Part shown: positions 1 to 64,000 of the stretch, in pieces
Numbering within the stretch: the stretch's first letter is position 1
Layout of the letters: every line of letters begins with the position of its first letter
NCBI GenBank assembly: GCA_041666915.1
Contig: JBAYFZ010000001.1
Span: forward strand, 354,508-418,507
Reading direction: 5' to 3'
DNA: 64,000 nt
From: Minisyncoccota bacterium
Lineage (GTDB): Bacteria > Patescibacteriota > Minisyncoccia > Phycocordibacterales > PALSA-1337
The notes under the pieces: model-generated
Seen by the model: the letters and a program-made list of their open reading frames with translations, nothing else
Told to the model about the DNA's origin: nothing
The model's database searches: none
Program-made: the position numbers and the translations under genes

Positions 1-363
1 ATCCTTCATTAGAGAAGTTAAAGGCTCTTCGTGTGTTGATGCCAAACCTGCTTCACTACCATTCTTGAGTTTGGTCTTGAACCAATTGTCTACAACAGCA
101 TCATCCCAACGATTTGTAGCTTCCCAAGTTTTTTTATCTTGCAAAGCAGTGAGATGAACTTCTTGTCCACCGATAGCATTCATTTCTTCACGAATAATAC
201 CGATAATTTTATTTAATGTTCTAAGTCCCAATGGCAAAAAAGAATATACTCCAGCCATTTCTTTGTTGATGAATCCAGCTCTGATGAGCAACTTGGCATT
301 CTTGGAGACTTCATCTTTTGGAGCTTCACGACGAGTCTTTGTAAATAAGTTTGATTGTTTCAT
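1..363 (-). CDS. proS: prolyl-tRNA synthetase, N-terminal part (gene continues past window start)
   Basis: Minus-strand translation from the ATG at 361-363 gives MKQSNLFTKTRREAPKDEVSKNAKLLIRAGFINKEMAGVYSFLPLGLRTLNKIIGIIREEMNAIGGQEV..., a typical class II ProRS N-terminus. It is absent from the ORF track because the window edge truncates it. Confidence 0.8.
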   Translation of the reverse strand, partial: MKQSNLFTKTRREAPKDEVSKNAKLLIRAGFINKEMAGVYSFLPLGLRTLNKIIGIIREEMNAIGGQEVHLTALQDKKTWEATNRWDDAVVDNWFKTKLKNGSEAGLASTHEEPLTSLMKD

Positions 364-384
364 TTTATTATTATAACTCACTGT

Positions 385-484
385 GTCATTCCCGCGAAGG
401 CGGGAATCCAGGATTATTACGGATAAATAGTTATCGCTAACCCAATGGTAACACACTGGATTCCCGCCTTCGCGGGAATGACAA
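385..484. repeat. MITE/REP-like palindromic element copy 1 (terminal inverted repeats GTCATTCCCGCGAAGGCGGGAATCCAGGAT ... ATCCTGGATTCCCGCCTTCGCGGGAATGAC)
   Basis: Near-perfect inverted termini flank a ~40 bp AT-rich core, in the intergenic gap between proS and rseP. Confidence 0.8.
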
Positions 485-489
485 CAAAA

Positions 490-1626
490 TTATTTAAACA
501 TCTTAGCAATATCTTTATAAGTTACAACTACCATAAGTATCATAAGGAGAACAAAACCGACAGCATTGACCGCATTGGAATACTTCGGCGGTAGTCTGCG
601 TCTGATAACCCCTTCAATAATAACAAATAAGACTCTTCCGCCATCCAAAGCTGGAAAAGGAATGAGGTTAATAACTCCAAGATTAATGGAGATCAAAGCT
701 GTGATCATAAGTAGATAAGTAAAACCTAGTTCAGCAGCACCGCCCACTATGCCAGCAATACCAATAGGACCAGAAACGTCTGAGAAATTTGCATCACCTT
801 TGAAAATATTTGCAATAAAATTATAAAGACCAACGGCAGTATCACGAATCATTATGAGAGTATAGTGAGCACCTTCATAAATCGCAGAGAAGAAAGAAAG
901 TTTTATATCAACGACACCACTCATGGCAATACCGATAGCATATTTATCTTTTACAATTCCAGCGATTGGTTCTATGGTAGTAGTCGCGAGATTATTGGCA
1001 CGCTTGTAAGTCATGAGAACTGGAGTTCCCTTGCTTGAATTTATTACATCTTGAATACTAGTTATAGAAGAATTTGAAAATGGTTCATCAGATACGACCA
1101 TGCTAGAAAAACTTTCTCCATTACTTCCCTTTATGTCACCGATGACATCTCCAACTTTCAAACCAGCTTTTTCTGCTGGAGAACCGGGAGATACGAGAGT
1201 TATCATTACTCTTTCATTCTTGAAATCAGAAGAATATCTTTCAAAACCTTGAGGATCTGCAGTCACACCAGAAATAAAAACTATAATGTAAAGAACCCAA
1301 GCAAAAATAAAATTAAATAAAACACCAGCAACCAAAACCATAATCTGTTGCCAACCTTTTTTATTAACAAAACTCCTATCTTTATCAGAACCACTAATAG
1401 ATTCCTCATCAGGATTTTCTCCATGAATCTTCACGTAACCACCAAAAGGAATAAGGTTTAGACCATATTTCGTCTCCTTTTTTCCCCAAGACAGAATCCT
1501 TGGACCAAAACCAATCTTGAATTCATCAACCCTGATACCGTTCCATCTAGCAAAAAGGAAATGTCCGAGTTCGTGGACGAAGATGAGGACTGCGAGGACG
1601 AGGAGGAAGATTATGGCGGTTAGCAT
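490..1626 (-). CDS. rseP: RIP site-2 zinc metalloprotease (RseP family) with PDZ domain
   Basis: HELGH zinc motif at the N-terminus, multiple TM segments, a central PDZ-like region and a C-terminal LDGG motif. Confidence 0.85.
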   Translation of the reverse strand: MLTAIIFLLVLAVLIFVHELGHFLFARWNGIRVDEFKIGFGPRILSWGKKETKYGLNLIPFGGYVKIHGENPDEESISGSDKDRSFVNKKGWQQIMVLVAGVLFNFIFAWVLYIIVFISGVTADPQGFERYSSDFKNERVMITLVSPGSPAEKAGLKVGDVIGDIKGSNGESFSSMVVSDEPFSNSSITSIQDVINSSKGTPVLMTYKRANNLATTTIEPIAGIVKDKYAIGIAMSGVVDIKLSFFSAIYEGAHYTLIMIRDTAVGLYNFIANIFKGDANFSDVSGPIGIAGIVGGAAELGFTYLLMITALISINLGVINLIPFPALDGGRVLFVIIEGVIRRRLPPKYSNAVNAVGFVLLMILMVVVTYKDIAKMFK

Positions 1627-1668
1627 AGAGAAATGAATTTCTAATTTTTAATTACTAATTTCTTGCGT

Positions 1669-1793
1669 TGTCATTCCCGCGAAGGCGGGAATCCATGTTT
1701 ACCACATGGTGAATTAATTATTTGTTCGTAATAATCCTGGATTCACCGGTCCATACGACATGATTTTGCTAAATCACCTTCGCGGGAATGACA
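1669..1793. repeat. MITE/REP-like palindromic element copy 2 (right terminus degenerate)
   Basis: The left terminus GTCATTCCCGCGAAGGCGGGAATCCA is intact; the right terminus is partly eroded (CACCTTCGCGGGAATGACA). It shares the flanking motif CTAATTTTTAATTACTAATTTCTTGCGTT with copies 4 and 6. Confidence 0.7.
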
Positions 1794-1801
1794 CAGTACA
1801 A

Positions 1802-2353
1802 TTATCCCAACACTTCCTTCTCTTTTCTATTAAAATGTTCCTCCAACTTTTTATTGAGATCATCAACCAATTTTTGAGTATCGCCTTTCAAACGGAAGAT
1901 TTCATCTTTACCATAACCACCGTCTTTTTCCTTGGCTTGCAAATCCTTGATAATAGTATCGCGATGACCACGAACTTGTTTCTTGGCTTCTTCAAGCTTG
2001 TCCTTGGCCAACTTGGCAACATCTTTACGACGATCTGCCGTGAGCTCTGGGAACATGGCACGGAGACCTTGATCATCTACAACTACTGAAACTCCTAGAT
2101 TGGCGACAGTAATAGCCTTTTCAATATCCTTCGTCTGACCTTTTTCCCAAGGAGAAATACGCAACGTCCTTGCGCCTTCAATAGTGACACTAGCCAACTC
2201 CTTTATACTCATAGGAGCACCGTAAATCTCTACCCTGACTCCATCTAGAATCTGAGGCGATGCTTGACCAGTACGAATCTGAGTAAATTCTTTCTTGAGC
2301 CATTCTTCGGTATTGGCGAGCTGTTTTTTGAACGGATTGAAATCGTAGGCCAT
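1802..2353 (-). CDS. frr: ribosome recycling factor
   Basis: 183 aa; IRTGQASPQILDGVRVEIYG...LASVTIEG...DRRKD pattern typical of Frr. Confidence 0.9.
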   Translation of the reverse strand: MAYDFNPFKKQLANTEEWLKKEFTQIRTGQASPQILDGVRVEIYGAPMSIKELASVTIEGARTLRISPWEKGQTKDIEKAITVANLGVSVVVDDQGLRAMFPELTADRRKDVAKLAKDKLEEAKKQVRGHRDTIIKDLQAKEKDGGYGKDEIFRLKGDTQKLVDDLNKKLEEHFNRKEKEVLG

Positions 2354-2448
2354 AGGTTTAATGATTAATTGATAGTAATTGCATTATAGCATATATCACT
2401 ATTCACTAAATAACTACAACTTTGCACTTTGCATTTTTCACTTTGCAC

Positions 2449-3156
2449 TTAGATATTCAATGCCACATATTCCAATAACATCTTCAACGAAGGCGATCTA
2501 TCACTGACATATTTCCTAGCTGTCTCTGTAGCAATCAAAGATTCCAAATTCCCTGCCACACCTTTTTTCTTATAGACTTCTTCTTGAATTGCATTAAGGA
2601 AATTTATAGCATGTTGCTTGGTCTTTTTTTCTTTTGTTATTTCATCCAAAAGATTTTTGACCATTTCCAATCGCTTGGCAGGATTGAGACTGACAAACTT
2701 CTTTGCGTCAGCAGTGACTTCAGAATCATTACCGGAATTCCCTCCACTCTTTCCACCTTTTCCCTGAATCATTTCAACAAATGAAAGACGCGACTTGACC
2801 GTCGGTAAAAGTAGATGAGACCCCGGGATTATGAGGAAAAAATGAGCATACTCAGCAGGCTCTTCTAATAATTTGAGTAAAGCATTTTGAGCTTCAACAT
2901 TTATATTGTCAGCGGTAATAATAAAAATTTTTTTACCCTCATTTTGTATTGGTCGCATTTCGTGAGCCAATTTCAATTCGCGAGCATCGTCAATAGTAAA
3001 ATTCTCATATCTTTTTTGAAACAAATCAGAATTGCCATGAATTGGTATGGAGTGCTCTTCATTCAAGATAACTACGAGCTGATCCCTGACAGAATCTCCA
3101 CCTATCAAACAATACGCGTGATGAGAAAGTGATTTTATAGAAAAAGAAGGAGACAT
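2449..3156 (-). CDS. holB: DNA polymerase III delta-prime subunit-like clamp-loader protein
   Basis: AQNALLKLLEEP box and TVKSR sensor motif; AAA+ clamp-loader fold; the Walker A region looks weak. Confidence 0.65.
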   Translation of the reverse strand: MSPSFSIKSLSHHAYCLIGGDSVRDQLVVILNEEHSIPIHGNSDLFQKRYENFTIDDARELKLAHEMRPIQNEGKKIFIITADNINVEAQNALLKLLEEPAEYAHFFLIIPGSHLLLPTVKSRLSFVEMIQGKGGKSGGNSGNDSEVTADAKKFVSLNPAKRLEMVKNLLDEITKEKKTKQHAINFLNAIQEEVYKKKGVAGNLESLIATETARKYVSDRSPSLKMLLEYVALNI

Positions 3157-3195
3157 GGGGGTATTATAGCAGAATCAAGGTGCGACCTTGATAAA

Positions 3196-4209
3196 CTACC
3201 TCTTTGAAATCATCGCCTTTTTGTAGACATCCAAATGATCTAGAGCAATGCCAGTTCCCTTCACAACACAAAGCAAAGGCTCATCAGCCAACTGGGCTTT
3301 GACACCAGTGCGACGAAAGACAAGTTCAGGAAGGTTGCGTAACATAGAGGAACCGCCAGTCATTGTAATACCTTGATCAATGATGTCTGATGCCAATTCT
3401 GGAGGAGTCTCTTGAAGAACATCGCGAACAGCCTTGATCATTTCTCGTAAAGGTGTTGCTAGAGCTTTGACTATCTCATTAGTTTTGATCTCAACTGAAC
3501 GTGGTAAACCAGAAATATAATCACGTCCTTTTACCATCATAGAAAGTTCTTGATCTAGAGGCACAGCTGAGCCAATAGTAATTTTTATAATTTCTGCCAT
3601 GTGGTCACCAATAGCAAGATTGAAAGTCTTTTTAATATAATCGGTAATAGCAACATCCATCTTATTACCAGCACATTTGACTGAAGTTGAAGCGACGATG
3701 CCTCCAAGAGAAATAACAGCAACATCGGTAGTACCACCACCAATATCTACAACCATATGACCTTTTGCTTCTTGGATCGGTATGCCAGCACCGATAGCAG
3801 CCAAAACTGGTTCCTTTACAACATAAGCATTCTTGGCACCAGCACGGATGGCGGCTTCTATGACAGCGCGTCTCTCGGTGGAACTGATACTAGCCGGAAC
3901 AGAGACGATCACATCTGGTCTAAATAAAGAAAATTTTCCAAGAGATTTATCAATAAAATATCGCAACATTGCTTCAGTTATGTGGTAATCGGCAATGACT
4001 CCATCTCTCATTGGCCTATAAGCGATGATGTCGTCTGGAGTTCTACCGATCATTTCTTTGGCTTCATTGCCAACTGCCAAAACTCTTTTGTCTATCTGAG
4101 AAACAGCGACTACCGAAGGTTCGTTCATGACTATGCCTTTACCAGGCAAAAAGACCAAAGTATTAGCCGTACCTAGATCAATTCCCAATTTCGGAGAAAA
4201 AATACTCAT
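3196..4209 (-). CDS. mreB: rod shape-determining actin homolog MreB
   Basis: GIDLGTANTLV phosphate-1 motif, DIGGGTTD phosphate-2 motif, 337 aa. Confidence 0.9.
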   Translation of the reverse strand: MSIFSPKLGIDLGTANTLVFLPGKGIVMNEPSVVAVSQIDKRVLAVGNEAKEMIGRTPDDIIAYRPMRDGVIADYHITEAMLRYFIDKSLGKFSLFRPDVIVSVPASISSTERRAVIEAAIRAGAKNAYVVKEPVLAAIGAGIPIQEAKGHMVVDIGGGTTDVAVISLGGIVASTSVKCAGNKMDVAITDYIKKTFNLAIGDHMAEIIKITIGSAVPLDQELSMMVKGRDYISGLPRSVEIKTNEIVKALATPLREMIKAVRDVLQETPPELASDIIDQGITMTGGSSMLRNLPELVFRRTGVKAQLADEPLLCVVKGTGIALDHLDVYKKAMISKR

Positions 4210-4270
4210 AGGGCTGATGTTAGCACAAAATAAATTTCCCGCTAGGTCGGACCTAGCGGGAAATGAGATG

Positions 4271-4960
4271 TTAATTTACAAGTACGGCTGATAAGGAATT
4301 TCTTCCATACCAACTTCTTTTGACTTCGCGAAGACCTGAACTCCAAGTAGAATCAGACCACCACAACACAAGGACATGACTTAGACCTTCTGGACTACGA
4401 AGGATAGTTCCATCAAAAGTTATAAGTGTAACTTCATCATTAGTTTCTTTTTTCCATTGAGATGGAATAAATTGCTGATTCTCTAAAAGAGTTTGGAGGA
4501 TTTTAATATCAAGACAAATATAATTATATTTCTTAAGACGATAAAACCTAGCATTACCCCTAATGACGTTTCCATCTACTAACACTAATTTAACCTTACT
4601 AACGTCAATTTCCTTTAAAACTATCGAGTGAGAATTTTGTTCTTCTTCACCATCTAGACCATCGCCGTCCAGCGGACCTTTCCAGATGGTCCACCCTTTT
4701 TGGGTGTAATACGTAGATCCAGACTTAACAGAAAATCTATTGGGATCAAATGGTTTAGAACGATCAATAGTGAGAATTCTCGGCTCAACAAAAGGAAGTC
4801 TGGCGCCATTATTGAGGAAATCGGTAAACTGTTTCGCCGCTTCAACCGAATTACGAATTAGCTGTTCCTGCAGATTAGCTCTTTCAAATTGAACCTTAGT
4901 CCAATCTACATTTGTCGCCAACGTAGCCATTATCTGATGAGACTGTTTAGTCGTCGTCAT
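4271..4960 (-). CDS. hypothetical protein
   Basis: 229-aa ORF between murA and mreB on the same strand; no recognisable motif. Confidence 0.4.
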   Translation of the reverse strand: MTTTKQSHQIMATLATNVDWTKVQFERANLQEQLIRNSVEAAKQFTDFLNNGARLPFVEPRILTIDRSKPFDPNRFSVKSGSTYYTQKGWTIWKGPLDGDGLDGEEEQNSHSIVLKEIDVSKVKLVLVDGNVIRGNARFYRLKKYNYICLDIKILQTLLENQQFIPSQWKKETNDEVTLITFDGTILRSPEGLSHVLVLWWSDSTWSSGLREVKRSWYGRNSLSAVLVN

Positions 4961-5098
4961 ATTTTTCTCTTTCTAATTCTATTACGTTTCTCCTTCAACG
5001 ATAGAAGGGTTTCGGTAATATTTCAAAGAACTACTTTGATAACAAAAATTTACATCTTAAATAAGATGCTGTCAACCTGATGTCACACATCCGGAAAA

Positions 5099-6436
5099 TT
5101 ACCTTCTAATATCCGCCCCCAAAGCTTTCAACTTCTCTTCCAACTTTTCGTATCCTCTATCTATAAGATGAATATTATTGACCTTAAATTTACCTTCACC
5201 AACGAGAGCGGCGAGCACGACAGCAAAGCCAGCACGAATATCGTGAGCATTTAATTCCTCATCATCTGGCAGTTGGCGAAGTAGCGTAGGACCTTTTACC
5301 AAAATTTCTCTTGGGTTCATAGAAATAATGTTTGCACCCATATTGATCAAATCCTCAACATATTTGAATCGTCCTTCAAAAATAGTTTCCAAGACACCAC
5401 TCTCTCCTGAAACTTGAGTGAGATATGTAACCATCTGAGCTTGTAAGTCTGTAGGAAAACCGGGGTATTCTTGAGTCTTAACATTGAAAGGTTTGAAGGT
5501 AGAATTTTTCGCATAATTATTATAAATAATAATTTCTCCAACCTTTCCATCTTTACCAACCGTGGTTTTTATAGGCACACCAGAATCTTTCAAAACAGAA
5601 ATGACTGACTCCAAATGTTCAGGGCAACAATTTTTTATGACCAAATCCTTTGCACACAAAGCTCCAAGAATTAGGAAACTACCAGCTTCAATACGATCTG
5701 GAATAGTAACGAAAGGTTTTTTTGGAGAAAGGAGTTTGCCGGCAGTTCCCTCTATCTCTAGAGTAGAAGTACCTATTCCTTTTATATTAGCACCGCATTC
5801 ATTGAGCCACATAGCGACATTGCCTATCTCTGGCTCCATGGCACAATTTTTCAGAACAGTTTTGCCTTTTGCCAAAACGGCGGTCATCATCAAAGTCTCG
5901 GTAGCACCGACAGAAATCTTTTCAAAGAATATTTCTGTACCATTCAAAGACTTGGTCGTCTTCATATCATAGAGACAATTGGAATCATTGAGCGTCACAC
6001 TTGCACCCATCTTCTCATAACCACTAGTGAAGAGGTCAATAGGTCTTGCACCGATGACACAACCACCCGGTGCTGGAAAAGTTACTTTATGAAAACGGGC
6101 GAGTAGTGGTCCAGTGAGAACAACTGAAGCTCGCATGGTCTTTGCTAGGCCAATGTCTATATCGGTAGATTTGAAGTTTGAAGCGTCAATCAAAAGAGTC
6201 TTGCTTCCGCTATCACCCTGCCAAGAAACAGAAGCTCCGAGTTTCTTCAAGACTTCGGTCATTGTATGGATATCGTCAGTATTTGGAATGTTATTCAAGA
6301 CAACTGGACCATCGAAAAGTACCGATGCCACCATTGCTTTCAAGGCAGAATTCTTGGCGCCGTTTATTTCCACGGTGCCGTTGAGCTTTTTCTCCCCCGC
6401 CAGCCCTTCTATGATAAAAGATTCTTTTGTATTCAT
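5099..6436 (-). CDS. murA: UDP-N-acetylglucosamine 1-carboxyvinyltransferase
   Basis: 445 aa; EPSP-synthase-like fold; N-terminal IEGLAGEKKLNGTVEINGAKNSALK is typical of MurA. Confidence 0.9.
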   Translation of the reverse strand: MNTKESFIIEGLAGEKKLNGTVEINGAKNSALKAMVASVLFDGPVVLNNIPNTDDIHTMTEVLKKLGASVSWQGDSGSKTLLIDASNFKSTDIDIGLAKTMRASVVLTGPLLARFHKVTFPAPGGCVIGARPIDLFTSGYEKMGASVTLNDSNCLYDMKTTKSLNGTEIFFEKISVGATETLMMTAVLAKGKTVLKNCAMEPEIGNVAMWLNECGANIKGIGTSTLEIEGTAGKLLSPKKPFVTIPDRIEAGSFLILGALCAKDLVIKNCCPEHLESVISVLKDSGVPIKTTVGKDGKVGEIIIYNNYAKNSTFKPFNVKTQEYPGFPTDLQAQMVTYLTQVSGESGVLETIFEGRFKYVEDLINMGANIISMNPREILVKGPTLLRQLPDDEELNAHDIRAGFAVVLAALVGEGKFKVNNIHLIDRGYEKLEEKLKALGADIRR

Positions 6437-6490
6437 GCCCTGCTATTCTAAACTTTTTATGAGTATTTCACAAATTGAATAATTAATTAA

Positions 6491-6529
6491 CCAACAAAAA
6501 ATCTCGCACACCCAATGAGTATGCGAGAT
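6491..6529 (-). terminator. rho-independent terminator (minus strand) for the gene ending at 6571
   Basis: The minus strand reads ATCTCGCATACTCATTGGGTGTGCGAGAT followed by TTTTTTGTTGG. Confidence 0.6.
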
Positions 6530-6570
6530 GAGACCAAGAGCCAAAGTGTCCAAGTTTCCAAGGACACACC

Positions 6571-7254
6571 CTAGATACAAGTACCCAAGGACTTAGAGAC
6601 CTTTTTACGAACGCCGAGGAAGCGGCAGGAGGCAAGCCAGTCAAAGTCCCACCAACCGAGGTAGAGGACGCGCCTGGAATCATCCTCGCTGAGGCACGGA
6701 ACGCGGCGGTGGCCATCGACCAAGCCAACGGAGCCCAGACCAACAATCGAAAGCTTTCGATGTTTTTTGGGATTATATTTCCCATACACAAGTAGATGCT
6801 CAATATTCGCAGGTTGCCAAGGATTAACCGTATCGTCGGCTCTAATACCATTAACAGCATCTTCCGACGAGATTGTTAGATCGAAGTGGAATATTTTAAA
6901 TTCCCACTCATCCGCACCAGTACTCTTGATAGGAAAATTTTCCTTCGTAATATTAGAATTGACTGGGTAGTAATCACCAGCCTTGATCATCTCTTCAAGA
7001 GACAAAGTGCAATCCACAACATAAGTCACGATTATATCTTTAACAGCCTGAATCGTATCAGCCACCCAACAAGGTTCCTTACGAAGGAACTTTTTGAGCA
7101 TTTCCCACCAGGTATCCGCCTCCTTACTTTTCAACTTCGCAAGGAGGTCTTTCAGGACACGAATCTCATGCTGAGATTCAGTATTCACGATCTGGTCGAG
7201 CTTCTCGAGCAGATAGTTTAACAACGTACCATTGAGTATGATTTTCATAGTCAA
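6571..7254 (-). CDS. hypothetical protein
   Basis: 227-aa ORF; the 3' ~170 nt has noticeably higher GC than the rest of the gene; no family recognised. Confidence 0.4.
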   Translation of the reverse strand: MTMKIILNGTLLNYLLEKLDQIVNTESQHEIRVLKDLLAKLKSKEADTWWEMLKKFLRKEPCWVADTIQAVKDIIVTYVVDCTLSLEEMIKAGDYYPVNSNITKENFPIKSTGADEWEFKIFHFDLTISSEDAVNGIRADDTVNPWQPANIEHLLVYGKYNPKKHRKLSIVGLGSVGLVDGHRRVPCLSEDDSRRVLYLGWWDFDWLASCRFLGVRKKVSKSLGTCI

Positions 7255-7413
7255 CTTCCTTTCTTACCGACTCATAACAAGTCAGCTTTTTGTTTATGTT
7301 TTTGTTCGCAAATAGGTTGTAAAAGAACCCTATAATTGCTCATACAAGTATATACCATATTACGGTGTTTGTCAATAGTAATAATGAGAGACAACCCATG
7401 CTATAAATAACCC

Positions 7414-9435
7414 ATGAACATCATCACCGTCATCCCACTATCACGTTCCAAGATAGCTGATGAGCTTCTATATTTCACTTCCTCAGATGTCCCAGTAGGT
7501 GCTATTGTCTCCGTACCATTACAGAGAAAAAGCATTTTCGCTATTGTCATCAAATCCGAACTAGGTGAAAAATTGAAAACCGACATCAAGAGAGCTTCCT
7601 TTGAGATTCGCAAAGTAGATAAGATAAAAGCAACCGCATTCTTCCCTGTTTCTTTCATAGAATCATGTAAGATTTTGGCAGAATATTATGCTACGACAGC
7701 AGGAGCTATCATAGACACAATGGTTTCTGATCTCATATTAGAAAACGCAAACAAGATCGCTCCGCCATTACCATCACAACCTAGCTTCTCTATTCCAGCC
7801 GACAAAGAGCAAAAAACATTCCAAAAAGGAAATGAGAAAATTTTGGCAGTGCAAGGTGATGATCCAGATAGGATGAGTTCATGGCGCAGTCTCATCAGAC
7901 AAGAATTTGCTTTGAAAAAATCAATCGCTATATACGCACCAACTATTGAAGATTGCGAACGAGTATTTTCTGCAGTTGAAAAAGGTATTGAGGGTTACAT
8001 CTTCAAACTTCATAGTGGTCTAACGAAAAAGAATGTTGCTGATACTTGGAAAGCTATAGCTGAAACCGAGCATCCCGTCGTCATCGTTTCAACTGGTTCA
8101 TTTTCTATTTTGCCACGCAGTGATATACGAACTGTGATCATAGAAAAAGAAAATGGTCGTGGTTGGATATCACAAAAAGCTCCATATCTAGATATTCGTC
8201 ACGCTCTTTCCATCATCGCCAAAGGAAACAAGCAGATAGTCTATTTAGCTGACAGTATGTTGCGCATAGAAACATTACACGCTGTGGAAAATGAAAGAAT
8301 AGAAGAAGGTTCACCTTTCAAATGGCGTTCCATTTCTTCTGCTAGAGATATTCTAATAGATATGAGACCCCTTCCGTCAAATTCAAAACAAATAAGAAAT
8401 CCAAATCTCTCAACCGATTCAACTTTCTCCACTAACATAGATTCAAGCGATTCTAATTCTTCAACGAAAGCACCCGAACCCCGATTCAAAATTCTTTCCA
8501 CAGAATTGGAAGCTCTCATCAGACAAAATACCGAAGAAAATACCCAGCTCTTCATTTTCGCTGTACGCCGAGGTCTTGCTCCTCTCACTATCTGTGATGA
8601 TTGTGGGAATATTGTAATGTGCAGACAATGCAAAGCAACCGTCGTACTACACACCTCACCAGAAACTGGTAAAAACTTCTTTATGTGTCACATTTGCGGA
8701 GACAGGAGAAGTGCTGATGAAAATTGTACATTCTGCGACAGTTGGCGTCTCACACCACTCGGTATTGGTATAGATAGAGTATATGAACAGATCAAAGCTG
8801 TTTTTCCAGATGTTGATATTATAAAAATAGATGCGGATTCAACCAAAACTGACAAACAAGTTCGCGAAGCTTTGGAAAAATTCAAATCAAAACCCGGCAA
8901 TATTCTTCTAGGTACCGAGATGGCTATGCAAAATTATAATGATAAAGTTGACCACGTCGCTGTCGTCTCTCTGGATTCCCTTTTTAGTCTGCCAGATTTT
9001 CGCATCCAAGAAAAAATAATGTATACCCTAGTTCGTCTACGTGCCCAAGCAACACGCTCTATATTAGTCCAAACTCGCAAGTCTGAACAAAAAGTTTTTG
9101 AATTTGGTCTGAAAGGAAATCTAAGTGACTTTTACAGAGCGACTTTGGAAGAACGTAAACAGTTTGAATATCCTCCTTTTTCTATACTCGTAAAGATCAC
9201 GATTGAAGGCAAGAAAGATGCTATCGCCAACGCCATGGCCGATGTTGCCAAATTCCTAGAACCCCATGAGATAGACATTTTCCCCGCTTTCACTTCAACT
9301 GTTCGTGGTAAATCTATCATTCACGGACTCGTGAAGATCGCTTCACATGCTTGGCCAGATCATGAATTAGCAAAAAAACTCAGGTCATTGCCACCAAATG
9401 TAGCGGTTAAAGTTAATCCTGAGAGTTTGTTATAA
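7414..9435 (+). CDS. priA: primosomal protein N' (PriA)-like, helicase Walker A apparently degenerate
   Basis: LHSGLTKKNVADTW...VVIVSTGSFSILP block typical of PriA motif III and a C-terminal Cys4 zinc ribbon (CDDCGN...CRQC...CHICGD...CTFC). No GxGKT Walker A is found where it is expected. Confidence 0.6.
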   Translation: MNIITVIPLSRSKIADELLYFTSSDVPVGAIVSVPLQRKSIFAIVIKSELGEKLKTDIKRASFEIRKVDKIKATAFFPVSFIESCKILAEYYATTAGAIIDTMVSDLILENANKIAPPLPSQPSFSIPADKEQKTFQKGNEKILAVQGDDPDRMSSWRSLIRQEFALKKSIAIYAPTIEDCERVFSAVEKGIEGYIFKLHSGLTKKNVADTWKAIAETEHPVVIVSTGSFSILPRSDIRTVIIEKENGRGWISQKAPYLDIRHALSIIAKGNKQIVYLADSMLRIETLHAVENERIEEGSPFKWRSISSARDILIDMRPLPSNSKQIRNPNLSTDSTFSTNIDSSDSNSSTKAPEPRFKILSTELEALIRQNTEENTQLFIFAVRRGLAPLTICDDCGNIVMCRQCKATVVLHTSPETGKNFFMCHICGDRRSADENCTFCDSWRLTPLGIGIDRVYEQIKAVFPDVDIIKIDADSTKTDKQVREALEKFKSKPGNILLGTEMAMQNYNDKVDHVAVVSLDSLFSLPDFRIQEKIMYTLVRLRAQATRSILVQTRKSEQKVFEFGLKGNLSDFYRATLEERKQFEYPPFSILVKITIEGKKDAIANAMADVAKFLEPHEIDIFPAFTSTVRGKSIIHGLVKIASHAWPDHELAKKLRSLPPNVAVKVNPESLL

Positions 9436-9483
9436 TTCAAAACCTCATTTTGCAATCTATCATTTCTCTGTTATAGTTTCCCA

Positions 9484-10017
9484 ATGAAAGACATCGTCCA
9501 AAGAGACAACCCAGTCTTACGAGAAACGGCAAAGAATGTGCCTTTGGCTGATATTGGCGGAGAAAAAATCGCTCAAATTATAAAGAATATGAGTGCCTCT
9601 ATGGCATTACAAAAAGATGGTGTCGCTATCGCTGCCCCACAGATAGGTGTAAATCTCCGAATATTCGTTGTCTCTGGCAAACTACTCAAAGAAGCTGATA
9701 AGTCATTCAAAGGTGACGGCGTTACCGACCTAGTCTTCATCAATCCTGAAATAATAAAACTCTCCAAAGAAAAGAAAGATGTTGAAGAAGGTTGCCTATC
9801 AGTCCGTTGGTTGTATGGCAAAGTCCGTAGAGCTGTCCGCACCACCATCACCGCCTACAATGAAAAAGGAGAAAAGATAGAGCGTGGTGCCAGTGGAGTT
9901 TTGGCTCAAGTGTTCCAACACGAGATTGACCATTTGAATGGAGTTCTCTTTATAGATAAAGCAAAGGAAGTTTGGGAGATGACGGAGGAGGAGATAGCAG
10001 AGATGCAGAGGAAGTAA
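9484..10017 (+). CDS. def: peptide deformylase
   Basis: GVAIAAPQIG, EGCLS and QHEIDHLNG motifs. Confidence 0.9.
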   Translation: MKDIVQRDNPVLRETAKNVPLADIGGEKIAQIIKNMSASMALQKDGVAIAAPQIGVNLRIFVVSGKLLKEADKSFKGDGVTDLVFINPEIIKLSKEKKDVEEGCLSVRWLYGKVRRAVRTTITAYNEKGEKIERGASGVLAQVFQHEIDHLNGVLFIDKAKEVWEMTEEEIAEMQRK

Positions 10018-10023
10018 GGACAT

Positions 10024-10160
10024 GTTGTCATTCCCGCTTTTTATGTCATTCCCGCGAAGGCGGGAATCCAGGATAATACCACAATAAATAGCATGTATTT
10101 AAAAACCATTTAACAAACTTTCCATTCGTAATAATCCTGGATTCCCGCCTTCGCGGGAAT
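10024..10160. repeat. MITE/REP-like palindromic element copy 3, inserted between def and fmt
   Basis: Both inverted termini are present, plus an extra partial left terminus (GTCATTCCCGCTTTTTATGTCATTCCCGCGAAGG). The right terminus abuts or overlaps the annotated fmt start. Confidence 0.8.
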
Positions 10161-11076
10161 GACAAAACAAAAAACTATGCCCACCCCCTTCTCCTTCTTC
10201 GGATCCTCACGTTTCTCGGTAATAGTTCTCGAGCAACTTTTTCGTAAAGGATTGATCCCTTCATACATCATAACAACGGTAGACAAACCAATTGGACGAA
10301 AACAAATCATAACAGCCAACGTGGTCAAACAATGGGCCAATGAAAAAAATATTCCTGTTTATGACCCAGCCAAATTGAATCAGGAATTCGTAGATCAATT
10401 GATTAAATTAAATAAAAATACGGACGGTTCAGAAAAATGTCCAGTTTTCCTAGTCGCTTCTTACGGCAAAATAATTCCAAAGGTAATAATAGACTTACCT
10501 TCAAGAAAAACCCTCAACATCCACCCTTCTCTATTACCAAAATATCGTGGACCTTCCCCATTACCTTCGGCAATGTTGGATGACGATAAAAAGACTGGTG
10601 TGACTATCATGAGAATAGATGAGGAGATGGACCACGGCCCAATCGTAGCAAAGAAAGAAGTTGTGGTAACCGAATGGCCTATTTATGAAAAATACGAAGC
10701 AATGATGGCGGACGAAGGAGCAAAATTATTTGCAGAAATATTACCAAAATGGATAGCGGGAGAAATCAAAGAGCAAGAACAGGATCATTCCATTGCTACA
10801 TATACAAAAAAGATTACAAAAGAAGATGGGTTAATTGACCTCTCCGGTGACGCTTATACCAATTTTAGAAAAATCCAAGCCTACCACGAATGGCCAAAAG
10901 CGTATTTCTTCATGAAGCATACCGCCCGTTCGACCGGCTCAGGGCAAGACAAAGAAATCCGTGTAAAAATAACTGAGGCAAGTTTCAGTGATGGTCAATT
11001 GAAAATTCAGAAAGTAATTCCTGAGGGCGCAAAAGAGATGGCATACGAAGACTTCCTTCGTGGTTACAAAAATTGA
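10159..11076 (+). CDS. fmt: methionyl-tRNA formyltransferase
   Basis: Formyltransferase core with the HPSLLPKYRG motif and a C-terminal Fmt domain. The true start may be an internal Met because the first codons lie inside the repeat. Confidence 0.85.
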   Translation: MTKQKTMPTPFSFFGSSRFSVIVLEQLFRKGLIPSYIITTVDKPIGRKQIITANVVKQWANEKNIPVYDPAKLNQEFVDQLIKLNKNTDGSEKCPVFLVASYGKIIPKVIIDLPSRKTLNIHPSLLPKYRGPSPLPSAMLDDDKKTGVTIMRIDEEMDHGPIVAKKEVVVTEWPIYEKYEAMMADEGAKLFAEILPKWIAGEIKEQEQDHSIATYTKKITKEDGLIDLSGDAYTNFRKIQAYHEWPKAYFFMKHTARSTGSGQDKEIRVKITEASFSDGQLKIQKVIPEGAKEMAYEDFLRGYKN

Positions 11077-11276
11077 GTAAAACTAAGTTTAAAAACTACT
11101 AAAAACAGTATCCCAAGATACATAAGATTCTCCTAGAATGTAAGCTTTTTCTGTAAAATAATACAGGACTACCCAAAAACAGAATAGAGAAATAAAAGCA
11201 ATACAAAGCCATTGATTTACTGGCTGTCTCGCTTCTGACATACTAAAGAAATTCTTGTCCATTACAACTTTTTCAA

Positions 11277-11654
11277 TTAAGCCTTATCACCCCAAGGCCA
11301 TAGACCTTTTACAAAACCTTTCATCTTGGCACCACTCCTTCTGAGCAAAGAAACTTTTTTGCTTTTGACAACACGGAGTTCATTCATCATTTCTTCTTGA
11401 GCCATATCAATAGCGGTGTAGAGATCACTTCTCTCTGAACTAACATAAGCATTTTTACCAACGGCAACGATGTGAATTTCTGCTTTGAAAATCTCACCCT
11501 TCTGATGATGTTCGGTTGTCTTGGCTAGTTCCACATCACACAGAGCTGTAGGATCATTGCCGAGTAGTGAATTAAACTTTTGCAAACGCTTGTCGGCATA
11601 TTCTGAAATAGCTGGAGTAAGAGTGATGTTGGTAACTTTTATGTTTATCTTCAT
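11277..11654 (-). CDS. hpf: ribosome hibernation promoting factor / ribosome-associated inhibitor A family
   Basis: 125 aa; MKINIKVTNITLTPAISEY...HIVAVGKNAYVSSERSDLYTAIDMAQEEM matches the sigma-54 modulation protein fold. Confidence 0.8.
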   Translation of the reverse strand: MKINIKVTNITLTPAISEYADKRLQKFNSLLGNDPTALCDVELAKTTEHHQKGEIFKAEIHIVAVGKNAYVSSERSDLYTAIDMAQEEMMNELRVVKSKKVSLLRRSGAKMKGFVKGLWPWGDKA

Positions 11655-11753
11655 GTCTTTGAATATTAACTATTGGTAAATATTAATCGCAATAATCGCA
11701 CAGCACCAATCTCTTTCACACTCTTTCCTATTCCTGTATCAATTTTAGCATAA

Positions 11754-11975
11754 TCAATCATTCTCTTCTACGGAAATAAGTTTGCTCCTAGAATGATGAC
11801 CGTTGATGATCCTAACCAAAGTATTTGGATACATCTTCTGAACAAGTGCAATTATACGTTTGTTTGCCAAATTTTGTTTAGCTGGCTCTTTGACTGATAT
11901 TTCAAAATGATCAGCCGAGATTTTCTTGATCTCTTCCTTATTAGCACCTGTAGTGGCTTTTACGTGGATGTACAT
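11754..11975 (-). CDS. DUF167 (YggU-like) small protein
   Basis: 73 aa; the VKATTGANKEEI...ISVKEPAKQNLANKRII pattern resembles the YggU family. Confidence 0.5.
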   Translation of the reverse strand: MYIHVKATTGANKEEIKKISADHFEISVKEPAKQNLANKRIIALVQKMYPNTLVRIINGHHSRSKLISVEEND

Positions 11976-12068
11976 TTTGATATGGCTTTTGATTTCAGTC
12001 GCTAGATGTGCTACATTTTCTCATGTAAGTACATTAAAAGAAACGTAGACGAAAGTCTATTAATACAT

Positions 12069-12388
12069 TCCGGAGTAGCTCAGCGGTAGAGCGATCGCCT
12101 GTAGAGTATGCAGCTTTCTGTCGAAAGGCAGATCGAATAACGAGGTGAATTCGGGGAAACCCCAAACGTAATTGTGGGCAATCCCGAGCCGAGCCCGCCA
12201 AATGGTGGGAAGGTGTAGAGACTATCCAATTTTGGAGTAGCTTGAATTATTTATATAATAATTCTTGCGAAGCCCCTCGTCCCTAAACTGTGGCATTGCC
12301 ACGATATGGGAATGATATAGTCCGTACCATTAGTAATAATGGATTAAACGTAAGCGATTGGTCACAGGTTCGAATCCTGTCTCCGGAG
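12069..12388 (+). tRNA. tRNA-Asn(GUU) interrupted in the anticodon loop (between positions 35 and 36) by a group I intron; mature tRNA 72 nt
   Basis: The 5' exon 12069-12102 is TCCGGAGTAGCTCAGCGGTAGAGCGATCGCCTGT. The 3' exon 12351-12388 is TAAGCGATTGGTCACAGGTTCGAATCCTGTCTCCGGAG. Joined, they give a perfect cloverleaf with acceptor TCCGGAG/CTCCGGA, anticodon stem ATCGC/GCGAT, loop CUGUUAA and discriminator G73. Confidence 0.85.
12103..12350 (+). ncRNA. group I self-splicing intron (248 nt) within tRNA-Asn
   Basis: Core elements are recognisable: P-like AATTGTGGGCAA, Q-like AATCCCGAGC, R-like GTAGAGACTATCC, S-like GATATAGTCC. A P9 hairpin CCATTAGTAATAATGG precedes the terminal omega-G at 12350. 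The 5' exon ends in U, which can pair in P1 (CUGU/GCAG). Confidence 0.75.
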
Positions 12389-13933
12389 CAAAGCTGGATG
12401 AAGGGGCGTAATAACGCCCTTTTGTCCTTTCTGGACAAGGGTTTTCTGTGGTTCGAAAAGCTTTTCTGAGTCAATCTTCTCTTGAACACGTTTAGCAATC
12501 ATCTCCACCGATTTCTCCAATGTATAGCTCACTTTTTCGTTGTTAATGACTAAGTTCGAAAAAATCTTCTTCAGAATCATTCGACGTTCCATTGGATTTC
12601 TTTTTTCATAAATCTCTCGGGACCTTCGAGCTATGTCAATAATATCAATGTATCGTTCGAAATATTTAACCTCATCATTCTTGAGTCTCGCAATTTGTGA
12701 TTGGATTCCTTCCTGTTCAGACATTATCTCCGCTTGTTTTGACTCCCAGCGGTCCCTAGTAATCTTCTCGTCTAAGTGATCATCATAAAGTATGTCCAAT
12801 CGCTTCTGTAGGCTGTTATAGCGTTCCTGAAGAGCTTTTAACATATTCTCCTTGTATTCAGATTCGCCTTTATGATCATCACGGATCTTTTGATATAGTT
12901 GCTCAGCTTCGACAGGTGTAATTGCCTCAAATATTCTAAATACAGACAAGATCGAGTTCTCAATTTCTTCTTCTCGAGTCGAATACCTCTGTGAGCAAGT
13001 CTTGTAGTGCTTACATGAGTAATAAATATGACCTTTCTGGACCTCCCCGTAGATTGTACTGCCACATTCTCCACAATGAATCATCTTAGAGAATATATGC
13101 TGACGCCTCTTATAATGTGGCGCACCGTCCCGGACCAAAGCTGTTTGCACTGAGTCAAACAGTTCCTTAGATATTAACGGTTCCTGTTTTCCACCTCTAT
13201 ACAAGACTCCCTTCCAAATCATATCTCCATAGAAAAAAGGATCTTTTAGTATCTCATGTAAACAGGACTTACCAAGCTGACAACCATTTCTTGCTCGTAA
13301 TCCCTCTGAGTATAGCTTGTCACTTAGGGCCATCAATGAATAATTGCCTGTAGCATAATATTCAAAAGCCTTTTTCATGAACGGTCCCCGGACCTCATCT
13401 ATGACGTGTATTTTGTGACCCTTGTCGCCAATAGTCTTATATCCGAGTGGTGGCGTACATGGGAGCCAACCCTGAGCGATTTTCTCCTTCTGACCTTTCT
13501 TCACCTCTTCTGAGAGATTGTTGGTGTAGAAGCGTGCAATAGCTATCTTCATATCCCAGACCAGATTCTCGTGAGCACGGGTATTCTTGTTAACTACTGA
13601 ATTCTCCTTCACAAAGTGCACTTCACGAGCTTCATCTTCCTGAATCCAGTCATTAACTATCGAAGCATCTTTCAAATTACGTGTTAGACGATCTATTTTC
13701 TCACAGAGGATAATATTCACATCATTCTTAACTGTATATTCCAACATCTCGTTAAACACAAGGCGTATTTGCTTGCCACTGGCTGATTCACTGATCCTAA
13801 AAACTTTTGATATTGTAAGGTTCCTTTTACCTGCATATTCCTTCAAGAGCTTTTCTTGTGCATCAAGAGAGTAACCGGTTTCCTCCTGTTCTCGAGATGA
13901 TACACGTGCATATATGACGCAGTCGGTTTTCAT
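12362..13933 (-). CDS. large serine recombinase (resolvase/invertase catalytic domain + recombinase domain + zinc ribbon)
   Basis: N-terminal VIYARVSSREQ catalytic-serine motif and DRLTRN; central recombinase domain; Cys-rich segment CGECGSTIYG...YYSCKHYKTC. The 3' end of the ORF overlaps the 3' exon of tRNA-Asn. Confidence 0.85.
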   Translation of the reverse strand: MKTDCVIYARVSSREQEETGYSLDAQEKLLKEYAGKRNLTISKVFRISESASGKQIRLVFNEMLEYTVKNDVNIILCEKIDRLTRNLKDASIVNDWIQEDEAREVHFVKENSVVNKNTRAHENLVWDMKIAIARFYTNNLSEEVKKGQKEKIAQGWLPCTPPLGYKTIGDKGHKIHVIDEVRGPFMKKAFEYYATGNYSLMALSDKLYSEGLRARNGCQLGKSCLHEILKDPFFYGDMIWKGVLYRGGKQEPLISKELFDSVQTALVRDGAPHYKRRQHIFSKMIHCGECGSTIYGEVQKGHIYYSCKHYKTCSQRYSTREEEIENSILSVFRIFEAITPVEAEQLYQKIRDDHKGESEYKENMLKALQERYNSLQKRLDILYDDHLDEKITRDRWESKQAEIMSEQEGIQSQIARLKNDEVKYFERYIDIIDIARRSREIYEKRNPMERRMILKKIFSNLVINNEKVSYTLEKSVEMIAKRVQEKIDSEKLFEPQKTLVQKGQKGVITPLHPALLRRQDSNL

Positions 13934-13976
13934 TTGTTTAATTAATTATATATTATCTTAATTTACTAAAAATTTA

Positions 13977-14459
13977 TTAGGCCTTAAATTTATTGTTAAG
14001 ATATTTCTTACCGTAATTAAGAATATCTATATTTGTGTTGTTTATTTGTTTGCTATATGAAGTAGTTTTTGATATAGCACTACCACTGTTCTCGGCTTTT
14101 CTTGAAACAAGATTGGTACTATTCATGAAACTTAAAAGTAAAGCAACTAATTTTTCTTTATTAATATGAAAATGTCTTTTTGCGGGTATACCTTTTAATT
14201 TAACTTCAAGAATTCCTTTATTCTTACATATCCTAATCGCTGTATCTTGTTCATTTCTCGTTAATGCAGTCTCCATGTATAAATCATCCGCAGTTTTATA
14301 TGTCCAATATTTATCTGCTCCCTTACCATCCCAAAAAAGAAGTTGACAAATTAGTATTCCAGCCTTAACACTTCCTAAAGCTCTAGCAATAATAGCATGA
14401 TAGGCTACGATTTTATCACCTAACAAACCATAAATTACCCTCTGGTGTTTATTACTCAT
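13977..14459 (-). CDS. hypothetical winged-helix protein (possible replication/excision-associated DNA-binding protein)
   Basis: 160 aa; an N-terminal YGLLGDKIVAYHAIIARALGSVKAGILICQLLFW helix-rich segment resembles phage replisome-organiser / DnaD-like N-terminal domains; weak. Confidence 0.35.
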   Translation of the reverse strand: MSNKHQRVIYGLLGDKIVAYHAIIARALGSVKAGILICQLLFWDGKGADKYWTYKTADDLYMETALTRNEQDTAIRICKNKGILEVKLKGIPAKRHFHINKEKLVALLLSFMNSTNLVSRKAENSGSAISKTTSYSKQINNTNIDILNYGKKYLNNKFKA

Positions 14460-14480
14460 ACGATTTTATGTTCCGGACCC

Positions 14481-14521
14481 AATACTGATACCTTAATGGT
14501 CGAAACTAAGGTGTCAGTATT
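14481..14521. repeat. imperfect 15-bp inverted repeat with 11-bp spacer (candidate recombinase binding / attachment site)
   Basis: AATACTGATACCTTA-ATGGTCGAAAC-TAAGGTGTCAGTATT, 14/15 arm match, in the AT-rich gap between the recombinase module and tRNA-Arg. Confidence 0.4.
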
Positions 14522-15021
14522 GATCCCGGGGTTTTGTTTATCCTCATAATCAAACTCGGCGAGTAGATTAAATAACGACGCCAATCCGATAACGTCATTT
14601 TCTTGATTATTTAATTTTGAATTATTTTCGACCATTTGTGTATGATGGTGTGAACGATTTACTCACCATTGACGACCATCATACTAAAACAGCCATTTAC
14701 GTTTAAAATAAAAATTAAATATGGCTTAACTAAGCCAATTATACAAAATAATCCAATACACACTTATTCTTACTCCTATAATATTTTATATTCTTTTCCG
14801 TTGATAAGTAGAACAGGTTTTGATACTATAATCACATATAAGAATACTGACGCCAGAAAGGCCCAGCTGGCGCGCGCCTTCATTAGAAGGAAGAGCGAAT
14901 GGAGGAACTGCCGCCCTCCCAGATCTATCTAAAAAACTTCCTTCAATAAAGGAAGTTTTTTAGTTTAAAACCATTACTTTCTGTTCGACCAATTGGGTAC
15001 AAACTTTAATACAACTAGCAG

Positions 15022-15094
15022 TACCCTCGGAAGGACTCGAACCTTCAACCTTGCCGATAGAAGCGACTTGCTCTGTCCATTGAGCTACGAAGGC
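15022..15094 (-). tRNA. tRNA-Arg(UCU)
   Basis: The reverse complement GCCTTCGTAGCTCAATGGACAGAGCAAGTCGCTTCTATCGGCAAGGTTGAAGGTTCGAGTCCTTCCGAGGGTA folds as a 73-nt cloverleaf with anticodon loop CUUCUAU and T-arm GAAGG-TTCGAGT-CCTTC. Confidence 0.8.
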
Positions 15095-15234
15095 ATAACA
15101 CCTAACAAAAAACCGCAAGAAAGCAACAACCAGTTGGGTTGTCAGCTATTGCGGTTTATCTTCTTCTCTTAATGGAATTCACTATGTTTATTATACTAAC
15201 AGATAAGTATCCAATCCTCAAGAAAGATGCGCCC

Positions 15235-15438
15235 TCAGATTAAAGTTAATCTATACCATATTTTTGCTTCAATTTGAGCAACTCTAGTATCGCTAATATT
15301 AAATTTCTTACCCGTAACCTTTTGAGTATGTCTAATCCCGTCAATTACTCCATACCTATACTCAAAGATGGCTGTATGTCTATCATTTAAGTTTAAAAGT
15401 GGTTTATTATTACAATATTTCTGTATCTGCTTTTTCAT
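15235..15438 (-). CDS. small sigma-70 region-4-like HTH protein
   Basis: 67 aa; C-terminal ISDTRVAQIEAKIWYRL resembles sigma-70 region 4.2 (xSxxRVRQIEAKALRKL). Its start overlaps the recombinase stop. Confidence 0.5.
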   Translation of the reverse strand: MKKQIQKYCNNKPLLNLNDRHTAIFEYRYGVIDGIRHTQKVTGKKFNISDTRVAQIEAKIWYRLTLI

Positions 15439-16796
15439 TATATTTTTATATTTTTAACAAAAGGCATAATATTTTCATAAATATTTTCTGGTTTAATAAT
15501 ATACTCAAGATATTGATTGTCATCTGAAAATAAAACAAAATTGCACTGATTAAAAACATTTGTCGGTATAAGGAAAACATCATCTATCAATTCTTTTTTA
15601 CCTAATGTAATACTAACAGCAAAAACTTTATCGTAACTCCTCTTTTCTTCTTCAATGACAAAGATCGTAGACTTCTTACCAGAATTGACTTCATATGAAT
15701 TAACACTATAAGCAAGAGGAAACTTCTTTATTTTAGATTCAGCATCATCTACACTAAAACCCTCTTTCACAAGGAGTTCTCTCATCTCTCTCTCAACAAA
15801 ATTCTGTGCTTTACGTATCATATAAATACCTTTTTTCCATCTCGAAGGTGTGGACCAAAAGAGACGATCTTGAGCCATCCAAAATATTTTCTCATCAATA
15901 ACAGCCGGAAACGCTTTCGGAGCAATGGCCCACTCATTTCGTGGATTTTTTACCTTCTTCTGCTTTAATTTACCTGATGTCTTATTGTAAAGTCTTGTAC
16001 CAGTATAAACTTCATTCCCTAAAATATGACTAACTTTTCCTTTACTCCATACCCCACCATTCGCAGAAGGAATACTCTTCTCATTTAAAATATCGACAAT
16101 ATCACTTGTGGTAAGCCACTTATTTACAAACATATCGAAAATATCTTTCACTACATCTGTAGTCTCGTCATTAAGGGGTGCAAATGTAACGCGTTGATTA
16201 CTAATTTGTTTATGTTCACCTTTTTTAAGTTCACGTATAGGTTTTTTATTCTCATCCAGAAGAAGCCTTACCATACCATAGCAGGCTGTACCACCAGCAG
16301 AATAACCATCTTTTGAAATCTTCATGCAACCGTACCAAACTTTACCACTCAATTGTCGCGAGTATTGTGCGGCCATCCAACGTTCCATTGGCGTAATGAT
16401 ACTATCAGTTATCTCTTGCTCCTCTCTTGGAAATGGCTTACTTGTGTATAGAACTTTCTTACCATGTTGTTCGCAAAGATGTTCGTAATAAGCTGCTTCG
16501 TTTTGGTTTTGGAATCTACCCCAACGAGAAACATCATATACGAGTATGTAATCGAAGTGGGGTGCGTTTGGATTAAGCACCCAATCTTTCATAAGACTTT
16601 GAAAACCTGGACGGTTTGCCGTTAAACCACTTACACCCTCATCAGCAAGATGATCAATAATTTCTCCACCGAATTTTGTAGCAAAACGTGCATGATGATC
16701 TTTTTGGATAGGAACAGAATTTTCTTGTTTATCTTCAGCAGAATGACGGTTATACGTAATTCCTACCCATATTCGTTTTGATTGTAAAAATTGCAT
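15438..16796 (-). CDS. large serine recombinase (second copy, divergent sequence)
   Basis: N-terminal resolvase-like domain (VGITYNRHSAEDKQ, DVSRWGR) and central recombinase domain (GKVWYGC...ERWMAAQYSRQLS). Confidence 0.75.
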   Translation of the reverse strand: MQFLQSKRIWVGITYNRHSAEDKQENSVPIQKDHHARFATKFGGEIIDHLADEGVSGLTANRPGFQSLMKDWVLNPNAPHFDYILVYDVSRWGRFQNQNEAAYYEHLCEQHGKKVLYTSKPFPREEQEITDSIITPMERWMAAQYSRQLSGKVWYGCMKISKDGYSAGGTACYGMVRLLLDENKKPIRELKKGEHKQISNQRVTFAPLNDETTDVVKDIFDMFVNKWLTTSDIVDILNEKSIPSANGGVWSKGKVSHILGNEVYTGTRLYNKTSGKLKQKKVKNPRNEWAIAPKAFPAVIDEKIFWMAQDRLFWSTPSRWKKGIYMIRKAQNFVEREMRELLVKEGFSVDDAESKIKKFPLAYSVNSYEVNSGKKSTIFVIEEEKRSYDKVFAVSITLGKKELIDDVFLIPTNVFNQCNFVLFSDDNQYLEYIIKPENIYENIMPFVKNIKI

Positions 16797-16797
16797 A

Positions 16798-17655
16798 CTA
16801 GAGAATCTTCTTAAGTTCCGTGATTAAATTCTTTTCTTTTTCATCAAAAGGGATACCATTTTTCCTTTTCTTTTTTACTTCTTCTATAAGTTGTAATATG
16901 TGAAGAGAAAAATCCGATTGAATAGTGTCTCGATCAAGTTCAGCTACCGTTGCATCAGGGTCTGATAAAAATCTATAGATTTCGGCTTCATTGGCAGCGG
17001 CACGGGCAAATATCTTCTGTATCTTGCGAAAATCTTTAGCATTTTTAATAATACGATGCTTAACCTTTTCAAAGAGTATTTTAATTATATCCGGCGTCTC
17101 AAAGTTTCTTATCTTTCTCAATTTTGGCCACAATCTCACGAACTCCATCCGGTACACTTCCTTAAGATCATACTTAACCATAAGCTCAAGATAATCTAAT
17201 TTTTGTTCTCTCAATTGAAGAGACGACGCAATAGTTGTCCTCGAGAGATTCAAAAGTTTTGAAAGTTCTTCATTACTCTTAAGTCCTAGCATTATCTTTG
17301 CTCTATGAAGGGAGTTTGATTTTTCCATAGGTTTCCACCCTTTTCGGTTATTCTGTTTTTCATATCGTCGTATTTCTAACTCTCCATCATCAAGATCTGG
17401 ATAAATCTGACACATAGCTTTTTCTACACCCAGACCTTTTAAACAAAGATAACGACGATGCCCATCAATTATTAAGTAACGATTATCGTCTTTCTGGGTA
17501 ACCATTATCGGTTCTTGAAGTCCAAATTGCTTAAGAGAACTAGTAAGCTTTTCTTGTTCTGATGGATTACCATATTCTTTTCGTGGCTGATTACTATCTA
17601 ATTCAATTTCTGAAATTAATACTTCCTTAAAGATTGTTGTATGTTTCCCTATCAT
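16798..17655 (-). CDS. ParB/Srx-fold nuclease-like domain protein
   Basis: N-terminal ParB box (LIIDGHRRYLCL, GxRR) with a C-terminal helical region. Confidence 0.7.
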   Translation of the reverse strand: MIGKHTTIFKEVLISEIELDSNQPRKEYGNPSEQEKLTSSLKQFGLQEPIMVTQKDDNRYLIIDGHRRYLCLKGLGVEKAMCQIYPDLDDGELEIRRYEKQNNRKGWKPMEKSNSLHRAKIMLGLKSNEELSKLLNLSRTTIASSLQLREQKLDYLELMVKYDLKEVYRMEFVRLWPKLRKIRNFETPDIIKILFEKVKHRIIKNAKDFRKIQKIFARAAANEAEIYRFLSDPDATVAELDRDTIQSDFSLHILQLIEEVKKKRKNGIPFDEKEKNLITELKKIL

Positions 17656-17688
17656 AATAAATGGATGTTATATATTAAAATTAAATAC

Positions 17689-17723
17689 GAGCCAAAAATT
17701 ACCTAAAAGAGCCAAAAATTACC
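17689..17723. promoter_or_regulatory. tandem 15-bp direct repeat GAGCCAAAAATTACC x2 upstream of the ParB-like gene (candidate operator/parS-like site)
   Basis: Two exact copies 5 bp apart, ~35 bp upstream of the ParB-like start codon. Confidence 0.4.
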
Positions 17724-17851
17724 CGTTTTGAAAAAAGCTATCATACAAACAAATGATTGTAAAGATGTAAGACGGCACATTCAATCTTGTTGTATTGCTA
17801 TTTAAAATTAAATATTGTAAATTATAAATAAGTCAATTTAACTATAAAAAC

Positions 17852-18082
17852 ATGAAAAAAGTCTTCATCACATTCTTTGCTTTTGCTTTACTATTTACTT
17901 TCAATAACGCCGAGGCTCGCACAACAAGAGTTAGTGGCTACTACAAGCCTTCTACTGGCACCTACGTAAGTTCGTACTACAAGACGTCACCAAACTCTAC
18001 CAGGCTTGATAATTGGTCAACCAAGGGCAATTACAACCCATATACTGGAAAGAAAGGATACACTAGCCCTTACAAGTGGTAA
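17852..18082 (+). CDS. small secreted Tyr/Ser/Thr-rich protein
   Basis: Signal peptide MKKVFITFFAFALLFTFNNAEA, then YYKPSTGTYVSSYYKTSP-type repeats. Confidence 0.5.
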   Translation: MKKVFITFFAFALLFTFNNAEARTTRVSGYYKPSTGTYVSSYYKTSPNSTRLDNWSTKGNYNPYTGKKGYTSPYKW

Positions 18083-18306
18083 ATGCAGTAACATTAGACT
18101 GCATGAATACAAACTCAATACAAATAAGGAAACTGGACGGGAGCGATCTAGTGGAACTTCTAGTCAAGAACCACAAGCTGTCCCAAGCGGAAGCCGAAAA
18201 AGCCTATCAGACGTACTTGGAAAACGTACGTCCATATTACGACAATCCATCGACACTGGATGGACAAGCCGCAGCAATCGCCGCGTATCACTCGCAAAAG
18301 AATTAG
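18076..18306 (+). CDS. hypothetical small protein
   Basis: 76-aa ORF; helical; no motif. Confidence 0.3.
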   Translation: MVNAVTLDCMNTNSIQIRKLDGSDLVELLVKNHKLSQAEAEKAYQTYLENVRPYYDNPSTLDGQAAAIAAYHSQKN

Positions 18307-18362
18307 AGCGACTATAAAAAAACGACTAAATCCTTAGAGCCTGAAGCATACGACGAAGATAT

Positions 18363-18758
18363 CTATGGGATGCAAATACCCTCAAACCTGCTGATTAGCT
18401 CCCCTTCGTCACTTATCACATCTGGGACCGAGCACCATCTTCCAAAGATATGCCAGACGATATTTCCGGAGTCATTTCTAGTTTTTATGAACTTAGTCAG
18501 GCTGAATGCTATCCACTTACCATCGATTTCGTAGTAGCCACCTGATATATCTCCCGAATCTACGTAAATTATCTTATTCGTCTCCTCATCAGATAGGATT
18601 TTATTTCTGTGGACCCAAAATACTATTCCCGGACCTTCATCAATTTCAGATTTATAGGTTACATTTACATACTCCGTCGACAGGTGGCCACGTATACGAG
18701 CATCAAAAATACATTGCGGAATTGGACACCATGATGGAGCTTTGAAATCTTTGTTCAT
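18363..18758 (-). CDS. hypothetical protein
   Basis: 131-aa ORF, first (3'-most) of nine co-directional genes of unknown function. Confidence 0.4.
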   Translation of the reverse strand: MNKDFKAPSWCPIPQCIFDARIRGHLSTEYVNVTYKSEIDEGPGIVFWVHRNKILSDEETNKIIYVDSGDISGGYYEIDGKWIAFSLTKFIKTRNDSGNIVWHIFGRWCSVPDVISDEGELISRFEGICIP

Positions 18759-18837
18759 TTGATTACAGTTATTCGAAAACTATCCAAGAATAATCTAAGC
18801 TGATTTTCATCCTTTCGTAAATTAGACTTGTCTCAAT

Positions 18838-19287
18838 CTATTTCTTTGCAAGGTTTTCTATGTGTAGAGCTTTTAATTGTTTAACCAGCTTATCATATTC
18901 CTCTTTATTAAACTCGAGTGGAGGATATATTATTAGTTTACCTATCATAGATGGAAAATTACGAACCTCATATCCATCGTTACCATCTGGCATTCGAATT
19001 GGTATTTCAGACACTCTAACTCCATCCATATTTTCTAAAAACCTTTTCCAAATTACTTTATCTTCTCTATGTACAACTTCTACATAGACACCGCAACAGG
19101 CACTTATCAAACATCTTCCGAGACATATTTCATAAAACCCATCTTTTTCTAGGCTTTTTTCAAATTCCTGAATGTTAAAAAATCGTCTCTGAGGATTGCC
19201 ATCCAGCACAACTTCAAAAGCCCCGCTATTAGCAATGAGATCTTTAAACAAAACATCTTTATTTATTCTATATGATAATGTGTTCAT
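18838..19287 (-). CDS. hypothetical protein
   Basis: 149-aa ORF. Confidence 0.4.
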   Translation of the reverse strand: MNTLSYRINKDVLFKDLIANSGAFEVVLDGNPQRRFFNIQEFEKSLEKDGFYEICLGRCLISACCGVYVEVVHREDKVIWKRFLENMDGVRVSEIPIRMPDGNDGYEVRNFPSMIGKLIIYPPLEFNKEEYDKLVKQLKALHIENLAKK

Positions 19288-19316
19288 TTTATTAAATACC
19301 CTTGATTTGTTCTTTG

Positions 19317-19790
19317 TTATTTTCCATGAGTATATGATTTCAATAAATTACTAATCATTCTACCAATACGTGTCCTCCCACGTATAAGTCTTGGCTTTTT
19401 CGTCCCCGCATAGAGTTTATATAGTTCAAGAAGAACCCCATCAATGAACGCTCTGCTATGTTCAGTATCAACTTGCATTTTTTCAACATATTCATGCAAG
19501 AATGCCAACTTATCGACCGGCTTCTCTTTTTCTAGACAATCAAAGAAATGGAAACAAGTGCTTTGGACCCTATCTGCAACAGAGCCTTCGTACCACGCAT
19601 TGGGTCTATAGCGTCCATATTTAATTTTATTGATGGTCATACTTACCAGCACATCAGTGAGGAAGCCGTGATATTTTTCGGTATTATCGTCAACATAACC
19701 GCACCAAAAACACGCTACACCCCGTTTGAATGGTATATATTGTTTAGAGCATTTCGGGCATGCGTATTCAGCTTTGATGTGGAAGGTCAT
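19317..19790 (-). CDS. hypothetical protein with N-terminal zinc ribbon
   Basis: CPKCSKQ...CFWCGY Cys4 motif. Confidence 0.4.
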   Translation of the reverse strand: MTFHIKAEYACPKCSKQYIPFKRGVACFWCGYVDDNTEKYHGFLTDVLVSMTINKIKYGRYRPNAWYEGSVADRVQSTCFHFFDCLEKEKPVDKLAFLHEYVEKMQVDTEHSRAFIDGVLLELYKLYAGTKKPRLIRGRTRIGRMISNLLKSYTHGK

Positions 19791-19853
19791 ATAATTTATC
19801 GTTAACGAATGATATGTCTCATCTTAGTAATCTATTCGATACTACAAATATAA

Positions 19854-20156
19854 TCATACTATATAAAACATGTTGAATAATGCTTTAGTAAAAAGATAAT
19901 ACCCAAAAATTTCAATTAGAATGTTAAATATCCAAAAAATCGGACTCAAATTTTTTTCTATCCTATATTGAATAAACATTAACATTGCAGCAACGGCCCC
20001 ACTTAATGCAAATCCGATCGGAAGATAGAAAATTGATCTAATACTCAAAAAAGTAATACCGGTTGTCCAGAATAGGATTATAGAATAAATAATAAAATAT
20101 ACAATTGCACGATAATATGAATAGTATCTGGTTTCGTATTCGTACATATTTGGCAT
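19854..20156 (-). CDS. small membrane protein
   Basis: 100 aa, 3 predicted TM helices. Confidence 0.4.
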   Translation of the reverse strand: MPNMYEYETRYYSYYRAIVYFIIYSIILFWTTGITFLSIRSIFYLPIGFALSGAVAAMLMFIQYRIEKNLSPIFWIFNILIEIFGYYLFTKALFNMFYIV

Positions 20157-20747
20157 TTAATTATTTAACCACCTAGATACTCCTCCACGGTGTGAGCATG
20201 AATTGCTTTGGTTCAAACCAAAGCTGAATGTACCATCTCTGCATTGTGCAGTTGATCTTATTGAAATACTTCTGGGTGGATCTGCATACCCATGCATCAA
20301 AGCTAATGGGTCATTATAGTAACCTCTCACATGGGTTATACCTTGTTGTGTTGATATTTCATTAGTTGACCAACCACCACCTAAAGCAAATATAATAACA
20401 GATACTAATAGTAAAAATGTTGGTAACACTGCAACAATCCAAACTATTATCTTCATGTTTCTAAAAAACCTTTTTGATTTATTGACACGAAACTTTTTCA
20501 TTTGTCTTCGAAGAAGCCACGCAGAGAATACGATCCAAAAAATGCCCCCGACTAAAGTCATTGAACCATTTGCACTAGGTACTAATAAGATCAGTTCCTT
20601 GACTAGCACCATCGTGAACAGAGATAGCAACAAAATAGCGATTGTGACGAAAATCCAGTCTCGCAGAGTCAACTTGAACGTTCCTAGATCCAGAGCATCA
20701 ATGATTTTTTCATCGGGACCAAGAGTATTAGATGTGTTATTGCTCAT
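20157..20747 (-). CDS. membrane protein with C-terminal DUF3761-like Cys-rich domain
   Basis: C-terminal CRDGTFSFGLNQSNSCSHRGGVSRW resembles the DUF3761 signature (CxDGxxSxS...CSHHGGV..W); TM segments lie upstream. Confidence 0.5.
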   Translation of the reverse strand: MSNNTSNTLGPDEKIIDALDLGTFKLTLRDWIFVTIAILLLSLFTMVLVKELILLVPSANGSMTLVGGIFWIVFSAWLLRRQMKKFRVNKSKRFFRNMKIIVWIVAVLPTFLLLVSVIIFALGGGWSTNEISTQQGITHVRGYYNDPLALMHGYADPPRSISIRSTAQCRDGTFSFGLNQSNSCSHRGGVSRWLNN

Positions 20748-20818
20748 AAATTTGTTTAATTATTATCTAGAAATTGATTTTTATATTACTTTTAAGTACA
20801 TTTTCAAAGCTTCACTCA

Positions 20819-21094
20819 TTACCAAGTTAACCTTAAGAAAGACAGAAATCTATAACAAATCGAAACATATCTTTTTAGAATAATTACAGATCCACAGACT
20901 CGATCATTATTTAAGTTCAAATCGGTTGCAATAGGCTTAAGCTGATTTTCAATTTTCTTCATATATTCAACATAAGCATTACCGTAGTGATTGATATTGT
21001 ATACAGAGATATTAAACCACTTAAGCTCTTTCTCCATTCTTCCTATTACCAATTCAAAATCATCAGTATAATTAACTTGATGAAAAATCAACAA
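20819..21094 (-). CDS. hypothetical protein
   Basis: 91-aa ORF. Confidence 0.3.
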   Translation of the reverse strand: MLIFHQVNYTDDFELVIGRMEKELKWFNISVYNINHYGNAYVEYMKKIENQLKPIATDLNLNNDRVCGSVIILKRYVSICYRFLSFLRLTW

Positions 21095-21126
21095 CCAATA
21101 ACCATCTTCTTGTGATATTTTTTGGT

Positions 21127-21900
21127 TTAGATTTTTATCAAGATAACCAAGATACCTCTTAAAATAAGAGAGTTCTTTTTTTGTTTATATAAAGTTTTAT
21201 TTAATTCTGCAATTTTCTTAAGAAGTTTTACTTTATTATCTTTATGTATAGATAAGATATTTTTAATATAGCCATAAGCAAAAGAGAAATTATCATCCGA
21301 AAGATATCCGTAAGTGGTTGTCTGTGTAGTTGTTTGACTAGACAAATATTCGTGGTCAATAAAAGTTTTCACAACCTTTCTTCCTACCATCATAATATCA
21401 GCGAACCCTAACATCATTGCTGTAATATCAGTATAAAATTCATTATCTTTTTCCTTGTGCAACAATGAATATAGGACGATATGTGATAATTCATGAGCCA
21501 TCACAGTTATTAGTGTCGATGGATTCTCAATACAATTTTCACTTAGTCTAATGCTTATAGGAAAATTGATCATACTCGAAGTTCCGTAGAAAGGTAAGTT
21601 TGCAGGGATAGAGACCTGAGCTGTGATACCTCCTGTACCTCTACCTCTCCAATCAGTCTTTACAAGATGAGTGCTCCGGAATCCGTCGTTTGTATTTGGA
21701 CTATATCCTTTTGGTACATACGACAAATTTACTTCAATTGGTAAACCTAGATATCCTGCAATTTCCTTTATAGCTTCTTTTATCTTTTTTGAAAGAATTA
21801 AAGATATAATTTTTTGGTGATCAACAAATTCCTTAACACCAATTGTACTTGAAAGATGATTTATTGCATTCTCTATGTATTTATTATCAACTTCTTCCAT
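21127..21900 (-). CDS. HExxH zinc metallopeptidase-like protein (possibly ImmA/IrrE-type)
   Basis: VMAHELSHIV motif with acidic residues downstream; no other homology recognised. Confidence 0.4.
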   Translation of the reverse strand: MEEVDNKYIENAINHLSSTIGVKEFVDHQKIISLILSKKIKEAIKEIAGYLGLPIEVNLSYVPKGYSPNTNDGFRSTHLVKTDWRGRGTGGITAQVSIPANLPFYGTSSMINFPISIRLSENCIENPSTLITVMAHELSHIVLYSLLHKEKDNEFYTDITAMMLGFADIMMVGRKVVKTFIDHEYLSSQTTTQTTTYGYLSDDNFSFAYGYIKNILSIHKDNKVKLLKKIAELNKTLYKQKKNSLILRGILVILIKI

Positions 21901-21986
21901 TTATAAATATAATTTAACTATTAAGCTAGAGAAGATTAATCCAAAAAAACTAAATATGTACTTATTACAAAACTTTCTTCCAATTT

Positions 21987-23039
21987 TTAATAAGCATTGA
22001 ATTGAGCAGGGTCCATATAGCTCGTCTCAGCAGTACCACCAATCACGGGATTGAGTGTAATGGTAAACTTTGAGTATTTAACGTATTGACTGTCTTCCGT
22101 TGTTGTAATATCAAAAATATCATCAAATGACTGCGAGTTAGCACTTTTTACGAAGGTCTTATTTACTGTATCCCAGTCCACCCCTTGCATAAATGCAAGC
22201 AAATATTTTCCATCCGATATGTTTGTTATGGTGTAAGTGTTCTCAGCTCTGACGTAGACTGTGAAAATCGATGTGCCGTTGCGAAGCAATTTTGCTACAG
22301 CGTCATGGCTCGTTCCGTTTTTTATTAGGAGTTGACCATCACCATCCAGATAACTAGAAACCTTCTTAAACACATAACCATTATCAAGCGAATATGGGAC
22401 GGTTAAACCTGCTTGCCTGTCCTTAAGAAATTGTTGATGTGCCGTCGTTGTTGAATTAAATACTTCGTCAGACTTGTTAAGCCATGTACAATAATCCGGT
22501 TCAAATAGGCTTATAAGGCCACCAGCGCTACATGAGGCTTTAATTTTAGCTTGGGTAGCTTTCATGGCGTCACACTTTGCTCTCGTGGTAGGGTCTAATT
22601 TGTCCGTAGGTGTGTCTATGTGAAGACACTCTACTTCCTTACCAAGTTGGTCAATTTTCGTTGTGTCGATATGTTGAATCGGAGTTATGAATGAAGGTAA
22701 TGACGTTGGTTGTGGCAATGGCATTTTGGTTCCTCCGGTGTTTGAATCACTATCGCCAGAATAAGCCCAAGCAATAAAAATTATCACCGCAACGACTACG
22801 ACACATTTATTAAAGATAGCTTTTTTAAGAAACCTTGTGGCCATAGCGGTATAGTCTTTTACCAGTCTGATTTTTGCTTCGTAACCTTTATAAAACTTGT
22901 CGCTCTCGACTGTTTCTTTTACAGCACTAAAATGATTAGATGCATTATTTGCTATGCTTTCCACTAAAGAAAGCAGGCAGTACGGACATTTAATCGCCTT
23001 ATCATGAATCTCTTTTTTACAAAATGGGCATTTTTTCAT
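21987..23039 (-). CDS. membrane-anchored protein with N-terminal zinc ribbon and extracytoplasmic domain
   Basis: CPFCKKE...CPYC, a single TM (VVVVAVIIFIAWAY), then a ~250-aa domain. Confidence 0.4.
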   Translation of the reverse strand: MKKCPFCKKEIHDKAIKCPYCLLSLVESIANNASNHFSAVKETVESDKFYKGYEAKIRLVKDYTAMATRFLKKAIFNKCVVVVAVIIFIAWAYSGDSDSNTGGTKMPLPQPTSLPSFITPIQHIDTTKIDQLGKEVECLHIDTPTDKLDPTTRAKCDAMKATQAKIKASCSAGGLISLFEPDYCTWLNKSDEVFNSTTTAHQQFLKDRQAGLTVPYSLDNGYVFKKVSSYLDGDGQLLIKNGTSHDAVAKLLRNGTSIFTVYVRAENTYTITNISDGKYLLAFMQGVDWDTVNKTFVKSANSQSFDDIFDITTTEDSQYVKYSKFTITLNPVIGGTAETSYMDPAQFNAY

Positions 23040-23057
23040 GTTATTTGATTACACTTC

Positions 23058-23552
23058 CTAGTAAATTATCTGCTTGCAAGTTGAACATTTAACATCTTCG
23101 TATAGGTTTTTATTGACTGGCACCCTTAGTCGCTGGCCGCATTTTCTACAAATTACGATCTCTTTTTCTGCAAAGTACTTAATCTTTATAATTTTTATGA
23201 AAATAATTAGTCCTACTAGTGAAATCGGTATAGTAAACAATAAGATTTTTGGATCGCTAGCTCCTGTAAATATCTGAAATAAAATAAACGGTATAGCTAG
23301 ATAAAGATAAAAATATGTTTTAAAAACATGAGCTCTATCCAGGTTGACCTTCTGTTTCTGATATTGAGTCTTGCTACTGTTATAAAATCCTAAAAAGAAT
23401 CGATCTGTCTTACCTTCCCATAATCGATAAGAATCAAGTGGTATGATTGGAAGAAAAAATATAATAAACCACTCGGTGGCCACATATGAACCATCAGGTT
23501 TCTTATTACTCGCACCATAATATATGGTGCCTATACCATTGAATGAAGACAT
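23058..23552 (-). CDS. membrane protein with C-terminal zinc ribbon
   Basis: TM helices plus CRKCGQ...CSTCKQ. Confidence 0.4.
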   Translation of the reverse strand: MSSFNGIGTIYYGASNKKPDGSYVATEWFIIFFLPIIPLDSYRLWEGKTDRFFLGFYNSSKTQYQKQKVNLDRAHVFKTYFYLYLAIPFILFQIFTGASDPKILLFTIPISLVGLIIFIKIIKIKYFAEKEIVICRKCGQRLRVPVNKNLYEDVKCSTCKQIIY

Positions 23553-24144
23553 TTTAAATCATTTTACAAACACAAAAAGCCCACCACGGGTAGAGGCCGA
23601 AGCCCCTCATATCAGTTTCCCGATATGGCAGATTAAGGCGACCCCATGATGGGTTCTTTGTCCTTAATCTGACTAACTTTTCACCATGCCAGAAATCACT
23701 TATTTCTGGTTTAGGCTACTTATACATATTCAGTTGTATGTTTAGGATACCACTCTATTACGTCCATGCCAATATTCAGCTCTTTAACAATCGTGTAATG
23801 CATGTCTCCCTTCACCACATAATAGTGTATAATAAAGCTATGAAATACGCTTATCTATCCATAATAATTCTTTTAATAATCAGTGGTTTTTATTGGTTTC
23901 AGTTGCGACCAAGCCAAATTAAAAAACATTGTTTTTATACCAGTGCAACATTAAAAGAAAATTTATCGCCTCATGCCGATTTAACTTCTCCAGATAGCTT
24001 TAGTCTCGCCAGCGTAGAAGCACAATCCAATTACCATTCTTGTTTAACCTCGAATGGACTTTAAGGTTGAACTCGAAGAAAAAATGTGATGTAAGTCACT
24101 ATCCACAGTTTTTTTATTTCTATTTGGTTGATATAATGTTGCTC

Positions 24145-24705
24145 AACATTCAATAGTGAATGTTGAAATTGACAACACATGCTCGCTTGCCTGAACAACA
24201 AGCACACAAGAGCGACCGGTTATCCCCGAGATTCCTTAGACGGGTACTCTAGCAGGGACAGTGATGTCCCATGCTAGCGTTCACTAGTAATGGGAACATC
24301 GGATTTATTTTCGAAGTTCTTGTTAAGAGTGCCGGTCTAAGGAATTTTTGCGTATTGTTTCGCCTCATCTGTACATCACGAATTGATGTGCGGATTCTGG
24401 CGGAATTAATACCGCAGAAGCAGAGTGTCGATAGCTCTTATCTGGCAGAAACGCCAGGAAGTTTGATTTTGCAATACCATGCAGAAAACAAACAAAAGTC
24501 AGATCTGCTTTCCGTCAAAAGACGGTCTCAAGTTGATCTGCAACGCCGTTGATAGGTACGGTGACGGACAGTTGTGGGAAACCATCTCTGGACGTTGGAT
24601 TCCTATCGATATAGAAAATGCACCGGCTTTTACCAGTGCATTTTCAAGAAAATCCTGACGTGGTTTTTCTTACACAACCGCTCCCGCAAGGGAGCTTTTG
24701 TGTTT
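24145..24705 (+). ncRNA. candidate structured ncRNA / non-coding transcription unit of unknown class
   Basis: Extended -10 promoter TGATATAAT at 24129-24137. The region has elevated GC and many hairpins (e.g. CAACATTC-AATAG-GAATGTTG; GAAAATGCACCGG...CCAGTGCATTTTC). Terminator GCTCCCGCAAGGGAGCTTTTGTGTTT at 24680-24705. The only ORF (24271-24552) has no RBS and low-complexity content. Confidence 0.4.
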
Positions 24706-24847
24706 GAGTTATTATATTATAGACTACGAACGGCTTGTCAAGGAAGCATAAAACCTGTGTATAGCAATTTTATGATTAACAAATAATAAAAAGTCAAACT
24801 TAAAACTGCCCTATTGGCTTTAAATATGTACAAAAACGCGTCTCAAA

Positions 24848-25387
24848 ATGTCACAATGGACTAAAGATTTTATTGGCATTATACTATTGGTTATGATCAA
24901 TGAAATACAAACGGAAAAAGATTTCTCTGAACAACTTATTAAAGGAAAAATTACTGAGCTTGTCTTTGAACGAATGTTTCGTACGGTTGGACACTTTACT
25001 GTGATACCTTTCGGTTATGAAAATACTTTGCCCGAAATAGTCCAGTATCAACACTTGGCAAAATATCCTCAAGTCTTTGATACAATCAAAACAGCTCCCG
25101 ACTTTGCAATTGTATCTCATGACAGAAGTGAGGTTTTTCTAGTTGAAGTCAAGTACCGAACAGGTCATACCGATAAAGCTATACTAGAGCTAGCAGGAGA
25201 AATTCAAAAGAAATGGAAACTTGTTAGATTGTTTCTTGCCACACCTTCTGGTTTCTATTTTGATTCCTGTAGTAACATCATTAAAAATGAAGGTAAAATA
25301 TCCACTCTTGGACCACAATGGGTAAATGATGAGGTACAAAAGGAATACCTAGAACTATTAAATCAATTTATCATTAGACCTAACTAA
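24848..25387 (+). CDS. PD-(D/E)xK nuclease-fold protein
   Basis: PDFAIVSHDRSEVFLVEVKYR contains D...EVK spaced as in restriction-endonuclease-like folds. Confidence 0.5.
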   Translation: MSQWTKDFIGIILLVMINEIQTEKDFSEQLIKGKITELVFERMFRTVGHFTVIPFGYENTLPEIVQYQHLAKYPQVFDTIKTAPDFAIVSHDRSEVFLVEVKYRTGHTDKAILELAGEIQKKWKLVRLFLATPSGFYFDSCSNIIKNEGKISTLGPQWVNDEVQKEYLELLNQFIIRPN

Positions 25388-25437
25388 AAATATCTACCGT
25401 TTATTACGGGGACTTTTCTATTTTAACAAGGCAAAAA

Positions 25438-27318
25438 CTAATCGTTCTTACTCTTAGATGTAACCCAACTTTCTTCAAGATCAACGGTACCACTATTTGG
25501 TCGTCTCGATTTCTCAAGAAGCTCAATATCGACTTTAACCGGTATATCCGAAGCTAATCCAGCAACAAAACAACTTCCCACAGAAAGAATTGGAATGCTT
25601 TGAAATGACAATTTATCAAGATAAGCGACAGCTTTTTCTACTGCGCTTATATCATTATCATTTATAAGTCTATGAATAAAATAGTTATGTAGCTGAGAAA
25701 TTATTGTGGCTGATATATCATAAGGCCTTTGGCTTGCAATAGTTAGAAAGACACCAAATTTTCTTCCCTCCTTTATAATTTCTTCAAAAGTCTCTAGACG
25801 ATAATCCTTCCATGTCTCACTTTCTCGCTGAGACATTGTGGAGAGAATATTATGAGCCTCATCTATAATTATATGTAGCGATTTTTTGTCAGACTCCTTT
25901 TTGTTTTCGTACAACTGTTTCGCAATTATTAGCGGAACAATCTTCTTCATCTCAATATTTACATCTCTTAAAGAAATGACGGATAGATTCTTTGATTCGG
26001 GGCTATCTTTAATATCAATCAGTTTCTCCAACATATCAAACTTTCTGAACATTCTGCCCACTAATGGTCCAATATGTTCTTGGTTTGAATATCCCTTTAC
26101 GATTTCATGAAAATAATTAAAAACGATTTTCAATTTCAGCTTACTAAATTCGTCAGCCTTAAAGACCAGTGCATCCACAGATGTTTTAAGTCGAGTGTCG
26201 TATATAGGGTTTTTATTGTTGTAATTATTGCCATCATTTGATGCGTCCCAGTAATACTCCTTTGTAAGGGAGTGATAGTGTAGTTTATTTTCAATATCTT
26301 TTTTAAGTGCAATTACATCATCCTTCTTCTCATCTGTAACAAGATTTATCAGGTCTCTAAAAAGCTCGATGATTACCCCTTCTCTAAGGTTTCCATCCTT
26401 CTTATCAATAACACCAGTACACAGATCTTCGATACTTGTAATAGCTCGAGTATTAAAAGTCGTATTATCATCAAGATAATCATTACGTATAACTCTATCG
26501 AGAAAGGGCTTTTGTGTTTTTTCTGTTGCCTCCAGTAAAACAGACAGGATTTCTGTCTTGTGAATACTTTCTCTAGGAAGCGGGTATTTTTTCTTACTGC
26601 CTTTTTTACCAGTTGATAGCTCATAGACCACTTTGTCTTTCGTAATCATTTCATCACCAGTATATTCACCATTGAAATCAATTATCACAAAATCTGATTT
26701 GGTTTTGAAATCACCTTGATCTGAGAATGTTTTAAAAAGCTCAGTGTATATTTTCGCAAGTGTATTTGATTTACCGCTTCCGGTGTTGCCGAAAATACCA
26801 ATATGGCTGGCAAACAATTTATTAACACCTAGCTTTATCTTTTGTGACGGCTCTTCTGTTAGACTGCCGACCGCAATAGTTTTGTCACCCTTTTTGTAAA
26901 ACTGGTGAAGTACATTAAATTCATCTCTATTTAGCAAATAGCACTCATTATCGATCAAGGGCATTTCTTTTATACCCTGCTTTACACAATTACCTTCAAA
27001 ATGACCAAAGAGAGACAATTGCAAAACCCTATTTATCCTAGTCTCTTCTTTGTTGTATTCTTTATTAAAAAACTTTTCTTCAGAGGTAAATTCGCCCTCA
27101 ACTTTTCCAATAATACTCACGAAACCCTTTACTATCTTTACATAGCTACCTACAGACACATTTTTTACAGTTTTTCCTTCGAATAAAATATGCGAATGAT
27201 TTTTATTTTTATTTAGTTTTACCCTAACAATTCTACCGTCAACTGAGAGAACGCGGCCAATTATAAAAATCGACTCTTGCATCAATTCTTGCTCAATTGT
27301 TTTACTCTTTGTCTCCAT
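25438..27318 (-). CDS. herA: HerA-like (DUF87) ATPase, partner of SIR2 in the SIR2-HerA antiphage system
   Basis: N-terminal HAS-barrel-like segment, Walker A GNTGSGKSN, Walker B HIIIDEAHN, and the GRKFGVFLTIASQRP motif typical of HerA/FtsK-like ATPases. Confidence 0.8.
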   Translation of the reverse strand: METKSKTIEQELMQESIFIIGRVLSVDGRIVRVKLNKNKNHSHILFEGKTVKNVSVGSYVKIVKGFVSIIGKVEGEFTSEEKFFNKEYNKEETRINRVLQLSLFGHFEGNCVKQGIKEMPLIDNECYLLNRDEFNVLHQFYKKGDKTIAVGSLTEEPSQKIKLGVNKLFASHIGIFGNTGSGKSNTLAKIYTELFKTFSDQGDFKTKSDFVIIDFNGEYTGDEMITKDKVVYELSTGKKGSKKKYPLPRESIHKTEILSVLLEATEKTQKPFLDRVIRNDYLDDNTTFNTRAITSIEDLCTGVIDKKDGNLREGVIIELFRDLINLVTDEKKDDVIALKKDIENKLHYHSLTKEYYWDASNDGNNYNNKNPIYDTRLKTSVDALVFKADEFSKLKLKIVFNYFHEIVKGYSNQEHIGPLVGRMFRKFDMLEKLIDIKDSPESKNLSVISLRDVNIEMKKIVPLIIAKQLYENKKESDKKSLHIIIDEAHNILSTMSQRESETWKDYRLETFEEIIKEGRKFGVFLTIASQRPYDISATIISQLHNYFIHRLINDNDISAVEKAVAYLDKLSFQSIPILSVGSCFVAGLASDIPVKVDIELLEKSRRPNSGTVDLEESWVTSKSKND

Positions 27319-28321
27319 GATTCATGCTATTTAAGACTTCACTGAGGACCGACTGATTGATTTTTTCTAGGTTAAATCTACTTGCTGGCTCATCATCTGA
27401 GGGTTCAATGATTTCAATATTTGAATACCTCAATTTTCCAAGTTGCATTTTTGTCTTCATACTTGAATCCGTATCCTTTCCGTGGCAAAACACATAAATT
27501 TTTAGTGTAGGATTCGATTCTGCTGCTCTTATCGTTATTTCTCGAATATGTTCATCTTCCATAGAGAATCCTAGAACAAAAAGAACGGTATTTTCTTTTT
27601 CCAGTTCACCTGAATACATTCTGAGCAATTCGTAGTAAGTTACATCGATTACCGTTTCTTCAAGTTTTTTCCTTTCTGGATTTACTATTGCTAATCTTTC
27701 ATAACCAGCCTCAAAAGCTCGTTGTCCCTTTTTTAACAAAGATTTATCGAAATGTTCTAGCTTTGAAAAATGAATTTTATTTTCAACCTTTTCCCATGTC
27801 AAAGATCCGTGGACTTTCATAAGATTAAACAAAGGTATTTCTGAAACATTCTCATAGTGCAAACTTCTTTTTTGTATTGATTTTTTAAAATTACTCAGGC
27901 TAAAAGTAGCATTTAATCGACCATTGAAACCATCGTTATATTCAAGACTACTATCTTCCAAAACAGTTTCCATCAGTATATCTATGTTTGTAGTAAATAT
28001 GTTAACTTGCTTACTGAGAATTGTATTCTTGCGCTTCAAAAGTATACGTGCAAGCATTTCAAAAAAATCCTTATACGCCTTACATGTTGTATCAAAATCG
28101 CCTTTTTTAGCTATTGATTTACTAATAATTTCAAGATTAGGAATTATTACTCTCTCAAAATACTCCTTCTTTATCTTTACCCGCTCAGATTTCTTTTTTT
28201 CGCTAGATAAACGAGTCTCAATATCACCAAGTATTGGCAAAAACGGTGTTGAAAGACCAGCCCCAACTAGGACATTTATGTGCGAGCTCTGTATGGCCTC
28301 TTTTATTTCTTGAGGTTTCAT
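27302..28321 (-). CDS. SIR2-family (DHS-like NAD-binding) protein, SIR2-HerA antiphage system
   Basis: VLVGAGLS (GAGxS), IFTTNIDIL (TTNYD-like) and MKVHGS (HGS) motifs; overlaps the herA start by 17 nt. Confidence 0.8.
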   Translation of the reverse strand: MKPQEIKEAIQSSHINVLVGAGLSTPFLPILGDIETRLSSEKKKSERVKIKKEYFERVIIPNLEIISKSIAKKGDFDTTCKAYKDFFEMLARILLKRKNTILSKQVNIFTTNIDILMETVLEDSSLEYNDGFNGRLNATFSLSNFKKSIQKRSLHYENVSEIPLFNLMKVHGSLTWEKVENKIHFSKLEHFDKSLLKKGQRAFEAGYERLAIVNPERKKLEETVIDVTYYELLRMYSGELEKENTVLFVLGFSMEDEHIREITIRAAESNPTLKIYVFCHGKDTDSSMKTKMQLGKLRYSNIEIIEPSDDEPASRFNLEKINQSVLSEVLNSMNHGDKE

Positions 28322-28650
28322 AAATTTTCCAAAGAATAAATATCAAAGGCGACCTCATCGTATGGATGAATTTTTTTGACTGCTTTAACAAGCTCAGAAA
28401 GATTTTCACGAGCGCACACGGTCTCAATTCTTTCTTCGGCTACTTCTTCAAATTTACCAACTTCGCCGATATGCGGATCCGCTCCCGCATCGGGTCTGAA
28501 CCGACCAGTTCCCTTCGAGGAGAAGGTGCAGAAACTGTAATTACCGATCTTACCAGCTCCGGCCTTACCCATAGCTTCACGAACCACATCGGTATGGGTT
28601 TCTGGTACGAAAACAACAATTTTTACATTCCTACTTGCAACTGATTTCAT
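28318..28650 (-). CDS. small CutA/PII-like fold protein (family uncertain)
   Basis: 110 aa; the VVFVPETH...AGAGKIGNY...HPYDEVAFD pattern resembles small PII/CutA-like or Nif3-insert-like proteins; stop overlaps the SIR2 start (ATGA). Confidence 0.35.
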   Translation of the reverse strand: MKSVASRNVKIVVFVPETHTDVVREAMGKAGAGKIGNYSFCTFSSKGTGRFRPDAGADPHIGEVGKFEEVAEERIETVCARENLSELVKAVKKIHPYDEVAFDIYSLENL

Positions 28651-28738
28651 TATGTGGTCAACTTTAGCACTTTTTATAGAAAAAATATACTAATCTATGA
28701 TGCCAAAAAGTAAACAAAAGTAAACATTTTTAATACGT

Positions 28739-29149
28739 TTATTTATCATCTTGCGGCCTCAAGAATCGGTAATTACCAATCGTCTTAAGAAGTCTATTAG
28801 CTTGCTGTTTTGCACTCTTGGGACTATAACCAGCAATAATTGCTGCTTGTGTAGCGTTACAAGAAGTGAGATACGCTTCCAGAAACCTTAACCTCCGCAT
28901 ATCCTTGGCACACAAAATTGTACCTTGATCATAAAGAGCGCCAACTAGTTCATATATTAGGCGCCTGTATGGTCTATAAAAGATGATTCTGGTGAGCAAC
29001 ACAGCCTCTTCTGTTGAAAATTTAGGGAATCTTCCGGTACGCCCATACTTTTGTCGAAGCAGTTTCTCGTCGAATACCATACCTGCCCAGATCATAACCA
29101 TATCCCGTGTATTCATTGTTCTCTTACTTTGTATATTCTTGTCGCTCAT
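28739..29149 (-). CDS. phage terminase small subunit-like protein (orphan)
   Basis: C-terminal AYLTSCNATQAAIIAGYSPKSAKQQANRLL matches the Terminase_2/P27-type HTH signature; no large subunit nearby. Confidence 0.6.
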   Translation of the reverse strand: MSDKNIQSKRTMNTRDMVMIWAGMVFDEKLLRQKYGRTGRFPKFSTEEAVLLTRIIFYRPYRRLIYELVGALYDQGTILCAKDMRRLRFLEAYLTSCNATQAAIIAGYSPKSAKQQANRLLKTIGNYRFLRPQDDK

Positions 29150-29248
29150 ATATTTATATGCACGCAGGCTTAGCTATACAATCCATCGTTCGAAAGTCGT
29201 AAGCCAGCGCGAGCCAATATTGACTTTTATGATATACTTTTAAACATT

Positions 29249-29635
29249 ATGTTAGAAGGTCTAGAAGACACAATCACAGAGACCAACTTGTCAGCCGAGA
29301 GCAATGATATTTTTGAATTTAAAGATGAAGATGGTGATAAAAGTATCGGAGTTATCGTCGGAGAATATATCGTATTCGCAACAGAACAAATCGACGGAAA
29401 GTGGACTGTAAATTTTGCTTTAAAGGATGAATTAAAAGGTAGTTCATGGATGGATACTCTTACAAACAAAGGAGCGTTTTCTACGATAATTGAGCTTAAG
29501 CCAGCTTTTGAAAAAATAATTAATCAATTGGAAAAAGAGGGTAAAGATTGGTTTTGTGCTTGTGACGAAAGAAGAGCAAAGCTCTATGCCAGATACATCC
29601 CTAAAGAAAAAATTCAGATTGTCGATAAAACTTGA
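29249..29635 (+). CDS. hypothetical protein
   Basis: 128-aa ORF. Confidence 0.35.
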   Translation: MLEGLEDTITETNLSAESNDIFEFKDEDGDKSIGVIVGEYIVFATEQIDGKWTVNFALKDELKGSSWMDTLTNKGAFSTIIELKPAFEKIINQLEKEGKDWFCACDERRAKLYARYIPKEKIQIVDKT

Positions 29636-29743
29636 TTTAAACAAAATAATTCCTTGTCCACTTTTTGCCAGTTAACAATTCTGAACTCGTCCAACAGTTC
29701 TATTCATACTTGACAAACTCTACGGATATGATAAGATACCATA

Positions 29744-30096
29744 GTCGACGATAAGTGAGCTGGTTGTCGATACGGCCGAAAGGCAATGTAAATTAGCTCT
29801 CGGGGTTTGTATCCGTCAACGGGAGATACCCCTAAACGAACAGTTGATTTGGTACATCAAAAAAGTCGGCACTTGAGCATAAGCTCAGCCCATCATCGGC
29901 GCAAGCTCGTTAGTTATCTGATCCTGCGAGTAGCACCGGCAGAGGGCACTTTGCCGACACAAAAGAAAGAGTGGCACGATGTGCATGTCTAGCTTGCACG
30001 CCACAGGTTTGGTGGTACTTAGTCTCCACCCGATGAAGTACGCGACTTCATGAGTCAATTCGCCCGGAACCACCACTTTGGTTCCGGGCTTTTTTA
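29744..30096 (+). ncRNA. candidate structured ncRNA of unknown class
   Basis: Promoter TTGACA-16-TAAGAT at 29710-29737. A ~350-nt GC-rich ORF-free region ends in the terminator GCCCGGAACCACCACTTTGGTTCCGGGCTTTTTT. The small ORFs inside (29807-29992 and 29885-30076) look spurious. Confidence 0.4.
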
Positions 30097-30100
30097 TTTC

Positions 30101-30190
30101 CTCATGTCCTTCATAAACAACGACTGATTGTAAATTCCCTACATGTATTCCCTATCTGAGAATATGGTTATAATAATCTCATGTTCGGGG
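30101..30190. repeat. ~90-bp repeat R copy 1 (CTCATxxCTTTCATAAACAA...GTATTCCCTATCTGAGAATRTGGTTATRATAATCTCA)
   Basis: ~85% identical to copies at 32141-32230 and 34367-34455; each follows a rho-independent terminator. Confidence 0.75.
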
Positions 30191-30201
30191 ATGGCATACA
30201 A

Positions 30202-30897
30202 TTATTTTTCGTTATCGTGCATTACTTTCAATAAAAAGATGGTATCAGTCTTTAACTTTGCACGAGCAGAATCCTTCTGTGAATCAGTGATCAATTCACC
30301 AAGCCCATCTAAAATATGTTTATTATCCATTGACTCCAACATGGCAATACATTTCTCTAATGCTTCCTTATATGGAACTCCCGATCTTTCTTCCACAATC
30401 TTGCGGTTAATAGGCCAGTTATTTTTAGCAAAATACTGAACATCAAAAATATCACGACTTGTCTTACCGATTCGCTCAAACATTGCCATCAACTTATGTG
30501 CAAACATGTCTTCTTGGACCATTACGAGCATTGAGATGCCGAGATATGTTTTCATTTCATACTTTGAGCCAAGTTGGCGACGATTCACCTCAACCTTAAT
30601 TTTCTGAGCATTAGTATCATAAGAGATAACATTCTTTAAATTGAATCTCTGCATGTATGAATCAGTAATTTTGCCGTAATTACTTACAATCTTGTTTATT
30701 TTCTCAAAAACGTCCTTTTCTTTTGTCTCATCCAACAAATCAAGATCCAAATCTACAGAGTTTCTGGGCAAATCATAAAACATCATAGCTGCGGTACCAC
30801 CTTTGAATCCCAAATAAGGTGCAATAGAGGTATCAGAATAGATATCTTTTAAGATCTGTAACAAGATATTCTTATGTTTTGAGTAATCTAATGTCAT
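30202..30897 (-). CDS. abiEii: AbiEii/AbiGii-family nucleotidyltransferase toxin (type IV TA / abortive infection)
   Basis: LGFKGGTAAMMFYDLPRNSVDLDLDL matches the DUF1814/AbiEii signature. Confidence 0.75.
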   Translation of the reverse strand: MTLDYSKHKNILLQILKDIYSDTSIAPYLGFKGGTAAMMFYDLPRNSVDLDLDLLDETKEKDVFEKINKIVSNYGKITDSYMQRFNLKNVISYDTNAQKIKVEVNRRQLGSKYEMKTYLGISMLVMVQEDMFAHKLMAMFERIGKTSRDIFDVQYFAKNNWPINRKIVEERSGVPYKEALEKCIAMLESMDNKHILDGLGELITDSQKDSARAKLKTDTIFLLKVMHDNEK

Positions 30898-31478
30898 ATA
30901 ATTTTTTGATATTCTTTTACCTTCTTTTCTAAACGCTTGTTGTTATAAATTGGTAATATTTCCATCACCTTATTCCAATCCAATGAACGCAAATTATCAA
31001 AGTGATAATCTTTGCTTACATATACACGGTCTAAAAAGGCACGTTCACGTGATGCGGTGGCAATACCACTTGTATGTTCTATTCCCATTGAATTACTCAA
31101 AACGTAATCTTTCATCCGAACGAAAGTAATTTTTTGATCACCAATTGTAATTTCTCGATTCATGTATGATGCAACGAAAATATTTCCGTAATATTGGAAA
31201 TTTACCCCTTCACGAGTCAAAATGGTTTCAAAGCTAATATATGATGGGGTGTAGATACGAGTTGCTAATTCGAAACGATTGTAATTTTTATCTTTAGCAT
31301 AAAATCCTCTGTGAACTCTGATCAACTTTTCCGCTTTTACATAATAGTTCAAACGGACCCTAGCCGCTGATTCATTTTGTTCCCCCCACATCAAAACCAC
31401 ATCCTTTGTTGAAAAGATGGTCTGGGGTGATCTTAATAAGATCTCCAAAAATTCGCCTTTTGTGGGTTTATTATCCAT
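30894..31478 (-). CDS. abiEi: AbiEi-family antitoxin / transcriptional regulator
   Basis: KLIRVHRGFYA motif typical of AbiEi N-terminal domains; stop overlaps the abiEii start by 4 nt. Confidence 0.65.
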   Translation of the reverse strand: MDNKPTKGEFLEILLRSPQTIFSTKDVVLMWGEQNESAARVRLNYYVKAEKLIRVHRGFYAKDKNYNRFELATRIYTPSYISFETILTREGVNFQYYGNIFVASYMNREITIGDQKITFVRMKDYVLSNSMGIEHTSGIATASRERAFLDRVYVSKDYHFDNLRSLDWNKVMEILPIYNNKRLEKKVKEYQKII

Positions 31479-31595
31479 ATTGTTGCTGGAAGTTAGTTTT
31501 AACCTAACATCCAGTCACAATATTAGCATATTCTAAGAAAATCAACAATATGTGCACTAGATTAGTACTTCAGGCTAGAATTCAATAGATATATA

Positions 31596-31624
31596 TTGAC
31601 AGTATATCCTACATATGCTATAAT
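31596..31624 (+). promoter_or_regulatory. sigma-70-type promoter TTGACA-17-TATAAT
   Basis: Perfect -35 and -10 hexamers with 17-bp spacer, 39 bp upstream of the 31663 ORF. Confidence 0.6.
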
Positions 31625-31662
31625 CTACACGGAACAACAGAAACATTAACAAAAGGAACTTT

Positions 31663-32085
31663 GTGAAAACAATATTAGTCGGTATTTTCTTCATGAGCCA
31701 ATTGATTTTGGCTTTGGGACAAAATGATCCCACCGTACGGTATCCGGCCATCAACAATAATGTGTTCACGAATATGATTTCGTGGAACGCTCTTATGACC
31801 GACACTTATGCGTGGCCGATCATAGCAACCGAGGTCGTCGTCGATCAGCCAATACCTTCGAAGGTGTCATTGGAAATCTTCAAGATCCAGAATGACCCGG
31901 ATTACGGCAACGGCACCCTGGTAACCTCTACCAAGACGAACGAGGTGTGTCTAGTCCAGTCATCGGTTGACCTGAAAAACTGGACAATGGAGACGAATTC
32001 TCCGCTTGTCATAGCAGGCTATACCGCCTACTATTTCTATCCGGAAGATGGAGCGAAAGTAAAATTTTACCGGACACGCAATTGA
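31663..32085 (+). CDS. secreted hypothetical protein
   Basis: Signal peptide MKTILVGIFFMSQLILALG; 140 aa; followed by a terminator and R copy 2. Confidence 0.5.
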   Translation: MKTILVGIFFMSQLILALGQNDPTVRYPAINNNVFTNMISWNALMTDTYAWPIIATEVVVDQPIPSKVSLEIFKIQNDPDYGNGTLVTSTKTNEVCLVQSSVDLKNWTMETNSPLVIAGYTAYYFYPEDGAKVKFYRTRN

Positions 32086-32140
32086 GCGTAACCCGCCCGA
32101 ACAGAGAAACCCTCCGTTCACGGCGGGTTTTCTTTTTATA

Positions 32141-32230
32141 TTCTCATCACTTTCATAAACAACAACCGATTGTGCATCCCCTACATGTATTCCCTATCTG
32201 AGAATGTGGTTATGATAATCTCATGTTCAG
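32141..32230. repeat. ~90-bp repeat R copy 2
   Basis: See copy 1. It is preceded by the hairpin CCCGCCCGAACAGAGAAACCCTCCGTTCACGGCGGG+T-tract, itself reused at 38338. Confidence 0.75.
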
Positions 32231-32248
32231 GAAGCATAAGATTGTAAT

Positions 32249-32956
32249 TTAATCTTTCGGTTCATCCCAAAACTTATATTTCTTATTTTGGACTTCAACT
32301 AGTTTTTCTAACTTATTCCAATTTTGCTTTTTATTGCCTTCGTCAAACATCTTATTTACTTCTTCTCCACTTATACCAGCATACATACCAGATAAAACGT
32401 ATCTAACACCTTGATTATCATTTGGATTTAATTTGAGCAACAACCTATACAATTCAATAGCTTTTTCTTTTTCTCCTTCATCTCCATATATATCTGCCCT
32501 ATATTGAATAGCTCTCAAATAGGCTCTATTTTCTAAAACTCCCCACTCTATCTTTTTGGGCCATTTTGGAAACTTTTTCAAGACTTTATCAAAAGCTATC
32601 TTAATATTTTCTAGCGCCTTATTTTTATCCTTCGGACGTCCGTAAACTGAAACCAACCCAACATACGTCTGTACATAATCAGAATCCATTTCTTTTGCTT
32701 TTAGTAGCATCTTTTCGGCAGAATCATAATCGTCAACATTCAGTGCGTCCATGGCATCATAGTAAAGATCATTTTTATTTTGTACTCTCATAGCCATATG
32801 TCCATTCTTAATATTCTGCTTGTCAAAAGCTTCCATGAGACCATCAAATGAATCTGCTTTCCCATTTTTCATCGCCTGACAAATAGCACAATCATCAAAA
32901 CCCTTCCATTCGGCATTTTTCTTTTTTGTTTTTGGCTTTGATTTTGTCTTTTTCAT
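32249..32956 (-). CDS. hypothetical helical (TPR-like) protein
   Basis: 235 aa, Lys-rich N-terminus, repeated helical pairs. Confidence 0.4.
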   Translation of the reverse strand: MKKTKSKPKTKKKNAEWKGFDDCAICQAMKNGKADSFDGLMEAFDKQNIKNGHMAMRVQNKNDLYYDAMDALNVDDYDSAEKMLLKAKEMDSDYVQTYVGLVSVYGRPKDKNKALENIKIAFDKVLKKFPKWPKKIEWGVLENRAYLRAIQYRADIYGDEGEKEKAIELYRLLLKLNPNDNQGVRYVLSGMYAGISGEEVNKMFDEGNKKQNWNKLEKLVEVQNKKYKFWDEPKD

Positions 32957-33111
32957 ACAATTATTTTTCGTTTCTATGCCTTTTAATAAAAACTTTATTA
33001 GACCTAAATATTAGTATATTTTAAGAAAAACGACAATATAAATCTTGTGTGTACAAATGTTGCAGTGGATGTATAATAGTGTTAACTTATCAATCTAATC
33101 TCATCAATGCT

Positions 33112-33399
33112 ATGGTCGACAATCAAAACAATGAGGAACTCATAAAAAAAGCTGACATCCAAAAAATCGCTGAAAAAGGAAAGACTATATATGAGCAAAT
33201 AAAAGTGATCTATGATCCGAAGGAAAAGGGTAAGTTTTTGGCTATTGATGTTGATAGCGAGAAGGTTTATCTTGGAAAGACTAGTGCTGAGGCGGTAGTA
33301 CTCGCAAAACAAAATCATCCTAACAAAGTCTTCTATGTAGTAAAAATCGGTTTTGATGTCGCAGAAACGATGGCAAAGTCATTTCTGGAATACAAATAA
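33112..33399 (+). CDS. small hypothetical protein, translationally coupled to the downstream aspartic protease
   Basis: Start taken at the internal ATG at 33112, because a TGTATAAT -10 element lies inside the longer track ORF. Stop TAA at 33397-33399, one nt before the next ATG. Confidence 0.4.
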   Translation: MVDNQNNEELIKKADIQKIAEKGKTIYEQIKVIYDPKEKGKFLAIDVDSEKVYLGKTSAEAVVLAKQNHPNKVFYVVKIGFDVAETMAKSFLEYK

Positions 33400-33400
33400 T

Positions 33401-33766
33401 ATGATCAAAGGCGTCTTTACTGAAAACATGCCGCTTTTTCCGGTACTTGTAGCTTGGGGTCAATCCGTCCAGGCTCCTTTTGTAATTTTGGACACAGGAT
33501 TTACCGGTGATTTACAAGTCACACCAGAGATAGCAAAAGAATTGGGACTGAAAGTCACAGGTGTCATAAATGTTCGTATAGCCAACGGACAAGTCGTGGA
33601 GGTCCCCACGGCTTTGGCTTTCGCCGTGATGGAAGGCATGAAAAATTACATCGATGTTTTGATATCTGACAGTATGCCGCTCGCTGGTATTAGCTTTCTT
33701 TCAAAATTTAACTATAAGGCTATAGTTGACTGTAAATACAAAACGGTCAATCTTGAAAGGGTTTAG
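33401..33766 (+). CDS. retropepsin-like (clan AA) aspartic protease
   Basis: ILDTGFTGDL contains the D-T-G active-site triad in a hydrophobic context; size ~120 aa is typical of single-domain bacterial retropepsin-like proteases. Confidence 0.55.
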   Translation: MIKGVFTENMPLFPVLVAWGQSVQAPFVILDTGFTGDLQVTPEIAKELGLKVTGVINVRIANGQVVEVPTALAFAVMEGMKNYIDVLISDSMPLAGISFLSKFNYKAIVDCKYKTVNLERV

Positions 33767-33864
33767 TTGTATGGAACTTAGATAATCTATAACATACTCC
33801 AAATCAACCTAAAAATAATTGACACATGTTTCTAACTATGATTAGATAAAATCATAGTAGTTTT

Positions 33865-34311
33865 TTGACATACATGGATAGTGGCCTTAAAGAAGCCCTG
33901 GCAGTCCAAACAATCTGCCTAAATAAAGTAATTATGATAAACAAGAAACTGTCACGGACGAAAATGAAAACTATGAAATTCAAGAAAATACTAATATGGT
34001 CATTTATCAATGGCCAACCTCACAAACTATTAACAAAAGAGGAATCAAAAATCGCAAACACTATGGGCGTCCTTCATACACTTTTTCCTGGAATCAACTA
34101 TTACTCAACCTCTGGTTTCCACACTGCTGTAAGCACATGTGTTCAACCTGTTCTGGAGAAACTTTTCCCAGAACTTATCGGCACAAGAAACGATAGTATG
34201 ACTAGGGAGGATAAAGTGGAGATCAGTGTATTTCTTCCATCAAAAGGATATGAGTGGCAAGATAGCAAAGTATGGAGACGAAAGTTCGAAAAACTCTTGG
34301 CTACCAAATAA
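33865..34311 (+). CDS. hypothetical protein
   Basis: 148-aa ORF followed by the terminator CCCGCCCGAAC...GTTCGCGGCGGGTTTCTTTTTT and R copy 3. Confidence 0.35.
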   Translation: MTYMDSGLKEALAVQTICLNKVIMINKKLSRTKMKTMKFKKILIWSFINGQPHKLLTKEESKIANTMGVLHTLFPGINYYSTSGFHTAVSTCVQPVLEKLFPELIGTRNDSMTREDKVEISVFLPSKGYEWQDSKVWRRKFEKLLATK

Positions 34312-34366
34312 ATCCCCCGCCCGAACACGAAGCCCATCGCTTCAGTTCGCGGCGGGTTTCTTTTTT

Positions 34367-34455
34367 CTTCTCATCGCTTTCATAAACAATAACTGATTGT
34401 ACATCCTCTATATGTATTCCCTGTCTGAGAATGTGGTTATGATAATCTCAGGTTC
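34367..34455. repeat. ~90-bp repeat R copy 3
   Basis: See copy 1. Confidence 0.75.
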
Positions 34456-34630
34456 GGAAAGTGTTGCACTTCAGAGTGGAATTTTAGGAGCCAAGTTGAC
34501 AACATTGATTAAAAGATGTAATTTAAGTCTAAATTGCTCTAACAAAATTAAAACGAAGGTAAATTATGAAATCAGGAAGAAACGTCGCACTTGCGAACAA
34601 TGATAGATTTTTTCTCTTCATCGTATTCAA

Positions 34631-34984
34631 ATGATTGAAAAACTTGGTTTAACAGTGATATTTTGTAGGAACACAAAAGAAGTTCTTCAATCATTCGAAA
34701 AACCAGAAGACGAAAGACCTTTCCTTCTCATTACTGACAACCTACTTGCTCATGGTGGTGAATTTAAATCATCGGAAACAAATGGTGGAAGAGATACCGG
34801 TGTAGCTATATACAAAAAGTTACGCCTACAAGACCCACGGCTTCCAATCATCATACACACCATTGAAGATCGTACCATCCGAGAGCTTCAGGGACTTAAT
34901 GACCCATTTATGGTTGCAATCTATGACCGCGCTTCTAATTCAAAAGAAAAAATGCTTGAAGCAATAAAAAAATTCAACCATTGA
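34631..34984 (+). CDS. receiver (CheY-like) domain-like protein, possibly degenerate
   Basis: The LLITDNLL...PIIIHT...K layout resembles REC domains; it is preceded by a 22-codon ORF whose stop overlaps its ATG. Confidence 0.35.
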   Translation: MIEKLGLTVIFCRNTKEVLQSFEKPEDERPFLLITDNLLAHGGEFKSSETNGGRDTGVAIYKKLRLQDPRLPIIIHTIEDRTIRELQGLNDPFMVAIYDRASNSKEKMLEAIKKFNH

Positions 34985-35140
34985 GACTTCTGCGCGATTG
35001 ACCCTCCAGTAAAATGGAGGGTTTTTCTTTTACCCAAAACATACCTCATCCAAAAGTTCTAAAAATGTCCTACCAGACCCTGAATTGTCACTCTAATCGC
35101 AATCCTTGACAAACAACAACCAACATGCTATACTACCCTA

Positions 35141-35566
35141 GTCCTTCAAAGACGGACATCTAGTACAAAAACCCGCCGTGAAGATTATCATTATTGACAC
35201 GGCATAACGGCAAAAGAAAGGAGAATTGCTCCTCCAAACTGGAAAATTCGAAAAGCTAAGTAGTCTTAAAGGTAACAGCGATATTCTGCCCTTATTATGC
35301 GAATTGCGCATGTGCAACTAGCATCATATTAAGGGTAAGAAATAACTGTTACTGGCGGAACAAAAAGCGAGTACGAATGGACTGGGCGATCCACTTGAGA
35401 ATTTCTCTTTGGATCATAGGGGGGTTCGTCACATGACGTGAAAAAATGCGCTGACCGACAAGGTCACCTGGAGACAACCAGAGAAACCGTGTGGAAGGAA
35501 AACCACCGCAGTGTAACGCCACAAAAATTTCCATAGCTCGTCTTCAGGTGAAGACGAGTTTTTTTA
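35141..35566 (+). ncRNA. candidate ~425-nt ncRNA of unknown class
   Basis: Strong promoter TTGACA-17-TATACT (35106-35134) and terminator CTCGTCTTCAGGTGAAGACGAGTTTTTTT (35537-35566). No credible ORF between them; moderate GC with many hairpins. Confidence 0.45.
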
Positions 35567-35627
35567 TACCTGAAATAGGGTTAAACTCACGATAAAAATT
35601 TCTCATTAATATGTTAAAATTATAGCA

Positions 35628-36173
35628 ATGCAAGAATTTTATAATAAACACTCCAAAATTATTATTTTTGGCACTTTCGCCCTAGTAGCAATCATTGAAC
35701 TTCTCATGGGTCGCAATTTATGGTGCCCAGCTGGCGATATTTCTATTTGGTCAATTGATATAAATTCAATACACAATTCTCAACACCTTATTGACGCTTA
35801 TTCTTTGACCCACATTTCACACGGTATAATTTTCTTGATCCTACTTTCAATTATTCCCTATTTCAAAAAAAGTACTTTCTCAACTAAACTCCTAATCGCA
35901 GTATTTATAGAATCATTTTGGGAAATTATTGAAAATTCCAGCATCATCATAAACCGTTTTAGAGAATCAACAATTTCACTAGGTTACCTTGGAGATAGTA
36001 TTGCCAATTCATTATCTGATATCATATTCATGATGCTTGGCCTATGGATCGCTTCAAAGATGCCAACAAAATATGCATTTACCCTTGTAATCATATTTGA
36101 AATAGTCTGCTACCTACTTATACGTGACAATCTTATTCTAGAAATTATTCAAATTATTCATCCGTTAAAATAA
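35628..36173 (+). CDS. integral membrane protein, hypothetical
   Basis: 181 aa, ~5 TM helices. Confidence 0.45.
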   Translation: MQEFYNKHSKIIIFGTFALVAIIELLMGRNLWCPAGDISIWSIDINSIHNSQHLIDAYSLTHISHGIIFLILLSIIPYFKKSTFSTKLLIAVFIESFWEIIENSSIIINRFRESTISLGYLGDSIANSLSDIIFMMLGLWIASKMPTKYAFTLVIIFEIVCYLLIRDNLILEIIQIIHPLK

Positions 36174-36480
36174 TCATTCATGCAAAAAATTTCAACTCGC
36201 ATCTTCATCTGTGCTTCAATAGCTTTCGGAATTGTCGGTCTTTGCTTGGTCTTATTTGGTGGACAAAATGATAATGCCCCAGTCAACCAATTTATTATGA
36301 GATTACTTATGACTTGTGTCTTTATCATACTTCCATCTTTCGCACTGAGTGTTGCGGGTAAATATCTCAAATAGCAGGAAATTGAATCCGCCAATACTTT
36401 TCTTGCCTCAATCGCTTTTCTGTTGTAGAGTCGTAGAGTCACAATAGTCCTTTAACAACTCAACAAAGAAAGGAGCTTAT

Positions 36481-37254
36481 ATGCCCTTACTTCCCTATAT
36501 CGGTATTACCGATTTCACCAATTTCGAGCAAGTACAAAGGATGCTCGGAATAATGCACAAGCAAAAACCTAAAGATTCCAGGCGACAATTACATGTCGGT
36601 GTCATGATGAGCCGTAAAACGCTCAACAACATTGAAACAGAATGGTCAAAAGTTTTTCCACCAAAAGAGGTGATTGCTAGCATCTTTGGTTCTGGTGAAA
36701 CTTACAATTGTCTCCATTATGCTGACTATAAAAACAAAGTGTGGTTCTCCGGTGACCTGTCTAGAGCAATCGGTTACGGCGGTATCGGTATCAATGCTGT
36801 ACAACTGGACATGACATGGCCAGATCCAGGTCAAATCGCAGATGCTATACATACGTCACGAAAACAAATTGAAGTAATCCTTCAAATTGGCAGAGGTGCG
36901 ATTGAAGGAGCTAACAACAATCCTGCAGAGATTATTCAACGACTCAAGGATTACGAAGGAGTGATCCATCGTGTCTTGCTCGACAAGAGTATGGGACGAG
37001 GTATTTGTATAGACGCCACGGGACTCATTCCATTTATATCGGCAATCAAGAGGCAGTTTCCAGACCTTGGAATTACCGTTGCTGGTGGCCTCAACCATGA
37101 GACCTTATTCATGATTGAACCACTCATCAAAATGTTTCCTGATCTAAGCATTGATGCTCAAGGGAGACTTCGACCAAGTGGTAATCCTCTCGATCCGATT
37201 GACTGGGATATAGCAGAAAAATATCTCTCTAGAGCTTTGAGGCTCTTGAAGTAA
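36481..37254 (+). CDS. phosphoribosylanthranilate isomerase (TrpF)-like TIM-barrel protein
   Basis: Colinear blocks YIGITDF (KICGIT-like), HVGVMM (VGVF), AVQLD (QLHG), RVLLDKS.GRG (LLD..GGTG), ITVAGGLNHE (ILAGGL..eN). Confidence 0.45.
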   Translation: MPLLPYIGITDFTNFEQVQRMLGIMHKQKPKDSRRQLHVGVMMSRKTLNNIETEWSKVFPPKEVIASIFGSGETYNCLHYADYKNKVWFSGDLSRAIGYGGIGINAVQLDMTWPDPGQIADAIHTSRKQIEVILQIGRGAIEGANNNPAEIIQRLKDYEGVIHRVLLDKSMGRGICIDATGLIPFISAIKRQFPDLGITVAGGLNHETLFMIEPLIKMFPDLSIDAQGRLRPSGNPLDPIDWDIAEKYLSRALRLLK

Positions 37255-37407
37255 ATTATTTAAACAAAAAACCTATCTCGTGGTATACACCATGAGGCGG
37301 GTTTTCTTTTTTATAAATCCCCTATTTCTTTTACGTCATTTGACAACCAAATCCGAAAGTCATACTGTAGTACCAGTAGTTATTCAATAAAAAAGAAAGA
37401 TTAGATT

Positions 37408-37596
37408 ATGAAAAAGTTTTCTCAAATCCTCGGAAAAGCTGGCATTATGTTCGTGGCGGTCGGTTTCTTGTCCATGATACTAGCGATCTTCCACGCGATA
37501 ATACGCCTTGATACATATGTAATCGGACTAATACTGTTGATTGGAATAGTAATGGTAGCCGTATCACTATTCCTCGCTTCAAGGTTAAGGGGTTAA
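37408..37596 (+). CDS. small membrane protein
   Basis: 62 aa, two TM helices; terminator at 37654-37697. Confidence 0.4.
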   Translation: MKKFSQILGKAGIMFVAVGFLSMILAIFHAIIRLDTYVIGLILLIGIVMVAVSLFLASRLRG

Positions 37597-37716
37597 TGTG
37601 GATGCTGTAGAAGTGATATCAGAGTCCCCGCCTTCATCGCGCTAAAACATACGAAACCCGCACACAGAAACCTGTTGTACGGGTTTCTCTTTTTTATAAT
37701 GAAATTTTTCTCCCAT

Positions 37717-37745
37717 TTGACAAATACCACTAACGTGCTAATATA
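37717..37745 (+). promoter_or_regulatory. promoter TTGACA-16-TAATAT within a reused promoter module (TTTTTTATAATGAAAT...CATTTGACA)
   Basis: Similar modules occur near 37300 and 38380, upstream of small genes. Confidence 0.45.
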
Positions 37746-37816
37746 TTCCTAATTGCGTCAAAGTAACTTTGAGCAAGTGCACAAACTAAAAACAAAATAG
37801 AATACAAAGGTACGAT

Positions 37817-38329
37817 ATGAGTAAAAGCATTATAGCGTTAGCGGCCGAAGTCAATCTCTCAAAGGTAAAGCTTGAAACGGAAAAAATGGCCTCAGGCGAA
37901 GTGGCTGTCGGTGTAATGAGTAACGACCTGAAAAGATTGTTTTACCTATACAGCAAATCGGTAGACCTCCTGAACGGTATCAACCAAAAAATCAGAGAAA
38001 AAATGGCTGAACATGCCGAATCGCACAAAAAGGGTAACCCCCGCATCGAAAAATGTGCAAAACACTCGGCGGAAATGGATAAAATCGTGGCCGACAGGAA
38101 CGAGATTGCCATGAGACACGGGCAGCTGCATAACATTTTCTGGGGCGCTGTACGCATTGAATTCCCAGAGCTCTTGGATAAATGTACTATCAAGATCTGT
38201 GAGAATTTCACGGTGACCTACAAGAAAGAGAGTACACCAGCAGGAGTTACTGAAGAAATGCTCGCTATTCTGAAAGAGGCAATCCAACAAGCTCAGCAAA
38301 AACACAAGTCTAAATCATTCTCTCAGTAG
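37817..38329 (+). CDS. hypothetical coiled-coil protein
   Basis: 170-aa ORF with its own promoter and terminator (38338-38390). Confidence 0.4.
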   Translation: MSKSIIALAAEVNLSKVKLETEKMASGEVAVGVMSNDLKRLFYLYSKSVDLLNGINQKIREKMAEHAESHKKGNPRIEKCAKHSAEMDKIVADRNEIAMRHGQLHNIFWGAVRIEFPELLDKCTIKICENFTVTYKKESTPAGVTEEMLAILKEAIQQAQQKHKSKSFSQ

Positions 38330-38500
38330 TATCACAAACCCGCCCGAACAGAGAAACCCTCCGTTCTGGTGGGTTTCTTTTTTTATATAATGAAATCCCC
38401 AAATCAATCACATTTGACTATATATCTATATAATATCATACTGAAACAAGTCAATTTGATATTCACAAAAAACAACAAATAACAAACGGAGGAACATTTA

Positions 38501-38998
38501 ATGAAGACATTCTTAAATATCGGTATTCTGATTATTGCTTGCGGTGCACTTATGGCAATTAACGGCAAAATCGGTGGTATGACACTATTGAAAGATGGTC
38601 TAGGTATTGGTTTTAAATTCTTCTGGAGAATTCTCCCAATGATAATAGTGTTTACAATCCTAGCAGGACAGATTGAGGCCTTTTATTCAAAACACCCCGA
38701 CGCTATCCGCTCCGCCACCACAGGTAATGCGGGCATCATCAAAGCCGCCTTGGCTGGAGCATTGATCCCAGGAGGAACTTCCGCTGGACCGATCCTCAAA
38801 AGCGAATGGAGTAATGGTGGCAACAAATTTGCAATCATCGCCTTCATCATCGCTATGAGTCTCATCAACTGGAACATGCTCCTATTCCGATTACCATTCT
38901 TCGGTGAAAAAATCACTCTGTGCATATATGGAATTGGGATAGCAATCGTCAGTGTTGTAGTTACAATTATGGTTCTAATCCACCATTTCAAAGGATAG
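38501..38998 (+). CDS. integral membrane protein, hypothetical
   Basis: 165 aa, 4-5 TM helices; terminator CCCCACCACGAGCCCGTGCTCATGGTGGGG+T-tract follows. Confidence 0.45.
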   Translation: MKTFLNIGILIIACGALMAINGKIGGMTLLKDGLGIGFKFFWRILPMIIVFTILAGQIEAFYSKHPDAIRSATTGNAGIIKAALAGALIPGGTSAGPILKSEWSNGGNKFAIIAFIIAMSLINWNMLLFRLPFFGEKITLCIYGIGIAIVSVVVTIMVLIHHFKG

Positions 38999-39083
38999 GT
39001 ACTCTTCCCCATCACTCCCCACCACGAGCCCGTGCTCATGGTGGGGTACTTTTTTATCAAAAATCATTTGCTATACTTAGACC

Positions 39084-39251
39084 ATGAGTCAAAAACAATT
39101 GATCTGGATAGGGGTATTCGTAGGCTCAACTATCGGTGGTTTTATACCTAGCTTATGGGGTGCAGGACTTTTCTCCATGTCTTCCGTATTATTCACTACT
39201 ATTGGCGGAATAGTCGGGGTATACGTAGGATTTAAGATGGGTAATTATTAA
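39084..39251 (+). CDS. small GxxxG-rich membrane peptide (55 aa, below ORF-track cutoff)
   Basis: MSQKQLIWIGVFVGSTIGGFIPSLWGAGLFSMSSVLFTTIGGIVGVYVGFKMGNY, found by manual translation. Confidence 0.3.
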   Translation: MSQKQLIWIGVFVGSTIGGFIPSLWGAGLFSMSSVLFTTIGGIVGVYVGFKMGNY

Positions 39252-39269
39252 TTAATTTATTTAAAAAAT

Positions 39270-39587
39270 ATGGAAAACACAACAACAGCCTTTGAGTTAC
39301 CAGGAAAAAAGATTGTCAAAAATCTAGGAATAGTAAGAGGGGTTATTGTTCGTTCAAGATCTATTATTGGTACAGTCGGTGGTTCATTACAAACGATTTT
39401 TGGTGGAAACATTAGCTTATTTACAGAATTATGTGAGAAAACTCGAGAAGAAGCTTTCGGGCTCATGATGAAACATGCCCAAGAAAAAGGTACCAACGCA
39501 GTCATCGGTGTCCGCTACGACACTACCGAGCTTTTACAAGGAGTGACTGAAGTTTTGTGTTACGGAACGGCGGTTATGGTTGAATAA
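39270..39587 (+). CDS. YbjQ/UPF0145 (DUF74) family protein
   Basis: 105 aa; the [13 protein letters not shown]...NAVIGVRYD pattern matches YbjQ_1. Confidence 0.75.
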
Positions 39588-39649
39588 AAAAAATCGCGCA
39601 GTATGTCCTGCACGATTTTCATGATATTTTCCTCGCAACCTATTCTGAC

Positions 39650-40330
39650 CTACTTTGGCCAAGGATAGAGACCCACTTCAGTAGCCTGACTTACCACCAG
39701 GGCCTGCCAGTCTTTGATGAATTGGAAATACTTTTCTCCAAGTTCCTTTGCCATCGGTAGCCGTAGCATTTCCCGCCACTCAAGATTGTAAAACGTGGCG
39801 TCAAAGCAAGACATCGGTCGGCTGAATGTTGACAATGGATGTAGTTGACCCAATGTCTCCGGAATATAAGCCGGTATGCATGGTCGGTGCTGTCCACCGC
39901 GAATCAGATTGATTGCGCCAAGATTCGCCAACCGATCGGCATCCTTGATCACCATCGTAACGATCCCGTCAGTGTCTTGGTTCATTTTGGAGTGTTCCTC
40001 CACTGCCGTTCTAATCTCCTGAATCTCAACAGCGGTGAAATGTTGAGCGACCATACTCAAACCCTCTTCAACATATCTCCGCGTCTCATCAGCAGAGAAA
40101 TGACGGTCAAGAGAGTGGAGGAGTCCTGCAACCCACGCTAACTCTCCAACACGTTTATTTGGAGCGATCTTAGCTCCATACTGTGCAACTGTAAGATCAT
40201 GGTCAAGGCCATGACCGTGAGTACTCTTGCCAGAGGCGATTATACCTTCATGAACTGTCTTCACGAAGTTATAAAGATTGTGAAATTTCGCACGAAATTG
40301 TGCGAAAATATCAGATGCTGTTTTTTTCAT
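39650..40330 (-). CDS. HD-domain phosphohydrolase-like protein
   Basis: HGHGLDHD ... IKDADRL metal-binding His/Asp pattern. Confidence 0.5.
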   Translation of the reverse strand: MKKTASDIFAQFRAKFHNLYNFVKTVHEGIIASGKSTHGHGLDHDLTVAQYGAKIAPNKRVGELAWVAGLLHSLDRHFSADETRRYVEEGLSMVAQHFTAVEIQEIRTAVEEHSKMNQDTDGIVTMVIKDADRLANLGAINLIRGGQHRPCIPAYIPETLGQLHPLSTFSRPMSCFDATFYNLEWREMLRLPMAKELGEKYFQFIKDWQALVVSQATEVGLYPWPK

Positions 40331-40548
40331 TTTTAAAAAACTGAATTTGATTGTCTATTTAGATGTTTTAAACTCCGTAAGCAACGCTTACTAGAAACAC
40401 CATTCTACCCTTGATGTTAGCATAGTTATAGCAAATAGTCAATAGATACGTATAGCCCATTGACAAATAACACCCAATATCTTATAATTGACACGGACAT
40501 CTGTTTTGTAGTCCAATTTCAAAAACAAATAAAGAAAGAAGGTACTCA

Positions 40549-40848
40549 ATGAAAGGTTCTCTCAAACTGTGTTTGTCGGCCCTTTACCGTTCGGTAACAT
40601 ATTCAGCGGTATCTTGTTTTGGGTTATTCATACTCTCAACAATAAACTCAATCCTTATTGAAGGTGGAATGGAAGGTGTCTGCTTGGAAAGTTGGGTGAT
40701 CTGGTTCTTTGCCCTACTATTCGTCGTCTTAACACTTTTGTTCTTTATCCGTAGTTTGTTCATAATCAGCGAAAACATACTTTCCGGCAAGACTGCGGAT
40801 GAAAGTCCCGTCAGATTAAAAGATATTATCAGCAGTATACTGCCCTGA
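40549..40848 (+). CDS. small membrane protein
   Basis: 99 aa, 2 TM helices. Confidence 0.35.
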   Translation: MKGSLKLCLSALYRSVTYSAVSCFGLFILSTINSILIEGGMEGVCLESWVIWFFALLFVVLTLLFFIRSLFIISENILSGKTADESPVRLKDIISSILP

Positions 40849-40914
40849 ATTCCCTTTTCAAAAAGACCGCACACCTATGAGGTATGCGGTCTTTCTTTGT
40901 ACATTATCTCTGAT

Positions 40915-41289
40915 TTACCAACCTAATAGAGATAACCAACCATGTGAAGAGAAATCAGACTGCATAGCTATTTTGGTTATAGGACCATAATATCCAACAG
41001 CTGGAGTGACACCTCTTGAAGCCTGATATCTGGCTAGAGCGTCTCTAGTGAGAGAACCGTAATAACCGAATGGAATTCCAATGGGAACATTAAGATAACC
41101 CATCTCTGATAACAAACCTTGAAGGACAACAACGTTTTGATTTTGAGATCCAACGGTAAGATTTTGGCCTACCAAGATATTTGGATACTCTGAGGCCTTA
41201 GCTTGTGGAGCGGTGACCAATATTGCCATAGCGATAATCAGCGTTAAACTAACTCCAACGAATAAACTAGATTTGAGGAAATTAATCAT
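40915..41289 (-). CDS. secreted peptidoglycan-binding domain protein
   Basis: Signal/TM N-terminus then LQGLLSEMGYL...YGSLTRDALARYQ (PG_binding_1-like). Confidence 0.6.
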   Translation of the reverse strand: MINFLKSSLFVGVSLTLIIAMAILVTAPQAKASEYPNILVGQNLTVGSQNQNVVVLQGLLSEMGYLNVPIGIPFGYYGSLTRDALARYQASRGVTPAVGYYGPITKIAMQSDFSSHGWLSLLGW

Positions 41290-41388
41290 ATATTTGTATT
41301 ATTTATTTGTTTATAAAATGATAAAAAAGCTCGACCTGCTATTTACTGTTACATAGTAGATGCCGTCTCTATAGACAAAATATTACAA

Positions 41389-41958
41389 CTACATTTTATA
41401 TCCCTTTTTAAGATCACCTATCTCTTTCTCTAATGAAGAAATATGCCTATCCATTTGTAACGTCCTCTCAGTAATTTTTATCTCAAATTTATTCGTATGA
41501 TCTGCAAGTTGTTTGGCGACATCCATCATATCCGTAACGTCTTCTATAGCAAGAAGTATGATTGCTGGTAATGATTCAGAAGTATTTTCCCTTTTGACAT
41601 GAATCTGACGAGCATTCAATATCATTATTTTCTGACCTATCAAAGGAAAAGAATGAGACACTTCAAAACCCTTGAAAAAAGTATGCTTTGGTAAAATATT
41701 TTCCAAAAGCTTTTTTAAAGCTGGAATATTCCATTGACCATTACCCAATTCGTACACAATCTTACCTTCAGTATCTTTTTGTTCAACGTGGAACATTTGA
41801 TAAAAAGGCCAGTTAGCAGCAATGACGTGGAATTCCGCATCCAAGATCAAAACCGGCTCATGCACAACATCTACTACAGTCTTTATATACGTCCAACTTT
41901 CTTCCCATGAACGTTCAAAAAAATCTGATCCTATTTGTTTTTTATTATCTGTTTGCAT
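41389..41958 (-). CDS. PAS-domain protein
   Basis: PAS-like fold in PVLILDAEFHVIAANWPFYQMF...GKIVYELGNG. Confidence 0.45.
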   Translation of the reverse strand: MQTDNKKQIGSDFFERSWEESWTYIKTVVDVVHEPVLILDAEFHVIAANWPFYQMFHVEQKDTEGKIVYELGNGQWNIPALKKLLENILPKHTFFKGFEVSHSFPLIGQKIMILNARQIHVKRENTSESLPAIILLAIEDVTDMMDVAKQLADHTNKFEIKITERTLQMDRHISSLEKEIGDLKKGYKM

Positions 41959-42181
41959 ACTAATAAAGACGGAGGAATACTCTATTCATTACATCTTAAC
42001 AAATAACAAAAAATGTGATACACTTTTGTTACAAATACCTACTAGTTGCTGTAATACTTGTGCAATGAACAAAAGATCGTCCACTGTCATTACACACCTA
42101 AAAATATAGATATGTTACCTATTATTACAGCCTTCTGTAATATTTGTGTAATGAAAAGTCATTACATACGTCTCAATATAT

Positions 42182-42715
42182 ATGACAATAGAAAGAAAAA
42201 TATCAATAAACAAGGAATTGACCGTAGCTCACCATAACTACAATAAAGGTCTCAACTCGTATGCCCTTTTCAAAACACAAGACGGTGCCGTAGGCGAAGA
42301 CATGGTGCAAGATACTTTTTTGAAAACTTGGAAATATCTCATAAAAGGAGGCAAAATTAACATAATGAAAGCTTTTCTTTATCATATTTTGAACAATCTA
42401 ATAATTGATGAGTATCGTAAACGTAGGAATAAAGCTACTTCATTAGATACTCTCTTGGAAAAAGACTTTGAAGTCGGTGACGACAATTCTGAACATCTTG
42501 TGAATTTCTTGGATGGCAAAAAGGCGATCCTTCTCATCAAACAACTTCCAGAAGTATATAAAAAGGTGATACGTATGCGTTATGTGCAAGATTTATCACT
42601 CAAAGAAATGTCACTCCTGACAGGACAAACTAAAAATGCCTTGGCCGTAAAAGTACATCGTGGTCTAGAAAAGCTCAAAGTTTTGTATGGGAAAGGGTTC
42701 TCGTTTATTAATTAA
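42182..42715 (+). CDS. ECF-type RNA polymerase sigma factor
   Basis: Region 2 (DMVQDTFLKTWKYL...YHILNNLIIDEYRKR) and region 4 (LPEVYKKVIRMRYVQDLSLKEMSLLTGQTKNALAVKVHRGLEKL). Confidence 0.85.
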   Translation: MTIERKISINKELTVAHHNYNKGLNSYALFKTQDGAVGEDMVQDTFLKTWKYLIKGGKINIMKAFLYHILNNLIIDEYRKRRNKATSLDTLLEKDFEVGDDNSEHLVNFLDGKKAILLIKQLPEVYKKVIRMRYVQDLSLKEMSLLTGQTKNALAVKVHRGLEKLKVLYGKGFSFIN

Positions 42716-42727
42716 TAATATAAATAT

Positions 42728-42859
42728 ATGATCTGGACACTAATTATAGTTTTGTTTGTTCTCTGGCTTCTAGGATTCACCTTCAATTTTGGTGGAAACT
42801 TGATCCACACTCTTTTGGTAATAGCATTGGTAGCTCTTATCATCAGACTTCTTTCGTAA
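42728..42859 (+). CDS. lmo0937-family-like small membrane protein (43 aa)
   Basis: MIWTLIIVLFVLWLLGFTFNFGGNLIHTLLVIALVALIIRLLS; classic WLLGF...GG.LIH pattern, found by manual translation. Confidence 0.5.
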   Translation: MIWTLIIVLFVLWLLGFTFNFGGNLIHTLLVIALVALIIRLLS

Positions 42860-42922
42860 TTTATCCACCATTTGGTCTAGTAAGTACCTACTATTAGGAG
42901 TAATATTACCCATAGCGGTTAA

Positions 42923-43204
42923 TTGTACAAAAAATTTCATGGAAGGAGGTCTATCATGAAAACTTTAAACTTTAGACTGCAAGGAAAAGCGGAGCTTGAT
43001 CAAGCTATACATGATCCAGAAAATCGTCAGCGCACTTGTGAGGAACATCACTGTACCGAACAAGAATTAGATCAACATCCTGGGTGGCTAATAATCAGAT
43101 TCGCCATGACTGGCGGAGCAGCGAGGTTCGCAAGAGAACATCGTAATGAATTCCTTGAGGAGAAAAAGGTTCCCGAAGGATCTGTACTAAGTCACGGCGG
43201 ATAA
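42923..43204 (+). CDS. hypothetical protein
   Basis: 93-aa ORF rich in charged residues. Confidence 0.3.
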   Translation: MYKKFHGRRSIMKTLNFRLQGKAELDQAIHDPENRQRTCEEHHCTEQELDQHPGWLIIRFAMTGGAARFAREHRNEFLEEKKVPEGSVLSHGG

Positions 43205-43307
43205 AAGTTACGTTAGGCGGGACAAGGCAACATCATTAATGTAATGTTGCTTTTTTGTTACCGTGATTCGCTCCACCAGTCGGTAGATGGCGAATTCTCA
43301 GTTTTAA

Positions 43308-43340
43308 TACCCCCTCCCCCCTAGGGGGTATCAAGACTAA
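43308..43340. repeat. CCCCCTCCCCCCTAGGGGGTATCAAGA palindromic repeat (copy A)
   Basis: G/C-run palindrome centred on CTAG; related copies at 47483-47500, 47800-47872 and 53288-53420, all at 3' ends of minus-strand genes. Confidence 0.7.
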
Positions 43341-43741
43341 AGAGATACAGTAAACTCAACTTCAAAAGGATACATACCCATTCCACATGTTCCTGAAAGC
43401 TTACCAACCTTACCCACACCAATATCAATATCAGTAGAACCAGTCTGTGGTAACGCTTTAGAAATATTCATACTTGGAATACGTACGTAAGATGAACAAT
43501 CAAAAGTCCCGTTAGTATTGAACCTAATAACAGTAGGAATGCCTGCCTTTGCAATACTTTTCCTAGGCTGATAACCACCTCTAGCGGTTATTTCAATAAT
43601 CTGTTTTCCATCAATAACAGAAACATTATTTGCATTAGTTGCAACTTGTCCTGAAGTAACCGTATTACCACCTCTCACCAATAACAAAGCTCCTGCAATG
43701 AGGGTAACTGCGACTATAATAGATAAAATGGTTGCTTTCAT
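43337..43741 (-). CDS. secreted cupredoxin-like/metal-binding protein (putative copper-handling accessory)
   Basis: TM/signal anchor, Cys/Met-rich C-terminus (CSSY...GTCGMGMYPF); adjacent to the copper-efflux genes. Confidence 0.4.
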   Translation of the reverse strand: MKATILSIIVAVTLIAGALLLVRGGNTVTSGQVATNANNVSVIDGKQIIEITARGGYQPRKSIAKAGIPTVIRFNTNGTFDCSSYVRIPSMNISKALPQTGSTDIDIGVGKVGKLSGTCGMGMYPFEVEFTVSL

Positions 43742-43763
43742 ATGGTATTAATATTAACACGTA

Positions 43764-44804
43764 CTAAAAATTGAATACTGGCGGAATAATCCCAACAACA
43801 ACCAGACTATTTATCAGATTGAATAATGCAAACATTATAACTACAAGTCCAGCACTCTTGAAAAAGATTCCTGATTTTGAACTATTTTTAATACTAAATG
43901 AACTGAAACTTACCAAAGCAAGGACAGGAAGAGTACCTAGAGCAAAAGATAACATTGTGAGACCACCGGTAAAAAAATTCCCTGTTGTAAGAGTATAAAG
44001 TTGCATTGATTGAGTGAATCCGCAAGGCAAGAAAAATGTTGCAGTACCTACCAAAAGCGGTGTGAGTGTATGGTTGAATTTTGATACACCATGAGCATGT
44101 TTGGCAATGAATCTTGGCATTGATGGTTGTAACCTCTTGGCCCAAGGAAAAACATCCAAAAGATTTATACCCAAAACAAGCATTACAATACCAATAATCA
44201 GACTTAAAATAAACGTTGCAGAAGTATTGAGAGTAAAAGCCGAACCGAGCGCACCTATGATTCCACCGAGAATAAAAAAGGAGACTATACGACCAATATG
44301 GAACATTACTTGAGGTTTGATCTTGTCACCTTCTTTTGCGAATGTTGCAGACATAGAAAGTAAAAGTCCACCTACAACTGCCATGCAAGTAGAGAGTGAG
44401 GCGACAATACCTATCACAAAAGCTGTACCATAAGTAACATTTCCAGCACTTACCATATTGATGAGACCAATCTTTTGCAGGACAACAAATAAAACAGCAA
44501 AACCAAAAGCTATTGGTACTGCTATCTTGAAATCAGACCAATCCACTTTTTTGACCAATTTTTCTACAGAAACCGTATAACCGTGAGGTTTGAGCGGTAC
44601 AGTCAATTCTTCTGCAATCTGTTCTAATGTTTTGTTACCAAAATTTCCAGCAATCTCAACTGTATGGCTACCAAGATCTGATTTGACATAACTAACATTT
44701 GGTAAATCTTGTAGCTCACTTTCTGTCATAAGGACACAAGCATTACAATGCATACCGTGAATATGGAATTTATATTTATTTTGCATATTTTTATAATCTT
44801 TCAT
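43764..44804 (-). CDS. HMA-domain-containing membrane permease (putative metal transporter)
   Basis: N-terminal heavy-metal-associated motif HGMHCNAC followed by ~8 TM segments. Confidence 0.55.
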   Translation of the reverse strand: MKDYKNMQNKYKFHIHGMHCNACVLMTESELQDLPNVSYVKSDLGSHTVEIAGNFGNKTLEQIAEELTVPLKPHGYTVSVEKLVKKVDWSDFKIAVPIAFGFAVLFVVLQKIGLINMVSAGNVTYGTAFVIGIVASLSTCMAVVGGLLLSMSATFAKEGDKIKPQVMFHIGRIVSFFILGGIIGALGSAFTLNTSATFILSLIIGIVMLVLGINLLDVFPWAKRLQPSMPRFIAKHAHGVSKFNHTLTPLLVGTATFFLPCGFTQSMQLYTLTTGNFFTGGLTMLSFALGTLPVLALVSFSSFSIKNSSKSGIFFKSAGLVVIMFALFNLINSLVVVGIIPPVFNF

Positions 44805-44808
44805 ATTT

Positions 44809-47154
44809 TTATAATTTTTTAGCTTTAATTCTTAATGAATTTGACACCACCGAAACACTTGAAAATGCCATCGCCAATCCTGCAAAAACTGGATTCAATA
44901 ACCAACCAAATATTGGATAAAATACACCAGCTGCCAAAGGAATACCTATGACATTATAAATAAATGCCCAGAATAAATTTTGTTTTATACCTCTCATAGT
45001 CATCTTTGAAAGTTTTATTGCCTTCACAAGCTTTGAGATATCTCCTCCAAGCAAAGTGATGCCGGCTGACTCTATTGCCACATCAGTACCAGTATCCATA
45101 GCGATACCAACATCGGCCTGAGCCAATGCTGGAGCATCGTTCACACCATCACCTGCCATTGCTACTATTTTCCCTTGCGATTGTAATGATTTTATCTTTG
45201 CCAATTTATCTTCTGGCATTACATGAGCGACAACATCGTGAATACCCACAAGTCCTGCCATGTATTTTGCAGCCTTTTCATCATCTCCAGTGAGCATAAC
45301 TACTTTGATACCAAGTTTATGAAGATCCGATATGGCTTGCTTGGATTGTGGTTTTATCTCATCTGCTACCATGACAAAGCCGAGTACTTTTTCTTTATTT
45401 GCAAGAATAACTGGCGTCTTCCCTTGTGCAGTAAATTGTTCAATCTTGGAAACGTCAAAAGATAATCCCAAATCTTTGATGAGTTTTACATTACCAACAT
45501 AATATTCAGAACCAGCAATAGAACCTTTCAAACCTTTACCTTGAATACCTTCAAAATTTGAAACTTCGCTAATCTTTATATTTTTTTCTTTTGAATAATT
45601 TACAATCGCGTGTGCAATAGGATGTTCAGATTTATTTTCAAGTGAAGCAAGGATGGAAACAAACTCTTCATCTTTCAAATCAGAAAAATTTGCGATATCA
45701 ACAAGAGTGGGCTTACCAATAGTGATAGTACCCGTCTTATCTACAATGACCGTATCAACTTTATGAAGTTTTTCTAATGTTGCAGCGTCTTTTATCAAAA
45801 TACCTTCTCTAGCACCTTTTCCAACACCCACAATAATAGCTGTCGGTGTAGCAAGTCCAAGAGCACAAGGACAAGCAATGACAAGAACTCCTACGAATGA
45901 GACGAGGCCAAAAGATAAGGCTTGCGAAAATCCGAGTGGACCAGTTCCAAGGAGTAGCCATGTTCCTAGAGTAAGAAAAGCTATTACAAGTACAATCGGT
46001 ACGAAAACACTAGAGATTTTATCGGCAAGAGCTTGAATAGGTGCTTTGCTACCCTGAGCTTCTTCAACCATTTTAATAATTTGTGCAAGGAGTGTTTCTG
46101 AACCAACTTTGGTGGCTTTGAATGTAAATGAGCCACTTGTATTCATTGTTCCAGCAGTGACATTGTCACCAATCTTCTTTTGGGCTGGCATGGGTTCACC
46201 AGTAACCATAGATTCATCTACGAATGATGAACCATCTGTGATAATCCCGTCCACAGGAATCTTTGTCCCCGGCTTAACAATAATAGAATCCCCGTGCTTC
46301 ACATCATTCACTGAAATCTCTATTTCTTTACCATCACGGATAACCAAAGCTGTTTTTGCTTGAAGATTGAGAAGTTTTTCTATAGCATCACCAGTTTTGA
46401 TTTTTGAGCGAGCCTCTAAATATTTACCAAGGGCGATAAAAGTGATGACAACAATGGCGACATCGTAATAGGTATTATCAACATTCAAGAAAGGTCTCAA
46501 AGCTTCTTCAAAAGAAGTAACTATAAAACTATATGAGAATGCAGAAACTGTTCCAATACCGATCAGAGTGTCCATATTGGCTTTGCCGTAGCGTAGAAAA
46601 CGATAAAAACCAAGAAGGTATGGCTTACCAACTACAAAAAGTATATAAGTCGCCATAACTGGCAAAAGATGATGGAAAAATTCTTTGACAGTAAAAGTCA
46701 TCTCCGGAGCCAAACTGGATTGTGCAAGAATATCCCAAGTCATTATGAATACACTGATAACGGCCAAAGGAATGGCTGATATGACTTTCGTCTTCATATC
46801 TCTGATCTCTGCTAATTTTTCTTTCTTTGATTGGTTTAAGCCCAAATGCTCAGCATGCTCGTCCTCTGACATACCCATTTCTTTTGCACCCATAGAAGAA
46901 TGGCCAGAATCATTTTTTGTTGTCATACCACTTTTTGTTACCATAGGAATCTCCAAGGAATAACCCAATTTTTCTATCTTTTGAGAAAGGCTTTCTGGAT
47001 TAGTTTTTGAATTATCAAAAGCCAGTTTAACTGTTTCTGTACCATAATTTACAGAGACAGATTCTACCCCATCAGTCTTTTTGAAAGTCTTTTCTATAAT
47101 ACTTGCACAAGAAGCGCAGTGCATTCCTTTTACTTTATATGTTTTATTTTGCAT
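44809..47154 (-). CDS. copA: copper-translocating P1B-type ATPase
   Basis: N-terminal HMA (GMHCASCA), CPC motif (ACPCALGLATP), DKTGTIT phosphorylation site, GDGVNDAPAL hinge. Confidence 0.9.
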   Translation of the reverse strand: MQNKTYKVKGMHCASCASIIEKTFKKTDGVESVSVNYGTETVKLAFDNSKTNPESLSQKIEKLGYSLEIPMVTKSGMTTKNDSGHSSMGAKEMGMSEDEHAEHLGLNQSKKEKLAEIRDMKTKVISAIPLAVISVFIMTWDILAQSSLAPEMTFTVKEFFHHLLPVMATYILFVVGKPYLLGFYRFLRYGKANMDTLIGIGTVSAFSYSFIVTSFEEALRPFLNVDNTYYDVAIVVITFIALGKYLEARSKIKTGDAIEKLLNLQAKTALVIRDGKEIEISVNDVKHGDSIIVKPGTKIPVDGIITDGSSFVDESMVTGEPMPAQKKIGDNVTAGTMNTSGSFTFKATKVGSETLLAQIIKMVEEAQGSKAPIQALADKISSVFVPIVLVIAFLTLGTWLLLGTGPLGFSQALSFGLVSFVGVLVIACPCALGLATPTAIIVGVGKGAREGILIKDAATLEKLHKVDTVIVDKTGTITIGKPTLVDIANFSDLKDEEFVSILASLENKSEHPIAHAIVNYSKEKNIKISEVSNFEGIQGKGLKGSIAGSEYYVGNVKLIKDLGLSFDVSKIEQFTAQGKTPVILANKEKVLGFVMVADEIKPQSKQAISDLHKLGIKVVMLTGDDEKAAKYMAGLVGIHDVVAHVMPEDKLAKIKSLQSQGKIVAMAGDGVNDAPALAQADVGIAMDTGTDVAIESAGITLLGGDISKLVKAIKLSKMTMRGIKQNLFWAFIYNVIGIPLAAGVFYPIFGWLLNPVFAGLAMAFSSVSVVSNSLRIKAKKL

Positions 47155-47205
47155 GTATTTTTATGGTAAGAACAAATGACTATTAAATGACGAGGTATAA
47201 TCTGA

Positions 47206-47469
47206 TTATTTGCGCTTGAGGCGATAAACTTTGAGAATTTCATCAACTGCAATACTTTGTTTTCCTCCTTTGATCTGTTTTACAACACAAGTATTCAAGT
47301 GATTTTCCATGAGAGAATCTTCTACACTAGAGAGAGCTCTCTTTACTGCAGAGGTCTGACTTATAACATCAATACAATACGTATCTTTTACTAACATGTT
47401 CCTAAGACCATGTACTTGTCCTTCAATGACTTTCAATCTATCTATCAATTTCTGTTTTGATGGGTTCAT
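47206..47469 (-). CDS. csoR: CsoR/RcnR-family metal-sensing transcriptional repressor
   Basis: 87 aa; the RLKVIEGQVHGL...CIDVISQTSAVKRAL pattern (DUF156). Confidence 0.8.
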   Translation of the reverse strand: MNPSKQKLIDRLKVIEGQVHGLRNMLVKDTYCIDVISQTSAVKRALSSVEDSLMENHLNTCVVKQIKGGKQSIAVDEILKVYRLKRK

Positions 47470-47799
47470 AATGAATACATGGTATACCCCCTAGGGGTAT
47501 CTTGTCAATATTACTAACTGGTGTTATTGATGTCATTGTAAAATTATGCATCACAAAAATCGCAAAACACTATTAAGAAGGTTTTTTACTCAGTAAGAGG
47601 GCACTTTCGCGGGAAGATTACACAATTTATCTCCGTCCGACAGATAGGTCACAACGGACAGGGTTTCCTGCGTATTAAAGATACTAAAAAAGTGACGGAT
47701 TTTTCGTCACTTTTTTATAGTTATATTACAGTTGAAAGGAACTAACCAATAAAAATACTTTTACTTCGCCACCCGCTCAATTAGATAAACACGAACACA

Positions 47800-47872
47800 A
47801 TACCCCCTCCCCCCTAGGGGGTATCAAGACCAAAGAAATGTAATGCACCCCCTCCCCCAGGGGGAGGGGGTC
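47800..47872. repeat. CCCCCTAGGGGG-family palindromic repeat (copy C, compound)
   Basis: ATACCCCCTCCCCCCTAGGGGGTATCAAGACCAAAGAAATG...CCCCCTCCCCCAGGGGGAGGGGG. Confidence 0.7.
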
Positions 47873-48569
47873 AATCACTAATCTTCAAAGAATCGTTACC
47901 ACTCTCCCTATCCATAAAAACCACCAACCTCGTAGAATAACTTTTTTCAGCTTTATTCCAAACACCACCACAAGTTATGAGATTCAAATGCACTTTTCCA
48001 TCACCAAGACCAAAAGCTTCTGGCACATCTTCATTCTCACCATAGACTCGTGATTTACGTACAACAAAAGTAACGACTACCCCATTTTCATCTTCAACAT
48101 AAACCCTATCTCCCCCCCTCAACTTATCTAAATTATCAAAAACCGCCGATACCCCATCTTTCCAACCATAATGACCAACGATAACTGCATTACCTTTTTC
48201 TCCCGGACGTGGACCGAGATTGAACCACCCCGCATTCACTGGACCCTTTGGTACAGCCACAGCACCTTTTGATGTGAGACCTACGGATTCAATAAGAGTA
48301 TCAACGCCTATCGTTGGGATTTTGATGCGAGTAGGAATCCCTGAGACTGATACTTCAAGATCTACTGGAACGACCGTAGTTGAAGTGGCAATGCCACCGA
48401 TTTCAACCAACTTTTTATTATTAAGACCTTGTGAATACCGATCTTCTTTAACATTCATCACAAAAAATACTAATAGCAATAGAAAAGCTACTACTGCAAC
48501 AATAACAAAAAAACTTTTTAATGAAATTCTCATTACAAAAACCAGAACAAATTCACAATCATATCCCAC
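47871..48569 (-). CDS. srt: sortase family transpeptidase
   Basis: TLITC active-site motif and VIVGHYG His; N-terminal TM anchor. The true start is probably the internal MRISLK. Confidence 0.8.
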   Translation of the reverse strand: MGYDCEFVLVFVMRISLKSFFVIVAVVAFLLLLVFFVMNVKEDRYSQGLNNKKLVEIGGIATSTTVVPVDLEVSVSGIPTRIKIPTIGVDTLIESVGLTSKGAVAVPKGPVNAGWFNLGPRPGEKGNAVIVGHYGWKDGVSAVFDNLDKLRGGDRVYVEDENGVVVTFVVRKSRVYGENEDVPEAFGLGDGKVHLNLITCGGVWNKAEKSYSTRLVVFMDRESGNDSLKISD

Positions 48570-49516
48570 AAAGATCCACCTTCTGGAGCAAAACCGGTAT
48601 TAGGAAGCTTGGGGAAAGATAAAGTAACAATTGCAGACGAGGTGGCCGTAGCAGTTAAATTATTCGCATGACCTTCAGCGGTAGCAATATTTGTAGTCGT
48701 CTGTTTAAGGTCTACTTCGCAAGTATATGTCCACGTTTCTGAAGTCTCGAGCATTTGATTGATATTTGCATCGCCAGAAACATAAACCGATGGATTACAT
48801 TTATCATCAACAACAGTTACATTACTCAAAGTAGTCGTGCCGGGATTAGTTACAAGATAGGTATAGATAACTTTTCCTCCAATAGCAGGCAAAGTAAGCA
48901 CACTAGGAGTCTTCTTCAAAGAGATCACTGGCGGTGACAACACTACAGGAGTATAACCACCTCCCCCTCCACCTCCACCACCAATAGGAGGTGGCGGTGT
49001 GACGACAACAGGTGGTGGCGGAGGAGGCGGAGGTGGAGTAACAACAATTGTTATATTCACACCCTGACTACCTCCACCTTGGCTATTCGTATCATTCTGA
49101 TGGATATCTCCTATAACATTAGCAGTAGCTTTTAGAGAACCGTCTGTCTTGATATCTTGACCTCGTGCCGTATAAGTCACGACACTTGAATAAACATCTA
49201 TTTGACCACTAGAAAGTGCTGTACGCGAAAGTGTAACTGGATGAGTCTGACCATCTGGAGTGACGATAGAAGCTTGGATATTGGTAGCGTCACAAGCAAG
49301 TCCGGCACCAGTACCATTGAAAATATCTATACTAAAAGAAACACTATCCCCAATACGAACTTCTGGACTACTTGTATAGAGATTGATAGACAAAGCACTA
49401 CCAGAACAACCGAGAGGACTTCTATGTGCAAAAGTAGTAGGAGTCCACAACATTAATAGAGACAGTATTAAAACTAATTTAAAAGGGTTACCAGAGATAT
49501 TTATATTTTTCACCAT
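48533..49516 (-). CDS. LPXTG-anchored cell-surface protein (sortase substrate)
   Basis: Signal peptide, Pro-run and Gly-run linkers (PPPPPPPPP, GGGGGGGGG), and a C-terminal KLPNTG sorting signal followed by a hydrophobic tail. Confidence 0.75.
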   Translation of the reverse strand: MVKNINISGNPFKLVLILSLLMLWTPTTFAHRSPLGCSGSALSINLYTSSPEVRIGDSVSFSIDIFNGTGAGLACDATNIQASIVTPDGQTHPVTLSRTALSSGQIDVYSSVVTYTARGQDIKTDGSLKATANVIGDIHQNDTNSQGGGSQGVNITIVVTPPPPPPPPPVVVTPPPPIGGGGGGGGGYTPVVLSPPVISLKKTPSVLTLPAIGGKVIYTYLVTNPGTTTLSNVTVVDDKCNPSVYVSGDANINQMLETSETWTYTCEVDLKQTTTNIATAEGHANNLTATATSSAIVTLSFPKLPNTGFAPEGGSLWDMIVNLFWFL

Positions 49517-49693
49517 ATTTATAGTATATACTCAATATTGACAAATAGCTATTATATTGTATTACGACACACTTCCACCTTTAATCCTAATAAAGAACAC
49601 AAGACCTACCCCACAGAGCAGATCTTGTCTTCAAAAGTATCAACAGAAACATTAATATCTCACCTAAAATCTCAAAGTGCTCCCCGTACACCC

Positions 49694-49987
49694 TTACGAT
49701 TGAAAGGCTTGATTTAACTCTGTTAACCCGCCCTGATTCACCCCATTTACAAAATTCTCTTCAGCTACTTCTTCTTCTAAACAAGCTGGACACTGCGTGA
49801 AGCGTACAGAAACGATAGAATCCGTATTCTTCTCCAACTGTTCTGGCTTATAAAAATGCCAGGAATGCTTGTAATAAAACGTATAGCACTTCTTGCACAT
49901 AGTGAGTGCACCGAACTTGCGACTCTTTGAAAACTTTTTCTTGCTACCCATACCCCAGTTATCTAGAGATTTGAATTTTACTAGCAT
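49694..49987 (-). CDS. small zinc-ribbon protein, hypothetical
   Basis: CKKC...CPAC pairs. Confidence 0.35.
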   Translation of the reverse strand: MLVKFKSLDNWGMGSKKKFSKSRKFGALTMCKKCYTFYYKHSWHFYKPEQLEKNTDSIVSVRFTQCPACLEEEVAEENFVNGVNQGGLTELNQAFQS

Positions 49988-50121
49988 ATATTTTTTGTGA
50001 TTAATATTAATGTCTAGATCAAATTGATATAATATTTAATCTAGTTTTAATATTGTATTCCCGTTTTTTCCAAACGTCAATCAATATATGTACATAAACC
50101 TGTTAACAACCTGTGGATTGT

Positions 50122-51381
50122 TTAATGTATTTTTAATGTAGGCAATGTTACAATGAAGATAGTTCCTTTTCCCAAAATACTCTCTACTTCTATTGATCCA
50201 GAATGAGCTTCCACTATCCATTTGACTATAGGCAGACCCAATCCAACGCTGTTTCCGTCAGGACTGTGAGACCTATCTACTCTATAGAAACGATTGAATA
50301 TATAAGGTAGGTCATCTTTACTTATACCGATACCATTATCTTCAACTTTTATTTTTACAAAATTCCCTTCCCTTTTGATATCCACTTTGATCCATCCCCC
50401 GACTTTGCCATAGTTGATACCATTTCTAATAAGGTTCAAAAAGAGTTTCCTGAGATTGGCTTCATCACCAGAAATAACAGCGTCATCTGTGTTTACCATT
50501 TTCACAGATATATTTTTCTTATCAGCCAGAGTCTTACACCTCTTTATAGTATTTTTGATAATTTTTAACAAATCCACCTCTGTAAAAGCAGTATTCTCTT
50601 TAAGGGACGTATCACTTGAGATCATAAGCGTTAAATTGGAAATGATTTCAGAAAGATGTTCTACCTCATGATTGATAGCTTTTAGGGCTTTTGCCGTACA
50701 AGCTGGAACTTCTTTACATCGAAGCAAGGCAAGGTCAGCATTACCCCTTATGATAGCGAGCGGGGTACGTATTTCATGAGTGGCATTTGCTATAAATTCA
50801 TTCTTCAATCGTTCTTCTTTCAACTGAACTTCCTGTTTAGCAGAAGCAAGTAAGACTTCTTGTTCTTTTTCTTTTAGACGATGTATAGTGACAGCTTTGG
50901 CTGTCGCATTACCCAAAGAGACTGCCAATTCCTTCTCTTCTTCAAGAAAAATATGCTCTTTTTTGAAACACATGATCACATTGCCATATAAATTTTCCTT
51001 ATAAATAACCGGTATGATAACGTAACTCTTCATATATGGTCTTATATGAAATTCTTTTTCATAATTTTCTTTTACAATACGTTCAACAAACAACGGTTTT
51101 CCAGGTTTATCTTTCTTGGTCTTGCCACCATTCCTCTTTGGTAACTTCGGTTCATATGGTGTATTTGGACTTTTATAAATCAAGTGATACTTCAACGTCT
51201 TCAAATCTTTCCACCAAGTAAAACTAAAGTCGGCACCTAAAATCTTTAGGCCAGTTTCTGTAAAACGTTTGATTATCTCCTCAGGATAAGTATCCGCAAA
51301 AGACTCCAATGTAGTTTGGTTGAGTAACGCTATCTTTTTTGAAATTGATAATTTCATGATAAAAATAATTGACCTAATCAA
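50122..51381 (-). CDS. sensor histidine kinase
   Basis: H-box ATHEIRTPLAIIRGN and HATPase_c (DNGIGI...GLGLPIV). Confidence 0.85.
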   Translation of the reverse strand: MIRSIIFIMKLSISKKIALLNQTTLESFADTYPEEIIKRFTETGLKILGADFSFTWWKDLKTLKYHLIYKSPNTPYEPKLPKRNGGKTKKDKPGKPLFVERIVKENYEKEFHIRPYMKSYVIIPVIYKENLYGNVIMCFKKEHIFLEEEKELAVSLGNATAKAVTIHRLKEKEQEVLLASAKQEVQLKEERLKNEFIANATHEIRTPLAIIRGNADLALLRCKEVPACTAKALKAINHEVEHLSEIISNLTLMISSDTSLKENTAFTEVDLLKIIKNTIKRCKTLADKKNISVKMVNTDDAVISGDEANLRKLFLNLIRNGINYGKVGGWIKVDIKREGNFVKIKVEDNGIGISKDDLPYIFNRFYRVDRSHSPDGNSVGLGLPIVKWIVEAHSGSIEVESILGKGTIFIVTLPTLKIH

Positions 51382-51410
51382 ATAAGATAAAATGCGTATA
51401 TAAAAGTTTT

Positions 51411-52079
51411 TTACTCCTTAACCACAAAACCAACTCCGCGTATTGTGTGAATAAGTGGTTTTTGACCTTTGCCGTCAATCTTCCTGCGCAAATATCTTAC
51501 ATGAACATTGAGCTCATTATTATTTTCAGAATGATCTGGTTTCCAAATACTATCTATAAGCCTCTTCCTACTGATGGCTTCACCGCGATGGTTGAGTAAA
51601 ACTCCAAGTAGTTTGTACTCTTTTGGAGTAAGCCTGATAATCCTCCCAGCTCTTGTAACCTCATGTCTAACCCTGTCTACAATCAAATCTGAAATAGTTA
51701 AAATATCTGAATCAGTAGTTTTTCTTCTACGCAAAACTGCTCTGATACGAGCAAAAAGTTCATTCATACCGAAAGGTTTAAGCAAATAATCATCTGCACC
51801 AGCGTTAAGACCTATCACCCTATCTTCATGAGTACCTTTTGCAGTAAGCATTATTATAGGAGTATGAATATGATTTACACGCAATTCCCTACAAATTTCT
51901 ACACCATCTTTCTTTGGAAGCATTATATCCAAGATGATAAGGTCATAATTATTTTTTACAGCCTTCTGTAAACCTTCTTCTCCATCAAAAGCACAATCTG
52001 TAGAATAATTCTCAGTCTTCAGAGCTCTTTTCAAAACATCTGCTAATTTCTTCTCGTCTTCAATTATTAGTATTATCAT
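51411..52079 (-). CDS. OmpR-family response regulator
   Basis: Receiver (IILIIEDE...ILDIMLP) plus a C-terminal winged-helix. Confidence 0.85.
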   Translation of the reverse strand: MIILIIEDEKKLADVLKRALKTENYSTDCAFDGEEGLQKAVKNNYDLIILDIMLPKKDGVEICRELRVNHIHTPIIMLTAKGTHEDRVIGLNAGADDYLLKPFGMNELFARIRAVLRRRKTTDSDILTISDLIVDRVRHEVTRAGRIIRLTPKEYKLLGVLLNHRGEAISRKRLIDSIWKPDHSENNNELNVHVRYLRRKIDGKGQKPLIHTIRGVGFVVKE

Positions 52080-52258
52080 AGTGCGTATTTATACACCCTA
52101 CAAAATAATTTTGCAAGTCCATTTATTAACAGTTTATTAACATTATATCCATTAATAGCTTTATAGGATTATATACGCAATCAAAAAGATTAAATTGGTA
52201 TTAACTATTTTTATTCAAGGTCTACCCTCAAAGATGGACCTCGTATATACTTACAGCA

Positions 52259-52636
52259 ATGAAAATCAAAACTGTATTTATATTTGGTAACCCCGATTTG
52301 GAGATGGATTCGTTACCTATTAGACTGGTTCCTAGGCTTCAAAAAATCTTTCCTGAGGTTTCGTTTCAAATAAAAGACCCTAATGAGGAATGGGATATTC
52401 CGGAAGAGATGACTATTATAGATACAGCTGTTGGAGTTGACGAGGTGACGATTTTTGATGATCTTGAATCATTTGATAAGACCCCTCAACTTTCAATGCA
52501 TGACTTTGACGCCCTAACCAATCTTCGTTATATGAAAAAACTCGGTAGGCTCAAAAAAATAATGATTATTGGGGTGCCACCGGATATTAGTGAAGAAAAA
52601 GCGGTTGAGGAGATTAAAAAAATACTATTAAAATAA
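52259..52636 (+). CDS. hydrogenase maturation protease (HycI/HyaD family)
   Basis: VFIFGNPDLEMDSLPIRL, IIDTAVG, SMHDF and IIGVPPDI blocks are colinear with HycI. Confidence 0.65.
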   Translation: MKIKTVFIFGNPDLEMDSLPIRLVPRLQKIFPEVSFQIKDPNEEWDIPEEMTIIDTAVGVDEVTIFDDLESFDKTPQLSMHDFDALTNLRYMKKLGRLKKIMIIGVPPDISEEKAVEEIKKILLK

Positions 52637-52701
52637 CGCCCGCACTAAAATCGCTCCCCATAACAACTTAAAAGAAAAGGTGACCAAATTATGATCACCT
52701 T

Positions 52702-53175
52702 TTATGATTTGACTACCTCTGCAATAAAGTTGTAGTGAAAATAGACAGTATCACCTTTCTCTACTGGCAGATTGTACCTATTTACTAAAAACTTTATCCT
52801 TTTAGCGTGGCGAACCTTAACAAATTGATTGACTTCTTCCACTACCTCATGCATTACGGCACATTGAGGACTCTTCCCCTTATGGTTACGCCAGAATTCC
52901 CTGACTTTTTCTACTGGCCAAGGAGTTGACAAAGAAGTTATATTCGCAAAACTTATAAATGAATCAGCAGCGTTTTGAAAACATTCCCTCAACAACAAGT
53001 GGGACGGTTCTCGACAACTATTTAATACATTATTCAATTCTGCGGCATAAATAGACTTCACAACATTTGCAGCCACTTTACCTTCTAAACACGGAAATGC
53101 ATACAACAGAAACAATCTTTCACCTGAAATATTGATTTTATTCAATCTTCCTTTCCGATAACGTACTGATAACAT
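52702..53175 (-). CDS. hypothetical protein (C-terminus weakly HypC-like)
   Basis: C-terminal GDTVYFHYNFIAEVV is reminiscent of the HypC GDxVLVHVGFA block, but the MC N-terminus is absent. Confidence 0.3.
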   Translation of the reverse strand: MLSVRYRKGRLNKINISGERLFLLYAFPCLEGKVAANVVKSIYAAELNNVLNSCREPSHLLLRECFQNAADSFISFANITSLSTPWPVEKVREFWRNHKGKSPQCAVMHEVVEEVNQFVKVRHAKRIKFLVNRYNLPVEKGDTVYFHYNFIAEVVKS

Positions 53176-53287
53176 GTTTACGTTATCTATTTGTTTTTCT
53201 GCTTACTACTATTATCTAAGCTCATATTAACCAAAAAGAGTGTTTTTGCAAGGAATTTAGATGTTCCTCTTCTATTTCCAGATTGAC

Positions 53288-53420
53288 TCCTCCCCCCTAG
53301 GGGGGAGGGGGTGGTTTTCTTACCCAGGAAACCTCGAACGAAGCGACGGCGAGAGCCCGAGGAGGAGGTCATCGTATCTTTCCTAACTTGATACCCCCTA
53401 GGGGGGAGGGGGTATCAAAC
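53288..53420. repeat. CCCCCTAGGGGG-family palindromic repeats (copy D, two palindromes bracketing ~75 bp of GC-rich spacer)
   Basis: CTCCTCCCCCCTAGGGGGGAGGGGG ... ATACCCCTAGGGGGGAGGGGGTATCAAAC. Confidence 0.7.
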
Positions 53421-53452
53421 ATAAAATGTCATGTGAATCTACCAACCCGTCT

Positions 53453-54751
53453 TTACTTCTTCCCTTTCCAATTAACCTTCAAAAAGTGTGCGCCGCAACT
53501 CATACAAGGATCGTAAGCACGAATCAATTTTTCAATTTCAGGATTGATTTTGTCCTCTGGCATTTTGCCAATCAACTCTTCTACCAAAACACCGACATCA
53601 CGTTCAATATTGACTTGATTTTGACCAGTAGGAACTATGACTTCACCATCTAACACAATTCCCTTGTCATCTATTACAACCTTATGATAAAGCGTTCCTC
53701 GAGGTGCTTCTATGACACCTATACCAACACCAGCTTTCATAGGGACTTTCACTATCGGCTCTGGTTTGAAAACATTATTTGAAAGTATATCTATAGACTC
53801 ATCTATACCGTGGAGTATTTCTATAGCCTGCGCAAGATTGTTATGATAAATATCCGTTGATGGGAATAATTTCAAAGCTTCCACAGCAGACTCCTTGGTA
53901 TTTGGATGTAACTTATCTTTTGCCAAGTTTATTCTGGCCAATGCACCAACCATATAGCTCTCACCTTTGTATGTATATGCAGAAGCCTGTGAATATGGTA
54001 AAACCACATGCTCCAAATGTGAACGAAAATCTTTTTGCTCGTAGACTTCACCTTTGTCTGTAATGATTTTTCCACCAATGTAGCCAAAAGTATCATCTGG
54101 CACCAAAGCCATGTATTTTGTTTTTCTATCTAGATGAAAAGGTGCGTTCTTGAATATTTCTATGAGACGCAAGACGGCTGGACGAACAGCTTCCAATTCT
54201 GCAATAGACTGTGCCCCTGCTTCAGCTGAAGGAAATTGTAAAAATCCTCCCATAACTGGAAAAGTTGCATGAACGCTACGCCCAGCAATGATCTGAGCCA
54301 AATGATTGCCCGAAGCTTTGATATCAAAACCATCGTGTAATAACTGATGTTGGACTGGATCCGTATCATCAAAATCCAGAAATGCATCTTTACTATACAT
54401 ATCTGGCATTACAAATAAATATAAATGCAAAGCATGGTCACGAATCATAAGACCGTGCATAGTAAGCTTACGTAAAAGTTTTGTTTGCGGAGTGACTTCT
54501 ATACCCAAAGCATTCTCACAGGCCATAATAGCGGCCATGACGTGAGCGTTGGAGCATGTGCCACAAATACGAGCTAGGTGAGCTGGAATAGCTACAATAC
54601 TCTTTCCTTTCATAGCTGTAGTGAAAAATCTCTTGTATTCAACAATAGCAAACTTCACATTTGTCACTTTTCCATCTTCAACCACAACGTCCATGGAGGC
54701 GTCGCCTTCTATTTTTGTTATATGATCCAAGCGTAGGTCTATGCGGTGCAT
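53453..54751 (-). CDS. [NiFe]-hydrogenase large subunit (group 3-like, cytoplasmic)
   Basis: N-terminal RICGTCSNAH and C-terminal DPCMSCGAH Ni-binding motifs; 432 aa. Confidence 0.85.
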   Translation of the reverse strand: MHRIDLRLDHITKIEGDASMDVVVEDGKVTNVKFAIVEYKRFFTTAMKGKSIVAIPAHLARICGTCSNAHVMAAIMACENALGIEVTPQTKLLRKLTMHGLMIRDHALHLYLFVMPDMYSKDAFLDFDDTDPVQHQLLHDGFDIKASGNHLAQIIAGRSVHATFPVMGGFLQFPSAEAGAQSIAELEAVRPAVLRLIEIFKNAPFHLDRKTKYMALVPDDTFGYIGGKIITDKGEVYEQKDFRSHLEHVVLPYSQASAYTYKGESYMVGALARINLAKDKLHPNTKESAVEALKLFPSTDIYHNNLAQAIEILHGIDESIDILSNNVFKPEPIVKVPMKAGVGIGVIEAPRGTLYHKVVIDDKGIVLDGEVIVPTGQNQVNIERDVGVLVEELIGKMPEDKINPEIEKLIRAYDPCMSCGAHFLKVNWKGKK

Positions 54752-54770
54752 GATAGTTATGAAAATTTCT

Positions 54771-54886
54771 AATTACTAATTTTTAATTTCTTGCGTTGTC
54801 ATTCCCGCGAAGGCGGGAATCCAGGATATTACCAAAAAATTCTGTTAGTTGCCTTCATGGATTCCCGCCTTCGCGGGAATGACACA
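54771..54886. repeat. MITE/REP-like palindromic element copy 4, between the hydrogenase small and large subunit genes
   Basis: Both inverted termini plus the shared flank AATTACTAATTTTTAATTTCTTGCGTT. Confidence 0.8.
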
Positions 54887-54890
54887 ACTA

Positions 54891-55373
54891 CTAACTCCTC
54901 AACTCCACCACCAGCGAATTCACCTTTTCCAAAAACACCTTCGGATCCATCGGACACCCTGGTATCTCCGCATCAACTTTGACAACATCAGAAACTTTCT
55001 TTACTTCCGGCAAAGCACCAAACCTAGTCACCAAATAATCTATACTAGCTTTTTGTTCTTCTGTAAAAGTATTACGCTGACCAGCTGGTAAGCCAACGAT
55101 TGCACAAGAACCAACAGCGACCAACTTTTTGGAACGACTACGGATGTCTTTGAGTTTTTCTATATGTTCTGGACCAGCCATAGCACCTTCTATAAAAGCG
55201 ATATCAAAACTATCCATAATATTGTTGGACTTCATGACTCGTGCATGACGAAAATCAAAAAGTTGCTTCCATTCTTGCCAATGGTCGTTCATAACTTCGG
55301 TCATGACAATAGTATTATCCTCGCAACAAGAGAAAGAAAACCAGCCAACTTTGATCTTTGGTAAATCTGTCAT
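54891..55373 (-). CDS. [NiFe]-hydrogenase small subunit (NuoB-like Fe-S subunit)
   Basis: FSCCEDN, AVGSCA and IPGCPMDP cysteine motifs. Confidence 0.75.
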   Translation of the reverse strand: MTDLPKIKVGWFSFSCCEDNTIVMTEVMNDHWQEWKQLFDFRHARVMKSNNIMDSFDIAFIEGAMAGPEHIEKLKDIRSRSKKLVAVGSCAIVGLPAGQRNTFTEEQKASIDYLVTRFGALPEVKKVSDVVKVDAEIPGCPMDPKVFLEKVNSLVVELRS

Positions 55374-55484
55374 GAAATTGTTGTCATATTATAGCATTTT
55401 TATTAGATATGAGTGTTGCAATTAATTGTTGAACTCGGGTTATCTGTATTTGATTAATTCTAACAATTAGCTACAATCATACAT

Positions 55485-56243
55485 ATGAAAGATAACAATG
55501 AATATTTCAAAAAATGGTATCTACACCTAACTTTAGATGACAAAAGAATAGGTGCTGAACAAACTAAAAAAGAGACGGATTTTATAAAATCTGTCCTTAA
55601 CTTAAAGAAAGGATCAAAAATTCTAGATTTGTGTTGCGGTCACGGGAGACACGCAGTTTTGTTAGCAAATGATTTTGATGTTACTGGACAAGATCTAGAT
55701 CAAAATGCATTGAATATGTTATCCGACACCGCTACAAAAGAAAAGGTTCGTATCAAAACAATATGCTCTGATATGCGAATAATTCCAAATATTAACGAGT
55801 TTGAAGCTGTTATTATGATGTATTCATCATTCGGATATTTTAGCGATGATGAAGAAAATGAAAAAGTTATGAAATCAGTAAACAAATCCCTAAAACCAGG
55901 TGGTCTATTTCTATTTGATATAAGAAATAAAAATCTTACATTAAAATACTCCACTCAAAAGACGTGGGAAGAAAAAAATGACTCATTTAGGTTATATAAT
56001 TCAAGTTTTGATGAAAAAACAAATTTAGCTGTTATGAACATAACTATAATTCAGAAAGGTAGCAACGTAGTTGAAAAAACATCTTTCATTTTGAAGCTCT
56101 ATAGTCTAGAACAAATAAAGGCTATGCTAGAAAAAAATGGCTTCAAATTAATCAAAGTTTTTGGTGATACCACGTTAGCTAAAGAATTTAATCCAGAAAC
56201 TAGCAAAAGAATGGTATTTTTAGCAAAAAAGGGTAGCCTATAG
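55485..56243 (+). CDS. class I SAM-dependent methyltransferase
   Basis: Motif I ILDLCCGHGRH, motif post-I, LFLFDI. Confidence 0.7.
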   Translation: MKDNNEYFKKWYLHLTLDDKRIGAEQTKKETDFIKSVLNLKKGSKILDLCCGHGRHAVLLANDFDVTGQDLDQNALNMLSDTATKEKVRIKTICSDMRIIPNINEFEAVIMMYSSFGYFSDDEENEKVMKSVNKSLKPGGLFLFDIRNKNLTLKYSTQKTWEEKNDSFRLYNSSFDEKTNLAVMNITIIQKGSNVVEKTSFILKLYSLEQIKAMLEKNGFKLIKVFGDTTLAKEFNPETSKRMVFLAKKGSL

Positions 56244-56365
56244 AATAAGCTACCCAAACCAGTTATACACGAGAACATCAATCATTCGCGTCGCCACCGA
56301 GCCACGATATACTAGACCCGACAACAATCACTTTGATTCTTCGCTTACTGGTTTTGTTTTTATGC

Positions 56366-57379
56366 TTATTTTTCATAAGCCACCACCTTCTTTTTCTCAA
56401 TCTCAACATTAAGATGAGTTCCTACAAAGCTTAACAGTTCCCAAGGAACAGTCAAATCAATGTTTTTAAGTACAAACTGACTCTTTAAATCATCATTGAA
56501 GATAGAGCCGGTATGTCTCGATGATTCCGTACGATCTGTAATATAGATTCCTCCATCATAATTGATAAAGAAATACTTAGGACGAGTTGAAATGCCATTA
56601 CTAAACATCCAAAACATAATCTGTATATCCGTTCCATTTAACATCCTGCAATATCTTGACGTGTTGAAAAGTGGAATCAATTTTTTAACCACATCAAGTT
56701 GAGATACGCTCGTAGCCAGATTTGATCTGCCTTTTTGCATAAGTGTATTATAAGACCACCCAGCAACACCCAATCTCATACAGAAGTCTAACATACGATT
56801 TAAACCATCGAAGTTACCTTCATGAATAACTGTTTTTATAGCCACTTTTTTATTTAAAGTTAGAGTAGATTCAATACCGATTACAATAGGTCTAAACGTT
56901 CCAACTCCTCTATACTTAGAATTAATCCTCTCGTTCCAACCATCAAGGGACGCTTTGATAACAACCGACGGATGTCCAATAAGATCAGGACGAGTTAACG
57001 TTGCGTGACGTAAAAGAAGACCGTTAGTCTGCAATCGACAAATACAACCTTTTGCTAATATATATTCAATGAGAGAATATATATCTGGATAAAGAAATAC
57101 CTCACCACCAGTCAATTGAATATACTTTGTTTTTTCTGGTTCCATAGATACAAAAAAATCTATGGCCTTTTTGATAGACTCTAACGGTAACATTTTACGT
57201 TTAGCAACATCGCATTCACGTAAACAATAAGAACAACTCATGTTGCATTTATCAGTCAAACAGATTGATAAGCTGCGAAAGATACTGTCGCCCTCATCAA
57301 TATTTTTCATAACTATTTTAGTTTTCATAGAACAAAATTCCTTTCTTTTAACTAATTTTACAATACTACAGATAAACAA
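56366..57379 (-). CDS. radical SAM protein of unknown function
   Basis: CNMSCSYC CxxxCxxC cluster motif; no SPASM-like Cys-rich tail. The start is probably the internal MKTKIV. Confidence 0.65.
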   Translation of the reverse strand: MFICSIVKLVKRKEFCSMKTKIVMKNIDEGDSIFRSLSICLTDKCNMSCSYCLRECDVAKRKMLPLESIKKAIDFFVSMEPEKTKYIQLTGGEVFLYPDIYSLIEYILAKGCICRLQTNGLLLRHATLTRPDLIGHPSVVIKASLDGWNERINSKYRGVGTFRPIVIGIESTLTLNKKVAIKTVIHEGNFDGLNRMLDFCMRLGVAGWSYNTLMQKGRSNLATSVSQLDVVKKLIPLFNTSRYCRMLNGTDIQIMFWMFSNGISTRPKYFFINYDGGIYITDRTESSRHTGSIFNDDLKSQFVLKNIDLTVPWELLSFVGTHLNVEIEKKKVVAYEK

Positions 57380-57463
57380 ATAGTCAATATTTACAACGTA
57401 GATTATCTATAACTCTATTTTCAAAACAAATAATGAAAAAACATAATATGCTATAATTTATAG

Positions 57464-59221
57464 GTGAAGAAATCCCACGACAGTGTTTTTACTATTGGCA
57501 TCGGCGGAGCGGCTGGTGACGGTATCCATGAATCAGGCATCACACTAGGTGCTATCTTGGCCGAACTTGGTTACGAATCATATTTATCATACACTTACCC
57601 TTCACTTATCCGTGGAGGGCACAATTTTGCCCGTCTTTCATTCAGTAAGGAAAAAATATACTCTGACCACGAAGCTTTGGATGTTCTCATCGCTCTCAAC
57701 GAAGAAAGCATCGTGCTTCATCGCAAAGAAATGGCAGACAATTCGGTTGTTTTGGCTGATTCTTTTGAAAAAGATGATTTGGACATACTCAAAGACAATG
57801 CCGTAGTTATACCGATGGACATTACAGTCAAAGAGATGAATGTTTCTCCTATTACCAGAAACTCAATGGCTTTGGGAGCGCTTTGTTACCTACTAGACTT
57901 GGATTTCAAGCTCATGGAAAAAGTCTTAGGTGATGTCTTCAAAAACAAAAAACCAGAAATAAACATCAAACTTGCTGATATAGGTTACGAATTACTCAAA
58001 AGCAAAAATTTCCGACATTCCAAAAAGATTCACCCTAGTGAAGGTAAAAAAGAATTCATAGATGGTAATAGTGCCCTAGCAAAAGGCCTTCTAACAGCTG
58101 GTTTAGATTTCTACATTGGTTACCCAATGACACCAGCTACAAGTATCTTGCAATATTTAGCTACACACCAACACGACAATATTGGACACAATCAAAAGAT
58201 GCGTGTCATTCAACCAGAGAGTGAGCTCTCGGTTATCAATATGGCACTAGGCATGTCTTACGCCGGCAAACGCGTAGCAGTTGGTTCTGCTACTGGAGGT
58301 TTCGCCTTGATGCAAGAAGCTTTTAGTTTCGCTGGTATAGCCGAATTACCTTTGGTAGTAGCTGTCTCCCAAAGACAAGGACCTGCCACAGGACTTCCTA
58401 CTTATTCTAGTCAAACAGATTTGCGATTTGCCATACATGCTGGACATGGAGAATTCCCGAGAATAGTCATCGCCCCCGGAGATCCAGAAGAATCCTTCTA
58501 CCTTGGTGCACAAGCCTTGAATCTGGCTTGGGAATACCAACTACCAGTCATAGTCCTTATGGATAAAATCATTTCCGAACATTCTGCTACGAGTCTTTTG
58601 AAAGCTGAGAATATTAAAATAGAAAAAGGAAACGTCGCAAAAAATACAGATGAAAAATATGGTAGATATGAAATAACAAAAGACGGTATATCTCCTATGG
58701 CTTTTCCTGGCACAGCCAATACTACAGTAAAAGTTACTAGCTATGAACATGACCATGCAGGTATCACCGTAGATGAACCAGAGTTAGCCGAAAAAATGTT
58801 AGATAAAAGGTTTGCTAAATCAGAAACCTTAAAAAAATCTTTAAATCACCACGAGACCGTCAAAGTCTACGGCGATCACTCCAGTGACAATATAGTTGTT
58901 TTCTGGGGTTCAACCAAAGGTCCCGCTTTGGAGTCAGCCAGATATTTGAAAAAACCAGTCAAGTTTGTACAAATTGTTTGGTTAGAACCTTTTGATGTTA
59001 AAAAAGTAAAACAAGAATTATCTGGAGCCAAAAAGATTATTGACGTTGAATGTAATCATGATGGTCAATTATCTGCTTTAATCCGCGAAAAAACTGGCAT
59101 AGAAGTCACAGACAAGATTCTGAAATACGATTCAAGACCTTTTGAACCAGTTGAGTTGGCAGAAAAGATCAATTCATTATGTCATTCCCGCGAAGGCGGG
59201 AATCCAGGATGTAACCAATAA
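57464..59221 (+). CDS. 2-oxoacid:ferredoxin oxidoreductase alpha subunit (gamma-alpha fusion type)
   Basis: N-terminal gamma-like TIGIGGAAGDGI domain then an alpha domain. The last ~15 codons (LCHSREGGNPGCNQ) are supplied by MITE copy 5. Confidence 0.8.
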   Translation: MKKSHDSVFTIGIGGAAGDGIHESGITLGAILAELGYESYLSYTYPSLIRGGHNFARLSFSKEKIYSDHEALDVLIALNEESIVLHRKEMADNSVVLADSFEKDDLDILKDNAVVIPMDITVKEMNVSPITRNSMALGALCYLLDLDFKLMEKVLGDVFKNKKPEINIKLADIGYELLKSKNFRHSKKIHPSEGKKEFIDGNSALAKGLLTAGLDFYIGYPMTPATSILQYLATHQHDNIGHNQKMRVIQPESELSVINMALGMSYAGKRVAVGSATGGFALMQEAFSFAGIAELPLVVAVSQRQGPATGLPTYSSQTDLRFAIHAGHGEFPRIVIAPGDPEESFYLGAQALNLAWEYQLPVIVLMDKIISEHSATSLLKAENIKIEKGNVAKNTDEKYGRYEITKDGISPMAFPGTANTTVKVTSYEHDHAGITVDEPELAEKMLDKRFAKSETLKKSLNHHETVKVYGDHSSDNIVVFWGSTKGPALESARYLKKPVKFVQIVWLEPFDVKKVKQELSGAKKIIDVECNHDGQLSALIREKTGIEVTDKILKYDSRPFEPVELAEKINSLCHSREGGNPGCNQ

Positions 59222-59272
59222 AATTTATCGCCAGTATTCATGGATTCCCGCCTTCGCGGGAATGACACAAAA
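59176..59272. repeat. MITE/REP-like palindromic element copy 5
   Basis: Intact termini; the core CCAGGATGTAACCAATAAAATTTATCGCCAGTATTCATGGATTCC is nearly identical to copy 6. Confidence 0.85.
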
Positions 59273-59286
59273 AACAAAACAACATT

Positions 59287-60072
59287 ATGCCTCTAAACTT
59301 ATCAACAACTTCAAAGATCACTTGGTGCCCGGGTTGTCCAAACTCACAGATTTTAGTTGCTTACAGACAGGCTATAGAAAGTTTGGTCAATTCTGGTTCA
59401 CTCAAAATAGAAAACTTGGTAGCTTGTGCAGGTATCGGTTGCCACGGCAAGATTTCTAATTATTTAAACGTAAATAGCTTCACCGCTCTACACGGTAGAG
59501 TCATTCCAGCCATGACCGGTATCAAATGTGCCAATCCGAATCTAACCGTTATAGGTATGAGTGGAGACGGTGATTCATATTCAGAAGGTTTAGAACATCT
59601 CATCCACGCTGCAAGGCGCAATTCTGATATAAAAATATTTATTCACGATAACCAAGTCTTTGCCCTCACCACTGGTCAAACTTCTGCTATGAGTCCAAAA
59701 GGTTTCAAGAGTAAAACTACCCCTTACGGTAGTATTGATGAACCATTTGAACCTTTCTCTGTATTACTTTCAGCTGGTGCTTCATTCGTAGCCAGAACAT
59801 ATGCCGGAGATATTGCTGGTACAAAGAAAATCGTTGAAGAAGCTATCAAACACAAAGGTTTTTCTTTCGTTGAAATCATCCAACCTTGTATTACCTTCTT
59901 TGACACAAGAGATTACTTCAAAGAAAGGGTCTTCTTGCGCGAAGGCGGTCCTGCCGACAATATTGATACGGCGATCAAGCTTTCTAGAAAAGAAGGAGAG
60001 CGGGTACCACTGGGCATCTTCTATAACGTGGAAAGACCAACGTTTGAGGAGCAACTACTTGGGAATTTCTAA
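59287..60072 (+). CDS. 2-oxoacid:ferredoxin oxidoreductase beta subunit (TPP-binding)
   Basis: WCPGCPNS, IGCHGKI and GDGDSYSEG motifs. Confidence 0.85.
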   Translation: MPLNLSTTSKITWCPGCPNSQILVAYRQAIESLVNSGSLKIENLVACAGIGCHGKISNYLNVNSFTALHGRVIPAMTGIKCANPNLTVIGMSGDGDSYSEGLEHLIHAARRNSDIKIFIHDNQVFALTTGQTSAMSPKGFKSKTTPYGSIDEPFEPFSVLLSAGASFVARTYAGDIAGTKKIVEEAIKHKGFSFVEIIQPCITFFDTRDYFKERVFLREGGPADNIDTAIKLSRKEGERVPLGIFYNVERPTFEEQLLGNF

Positions 60073-60109
60073 TTTTTAATTCCTAATTTCTAAATAATTT
60101 CCAAATTCC

Positions 60110-60290
60110 AATGACTGAATTCCTTAAGATATATAAGTCTTCATCAGAAATTAGTCTTTGTGTCATTCCCGCGAAGGCGGGAATCCAGGATGTAACCAAT
60201 AAAATTTGTCGCCAGTATTCATGGATTCCCGCCTTCGCGGGAATGACAACACAAGAAATTAAAAATTAGTAATTAGAAATTCTCCTAACT
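60110..60290. repeat. MITE/REP-like palindromic element copy 6 with extended AT-rich flanks
   Basis: Intact termini at 60160-60250. The flanks (AATTTTTAATTCCTAATTTC... / ...AAATTAAAAATTAGTAATTAGAAATT) mirror the flanks of copies 2 and 4. Confidence 0.8.
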
Positions 60291-60293
60291 ATC

Positions 60294-62399
60294 ATGCAAC
60301 TAAATAACCTATTCAACCCTCGTTCTGTCGCTGTCATCGGAGCATCATCTGACAAGAATAAAGTAGGTTATGCATTGATGTCCAATTTACTTTACGAAGG
60401 TGCAGAAGAAAAACCTGCTTCCAAATTTGCCAACATAATCAAATCCCTTACATCCAATAAAAAGAGGGTTATATACCCTATAAGTATTTCTGAAAAAGAA
60501 ATTCTCGGATTAAAGACTTACAATTCCATAAAAGAAATTCCTGCCGAAATAGACTTAGCAGTTATAGCTGTACGCTCTGACGTAGTACCTTCTATATTAG
60601 AGGAATGCGCCTCAAAAAATATAAAAACTGTCATTATCATCTCAGCAGGATTCAAGGAGATTGGACATGAGGGTCTTGAAATTGAAAAGAAAGTTGCAGA
60701 AATAGCCAAGAAAAATGGTATCACTATGCTCGGTCCAAACTGTCTTGGGGTTATAGACGTCCACACAAACATGAATGCTTCGTTTGCTTCCAGTCATCCC
60801 AAAAAGGGCAATATCGCTTTCCTGTCGCAATCTGGAGCTCTAGGGACGGCCGTACTGGACAAAGCTCTAGCCGAAGGTATCGGTTTCTCCAAATTCATCA
60901 GTCTTGGCAATGAAGCCGTTCTGACCGAGATTGAATTCATGGAATTTCTACGTGACGACGAAGATACCTCGGCCATCTTGATGTACGTTGAACAATTGAC
61001 CAACGGTCATAGATTCATGGAATTGGCAGAAGAAATAACAAAAAAGAAACCTATCATTCTCATAAAAGCTGGCAAAGGAGAACGTGGTCAACAAGCTGTC
61101 ATGTCTCATACTGGCTCATTGGCTCCAGAAGATGCCGTCTTCTCTGCCGCTTGCAAACAATCTGGTATCATCGTCGTCCAATCAATCCGAGAATTCTTCA
61201 ATATGGCAAAACTTTTGGAACTCAAAATATTCAAGCCTCTCCAAAAAATGATTGTCCTTACCAACGCTGGCGGTCCAGCCGTTGTTGCCTCAGATCTCAT
61301 AGAATCATCTCATTCATTGTCTTTGATAGAATTCTCCGAAGAAACAATAGGTAAACTCAAAAAATCTTTGCCACCTATGGCGGCTTTCAATAATCCCGTA
61401 GACATCATCGGTGATGCCCTAAGTAGTAGATACGAAATTGCTTTGAAAATTCTAATAGAAGAAAGAGAAGCTGACGCTATCATTGTCATAGTCACACCAC
61501 AAATGATGACTGAAGCAGAAAAAACCGCTGAGCTCATCGTTAAATACAATGCACAGAAAACTATTATTCCCGTATTCATCGGCGGAGCAAACCTAGATGC
61601 TGGTCTAAAAATTCTACAAGAAAACAATCTGGTTAACTTCACTTTTCCAAAAGATGCTGTTGAAGCACTAGATGATATGGCTTGTAATGCTTTGAAAATA
61701 GAGAGACCGAAGGTCGCAAGGAAGCTGGGAGCTGGGAGCTTGGAGATAGAGAAGATGATGTCTTTTGGTGATACTAGGAAATTATTCAGTGAATTTGATT
61801 TGTCTATATCTGGAATTTTTATCAAAGAAAAAAGTGAATTAAAAGATACGATAAATAAATTGGGTGGTGATAGATTCATCTTAAAAACAATGTCACCAGA
61901 CGTTGTTCATAAAACCGAAATGGGTGCGGTTAAATTGAATATAAAATCATTTGAGGAAGCCGAAAAAGCTTGGGATGAGATGTTGGTAAGTATCAAAGAC
62001 AAAAAACCAGACGCGGTCATAGACGGTGTGTTGGTACAAAAAAAGGCTTTGGGGAAAGAGATTATTATTGGTATGAAAAAAGATCCAATTTTTGGTCCAA
62101 CCGTACTTTTTGGTTTGGGTGGAATATTCACCGAAGCTCTAAAAGATACTTCTATACGTATAGCACCTATTTCAAAAGAAGTTGCTCAAAAAATGATCCA
62201 TGAAATACACGGCATCAATATTCTAACAGGACTTCGCGGTGAAAAACCTATTGATTTTGAAAGTATTGCCGATGTTATCGTCAAAATATCAAAACTAGCT
62301 ATGGAACATCCAGAGATAATAGAAATAGATCTAAACCCAGTCATGGTTCGTTCCAATGAAGCTGAAATCGTTGACGCAAGAGTTATGGTGAATAACTAA
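60294..62399 (+). CDS. acetyl-CoA synthetase (ADP-forming), fused alpha-beta
   Basis: CoA-binding N-terminus (RSVAVIGAS..KVGY), succinyl-CoA-synthetase-like flavodoxin domain, C-terminal ATP-grasp. Confidence 0.85.
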   Translation: MQLNNLFNPRSVAVIGASSDKNKVGYALMSNLLYEGAEEKPASKFANIIKSLTSNKKRVIYPISISEKEILGLKTYNSIKEIPAEIDLAVIAVRSDVVPSILEECASKNIKTVIIISAGFKEIGHEGLEIEKKVAEIAKKNGITMLGPNCLGVIDVHTNMNASFASSHPKKGNIAFLSQSGALGTAVLDKALAEGIGFSKFISLGNEAVLTEIEFMEFLRDDEDTSAILMYVEQLTNGHRFMELAEEITKKKPIILIKAGKGERGQQAVMSHTGSLAPEDAVFSAACKQSGIIVVQSIREFFNMAKLLELKIFKPLQKMIVLTNAGGPAVVASDLIESSHSLSLIEFSEETIGKLKKSLPPMAAFNNPVDIIGDALSSRYEIALKILIEEREADAIIVIVTPQMMTEAEKTAELIVKYNAQKTIIPVFIGGANLDAGLKILQENNLVNFTFPKDAVEALDDMACNALKIERPKVARKLGAGSLEIEKMMSFGDTRKLFSEFDLSISGIFIKEKSELKDTINKLGGDRFILKTMSPDVVHKTEMGAVKLNIKSFEEAEKAWDEMLVSIKDKKPDAVIDGVLVQKKALGKEIIIGMKKDPIFGPTVLFGLGGIFTEALKDTSIRIAPISKEVAQKMIHEIHGINILTGLRGEKPIDFESIADVIVKISKLAMEHPEIIEIDLNPVMVRSNEAEIVDARVMVNN

Positions 62400-62432
62400 A
62401 ATTTCCGGAGGTGTAACCTCCGTAAAATTGAA

Positions 62433-64000
62433 TTACCTCTCCCCTCCAGAAGAACTGGTTACATTGAGTTTGACTAAGGAAGTTTGTATATCGTTGTTCC
62501 CATTATCTGCATAAGTACAGGTGATTTTGAAATCAAATGTTCCAACGATAGGAGTGTTCATTCCTGAGATATCACCATTTGAACTAAGGTCGCTAAAGCT
62601 CTTACCTCCAAAATCATCCCAATTGGAACCATTAACAGAAGGTATTGAAGCTACACACTTATAACCTTTACTTGTATCAGCATCAAACTTTGGATCTAAT
62701 GTGTTTTTCCATTTCAAACCAAATGGATAACCCTTCTTTACTGTAAATGATGTTTTGTCAGCATTAGGACCTGTGGTACCTATTTTGAGAGAAAAAACTG
62801 ACGGAGGTATTATGACCCCAACTTCTACACTAGTCTCTTTTTTCGCCACTGGGTTTCCGCACTTTATTGAGAATGTTGTTGTTGATAGTAGTGCGTTAGA
62901 ATCAACCGAACCGCTTACAGCCGTATATACCGCAGGCCATGGATAAGTGGTCAAACACGATGTAGTGTTTTCTGATGACCATGTAAGCTTTGTTTTATTC
63001 CCCGGAGTAGTTCCTAATGTGACTTTAGTTGGATTAGCTGATAGACTAACGCTGATATCGCTACCATAAGCATAGATAGTTACCGTAGCTGGTGCACTTG
63101 TTCCACCCGGACCAACACAGGTCATACTATATGTAGTCTCTTCATTAGTTAAATCACCAACATCTACATTGCCAGATATACTCAAACCAGTCTTTGTCGT
63201 ATTTGGCCAGGCAGTAGCTTCGCAAGAAGTAGGCAAAGATACATCTTTATTCATGACTAACCAAGTCAATTGCAGAGGAAGGCTTCTCTTGAAACTATCC
63301 TTCAGAACATAAAGATCGTTGGCTGTTAGGGAGACTTCTGGAACGGGTGGAAGTGGTGGATCGCTTAAATTAATAGTATACGTCCCCCAATCAACTGAAG
63401 GCATATCATGTTCATCGTAGGCCATAACCTTAAATGAATGATTTCCGGTCGCTACATTCGTTGACCATGCTTTTGTACCCCAAAGAGTCGTGCCAGAATT
63501 TGTATTACCTGAGCTTGGTAATATCTGATCCACATTACCGTCACTATCCCAATCAATTTTATATCTAACCTGATCTCCGTCAGGATCCGTAGAAGAAGCA
63601 AAGAAGGTATATGTAATTCCTTTAAAACCTGTTGTTGGACCTACTATAGTAGGGATCGTAGGGGGGTTGTTGGTTACTGGAGCTGAACCAACATCCAACA
63701 TATATCTAACCGTTACACTAGGAACCTCTAAGACATACGGGGTTTTTACAAAAGAACCACCAAACGATAATGGAATATTATTCCCATAGCAGCCTTTATT
63801 GTAAGATCCACCACCATTTCTAAAATCATAATAACGATAATAGAACTTACCTATTGTTGAACCGAAATTAAATTTTATATCAAGTCCACCGGCATAACTT
63901 ACACCATAATTAGGCCAACCATAGCCATATGGTTCACCCCAAGTTCCCCATACTCCACCAGTACCAACATTGCCATTAGTTATCGTGTAATCTGCATAAT
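62433..64000 (-). CDS. large secreted repeat-domain (PKD/Ig-like) surface protein, N-terminal part beyond window end
   Basis: Thr/Ser-rich repeated beta-domain sequence (DPDGDQVRYKIDWDSDGNVDQ). Coding-like composition continues to the window edge upstream of the annotated Met. Confidence 0.5.
   Translation of the reverse strand, partial: YADYTITNGNVGTGGVWGTWGEPYGYGWPNYGVSYAGGLDIKFNFGSTIGKFYYRYYDFRNGGGSYNKGCYGNNIPLSFGGSFVKTPYVLEVPSVTVRYMLDVGSAPVTNNPPTIPTIVGPTTGFKGITYTFFASSTDPDGDQVRYKIDWDSDGNVDQILPSSGNTNSGTTLWGTKAWSTNVATGNHSFKVMAYDEHDMPSVDWGTYTINLSDPPLPPVPEVSLTANDLYVLKDSFKRSLPLQLTWLVMNKDVSLPTSCEATAWPNTTKTGLSISGNVDVGDLTNEETTYSMTCVGPGGTSAPATVTIYAYGSDISVSLSANPTKVTLGTTPGNKTKLTWSSENTTSCLTTYPWPAVYTAVSGSVDSNALLSTTTFSIKCGNPVAKKETSVEVGVIIPPSVFSLKIGTTGPNADKTSFTVKKGYPFGLKWKNTLDPKFDADTSKGYKCVASIPSVNGSNWDDFGGKSFSDLSSNGDISGMNTPIVGTFDFKITCTYADNGNNDIQTSLVKLNVTSSSGGER

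Follow-up and report, generated by a model that had tools for sequence, protein, structure and literature searches.

The window, a 64,000-nucleotide stretch of a Paceibacterota MAG, carries a minus-strand array of small ORFs (O9 to O1) that raises the question of whether its members form a single system or a mosaic. The initial annotation described nine co-directional, tightly spaced genes between a recombinase/ParB module and defense genes. The array, the coordinates of the nine minus-strand ORFs and the tight spacing (0 to 86 nt) all held, and the location was borne out by Pfam, which placed the ParB_N and serine recombinase genes at 15438-17655 and SIR2_2/HerA genes at 25438-28321, but the gene count did not hold: the ORFs at 21127-21900 and 20819-21094 are halves of one gene and the array therefore consists of eight genes, one of them disrupted (Table 1). 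NCBI annotates seven genes here (MFA6554271-77), leaving out O4, and the array proteins are singletons in NCBI records. A terminator scan revealed no terminator-like site in the intergenic gaps of the array. In itself the nine-ORF array is unremarkable island cargo in which one gene is dead, and we regard it as somewhat probable that it represents the mosaic envelope-protein cargo operon, led by the LOOT RNA, of a serine-recombinase/ParB integrative island in a Candidatus Paceibacterota chromosome, and not a nine-part machine.

Table 1. Features of the array, the LOOT region upstream and the adjacent backbone, in window coordinates. TM calls were made with a simple hydropathy window.
Feature	Position	Strand	Basis
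Promoter-like site upstream of LOOT (TTGGCA, 17 nt, TG-TATCCT), putative function	23744..23772	-	consensus scan
LOOT RNA (Rfam RF03000), full length, 126 nt	23592..23717	-	cmscan
Terminator-like short hairpin + U-tract at the LOOT 3' end, 19 nt from the O9 ATG	23572..23594	-	terminator scan
O9, 164-aa membrane protein, C-terminal Cys4 zinc ribbon	23058..23552	-	TM at 103-121; CRKC and CSTC motifs
O8, N-terminal zinc ribbon, one TM helix, ~145-aa C-terminal ectodomain	21987..23039	-	Pfam, hydropathy
O7/O6, one HExxH...E (minigluzincin-like) gene broken by a -1 frameshift	20819..21900	-	halves 21127-21900 and 20819-21094
Frameshift site A_AAA_AAG (CAA AAA AAG), in A7 run 21176-21182	21175..21181	-	-1 frame restores homology exactly there
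O5, 196-aa, 3-TM protein, C-terminal DUF3761	20157..20747	-	Pfam PF12587, hydropathy
O4, 100-aa multi-TM protein, start abuts O5 stop	19854..20156	-	hydropathy
O3, 157-aa soluble protein, N-terminal Cys4 zinc ribbon	19317..19790	-	two CxxC pairs, no TM
O2, 149-aa protein, four clustered Cys	18838..19287	-	one homologue
O1, 131-aa protein, no homologue found	18363..18758	-	exhaustive search
ParB_N protein, co-directional backbone	16798-17655	-	Pfam
452-aa serine recombinase, co-directional backbone	15438-16796	-	Pfam

The array as cargo of an integrative island

The island contains two large serine recombinases, ParB, tRNA-Arg, SIR2-HerA and AbiE, with housekeeping genes on its flanks; its ends were not found, and the 3' end of the tRNA-Arg has no duplicate. 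A prophage was considered and rejected, as phage structural genes are absent from the window and island: among the ORFs resolved (at least 90 aa and with a Pfam match) there were no capsid, tail, portal or large-terminase genes, the sole terminase-like item being a 136-aa Terminase_2-like HTH protein and the rest defense, TA or chromosomal genes.

The closest relative of the island, locus L181, carries ParB and the recombinase in the same order (82% and 84% identical) together with LOOT, yet of the array genes it has O8, O4 and O3 alone; O9, O7, O5, O2 and O1 are not shared. This pattern, along with the recombinases and ParB, supports the initial suggestion of mobile-element cargo. The locus resembles the accessory ("moron" or cargo) arrays of integrative elements and prophages, in which variable co-directional small genes lie between a recombination/partition backbone and defense genes and differ in content between close relatives, but it departs from them in its CPR host, the absence of phage structural genes from the window and the conserved structured RNA at its head.

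A conserved structured RNA upstream of the array, a probable leader

A LOOT RNA covering model positions 1-121 of 121 was identified by cmscan, which scored it at 78.6 bits (gathering score 46.4; E 4e-13), with the consensus helices present and a minimum free energy (MFE) fold that suggests an alternative pairing of CCCAUC with GGUGGG. It lies directly upstream of the first gene of the array and had been overlooked in the initial annotation. The LOOT motif comes from the survey of Weinberg et al. 2017 (PMC5737381), is listed as metagenome-based (PMC7779021) and has the Rfam class "Gene; sRNA". No function or genomic context of LOOT was found in the searchable literature, a scope that ends short of the supplement of the original survey. 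Four features are new for LOOT, namely its association with serine-recombinase islands, a conserved extended -10 promoter, a hairpin and U-tract that are invariant at the 3' end, and membrane-protein arrays downstream; some of this may already stand in that supplement.

LOOT copies were confirmed in 108 of 120 metagenomic loci. Across the 103 unique LOOT loci, an extended -10 box (TGGTATAAT) is conserved ~30 nt upstream of the RNA, at the position equivalent to the promoter-like site of the window, and the 3' hairpin with its U-tract (GGTGGGCTTTTT), which was not part of the search pattern that retrieved these loci, is present in 92. The first downstream ORF is co-directional in 76 of 81 unique metagenomic loci, and in 41 of those 76 its start codon lies no more than 50 nt from the U-tract (19 nt in the window), leaving no room for a separate promoter. 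LOOT shows the combination expected of a cis-regulatory leader, namely a same-strand gene directly downstream, an intervening, putatively conditional terminator and no promoter room, and the LOOT and hairpin cassette also heads co-directional arrays in L181, L182 and L103. Because the RNA ends in a short hairpin and U-tract just before the first start codon, LOOT would most likely gate read-through in cis, with transcription from the conserved promoter passing through the 126-nt leader into the eight-gene array.

Gene content downstream of LOOT is extremely variable and rich in TM/signal proteins, which account for 127 of 242 (52%) downstream proteins compared to 41 of 268 (15%) upstream (odds ratio 6.1, p = 1.8e-19). 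This bias, and the presence of four membrane proteins in the array (O9, O8, O5 and O4), agree with its earlier description as envelope-associated, taken in a general sense. Serine recombinases are the commonest LOOT neighbors, occurring in 44 LOOT loci, and DUF3761 proteins are found in four further LOOT loci. Among six LOOT loci looked up, two encode proteins in 90%-identity clusters that bear Parcubacteria-group names; together with the Paceibacterota origin of the window, this hints that Parcubacteria/Paceibacterota are the host group of LOOT.

O9 and O8 are zinc-ribbon membrane proteins

Three array proteins had been described as Cys4 zinc ribbons fused to TM helices; two CxxC pairs are present in O3, O8 and O9, but TM helices only in O8 and O9. 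O9 matches Zn_ribbon_15 weakly (E 0.012), and one word-indexed search of 5.8 billion proteins returned only O9 itself. Its position in the array is that of the Zn_ribbon_15 proteins in L181 and L307, to which it aligns with a low hhalign probability (34%). Homologues of O8 include P0010 of L181 (57%), P0111, P0082 and P0116. Sequence comparison with Pfam and the PDB gave no match for the O8 ectodomain, which is joined to O7-like proteins in P0015, P0029, P0032, P0070 and P0031; there are O7-like proteins that carry a zinc ribbon and a TM helix along with this ectodomain.

In L307-L311, an O8-like protein comes after a Zn_ribbon_15 protein, or in L311 after a DZR zinc-ribbon protein, and before a Trypsin_2 protease; outside L181, O8-like modules lack LOOT. 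We propose a recurring membrane module composed of an O9-type zinc-ribbon TM protein, then O8, with a cytoplasmic zinc ribbon, a TM helix and an external beta-rich domain, and then a protease, which in the window would be the cytoplasmic minigluzincin-like O7/O6, inactivated by frameshift.

O7/O6 is a frameshifted member of a zincin family

The HExxH protein of the initial annotation was recovered, with HELSH at residue 136 of a 257-aa ORF. The ORF at 20819-21094 (TTG start, 91 aa) was rejected as a gene of its own, being the displaced C-terminal part of the HExxH gene, whose frame in the window is interrupted by a -1 frameshift at 21181-21175. O7 belongs to a large family of ~360-aa proteins that spans many phyla and comprises hundreds of clusters at 50% identity. 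Across 98 relatives and 33 N-domains, H136, E137, H140 and E154 do not vary, and O7 combines HExxH with a third zinc ligand, a Glu on the next helix. The fold of the family is of high confidence, and the N-domain has a zincin fold like that of the minigluzincin/M48 zinc peptidases. The earlier view that no product could be assigned stands for most of the array as regards function but gives way for O7/O6, whose zincin fold is now assigned; the whole protein has no PDB or structural counterpart (Foldseek best E 0.6).

Against curated families O7 scored below threshold (SprT-like, 19.2 bits vs 25.6, E 1e-3; M48, 13.4 vs 20.3, E 0.07), and no Pfam or NCBIfam family covers the protease or helical domains of its full-length relatives, which gave only sub-threshold matches of zinc-ribbon/coiled-coil type. 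It is an obvious candidate for definition as a new family. The sequence similarity of O7 to minigluzincins (proabylysin 4jiu, projannalysin 4jix and selecase 4qhf) and M48/M56 domains (ZMPSTE24, BepA, HtpX and BlaR1) falls below family thresholds, and unlike these proteins O7 carries a Thr-rich beta-hairpin, an additional helical subdomain at its N-terminus and, at its C-terminus, a helical bundle of ~160 aa, and its window copy is frameshifted. The resemblance of O8/O7-type proteins to the sensor-proteases BlaR1/MecR1 is limited to their likely mode of action: O8/O7-type proteins have a single TM helix whereas the BlaR1/MecR1 protease is embedded among several, their external domains are unrelated, and in the window separate genes encode the parts, the one for the protease being broken. 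The O7 family has no conserved neighbor or partner in 54 genomes, and the nearest intact relative, P0009, sits in a different operon with Zeta_toxin-like and HSP70-like genes; the adjacency of O8 and O7 may therefore be fortuitous, fusion proteins apart.

O5 to O1 are a recurring pair and additional genes

As had been proposed, O5 is a membrane protein that ends in DUF3761 (residues 164-193; 34.7 bits against a gathering score of 29, E 2.6e-8). Judged by sequence, the unannotated O4 is a real gene, because a syntenic 96-aa homologue in L181 is 53% identical. Homologues of O3 lie 3' of LOOT in L181 (60%) and L182 (54%); L228 has a weak fragment, and the L182 homologue is also encoded in L183-186. 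The O2 homologue, P0184 (54%), is encoded on a 1.3-kb contig; the neighboring protein is unrelated and, from a reading of its sequence rather than a domain search, resembles a response-regulator receiver domain. For O1, only the protein itself appeared among the best 150 results of an exhaustive search, Pfam, PHROGs, PADLOC and NCBIfam gave no match, and a counterpart was absent from all fetched loci.

The earlier treatment of the nine genes as one unit is not supported, as recurrence is limited to sub-modules (O9-type, O8 and protease; O4 with O3). O4 and O3 would be a second recurring part and O5, O2 and O1 lineage-specific additions, giving not a single machine but a mosaic in which membrane proteins predominate, with a likely role in remodeling or sensing at the cell envelope for the mobile element.

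Alternative explanations

The hairpin and U-tract could simply end a free-standing sRNA. LOOT would then act in trans as an independent sRNA of the element, having a promoter and a terminator to itself, and its adjacency to a separately expressed array would mark a backbone landmark beside a cargo-insertion hot spot. The Rfam class, the complete unit formed by promoter, structured RNA and hairpin/U-tract, and the variability of the downstream genes, as expected at such a hot spot, favor this explanation, but the distances to the first start codon given above are too short for a sigma-70-type promoter plus leader, the hairpin has only 4-5 base pairs and orientation is so widely kept that we view a free-standing sRNA as possible but doubtful.

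It is unlikely, in our view, that the array or only its O9-O8-O7 core works within a defense island as a system dedicated to anti-phage defense or superinfection exclusion, in which a membrane sensor is coupled to a protease effector. The neighboring SIR2-HerA and AbiE genes, the O8-like genes that adjoin phage genes (RusA, TerL), the fusions of O7-like domains to a TM helix and ectodomain, the toxin-like and HSP70-like genes of the P0009 operon, and a protease family with up to 58-60% identity across phyla and often broken copies are consistent with such a system, but O7 in the window is a pseudogene, its family has no conserved partner, and relatives are absent from sequenced phages and plasmids. 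PADLOC-DB 2.0 yielded no match with E < 0.01 for O1-O9, and full-length relatives gave only two marginal, chance-level PADLOC matches (ZorA, E 0.0018; MkoA, E 0.001), with the coiled-coil part matching in each case. There is no evidence placing the array in a known defense system, and the initial suggestion of an immunity or anti-defense set was not upheld. The pseudogene status of O7/O6 would itself be overturned if A_AAA_AAG directed programmed -1 ribosomal frameshifting or transcriptional slippage, giving a 257-aa short form and a ~365-aa full-length form, which we regard as very improbable. The site is a dnaX-type slippery heptamer (X_XXY_YYZ) in the 0 frame, homology resumes in the -1 frame exactly there, and a second contig, L002, carries this sequence unchanged, but both contigs possibly come from the same sample. 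The shifted arrangement is not conserved among O7 relatives: 112 of those listed are single ORFs of 335-400 aa, others are broken at different positions (L158, L161 and L165), and the closest intact relative, P0009, lacks the heptamer, reading AAA AAA CAA AAG ATA GAA at this position. A downstream stimulatory hairpin was not significant against shuffled sequence (z = -0.95).

Implications for CPR mobile elements

To our knowledge, little is known of CPR mobile elements or of how they change the surface of the cell, on which the episymbiotic CPR lifestyle is generally thought to depend. LOOT, an orphan motif from metagenomes only, gains a reproducible order, in which a conserved promoter, LOOT, a weak terminator and co-directional membrane or secreted genes follow one another with serine recombinases nearby, turning an "unknown sRNA" into a specific, testable hypothesis of cis-regulation. 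Tentatively, LOOT may be a cis leader (a conditional terminator/antiterminator or ligand sensor) on Parcubacteria/Paceibacterota serine-recombinase islands that switches interchangeable secreted or membrane cassettes and so remodels the surface of episymbiotic CPR cells, with the new minigluzincin-like family and zinc-ribbon-anchored ectodomain proteins acting as a trans-membrane sensor-protease module. If true, mobile elements would here encode an RNA switch for surface remodeling in episymbiotic CPR cells.

Composition of the array

The minus-strand array (ORFs O9 to O1 in order of reading) is best read as a mosaic operon of envelope-protein cargo, led by the structured RNA LOOT and carried by a CPR bacterium on an island with a serine-recombinase/ParB backbone. 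The window belongs to a contig of 450,810 bp from a Candidatus Paceibacterota MAG. The initial annotation had regarded it as nine genes, and all nine ORFs lie on the minus strand with gaps of 0-86 nt, but they amount to eight genes, O7 and O6 being one. Seven of the nine correspond to NCBI proteins (MFA6554271-77), every one a singleton cluster at 90% identity. CxxC pairs were found in each of the three proteins proposed to join zinc ribbons to TM helices (O3, O8 and O9), but O3 lacks the helix, leaving just two that are membrane-anchored. The HExxH protein was borne out by HELSH in O7, as was the DUF3761 assignment by a match at the C-terminal end of O5 (E = 2.6e-8, above the gathering score); searches of the array ORFs against Pfam, PHROGs, PADLOC and NCBIfam gave no other significant match.

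O4 is a real gene, with a 53%-identical protein at the same relative position in the related locus L181. O9 matched only itself in a word-indexed search, and the one homologue found for O2, P0184, is in an unrelated setting. O1 had no homologue in the loci examined or among the best 150 of 2,361 matches of an exhaustive search; O7-family matches dominated these 150, which limits the view of weak relatives of O1, O2 and O3.

Features of the window and of compared loci
Feature	Positions	Strand	Remarks
Housekeeping genes	0.5-11.7 kb
Serine recombinases (two)	12362-13933; 15438-16796
tRNA-Arg	15021-15094
ParB	16798-17655
76-aa secreted protein	17852-18082	+	phrog_29674, E 1e-17
Array	18363-23552	-
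O3	19317-19790	-	CxxC pairs; no TM helix
O4	19854-20156	-	No NCBI annotation
O5	20157-20747	-	3-TM, DUF3761 at end
O7	21127-21900	-	HELSH; 257 aa
O7/O6 frame switch	21181-21175		CAA AAA AAG
O8	21987-23039	-	CxxC pairs
O9	23058-23552	-	CxxC pairs
Hairpin and U-tract after LOOT			Ends 19 nt before O9 ATG
LOOT RNA (RF03000), full-length	23592-23717	-	Rfam, 78.6 bits vs gathering score 46.4
Promoter-like site upstream of LOOT	23772-23744
ORF-poor region upstream of LOOT	23718-24847		~1.1 kb
20-nt inverted repeat	24231-24250 / 24326-24345		90% complementary
Strong terminator-like hairpin	24680-24695	+
SIR2_2 and HerA/DUF87 gene pair	25438-28321	-
Terminase_2-like HTH protein	28739-29149
AbiEii/AbiEi toxin-antitoxin pair	30202-31478	-
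101-nt direct repeat	30092-30192; 32134-32234; 34361-34461		85-88% identical
52-nt terminator-like repeat	32090-32141; 38337-38388
Chromosomal genes	38-51 kb
41-nt repeat	43306-43346; 47799-47839		Palindrome ATACCCCC...GGGGGTAT
L158, frameshifted O7-family gene	7392-8443		GTDB genome, Pirellulales
L161, frameshifted O7-family gene	10001-11057		GTDB genome, Sulfotelmatobacter
L165, frameshifted O7-family gene	3858-4549		GTDB genome, Bathyarchaeota
L307, zinc-ribbon operon	620-4134		Also L308-L310, L311

A recurrent LOOT-led arrangement

LOOT, which the initial annotation did not mention, stands directly upstream of the array and turned out to be its key contextual feature. The same grammar recurs elsewhere, with co-directional arrays headed by related LOOT copies in L181, L182 and the IMG/VR contig L103. 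Of 120 metagenomic loci picked up with a sub-family pattern, 108 contained LOOT by profile search; a loose pattern applied to viral contigs gave true LOOT in one of 120 matches. An extended -10 box (TGGTATAAT) was situated ~30 nt upstream of LOOT across the 103 unique copies, and in 92 of them LOOT was followed by GGTGGGCTTTTT, which is outside the search pattern. Downstream sequence was long enough for this comparison in 81 unique loci; the first ORF was co-directional in 76 of them and, in 41 of these 76, started no more than 50 nt from the U-tract. TM or signal segments were enriched in the downstream run (127/242 genes, versus 41/268 upstream; odds ratio 6.1, p = 1.8e-19), and a hydrophobic segment fell inside the first 40 residues of 39 of 55 complete first genes. 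Large serine recombinases were the commonest family near LOOT, in 44 loci, with ParB-like proteins next in 16. In two of six LOOT loci looked up, proteins belonged to clusters at 90% identity that bear the name Candidatus Staskawiczbacteria or Parcubacteria group. The searchable literature, taken without the original paper's supplement, gave no function for LOOT.

Two families of first genes were seen after LOOT, one with a signal peptide ending in ...PS(V/I)AFASWWNPFSW (L182, L190, L200, L241, L268 and L301) and one starting with MKIQKRHLFVI...VSAVTVGTPNPGH (L189, L196, L218 and L244). The ORF-poor region upstream of LOOT in the window, which holds an inverted repeat and a plus-strand terminator-like hairpin, may represent an element end or some further non-coding feature.

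The island and its relative L181

Synteny between the window and L181 is partial. ParB (82% identity), a recombinase (84%) and LOOT are common to both, whereas O8 (57%), O4 (53%) and O3 (60%) are the only array proteins retained. The view of the nine ORFs as a single unit lacks support. The other array genes are replaced in L181, which also has a reverse transcriptase and an HTH gene. Phage structural genes were not found in the island, and a complete prophage was therefore rejected. The att-site search found neither a duplicate tRNA-Arg 3' end nor flanking repeats.

The gene for a small secreted protein is convergent to the array in the window, and its homologues are themselves members of co-directional LOOT arrays in L181, L214 and L208, suggesting a local inversion in the window element. 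The array is flanked by the SIR2_2 and HerA/DUF87 gene pair and the AbiEii/AbiEi toxin-antitoxin pair; a SIR2 and HerA pair also occurs downstream of LOOT in L269. The 101-nt and 52-nt repeats, all intergenic and around the AbiE and TPR genes, may form a dispersed intergenic repeat family. One copy of the 41-nt repeat adjoins cupredoxin, DsbD-HMA and Cu-ATPase genes and the other lies near a sortase gene; its palindrome presumably resembles the operator of a metal-responsive repressor (CsoR-type).

O7 and O6 as one split protease-like gene

Exhaustive phmmer comparison of a concatenated query with 1.84 billion representative proteins yielded 2,361 matches, mostly O7 relatives, and O7 and O6 proved to be parts of a single split gene. 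Among the best 150 of the 2,361 matches, 112 were 335-400 aa long with HExxH, longer than O7 itself, and the 91-aa TTG-start ORF O6 aligned with the C-terminus of P0009 (370 aa), the best relative listed. In tblastn, residues 1-245 of P0009 matched one frame and residues 245-360 the -1 frame. The sequence was identical in the Logan contig L002, in a pair of assemblies that may not be independent.

Programmed -1 frameshifting is an unlikely explanation for the split: the phase of the heptamer would allow -1 slippage, but the heptamer is absent from P0009, the hairpin downstream of it is no better than shuffled sequence, and the relatives in L158, L161 and L165 are broken at other positions. These observations favour a pseudogene made by homopolymer deletion as the likelier reading. 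The frameshifts in the three relatives each stand at a different position, and the family appears prone to decay.

The O7 family has a zincin fold, with H136, E137, H140 and E154 invariant across 98 full-length members. The AF2 model of P0009 (pLDDT 94, pTM 0.90) shows, besides an alpha/beta N-domain and a long helical bundle, a beta-hairpin rich in Thr. In the members tested, no model of Pfam, NCBIfam or PADLOC matched the protease or helical domains significantly, and searches with the whole protein gave no informative match. GTDB species representatives that carry a member belong to Patescibacteria, Pirellulales, Bacteroidales, Dehalococcoidia, Omnitrophota, Elusimicrobia and even Bathyarchaeota, with cross-phylum identities of up to 58-60%. 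No conserved neighbour was found in the genomic neighbourhoods examined, and the operon of P0009, with HSP70-like, AAA and Zeta_toxin-like genes, is an unrelated one. Relatives of O7 and O8 were sought in viral contigs and none found, and P0009 as query matched nothing in sequenced plasmids or phages.

A recurrent module with exchanged proteases

A zinc-ribbon TM protein followed by O8 and then a protease is a recurrent module in which the protease type is exchanged, as seen from the recurring gene order around O8-like genes in L181 and L307-L311. Five O7-like proteins (P0015, P0029, P0032, P0070 and P0031) extend into a TM helix and a C-terminal O8 domain of ~145 aa, and in two of these fusions an O9-type zinc ribbon (CxxCGQxLRVP...KCxxC) sits in between. 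A Zn_ribbon_15 membrane protein directly precedes the O8-like gene in L181 and L307-L310, its place being taken by a DZR protein in L311; a membrane-anchored Trypsin_2 protease directly follows in L307-L311. Comparison of O9 with the Zn_ribbon_15 partner gave an hhalign probability of 34%, and the O8 ectodomain had no Pfam or PDB sequence match.

Every protein of the L307-type operon opens with the same MFCxNCGK zinc ribbon and then a TM helix, with variable outer domains (O8-type, Trypsin_2 or DUF2569); an XRE-type HTH gene lies before the operon and an IS110 transposase after it.

Alternative readings and possible role

Two rival explanations bear on the array as a whole. It could be a dedicated defence system; the immunity or anti-defence set suggested by the initial annotation found no support, with no PADLOC match of significance. 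LOOT, for its part, could be an sRNA in its own right, next to a hot spot for cargo, rather than the leader of the genes that follow it. The reading of mobile-element cargo or an envelope-associated system, also offered initially, was broadly right, and we prefer a LOOT-led operon of envelope-protein cargo. In such an operon, LOOT would gate read-through into the array in cis, O9, O8 and the protease may act together across the membrane, and the cargo would serve envelope remodelling or sensing.

What the first reader, a model, noticed from the sequence alone, without database searches (positions are those of the whole stretch)
24129..24705. Third candidate non-coding unit (~560 nt) between the unknown-gene array and the PD-(D/E)xK gene
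An extended -10 promoter (TGATATAAT), ~500 bp of higher-GC sequence with many perfect hairpins, and a terminator at 24680-24705 are present. The only ORF (93 codons) lacks an RBS. Its location inside an accessory or defence island is reminiscent of large ornate phage- or island-associated ncRNAs, but no class can be assigned from sequence alone.
Basis: inference. Interest (0 to 1): 0.5.

Follow-up and report, generated by a model that had tools for sequence, protein, structure and literature searches.

The report
Orphan 560-nt structured RNA candidate
A roughly 560-base stretch with its own promoter and terminator, at the edge of a mobile island in an uncultivated Paceibacterota (CPR) bacterium, folds far more stably than chance and does not look protein-coding, so it is probably a large non-coding RNA of no described family, but no relative was found to prove it.

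Summary
TGATATAAT (24129-24137) is a promoter type that mostly sits just before gene starts in this window. A canonical terminator lies at 24680-24705. The ~560 nt between are 44.9% G+C (window 37.6%).

As RNA the + strand folds to -236 kcal/mol, z = -12.3 against dinucleotide shuffles. The ensemble is well defined. The + strand is favoured over the - strand only through G-U pairs.

Coding is unlikely. All six frames score like spurious ORFs. The 93-codon ORF has no true homologue among 1.84 billion representative proteins.

No Rfam 15 family matches at E <= 10, so neither ROOL, GOLLD, OLE nor HEARO. A known LOOT RNA lies next door at 23592-23717 (-).

The unit is the last cargo of about 12.4 kb inserted after tRNA-Asn by serine-recombinase elements, next to a small nuclease gene and SIR2-HerA.

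I found no homologue: only 100% identical copies in other assemblies, and nothing in related elements. Conservation, covariation and expression are therefore untested.

Verdict: a credible orphan large-ncRNA candidate of unknown function. Moderate interest.

The parts
24129..24137 (+). Extended -10 promoter TGATATAAT. Predicted transcription start is near 24144.
   Evidence: Most other TGNTATAAT copies in the window sit 7-48 nt before gene starts. The same TGATATAAT precedes the nuclease gene in L122.
24143..24166 (+). Perfect 10-bp palindrome or hairpin (TCAACATTCA-ATAG-TGAATGTTGA) at the predicted 5' end. It could be a 5' stabilising stem-loop or a repressor operator.
   Evidence: It is unique in the window (0.02 expected by chance).
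24181..24228 (+). Weakly structured linker (D1).
   Evidence: z = -1.2; highest positional entropy, 0.87.
24230..24346 (+). Domain D2: a closing stem of about 29 bp that carries a branched tip.
   Evidence: MFE is -60.5 kcal/mol (z = -9.3) on the + strand and -45.7 on the - strand.
24347..24418 (+). Domain D3: a hairpin of about 30 bp with G-U pairs and small bulges.
   Evidence: MFE is -34.3 kcal/mol (z = -7.0) on + and -20.0 (z = -3.2) on -.
24425..24612 (+). Domain D4: a multibranch domain closed by a 10-bp stem. It has five hairpins, one with a GAAA tetraloop at 24578-24581.
   Evidence: MFE is -70.8 kcal/mol (z = -5.4) on + and -57.1 on -.
24614..24671 (+). Two consecutive 3' hairpins, T1 (24614-24645) and T2 (24646-24671). 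T1 is more stable on the - strand.
24672..24705 (+). Intrinsic terminator T3: stem 24680-24695 with a GCAA loop, then a U-tract.
24714..24741 (-). Possible convergent promoter (TTGACA-16-TAATAT). It would give a short RNA antisense to the 3' hairpins. Unverified.
   Evidence: 10 of 12 consensus matches. Promoter-like sites are not enriched in this region (7 found, 5.1 expected).
23592..23717 (-). Neighbouring LOOT RNA (RF03000), the leader of the divergent island operon. It is context, not part of the unit.
   Evidence: 78.6 bits against a gathering score of 46.4.
24893..25387 (+). Downstream 164-aa gene for a putative PD-(D/E)xK-type nuclease, with its own -10 box (TATACT) 7 nt before the ATG. 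It is context, not part of the unit.
   Evidence: Homologues are 155-165 aa. In L122 the gene lies about 48 nt after tRNA-Asn.

Best explanation
Positions ~24144-24705 (+) encode a stand-alone, highly structured non-coding RNA of about 560 nt.

- It is transcribed from the extended -10 promoter at 24129-24137.
- It begins with a 5' stem-loop.
- It folds into three stable domains (D2, D3, D4).
- It ends at an intrinsic terminator at 24680-24705.

It is cargo at the far end (away from the recombinase, next to the predicted attR junction) of a composite element. That element uses serine recombinases and is inserted after the tRNA-Asn gene of a Paceibacterota (CPR) genome.

My best guess at function is that it acts in trans as a long-lived structural RNA serving the mobile element. 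It could be a scaffold or ribonucleoprotein component, or a decoy in conflicts between element, host and phage. That would be analogous to GOLLD and ROOL RNAs, whose functions are also unknown.

Shown: the signals, the fold statistics, the lack of coding signal and the location.
Inferred: transcription, action in trans, and any role.
For: - Promoter and terminator bracket the unit in the same orientation.
- The + strand RNA fold has an MFE of -236 kcal/mol and z = -12.3.
- The ensemble is well defined: entropy 0.38 against 0.98 for shuffles, and P(MFE pairs) 0.89.
- Strand bias matches the promoter. D2, D3 and D4 are each 14-15 kcal/mol more stable on the + strand.
- The bias disappears when G-U pairs are forbidden (-193.8 against -188.5 kcal/mol) or when DNA parameters are used (z = -9.0 on both strands).
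- G+C is elevated, in the longest ORF-free gap of the window.
- All six frames score -8 to -11 bits per 100 nt. Real genes score +6.9 +/- 2.7 and spurious ORFs -5.9 +/- 4.5.
- There is no Pfam hit.
- Among 1.84 billion representative proteins the only hits are the ORF itself and two repeat-protein artefacts.
- The downstream nuclease family occurs widely without this sequence upstream and has its own promoter, which argues against a dedicated leader.
Against: - I found no diverged homologue, so there is no conservation or covariation evidence.
- The closest related element, L260, lacks it.
- There are no expression data.
- Much of the stability comes from long, near-perfect helices. Such helices are also typical of DNA palindromes, and DNA parameters still give z = -9 on both strands.
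- The function is argued from context and analogy only.
Confidence: 0.55

Rival explanations
1. It is a cis-acting leader or attenuator. Transcription from 24129 runs through the structured RNA, and the three 3' hairpins (T1-T3) gate read-through into the nuclease gene at 24893. This would keep a potentially toxic nuclease under RNA-structure control.
For: The unit is on the same strand as the gene and directly upstream of it. Three hairpins sit in series before the gene.
Against: - The nuclease gene has its own -10 box 7 nt before the ATG.
- In five homologous contexts (L122, L126, L128, L130 and the P0008 contig) the gene has at most about 260 nt of uncalled sequence upstream. That gap is 155 nt in L122 and holds the tRNA-Asn gene, and it is under 100 nt in L126, L128 and L130.
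- The terminator is canonical, and 187 nt of AT-rich spacer follow it.
- 560 nt is far larger than known leaders.
Confidence: 0.12
2. It is a DNA-level or single-stranded-DNA element of the mobile island. It could be a replication, transfer or packaging origin, or an accessory recombination site, whose hairpins act in DNA. The promoter and terminator would then be incidental or serve priming.
For: - It lies at the very end of the inserted DNA.
- With DNA parameters both strands still give z = -9.0.
- Several hairpins are perfect palindromes.
- Most proteins of the element have no known function.
Against: - The strand asymmetry depends on G-U pairs, as expected for RNA.
- The unit is G+C-rich, not AT-rich, and has no iterons or direct repeats.
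- No Rep or relaxase was recognised.
- Related elements (L260, and the 8-kb loci L196 and L140) lack it. This counts against an essential cis site, though the 8-kb loci do not reach the far ends of their elements.
Confidence: 0.12
3. It is non-functional, hairpin-rich filler, for example an accretion of decayed palindromic insertions between two islands, with fortuitous promoter-like and terminator-like sequences.
For: The host genome carries MITE-like palindromes. No homologue was found anywhere.
Against: - There is no similarity to the host palindromes.
- The hairpins are organised into closed multibranch domains and favour one strand.
- A promoter of the organism's own type and a canonical terminator sit exactly at the edges.
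Confidence: 0.12
4. It is protein-coding, either the 93-aa ORF at 24271-24552 or the 59-aa ORF at 24479-24658.
For: JGI annotated the 93-aa ORF as a hypothetical protein. Absence of an RBS is no objection in this genome. The 59-aa ORF scores -1.1, which is not clearly spurious.
Against: - The 93-aa ORF scores -5.9 bits per 100 nt, equal to the mean of spurious ORFs.
- There is no Pfam hit.
- There is no true homologue among 1.84 billion representatives.
- The start codons are buried in stable helices.
- NCBI locus tags WCS89_02100 and WCS89_02105 flank the region. If PGAP stepped its tags by 5 as usual, it annotated nothing between them. This is an inference.
Confidence: 0.04

Closest known systems
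ROOL RNA (Rumen-Originating, Ornate, Large; average 581 nt; PMC5737381, PMC12286853)
   Same: Similar size. Stand-alone transcription unit. Lies in mobile or prophage-like DNA close to tRNA genes. Multi-domain fold. Function unknown.
   Different: The Rfam ROOL model does not match even at E <= 10. No pseudoknots or conserved nucleotides can be shown. The host is a CPR bacterium. The helices are longer and more perfect than in typical ornate RNAs. Oligomerisation is untested.
[quoted passage not shown]
   Same: Large structured RNA often found in prophages and next to tRNAs (PMC5737381). Stand-alone.
   Different: No covariance-model match. About 560 nt, against roughly 800 nt for GOLLD as I recall. 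No evidence of the conserved core.
LOOT RNA (RF03000), the immediate neighbour
   Same: Same island and same divergent control region. Both are non-coding elements of CPR serine-recombinase elements.
   Different: LOOT is about 125 nt, conserved in at least 120 Patescibacteria loci, and sits as a leader before operons. The 560-nt unit has no sequence or model similarity to it and is absent from those loci.
Type III toxin-antitoxin RNA antitoxins (ToxI and CptI type)
   Same: The gene order is promoter, RNA, terminator, then a downstream nuclease-like gene.
   Different: There are no tandem repeats. The downstream protein is a PD-(D/E)xK-like family that is found without the RNA elsewhere, and by its motifs does not resemble ToxN/AbiQ (my own knowledge of that family).
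ColE1 RNA II and RNA I (structured pre-primer of about 550 nt with a short antisense RNA)
   Same: Size and heavy secondary structure. A possible short convergent antisense transcript from 24741-24714. Location on a mobile element.
   Different: The putative antisense RNA would cover the 3' end, not the 5' end. The unit ends at a real terminator. No origin features are present. This comparison is purely speculative.

Membership tests
ROOL / GOLLD / OLE / HEARO / raiA (Rfam large bacterial ncRNAs) | Match to the family covariance model (sequence plus structure) | tested here: not met
   cmscan against all 4227 Rfam 15 families. Nothing at gathering score. None of these families at E <= 10 on 1.6 kb or on 588 nt with the laxest filters. 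That these families are in Rfam 15 is from my own knowledge.
ROOL / GOLLD kind (not membership) | More than 500 nt, stand-alone, in mobile or prophage DNA near tRNA genes | tested here: met
   About 560 nt between promoter and terminator. It lies at the end of DNA inserted after tRNA-Asn. tRNA-Arg is at 15021-15094.
ROOL / GOLLD kind | Covariation-supported multistem junctions and pseudoknots, with conserved nucleotides | not testable with these tools
   No diverged homologue was found. Only 100% identical copies exist (L001, L265, L266).
ROOL / GOLLD kind | Homo-oligomeric RNA-only assembly (cryo-EM, PMC12286853) | not testable with these tools
   This needs an experiment.
Type III TA antitoxin RNA | Tandem direct repeats of about 34-45 nt upstream of a ToxN/AbiQ-type toxin gene | tested here: not met
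   TRF finds no repeats at score >= 30. No direct-repeat family of that kind. No PADLOC hit for the downstream protein.
CRISPR / TIGR-type guide arrays | Array of repeats interspaced with spacers, with an adjacent effector gene | tested here: not met
   No repeats. No Cas or Tas-like domain among the neighbours.
Group I / group II introns and other ribozymes | Covariance-model match | tested here: not met
   Searches find none in this region. By contrast the same tool finds a group I intron at 12078-12343.
Protein-coding gene | Codon-position-specific composition and homologues | tested here: not met
   (scores -5.9 and -1.1; all six frames negative). (no homologues).

The most novel reading that the evidence does not exclude
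This is the founding example of a new class of large, highly structured non-coding RNA carried as cargo by tRNA-integrating serine-recombinase elements of CPR/Patescibacteria. It would be a functional counterpart of GOLLD and ROOL in ultra-small, host-dependent bacteria, possibly acting as an RNA scaffold or as a decoy in defence or counter-defence.
Probability: 0.3. Interest if true: 0.65.

Novelty: new member of a known kind. Interest (0 to 1): 0.45.

Why it matters
Large structured bacterial RNAs are rare, and several (GOLLD, ROOL, OLE, raiA) still have no known function. A new one from a CPR mobile island would show that such RNAs exist in the most reduced bacteria. It would also add an unusually stable fold, well suited to structural study. 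As it stands this is a single orphan sequence, so it is a lead for transcriptomics and deeper homology searches, not a result.

Tried and rejected
Homologue searches, all negative or uninformative:
- blastn (distant mode) against phages and plasmids found nothing.
- A loose LOOT pattern in viral contigs gave 120 chance loci with no LOOT and no RNA.
- Exact 18- to 24-mers of the RNA in viral contigs gave 0, 0 and 1 chance hit. The chance hit was L264, at 64% G+C.
- An 18-mer in metagenome contigs gave 9 chance hits.
- Protein anchors in viral contigs (the 350-aa protein, Rec452, Rec523) found no relatives.
- Nuclease-family homologues number 254, but none of the contexts I fetched has the RNA.
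- The adjacent 164-aa protein is an orphan.
- Homologues of the 350-aa protein led to the related element L260, whose homology stops at window 23753 and which lacks the RNA.
- 120 LOOT loci from GTDB Patescibacteria genomes gave no nhmmer, blastn or covariance-model hit.
- A few ORF-free regions of about 550 nt near LOOT (L140, L170, L228/L245) are unrelated and much less structured.
- Exact-protein look-ups of ORFs inside the region returned only 100% identical contigs.

Other points considered and dropped:
- The high HMMER score of the 93-aa ORF to P0166 is an artefact. A weak match is multiplied by 36 near-identical repeats, and BLASTP gives E = 3-11 per repeat.
- No second copy of the full 24-nt palindrome (allowing 3 mismatches), and no excess of its half-site (allowing 1 mismatch), elsewhere in the window.
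- No tRNA-derived direct repeat marks the right edge of the island.
- My first sliding-window script timed out.

Full report
**Observation**

The region reads as described.
- TGATATAAT lies at 24129-24137.
- A terminator stem GCTCCC/GGGAGC lies at 24680-24695 and is followed by TTTTGTGTTT.
- The sequence between them is 44.9% G+C. The window is 37.6% and its ORF-free gaps average 36%.
- The unit sits in the longest ORF-free gap of the window, 23553-24847.

TGNTATAAT occurs nine times in the window, which is not a significant excess (4.9 expected). Its placement is more telling. Five copies sit 7-48 nt upstream of a same-strand ORF start, and a sixth fits if the listed GTG start is right. Two of them (3163-3171 and 57449-57457) lie 7 nt before the start codon. 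The orthologous nuclease gene in L122 is preceded by the same TGATATAAT. The motif therefore behaves as a real promoter in this organism.

**Structure**

Folded as RNA, 24140-24705 (+) has an MFE of -236 kcal/mol. Dinucleotide shuffles give -153.7 +/- 6.7, so z = -12.3. The - strand gives -206 kcal/mol and z = -10.2.

The ensemble is unusually well defined.

| Measure | This RNA | Shuffles |
|---|---|---|
| Mean positional entropy | 0.38 | 0.98 |
| Mean probability of MFE pairs | 0.89 | 0.66 |

Five same-length coding controls fold to only -106 to -153 kcal/mol.

The predicted architecture is:
- a perfect 10-bp hairpin at the predicted 5' end (24143-24166);
- a weak linker;
- D2 (24230-24346), a stem of about 29 bp with a branched tip;
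- D3 (24347-24418), a hairpin of about 30 bp;
- D4 (24425-24612), a five-hairpin multibranch domain;
- three 3' hairpins, the last being the terminator.

**Which strand, and RNA or DNA**

D2, D3 and D4 are each 14-15 kcal/mol more stable on the + strand.

| Domain | + strand (kcal/mol) | - strand (kcal/mol) |
|---|---|---|
| D2 | -60.5 | -45.7 |
| D3 | -34.3 | -20.0 |
| D4 | -70.8 | -57.1 |

- If G-U pairs are forbidden the two strands become equal, at -193.8 and -188.5 kcal/mol.
- With DNA parameters both strands give z = -9.0.

The asymmetry is therefore the kind expected of selection on a + strand RNA, and it agrees with the promoter and terminator orientation. It is supporting evidence, not proof.

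**Coding test**

I trained a 3-periodic Markov model on 47 long genes of the window.

| Sequence | Score (bits per 100 nt) |
|---|---|
| Real genes | +6.9 +/- 2.7 |
| Spurious overlapping ORFs | -5.9 +/- 4.5 |
| 93-codon ORF (24271-24552) | -5.9 |
| 59-codon ORF (24479-24658) | -1.1 |
| All six frames of the unit | -8 to -11 |

- Pfam finds nothing.
- A full HMMER scan of 1.84 billion representative proteins returns only the ORF itself and two long repeat proteins.
- The score to the first of these, P0166, is a weak chance match multiplied by 36 repeats. BLASTP gives E = 3-11 per repeat for it, and E = 0.9 or worse for the second, P0168.
Only 4 of 47 genes have an SD-like motif, and several look leaderless.
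- The conclusion that the region is non-coding still stands, on the other evidence above.

**Known families**

- At Rfam 15 gathering scores the window yields only a tRNA and a LOOT RNA at 23592-23717 (-), with 78.6 bits.
- E-value mode up to 10 on 1.6 kb and on 588 nt gives only noise in the unit. No ROOL, GOLLD, OLE, HEARO, raiA, intron or ribozyme model appears.
- There are no tandem or dispersed repeats.
- This excludes type III antitoxin, CRISPR and TIGR-like arrays.

**Context**

The window comes from a 450-kb contig of a Candidatus Paceibacterota MAG.
- In a related genome (L122) the 163-aa nuclease-like gene lies about 48 nt after an intact tRNA-Asn.
- In the window, about 12.4 kb (12391 to about 24850) is inserted between them.
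- The inserted DNA carries these features:
  - Rec523, whose 3' end overlaps the tRNA;
  - a 160-aa gene;
  - tRNA-Arg;
  - Rec452 and ParB;
  - eight small genes headed by LOOT;
  - the 560-nt unit.
- Homologues of Rec523 and the 160-aa protein sit next to tRNA-Asn and divergent from LOOT in L196 and L140.
- L260 shares Rec452 and ParB (77% nt), the 350-aa protein and LOOT, but its homology stops at window 23753.
- So the unit is variable cargo at the recombinase-distal end, not a core part of these elements.
- To the right lie the nuclease-like gene, SIR2-HerA (25438-28321) and AbiE (30202-31478).

**Homologue search**

This was the main effort and it failed.
- Phage and plasmid blastn, viral and metagenome word scans, protein-anchored searches, 120 LOOT loci from GTDB genomes, and single-sequence covariance models of D2+D3 and D4 all gave nothing.
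- Exact look-ups of ORFs inside the region found contigs in JGI 3300037810 and Logan SRR6484324 that are 100% identical to the window.
- There is therefore no variation with which to test conservation or covariation.
- My DNA searches of the big collections could only find near-identical sequences. Absence of homologues is weakly established.

**Interpretation**

The most likely reading is a stand-alone, highly structured ncRNA of about 560 nt encoded as cargo of a CPR integrative element.
- I put about 0.75 on "a structured + strand transcript".
- I put 0.55 on the full statement, which includes action in trans.

Its function is unknown. By size, autonomy and mobile-element/tRNA context it resembles GOLLD and ROOL (PMC5737381, PMC12286853), but it is not a member of those families. 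Long helices of about 30 bp could also make it an RNase III substrate or a precursor of smaller RNAs, which I could not test.

The rivals are:
- a leader for the nuclease gene;
- a DNA or ssDNA site of the element;
- inert palindromic filler;
- a small protein gene.

**Novelty and score**

It is a new candidate within a known kind, namely large structured RNAs of mobile DNA. It is unassignable to any described family and is so far a singleton. Interest is 0.45: a strong single-sequence signal in an interesting lineage, but no conservation, no expression data and no mechanism.

Noticed in passing
window 23592-23717 (-); also L126:3412-3558, L128:1911-2049, L260:4541-4683, and L131-L250: A LOOT RNA (RF03000, 78.6 bits) heads the island's 8-gene operon. 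Related LOOT copies sit as leaders before operons and divergent from serine-recombinase modules in other CPR mobile elements. LOOT may be a leader or regulator typical of these tRNA-integrating elements.
   Followed up: partly
window 12069-12390 (+), insertion about 12103-12350: The tRNA-Asn(GUU) gene is split in its anticodon loop by an insertion of about 248 nt. ARAGORN and Rfam at gathering score both miss it. Rfam Intron_gpI scores 45.9 bits (E = 1e-10), just under the cut-off of 50. The intact orthologue is at L122:5872-5952, and L140 has the same split gene. This matches the recently described group I introns in Patescibacteria tRNA-Asn and tRNA-Asp genes (PMC13011429).
   Followed up: partly
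window 29711-30098 (+): A second promoter-to-terminator non-coding unit lies between the terminase-like gene cluster and AbiE. It has TTGACA-17-TAAGAT, about 350 nt of up to 52% G+C, and a terminator at 30062-30098. Its RNA fold has z = -4.3. It has no Rfam match and no homologue in the fetched loci.
   Followed up: partly
window about 14803-14965 (+): A small candidate sRNA unit lies divergent from the 160-aa/Rec523 module, where LOOT sits in the related elements L196 and L140. It has TTGATA-17-TACTATAAT, about 100 nt of GC-rich sequence, and a terminator at about 14930-14965. It has no Rfam hit at gathering score.
   Followed up: no
window 30092-30192, 32134-32234, 34361-34461 (+): Three direct copies of a 101-nt sequence, 85-88% identical, are spaced about 2.0-2.2 kb apart. 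Each directly follows a terminator-like hairpin and bounds a small gene cassette (AbiE, a TPR protein and others). They may be cassette boundaries or repeated promoter regions in the defence island.
   Followed up: partly
window about 375-500, 1695-1810, 10030-10170, 54795-54890, 59180-59275, 60160-60255: MITE-like palindromic elements of about 95-140 nt have the termini TGTCATTCCCGCGAAGGCGGGAATCCAGGAT. They occur in intergenic DNA outside the islands only. They produce the other extreme folding-energy peaks of the window.
   Followed up: partly
whole window: Only 4 of 47 long genes have a Shine-Dalgarno-like motif. Several have a -10 box 7 nt before the start codon, for example at 3163-3171, 57449-57457 and 23828-23833. 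This suggests frequent leaderless or SD-independent initiation, so absence of an RBS is not evidence against coding here.
   Followed up: partly
window 24893-25387 (+): The 'PD-(D/E)xK gene' more likely starts at 24893 (164 aa) than at 24848. Its family has 254 hits of 155-165 aa, a PDF...VEVK motif, and TnsA-like Pfam hits in two members. It is common in CPR mobile elements but has no PADLOC, Pfam or PDB sequence match for this member.
   Followed up: partly
window 23738-24064 (+): The small ORF (108 or 74 aa) between LOOT and the unit scores -3.5 and -13.6 in the coding model and was called as a gene only by one pipeline (Logan). It is probably not a gene, which would make the whole of 23553-24892 non-coding.
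   Followed up: partly
L228 / L245, about 1.0-1.5 kb upstream of LOOT: An ORF-free stretch of about 540 nt folds much better on one strand (-171 against -135 kcal/mol). It may be another unannotated structured RNA in a LOOT-bearing Patescibacteria locus. It is unrelated in sequence to the unit studied here.
   Followed up: no

What the first reader, a model, noticed from the sequence alone, without database searches (positions are those of the whole stretch)
24848..28650. SIR2-HerA antiphage pair with a convergent PD-(D/E)xK nuclease and a co-directional CutA/PII-like gene
SIR2 (GAGLS, TTNID, HGS) overlaps HerA (HAS barrel, Walker A/B, ASQRP) by 17 nt. This is the operon organisation of the NAD-depleting SIR2-HerA defence system described in other bacteria. 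Two extra genes are not part of the described two-gene system. One is a small PD-(D/E)xK nuclease-fold gene converging on herA. The other is a ~110-aa CutA/PII-like gene whose stop overlaps the SIR2 start (ATGA). In a presumed reduced-genome, episymbiont-like host, such a defence locus is itself notable.
Basis: partly seen in the sequence, partly recalled or inferred. Interest (0 to 1): 0.6.

Follow-up and report, generated by a model that had tools for sequence, protein, structure and literature searches.

The report
SIR2-HerA defence pair in a variable island
A Patescibacteria (CPR) genome carries an intact two-gene SIR2-HerA anti-phage system, and the two neighbouring genes proposed as extra parts are unrelated genes flanking a swap-prone defence island.

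Summary

In 80 related HerA loci plus four from the closest relatives, SIR2 lies upstream wherever the contig allows. p110 is never present and nuc is present once, in a different arrangement. None of 80 nuc loci carries SIR2-HerA. DNA similarity to the closest relatives covers only the two genes.

p110 and tRNA-Asn bracket a variable stretch beside def-fmt-hpf. In relatives the slot behind p110 holds Schlafen-like, AbiJ/GajB-like, Shedu-like or nuclease-like genes, often with a serine recombinase abutting tRNA-Asn.

Verdict: a new member of a known system in a defence hotspot. A real role for p110 with varied defence cargo is not excluded (about 12%).

The parts
27302..28321 (-). sir2: short SIR2-family NADase subunit (339 aa). 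Carries GAGLS 20-24, TTN-I-D 110-114 (N112, D114) and HGS 171-173 (H171).
   Evidence: PADLOC SIR2 PDLC04080 at 5.4e-63, residues 6-322 on 17-336 of 347. Pfam SIR2_2 at 1.1e-11. Matches the Sir2 chains of solved Sir2-HerA complexes 8YHX, 8J4U/8SU9 and 8W9L, with TTNID aligned to TTNYD and HGSL aligned to HGS.
25438..27318 (-). herA: HerA-type hexameric ATPase partner (626 aa). Walker A is GNTGSGKS 177-184. Walker B is IIIDEAH 483-489. ASQRP is at 528-532.
   Evidence: PADLOC HerA PDLC04097 at 5.4e-177, residues 13-621 on 1-614 of 618. Pfam DUF87 (HerA central domain) at 1.5e-19. Matches the HerA chains 8YHO, 8WIV and 8J4U_M. It overlaps sir2 by 17 nt.
28318..28650 (-). p110: stand-alone YqfO-like PII/CutA-like domain protein (COG3323 type, HPYDE 95-99). 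It is a flanking gene, not a SIR2-HerA component. Its stop overlaps the sir2 start (ATGA).
   Evidence: PDB 2gx8 (B. cereus NIF3-related YqfO), residues 159-262, E 4e-33. Identity is 73-81% across more than 100 Patescibacteria clusters, some named 'YqfO family protein'. Absent from 84 SIR2-HerA loci. Lies upstream of different genes in 10 other loci.
28651..28690 (-). Conserved promoter-like leader directly upstream of p110 (TGCTAAAGT ... GACCACATA ATG). It probably drives p110-sir2-herA as one transcript.
   Evidence: Nearly the same sequence precedes p110 in L170 and L172/L176. DNA similarity of L170, L172, L182 and L186 to the window extends to 28687. Function is inferred.
24893..25387 (+). 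nuc: small PD-(D/E)xK-fold protein (164 aa; the ORF could start at 24848). It converges on herA with 50 bp between the stop codons. It is an independent island gene, not a SIR2-HerA component.
30202..31478 (-). AbiEii (30202-30897) and AbiEi (30894-31478): a second defence/toxin-antitoxin pair in the same island.
   Evidence: PADLOC AbiEii at 2.1e-76 and AbiEi at 1.9e-54. Pfam AbiEii and AbiEi_4. The pair is 87% and 79% identical to the pair at the same relative position in L166.
12069..12391 (+). tRNA-Asn(GTT), the far boundary of the variable stretch. Here it is interrupted by a 248-nt group I intron (12103-12350). Exon 2 overlaps the 3' end of the serine recombinase gene 12362-13933.
   Evidence: The two tRNA-Asn halves match by blastn. 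Rfam Intron_gpI scores 45.9 bits, E 1.6e-10, over the full model. ARAGORN with introns allowed reports tRNA-Asn i(35,248).
12362..17655 (-). Integration module(s): large serine recombinases at 12362-13933 and 15438-16796, tRNA-Arg(TCT) at 15021-15094, and a ParB_N protein at 16798-17655.
   Evidence: Pfam Resolvase/Recombinase/Zn_ribbon_recom and ParB_N. tRNA.
7414..11654 (.). Conserved chromosomal flank: PriA-like gene (7414-9435 +), def (9484-10017 +), fmt (10159-11076 +), hpf/S30AE (11277-11654 -).
   Evidence: tblastn and blastn matches to the Pfam-annotated flanks of L166, L170 and L189.

Best explanation
The locus holds a complete, self-sufficient two-gene SIR2-HerA anti-phage system of a short-SIR2 subtype.

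By homology with the solved S. aureus, Paenibacillus and E. coli systems, the likely mechanism is as follows (inferred). Sir2 rings dock on a HerA hexamer. On infection the complex hydrolyses NAD+ through N112, D114 and H171. It also burns ATP and nicks DNA through HerA (Walker A K183, Walker B D486/E487). The infected cell stops growing before phage are released.

The two flanking genes are not parts of the system. sir2-herA sits as swappable cargo in a variable stretch of a Paceibacteria-type chromosome. This stretch runs from p110 to tRNA-Asn, beside hpf-fmt-def. p110 is a conserved stand-alone YqfO/PII-like gene with its own promoter. In relatives the slot directly behind p110 holds other defence genes. 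Large-serine-recombinase elements abut tRNA-Asn there.

Because the sir2 start codon overlaps the p110 stop, the system is probably transcribed from the p110 promoter and translationally coupled to it (inferred). The small PD-(D/E)xK gene is an independent island or mobile-element gene that happens to converge on herA.

It is not resolved whether p110 is a chromosomal gene at the edge of the hotspot or a backbone gene of the integrative element.
For: Identity of the pair:
- Both proteins match PADLOC profiles end to end.
- Pfam SIR2_2 and DUF87 hit.
- Both match chains of solved Sir2-HerA complexes, with the catalytic motifs aligned.
- Catalytic N163/D165/H212 of the Paenibacillus Sir2 and the complex mechanism come from PMC11472057, PMC11514289 and PMC13434337.

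The two genes form the unit:
- SIR2 lies directly upstream of HerA in 75 of 80 species-representative loci. Four of the five exceptions are cut by a contig end.
- DNA similarity to the four closest loci spans window 28327/8 to 25465-25484 only.
- Relatives with 84-87% identical HerA sit behind type III or type II restriction-modification (R-M) genes instead of p110.
- No third gene is conserved in 84 loci. The commonest neighbours are type I R-M HsdR (16 loci) and HsdM (15 loci).
- p110 is present in 0 of 84 loci and nuc in 1 of 84. SIR2-HerA is present in 0 of 80 nuc loci.

The hotspot:
- PriA-def-fmt-hpf and AbiEi/AbiEii in the window are syntenic with L166, L170 and L189.
- Cargo behind p110 differs by locus. 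L166 has SLFN_AlbA_2/PDC-S65. L170 has an AbiJ-like gene plus a GajB-like UvrD. L172 has a 939-aa REase-like protein. L182 has HARE-HTH plus SduA_C. L180 has unknown genes.
- The serine recombinase 3' end overlaps tRNA-Asn in the window, L170 and L172.
- L170, L172, L180 and L182 share a terminator, iteron-like repeats, an HTH_36 gene and a recombinase.

The genes are intact:
- dN is 0.08-0.19 with saturated dS for SIR2 and HerA.
Against: - The ATGA overlap of the p110 stop with the next gene's start recurs in 8 of 11 distinct p110 contexts. This looks tighter than a purely positional link.
- p110 is flanked by defence genes on both sides in about 6 genomes. By guilt by association, that would make it a defence candidate.
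- The NCBIfam equivalog models for anti-phage SIR2 and HerA hit far below their cut-offs: 82 against 500 bits, and 123 against 800 bits. This subtype is therefore distant from the tested ones and has not itself been tested.
- No intrinsic terminator was found between herA and nuc.
- Co-transcription, NADase activity and phage protection are all inferred, not shown.
Confidence: 0.82

Rival explanations
1. p110 is a real functional partner. In this reading it is a small-molecule-sensing PII-like trimer that regulates SIR2-HerA here, and other effectors in related genomes. It would act as a shared sensor or regulator module placed in front of interchangeable defence effectors.
For: - p110 sits directly upstream of defence-type genes, usually with a 4-nt overlap, in the window, L166, L170, L172 and L182.
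- R-M genes lie directly upstream of it in L166, L170, L172, L180 and L182.
- PII-like and CutA-like proteins are ligand-binding signalling trimers (PMC1779786, PMC8469502).
- The function of the stand-alone COG3323 form is unknown (PMC8469502).
Against: - p110 is present in 0 of 84 SIR2-HerA loci.
- SIR2-HerA works as a two-gene system in the published cases (PMC11472057, PMC11514289).
- p110 also occurs in non-defence operons with NUDIX, hydrolase and nucleotidyltransferase genes (L177, L168). In L186 it has no co-directional downstream gene at all.
- It is far more conserved than defence-specific partners usually are: 73-81% within Patescibacteria, high similarity to the B. cereus YqfO insert, dN/dS about 0.1.
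- It gives no PADLOC hit.
Confidence: 0.12
2. The convergent PD-(D/E)xK protein is a third, nuclease component or a regulator of this SIR2-HerA variant.
For: - It lies 50 bp from the herA stop.
- One Saccharibacteria locus (L033) has a 37%-identical homologue about 850 bp upstream of sir2.
- The closest HerA relative (L165) has a different PD-(D/E)xK gene (PDDEXK_1) just downstream of herA.
Against: - SIR2-HerA is present in 0 of 80 loci of its family. The nuclease is present in 1 of 84 SIR2-HerA loci, in a different orientation.
- Its closest homologue (84% identity) sits beside tRNA-Asn and hpf.
- Its usual neighbours are serine recombinases, a Rep-like protein, methyltransferases and integrases. 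In six loci a LOOT RNA leader precedes it.
- Convergent orientation rules out co-transcription.
- DNA similarity to SIR2-HerA relatives stops before it.
Confidence: 0.03
3. The pair is an inactive remnant carried passively in a decaying island.
For: - The island carries signs of layered insertions: two recombinases and an ORF-poor 1.1-kb stretch.
- This subtype has not been tested experimentally.
Against: - Both ORFs are full length against their profiles.
- All catalytic and Walker residues are kept.
- The conserved 17-nt overlap is kept.
- dN is far below dS.
Confidence: 0.03

Closest known systems
SIR2-HerA anti-phage system. Solved examples: S. aureus 8YHX/8YHO (PMC11514289), Paenibacillus sp. 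453MF 8W9L/8WIV/8WLD (PMC11472057), E. coli 8J4U/8SU9. E. coli types I-III are classified in PMC13434337.
   Same: - Two overlapping co-directional genes, sir2 first.
- SIR2 carries the GAG.S, TTN.D and HGS motifs.
- HerA carries Walker A, Walker B and an N-terminal domain.
- Both proteins match PADLOC SIR2 and HerA profiles end to end.
- The pairing is conserved in homologues.
   Different: - The SIR2 is short: 339 aa against 381-428 aa in the solved examples.
- Similarity to the solved proteins is remote (E 1e-13 for Sir2, 2e-28 for HerA).
- Scores are far below the NCBIfam equivalog cut-offs.
- The host is a CPR bacterium.
- The pair lies directly behind an unrelated PII-like gene.
- This subtype has not been tested experimentally.
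Stand-alone YqfO-like (COG3323) PII/CutA1-like domain, DUF34 family subgroup D (PMC8469502). The same domain is the inserted lid domain of YqfO/SA1388 (2gx8, 2nyd; PMC1779786).
   Same: p110 aligns over its whole length to the insert of 2gx8 (E 4e-33). It keeps the HPY(D)E signature and lacks the NIF3 domains.
   Different: It is found here and in relatives inside defence or mobile islands, ahead of variable cargo. The function of the stand-alone form is unknown in any organism.
Defence hotspots in integrative elements and at tRNA genes, such as the cargo hotspots of P2/P4-type elements and defence islands (from general knowledge, not tested here).
   Same: - Conserved flanks (p110 on one side; a terminator, iterons, a Rep-like gene and a recombinase abutting tRNA-Asn on the other) bracket a slot.
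- The slot holds a different defence system in each genome.
   Different: - The host is Patescibacteria.
- The recombinase is a large serine recombinase.
- The left flank is a PII-like gene whose stop codon overlaps the cargo start.
- The window itself lacks the conserved right-hand block.
Small PD-(D/E)xK nucleases: Hjc-type resolvases, YraN/UPF0102, homing endonuclease I-Ssp6803I, influenza PA-N endonuclease.
   Same: Same fold and the same E...PD...ExK motif.
   Different: - No Pfam or NCBIfam family reaches significance (YraN E 0.099).
- There is an extra N-terminal helix and C-terminal helices.
- The substrate is unknown.

Membership tests
SIR2-HerA defence system | SIR2-family subunit with the NAD-binding GAG.S loop and catalytic Asn/Asp/His (N163, D165, H212 in Paenibacillus Sir2) | tested here: met
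   GAGLS is at 20-24, TTNID at 110-114 and HGS at 171-173. They align to TTNYD and HGS of 8YHX and 8J4U. Pfam SIR2_2 hits at 1.1e-11. The catalytic residues are named in PMC11472057.
SIR2-HerA defence system | HerA-type ATPase with Walker A and B motifs and an N-terminal barrel domain | tested here: met
   Walker A is at 177-184 and Walker B at 483-489. Pfam DUF87 hits at 1.5e-19. The PADLOC HerA profile covers residues 13-621. Residues 13-267 align to residues 7-248 of Paenibacillus HerA 8WIV. The barrel fold itself was not modelled.
SIR2-HerA defence system | Adjacent co-directional sir2-herA operon, conserved among homologues | tested here: met
   The 17-nt overlap is present. SIR2 lies directly upstream of HerA in 75 of 80 loci, and 4 of the 5 exceptions are cut by contig ends. 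The same overlap is seen in L161, L164 and L165.
SIR2-HerA defence system | Match to curated defence-system profiles | tested here: met
   PADLOC HerA PDLC04097 hits at 5.4e-177 and SIR2 PDLC04080 at 5.4e-63, both nearly full length.
SIR2-HerA defence system (NCBIfam equivalogs NF042942, NF042943, NF042944) | Score above the curated equivalog cut-off | tested here: not met
   SIR2 scores 82 bits against a cut-off of 500. HerA scores 123 against 800 and 99 against 850. The pair is a homologue but not an equivalog of the curated subfamilies.
SIR2-HerA defence system | Supramolecular Sir2-HerA complex, NAD+ depletion and phage protection | not testable with these tools
   Needs expression, phage-challenge, NAD+ and structural assays.
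   p110 is present in 0 of 84 loci and nuc in 1 of 84 (L033, a different arrangement). SIR2-HerA is present in 0 of 80 nuc loci. No conserved third gene was found.
Stand-alone YqfO-like PII domain (COG3323, DUF34 subgroup D) | Homology to the PII-like insert of YqfO, the HPYE signature, and no NIF3 domains | tested here: met
   2gx8 residues 159-262 match at E 4e-33 and SA1388 residues 137-234 at 9e-15. HPYDE is at 95-99. The protein is 110 aa in total. The signature is described in PMC8469502.
PD-(D/E)xK nuclease superfamily | Core alpha-beta-beta-beta-alpha-beta fold with the E / PD / (D/E)xK catalytic motif | tested here: met
AbiE (AbiEi/AbiEii) toxin-antitoxin defence | Adjacent AbiEi antitoxin and AbiEii nucleotidyltransferase toxin | tested here: met
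   PADLOC hits at 1.9e-54 and 2.1e-76. Pfam AbiEi_4 and AbiEii hit. The genes overlap by 4 nt (30894-30897).

The most novel reading that the evidence does not exclude
The stand-alone YqfO/PII-like protein (p110) may be more than a bystander. In this reading it is the conserved front gene of a defence cargo slot in Patescibacteria islands that abut tRNA-Asn. It would supply the promoter and translational coupling to whichever effector sits behind it: SIR2-HerA, Schlafen-like, AbiJ/GajB-like, Shedu-like or REase-like genes. It might also act as a ligand-sensing regulator of that effector. That would give the enigmatic COG3323 domain its first functional context. It would also describe a modular 'one sensor, many effectors' arrangement in CPR bacteria.
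Probability: 0.12. Interest if true: 0.7.

Novelty: new member of a known kind. Interest (0 to 1): 0.33.

Why it matters
The finding adds a well-supported SIR2-HerA example of a short-SIR2 subtype from a CPR (Paceibacterota) genome. It shows that this subtype moves as a strict two-gene cassette between defence islands of many phyla. At least eight Patescibacteria lineages carry it, so NAD-depletion immunity is not rare in these reduced genomes.

It also shows concretely that tight gene overlap does not prove membership of a system.

The by-products may be more useful than the system itself:
- A recognisable defence hotspot in Paceibacteria, running from p110 to tRNA-Asn beside hpf-fmt-def, which could be mined for unknown CPR defence genes.
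- A repeated island context for the uncharacterised stand-alone YqfO/PII-like protein.

Tried and rejected
- Pfam, NCBIfam and PADLOC gave nothing for p110 or for the small nuclease.
- IMG/VR holds no p110 relative.
- tblastn hits in 'phage' records look like ordinary YqfO genes of Listeria, Enterococcus, Staphylococcus and Acinetobacter at 30-46% identity (my reading; not followed up). They say nothing about this locus.
- The conserved terminator/iteron block that follows the cargo in L166, L170, L172, L180 and L182 was searched for in the window and not found. The window's island is therefore not the same element.
- No displaced tRNA-Asn 3' half that would mark the far end of an element was found in the window.
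- I considered that p110's 3' end might be the recombinase attachment site. I dropped this idea once the recombinase genes were seen to overlap tRNA-Asn instead.
- No census of defence systems in Patescibacteria turned up in the paper library.
- The paper behind the LOOT family does not mention it in its main text.
- dN/dS could not be computed for SIR2 and HerA because dS is saturated.
- The consensus promoter scan was no better than chance: 22 sites found against 20 expected.


Full report
OBSERVATION

The window matches a 450-kb contig of a Candidatus Paceibacterota MAG. Proteins identical to those encoded here carry that name and consecutive locus tags: WCS89_02105 for the nuclease and WCS89_02120 for the 110-aa gene.

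All four ORFs exist as described:
- The small nuclease-fold ORF ("nuc") is 24848-25387 (+). Its likely true start is 24893 (164 aa), because homologues are 155-165 aa and DNA similarity to the closest one starts exactly there.
- herA is 25438-27318 (-).
- sir2 is 27302-28321 (-).
- The 110-aa gene ("p110") is 28318-28650 (-).

sir2 and herA overlap by 17 nt. The p110 stop and the sir2 start share ATGA. All quoted motifs are in place.

WHAT THE PAIR IS

- HerA matches PADLOC HerA profile PDLC04097 at 5.4e-177 over residues 13-621. SIR2 matches PDLC04080 at 5.4e-63 over residues 6-322.
- Pfam gives DUF87 (HerA central domain) and SIR2_2.
- Both proteins hit the chains of solved Sir2-HerA complexes. 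These are S. aureus 8YHX/8YHO, Paenibacillus 8W9L/8WIV/8WLD and E. coli 8J4U/8SU9. TTNID aligns to TTNYD and HGS to HGS.
- The papers behind those entries identify N163, D165 and H212 as the catalytic Sir2 residues. They describe a Sir2-ring/HerA-hexamer complex with NADase, ATPase and nuclease or nickase activities (PMC11472057, PMC11514289, PMC13434337).
- The window's proteins are remote from the solved ones. They fall far below the NCBIfam equivalog cut-offs. SIR2 is short at 339 aa. This is a distinct, untested subtype.
- The subtype is nonetheless large. 7,019 database proteins match HerA at E <= 1e-20.
- Against relatives with 84-87% identical HerA, dN is 0.08-0.19 with saturated dS. 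The genes are intact and under constraint.

ARE THE NEIGHBOURS PART OF IT?

I fetched 80 species-representative genome loci around HerA relatives and 80 metagenome loci around relatives of the small nuclease. I searched all of them with the window's proteins.
- SIR2 lies directly upstream of HerA in 75 of 80 loci. Four of the five exceptions are cut by a contig end.
- p110 is present in none.
- The nuclease is present in one (L033, 37% identity). There it lies about 850 bp upstream of sir2 on the same strand, with an ORF between.
- None of the 80 nuclease loci holds SIR2, HerA or p110.

The closest HerA relatives (84-87%) sit directly behind type III or type II restriction-modification (R-M) genes, not p110. 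DNA similarity between the window and the four closest loci runs from 6-7 nt before the sir2 ATG to 27-46 nt before the herA stop, and nowhere else. Clustering the neighbours of 84 loci finds no conserved third gene. The commonest neighbours are type I R-M HsdR (16 loci) and HsdM (15 loci). The conserved and mobile unit is therefore the two-gene cassette.

WHAT THE NEIGHBOURS ARE

p110:
- It aligns over its full length to the PII-like insert of B. cereus YqfO (2gx8 residues 159-262, E 4e-33) and of S. aureus SA1388.
- It keeps the HPY(D)E signature.
- That insert has the PII/CutA fold and forms trimeric lids (PMC1779786).
- Stand-alone forms (COG3323, DUF34 subgroup D) are known, but their function is not (PMC8469502).
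- The family is very conserved in Patescibacteria: 73-81% identity over more than 100 clusters and dN/dS about 0.1.

nuc:
- Its family has invariant E22, D70 (PDF), E85 and K87 (EVK).
- Its usual neighbours are serine recombinases, a Rep-like protein, methyltransferases, integrases, Fic and RadC. It is a gene of mobile islands.

THE CONTEXT THAT EXPLAINS THE ARRANGEMENT

Eleven distinct p110 contexts were recovered. The window's PriA-like gene, def, fmt and hpf (7414-11654) and its AbiEi/AbiEii pair are syntenic with the flanks of L166, L170 and L189.

Between p110 and a tRNA-Asn gene beside hpf, the content differs in every genome. The window has SIR2-HerA. Relatives have:
- L166: SLFN_AlbA_2 (PADLOC PDC-S65) plus a 240-aa protein.
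- L170: an Abi_C/AbiJ-like protein plus a GajB-like UvrD helicase.
- L172: a 939-aa REase-like protein.
- L182: HARE-HTH plus SduA_C (Shedu-like).
- L180: two unknown proteins.

R-M genes lie directly upstream of p110 in five of these loci.

L170, L172, L180 and L182 share a conserved backbone behind the cargo. It consists of a terminator-like hairpin, iteron-like repeats, an HTH_36 protein and a large serine recombinase (69-82% identical). In L170 and L172 the recombinase 3' end overlaps tRNA-Asn. L166 keeps only the hairpin/repeat remnant and the tRNA.

In the window the tRNA-Asn lies at 12069-12391, and a serine recombinase gene (12362-13933) overlaps its 3' exon. About 12.5 kb follows before nuc. 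It holds a second recombinase, tRNA-Arg, a ParB_N protein and small ORFs. The closest nuc homologue (84%) lies 50 nt after an intact tRNA-Asn beside hpf, and both of its contigs break just after it.

sir2-herA therefore sits in the cargo slot directly behind p110. p110 on one side and nuc on the other are simply what borders it in this genome. The shared flanks of the variable stretch are p110 and tRNA-Asn.

A conserved promoter-like leader precedes p110 in the window, L170 and L172. The p110 stop overlaps the next gene's ATG in 8 of 11 contexts. I infer that the cargo is expressed from the p110 promoter with translational coupling. This step is not shown.

WHAT REMAINS OPEN

It is unclear whether p110 is a chromosomal gene at the edge of the hotspot or a backbone gene of the integrative element. 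L172 carries the same arrangement next to the ATP synthase operon rather than hpf, which favours the backbone reading. L177, L168 and L186 show p110 in non-defence contexts, which favours a housekeeping role.

A real role for p110 with diverse defence cargo cannot be excluded. I put it at about 12%.

VERDICT

This is a genuine, apparently functional SIR2-HerA system, a new member of a known kind, in a CPR genome. It is not rare there: 8 of the 80 representative loci come from Patescibacteria. The proposed accessory genes are correctly folded-classified but wrongly assigned to the system. Interest is modest and comes mostly from the hotspot and the recurring island context of the YqfO-like protein.

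Noticed in passing
window 12069-12391 (+): tRNA-Asn(GTT) is interrupted in its anticodon loop by a 248-nt group I intron (12103-12350). The intron scores 45.9 bits (E 1.6e-10) over the full Rfam model, ends in G, and the 5' exon ends in T. The joined exons fold as tRNA-Asn. Relatives (L166, L170, L172, L189) have the intact tRNA. Exon 2 overlaps the 3' end of the serine recombinase gene 12362-13933.
   Followed up: partly
window 23592-23717 (-); L083, L087, L092, L100, L128, L147, L165: A LOOT RNA (Rfam RF03000, 78.6 bits) lies 40 nt upstream of a 164-aa membrane/zinc-ribbon ORF (23058-23552). In six loci of the small-nuclease family, the same RNA lies 26-64 nt upstream of the nuclease gene and points the same way. 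In L165 it precedes a 171-aa gene. It behaves like a 5' leader of small island genes.
   Followed up: partly
window 30202-31478 (-): An AbiEii/AbiEi toxin-antitoxin defence pair (PADLOC 2e-76 and 2e-54) lies 1.5 kb from p110. It is 87% and 79% identical to the pair at the same relative position in L166.
   Followed up: yes
window 12362-17655 (-): Two large serine recombinases (12362-13933, 15438-16796), tRNA-Arg(TCT) at 15021-15094 and a ParB_N protein (16798-17655) lie here. They suggest two integrated elements in tandem between tRNA-Asn and the nuclease gene. Element ends were not found.
   Followed up: partly
L170 10950-14500, L172 11100-14420, L180 9950-13090, L182 9100-12545, L166 7600-8140: A conserved element backbone lies behind the variable cargo. 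It has a terminator-like hairpin (GCCCCGTGTACGC...CGGGGCTTTTTACG), iteron-like repeats (AAATTGATTCCGCAC...), an HTH_36 protein and a serine recombinase; the recombinase overlaps tRNA-Asn in L170 and L172. L166 keeps only the hairpin/repeat remnant.
   Followed up: partly
window 23720-24890: This is an ORF-poor 1.1-kb stretch between the LOOT RNA and the nuclease gene. It has a strong terminator-like hairpin on the + strand at 24680-24695 (GCTCCCGCAAGGGAGC followed by a T-run). It gives no Rfam match and could hold an undescribed RNA.
   Followed up: no
window 28739-29149 (-); L084 6517-6642; L168 11397-11852: A 136-aa protein matches only the N-terminal HTH part of the small terminase subunit (Pfam Terminase_2, 1.5e-10). 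It lies upstream of p110. Similar small terminase-like genes sit next to a nuclease homologue (L084) and next to a serine recombinase (L168).
   Followed up: no
L165 7779-8531 (+): In the closest SIR2-HerA relative (87% HerA identity), a 250-aa PDDEXK_1 protein follows herA after 13 nt on the same strand. It is unrelated to the window's small nuclease. A 501-aa PD-(D/E)xK-like protein (by eye, from its sequence) follows herA in four other loci.
   Followed up: partly
window 27774-27802 (-): The best promoter-like match in the region (TTGACA, 17-nt spacer, TAAAAT; 11 of 12) lies inside sir2, about 450 nt upstream of the herA start. The scan as a whole was no better than shuffled sequence.
   Followed up: no
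L082 200-715; L189 and L190 contig ends: Contigs carrying the closest nuclease homologues break 100-180 bp after the gene. In L082 the protein diverges after residue 142. This pattern fits strain-level variation or a recombination breakpoint at the 3' end of the nuclease gene.
   Followed up: no
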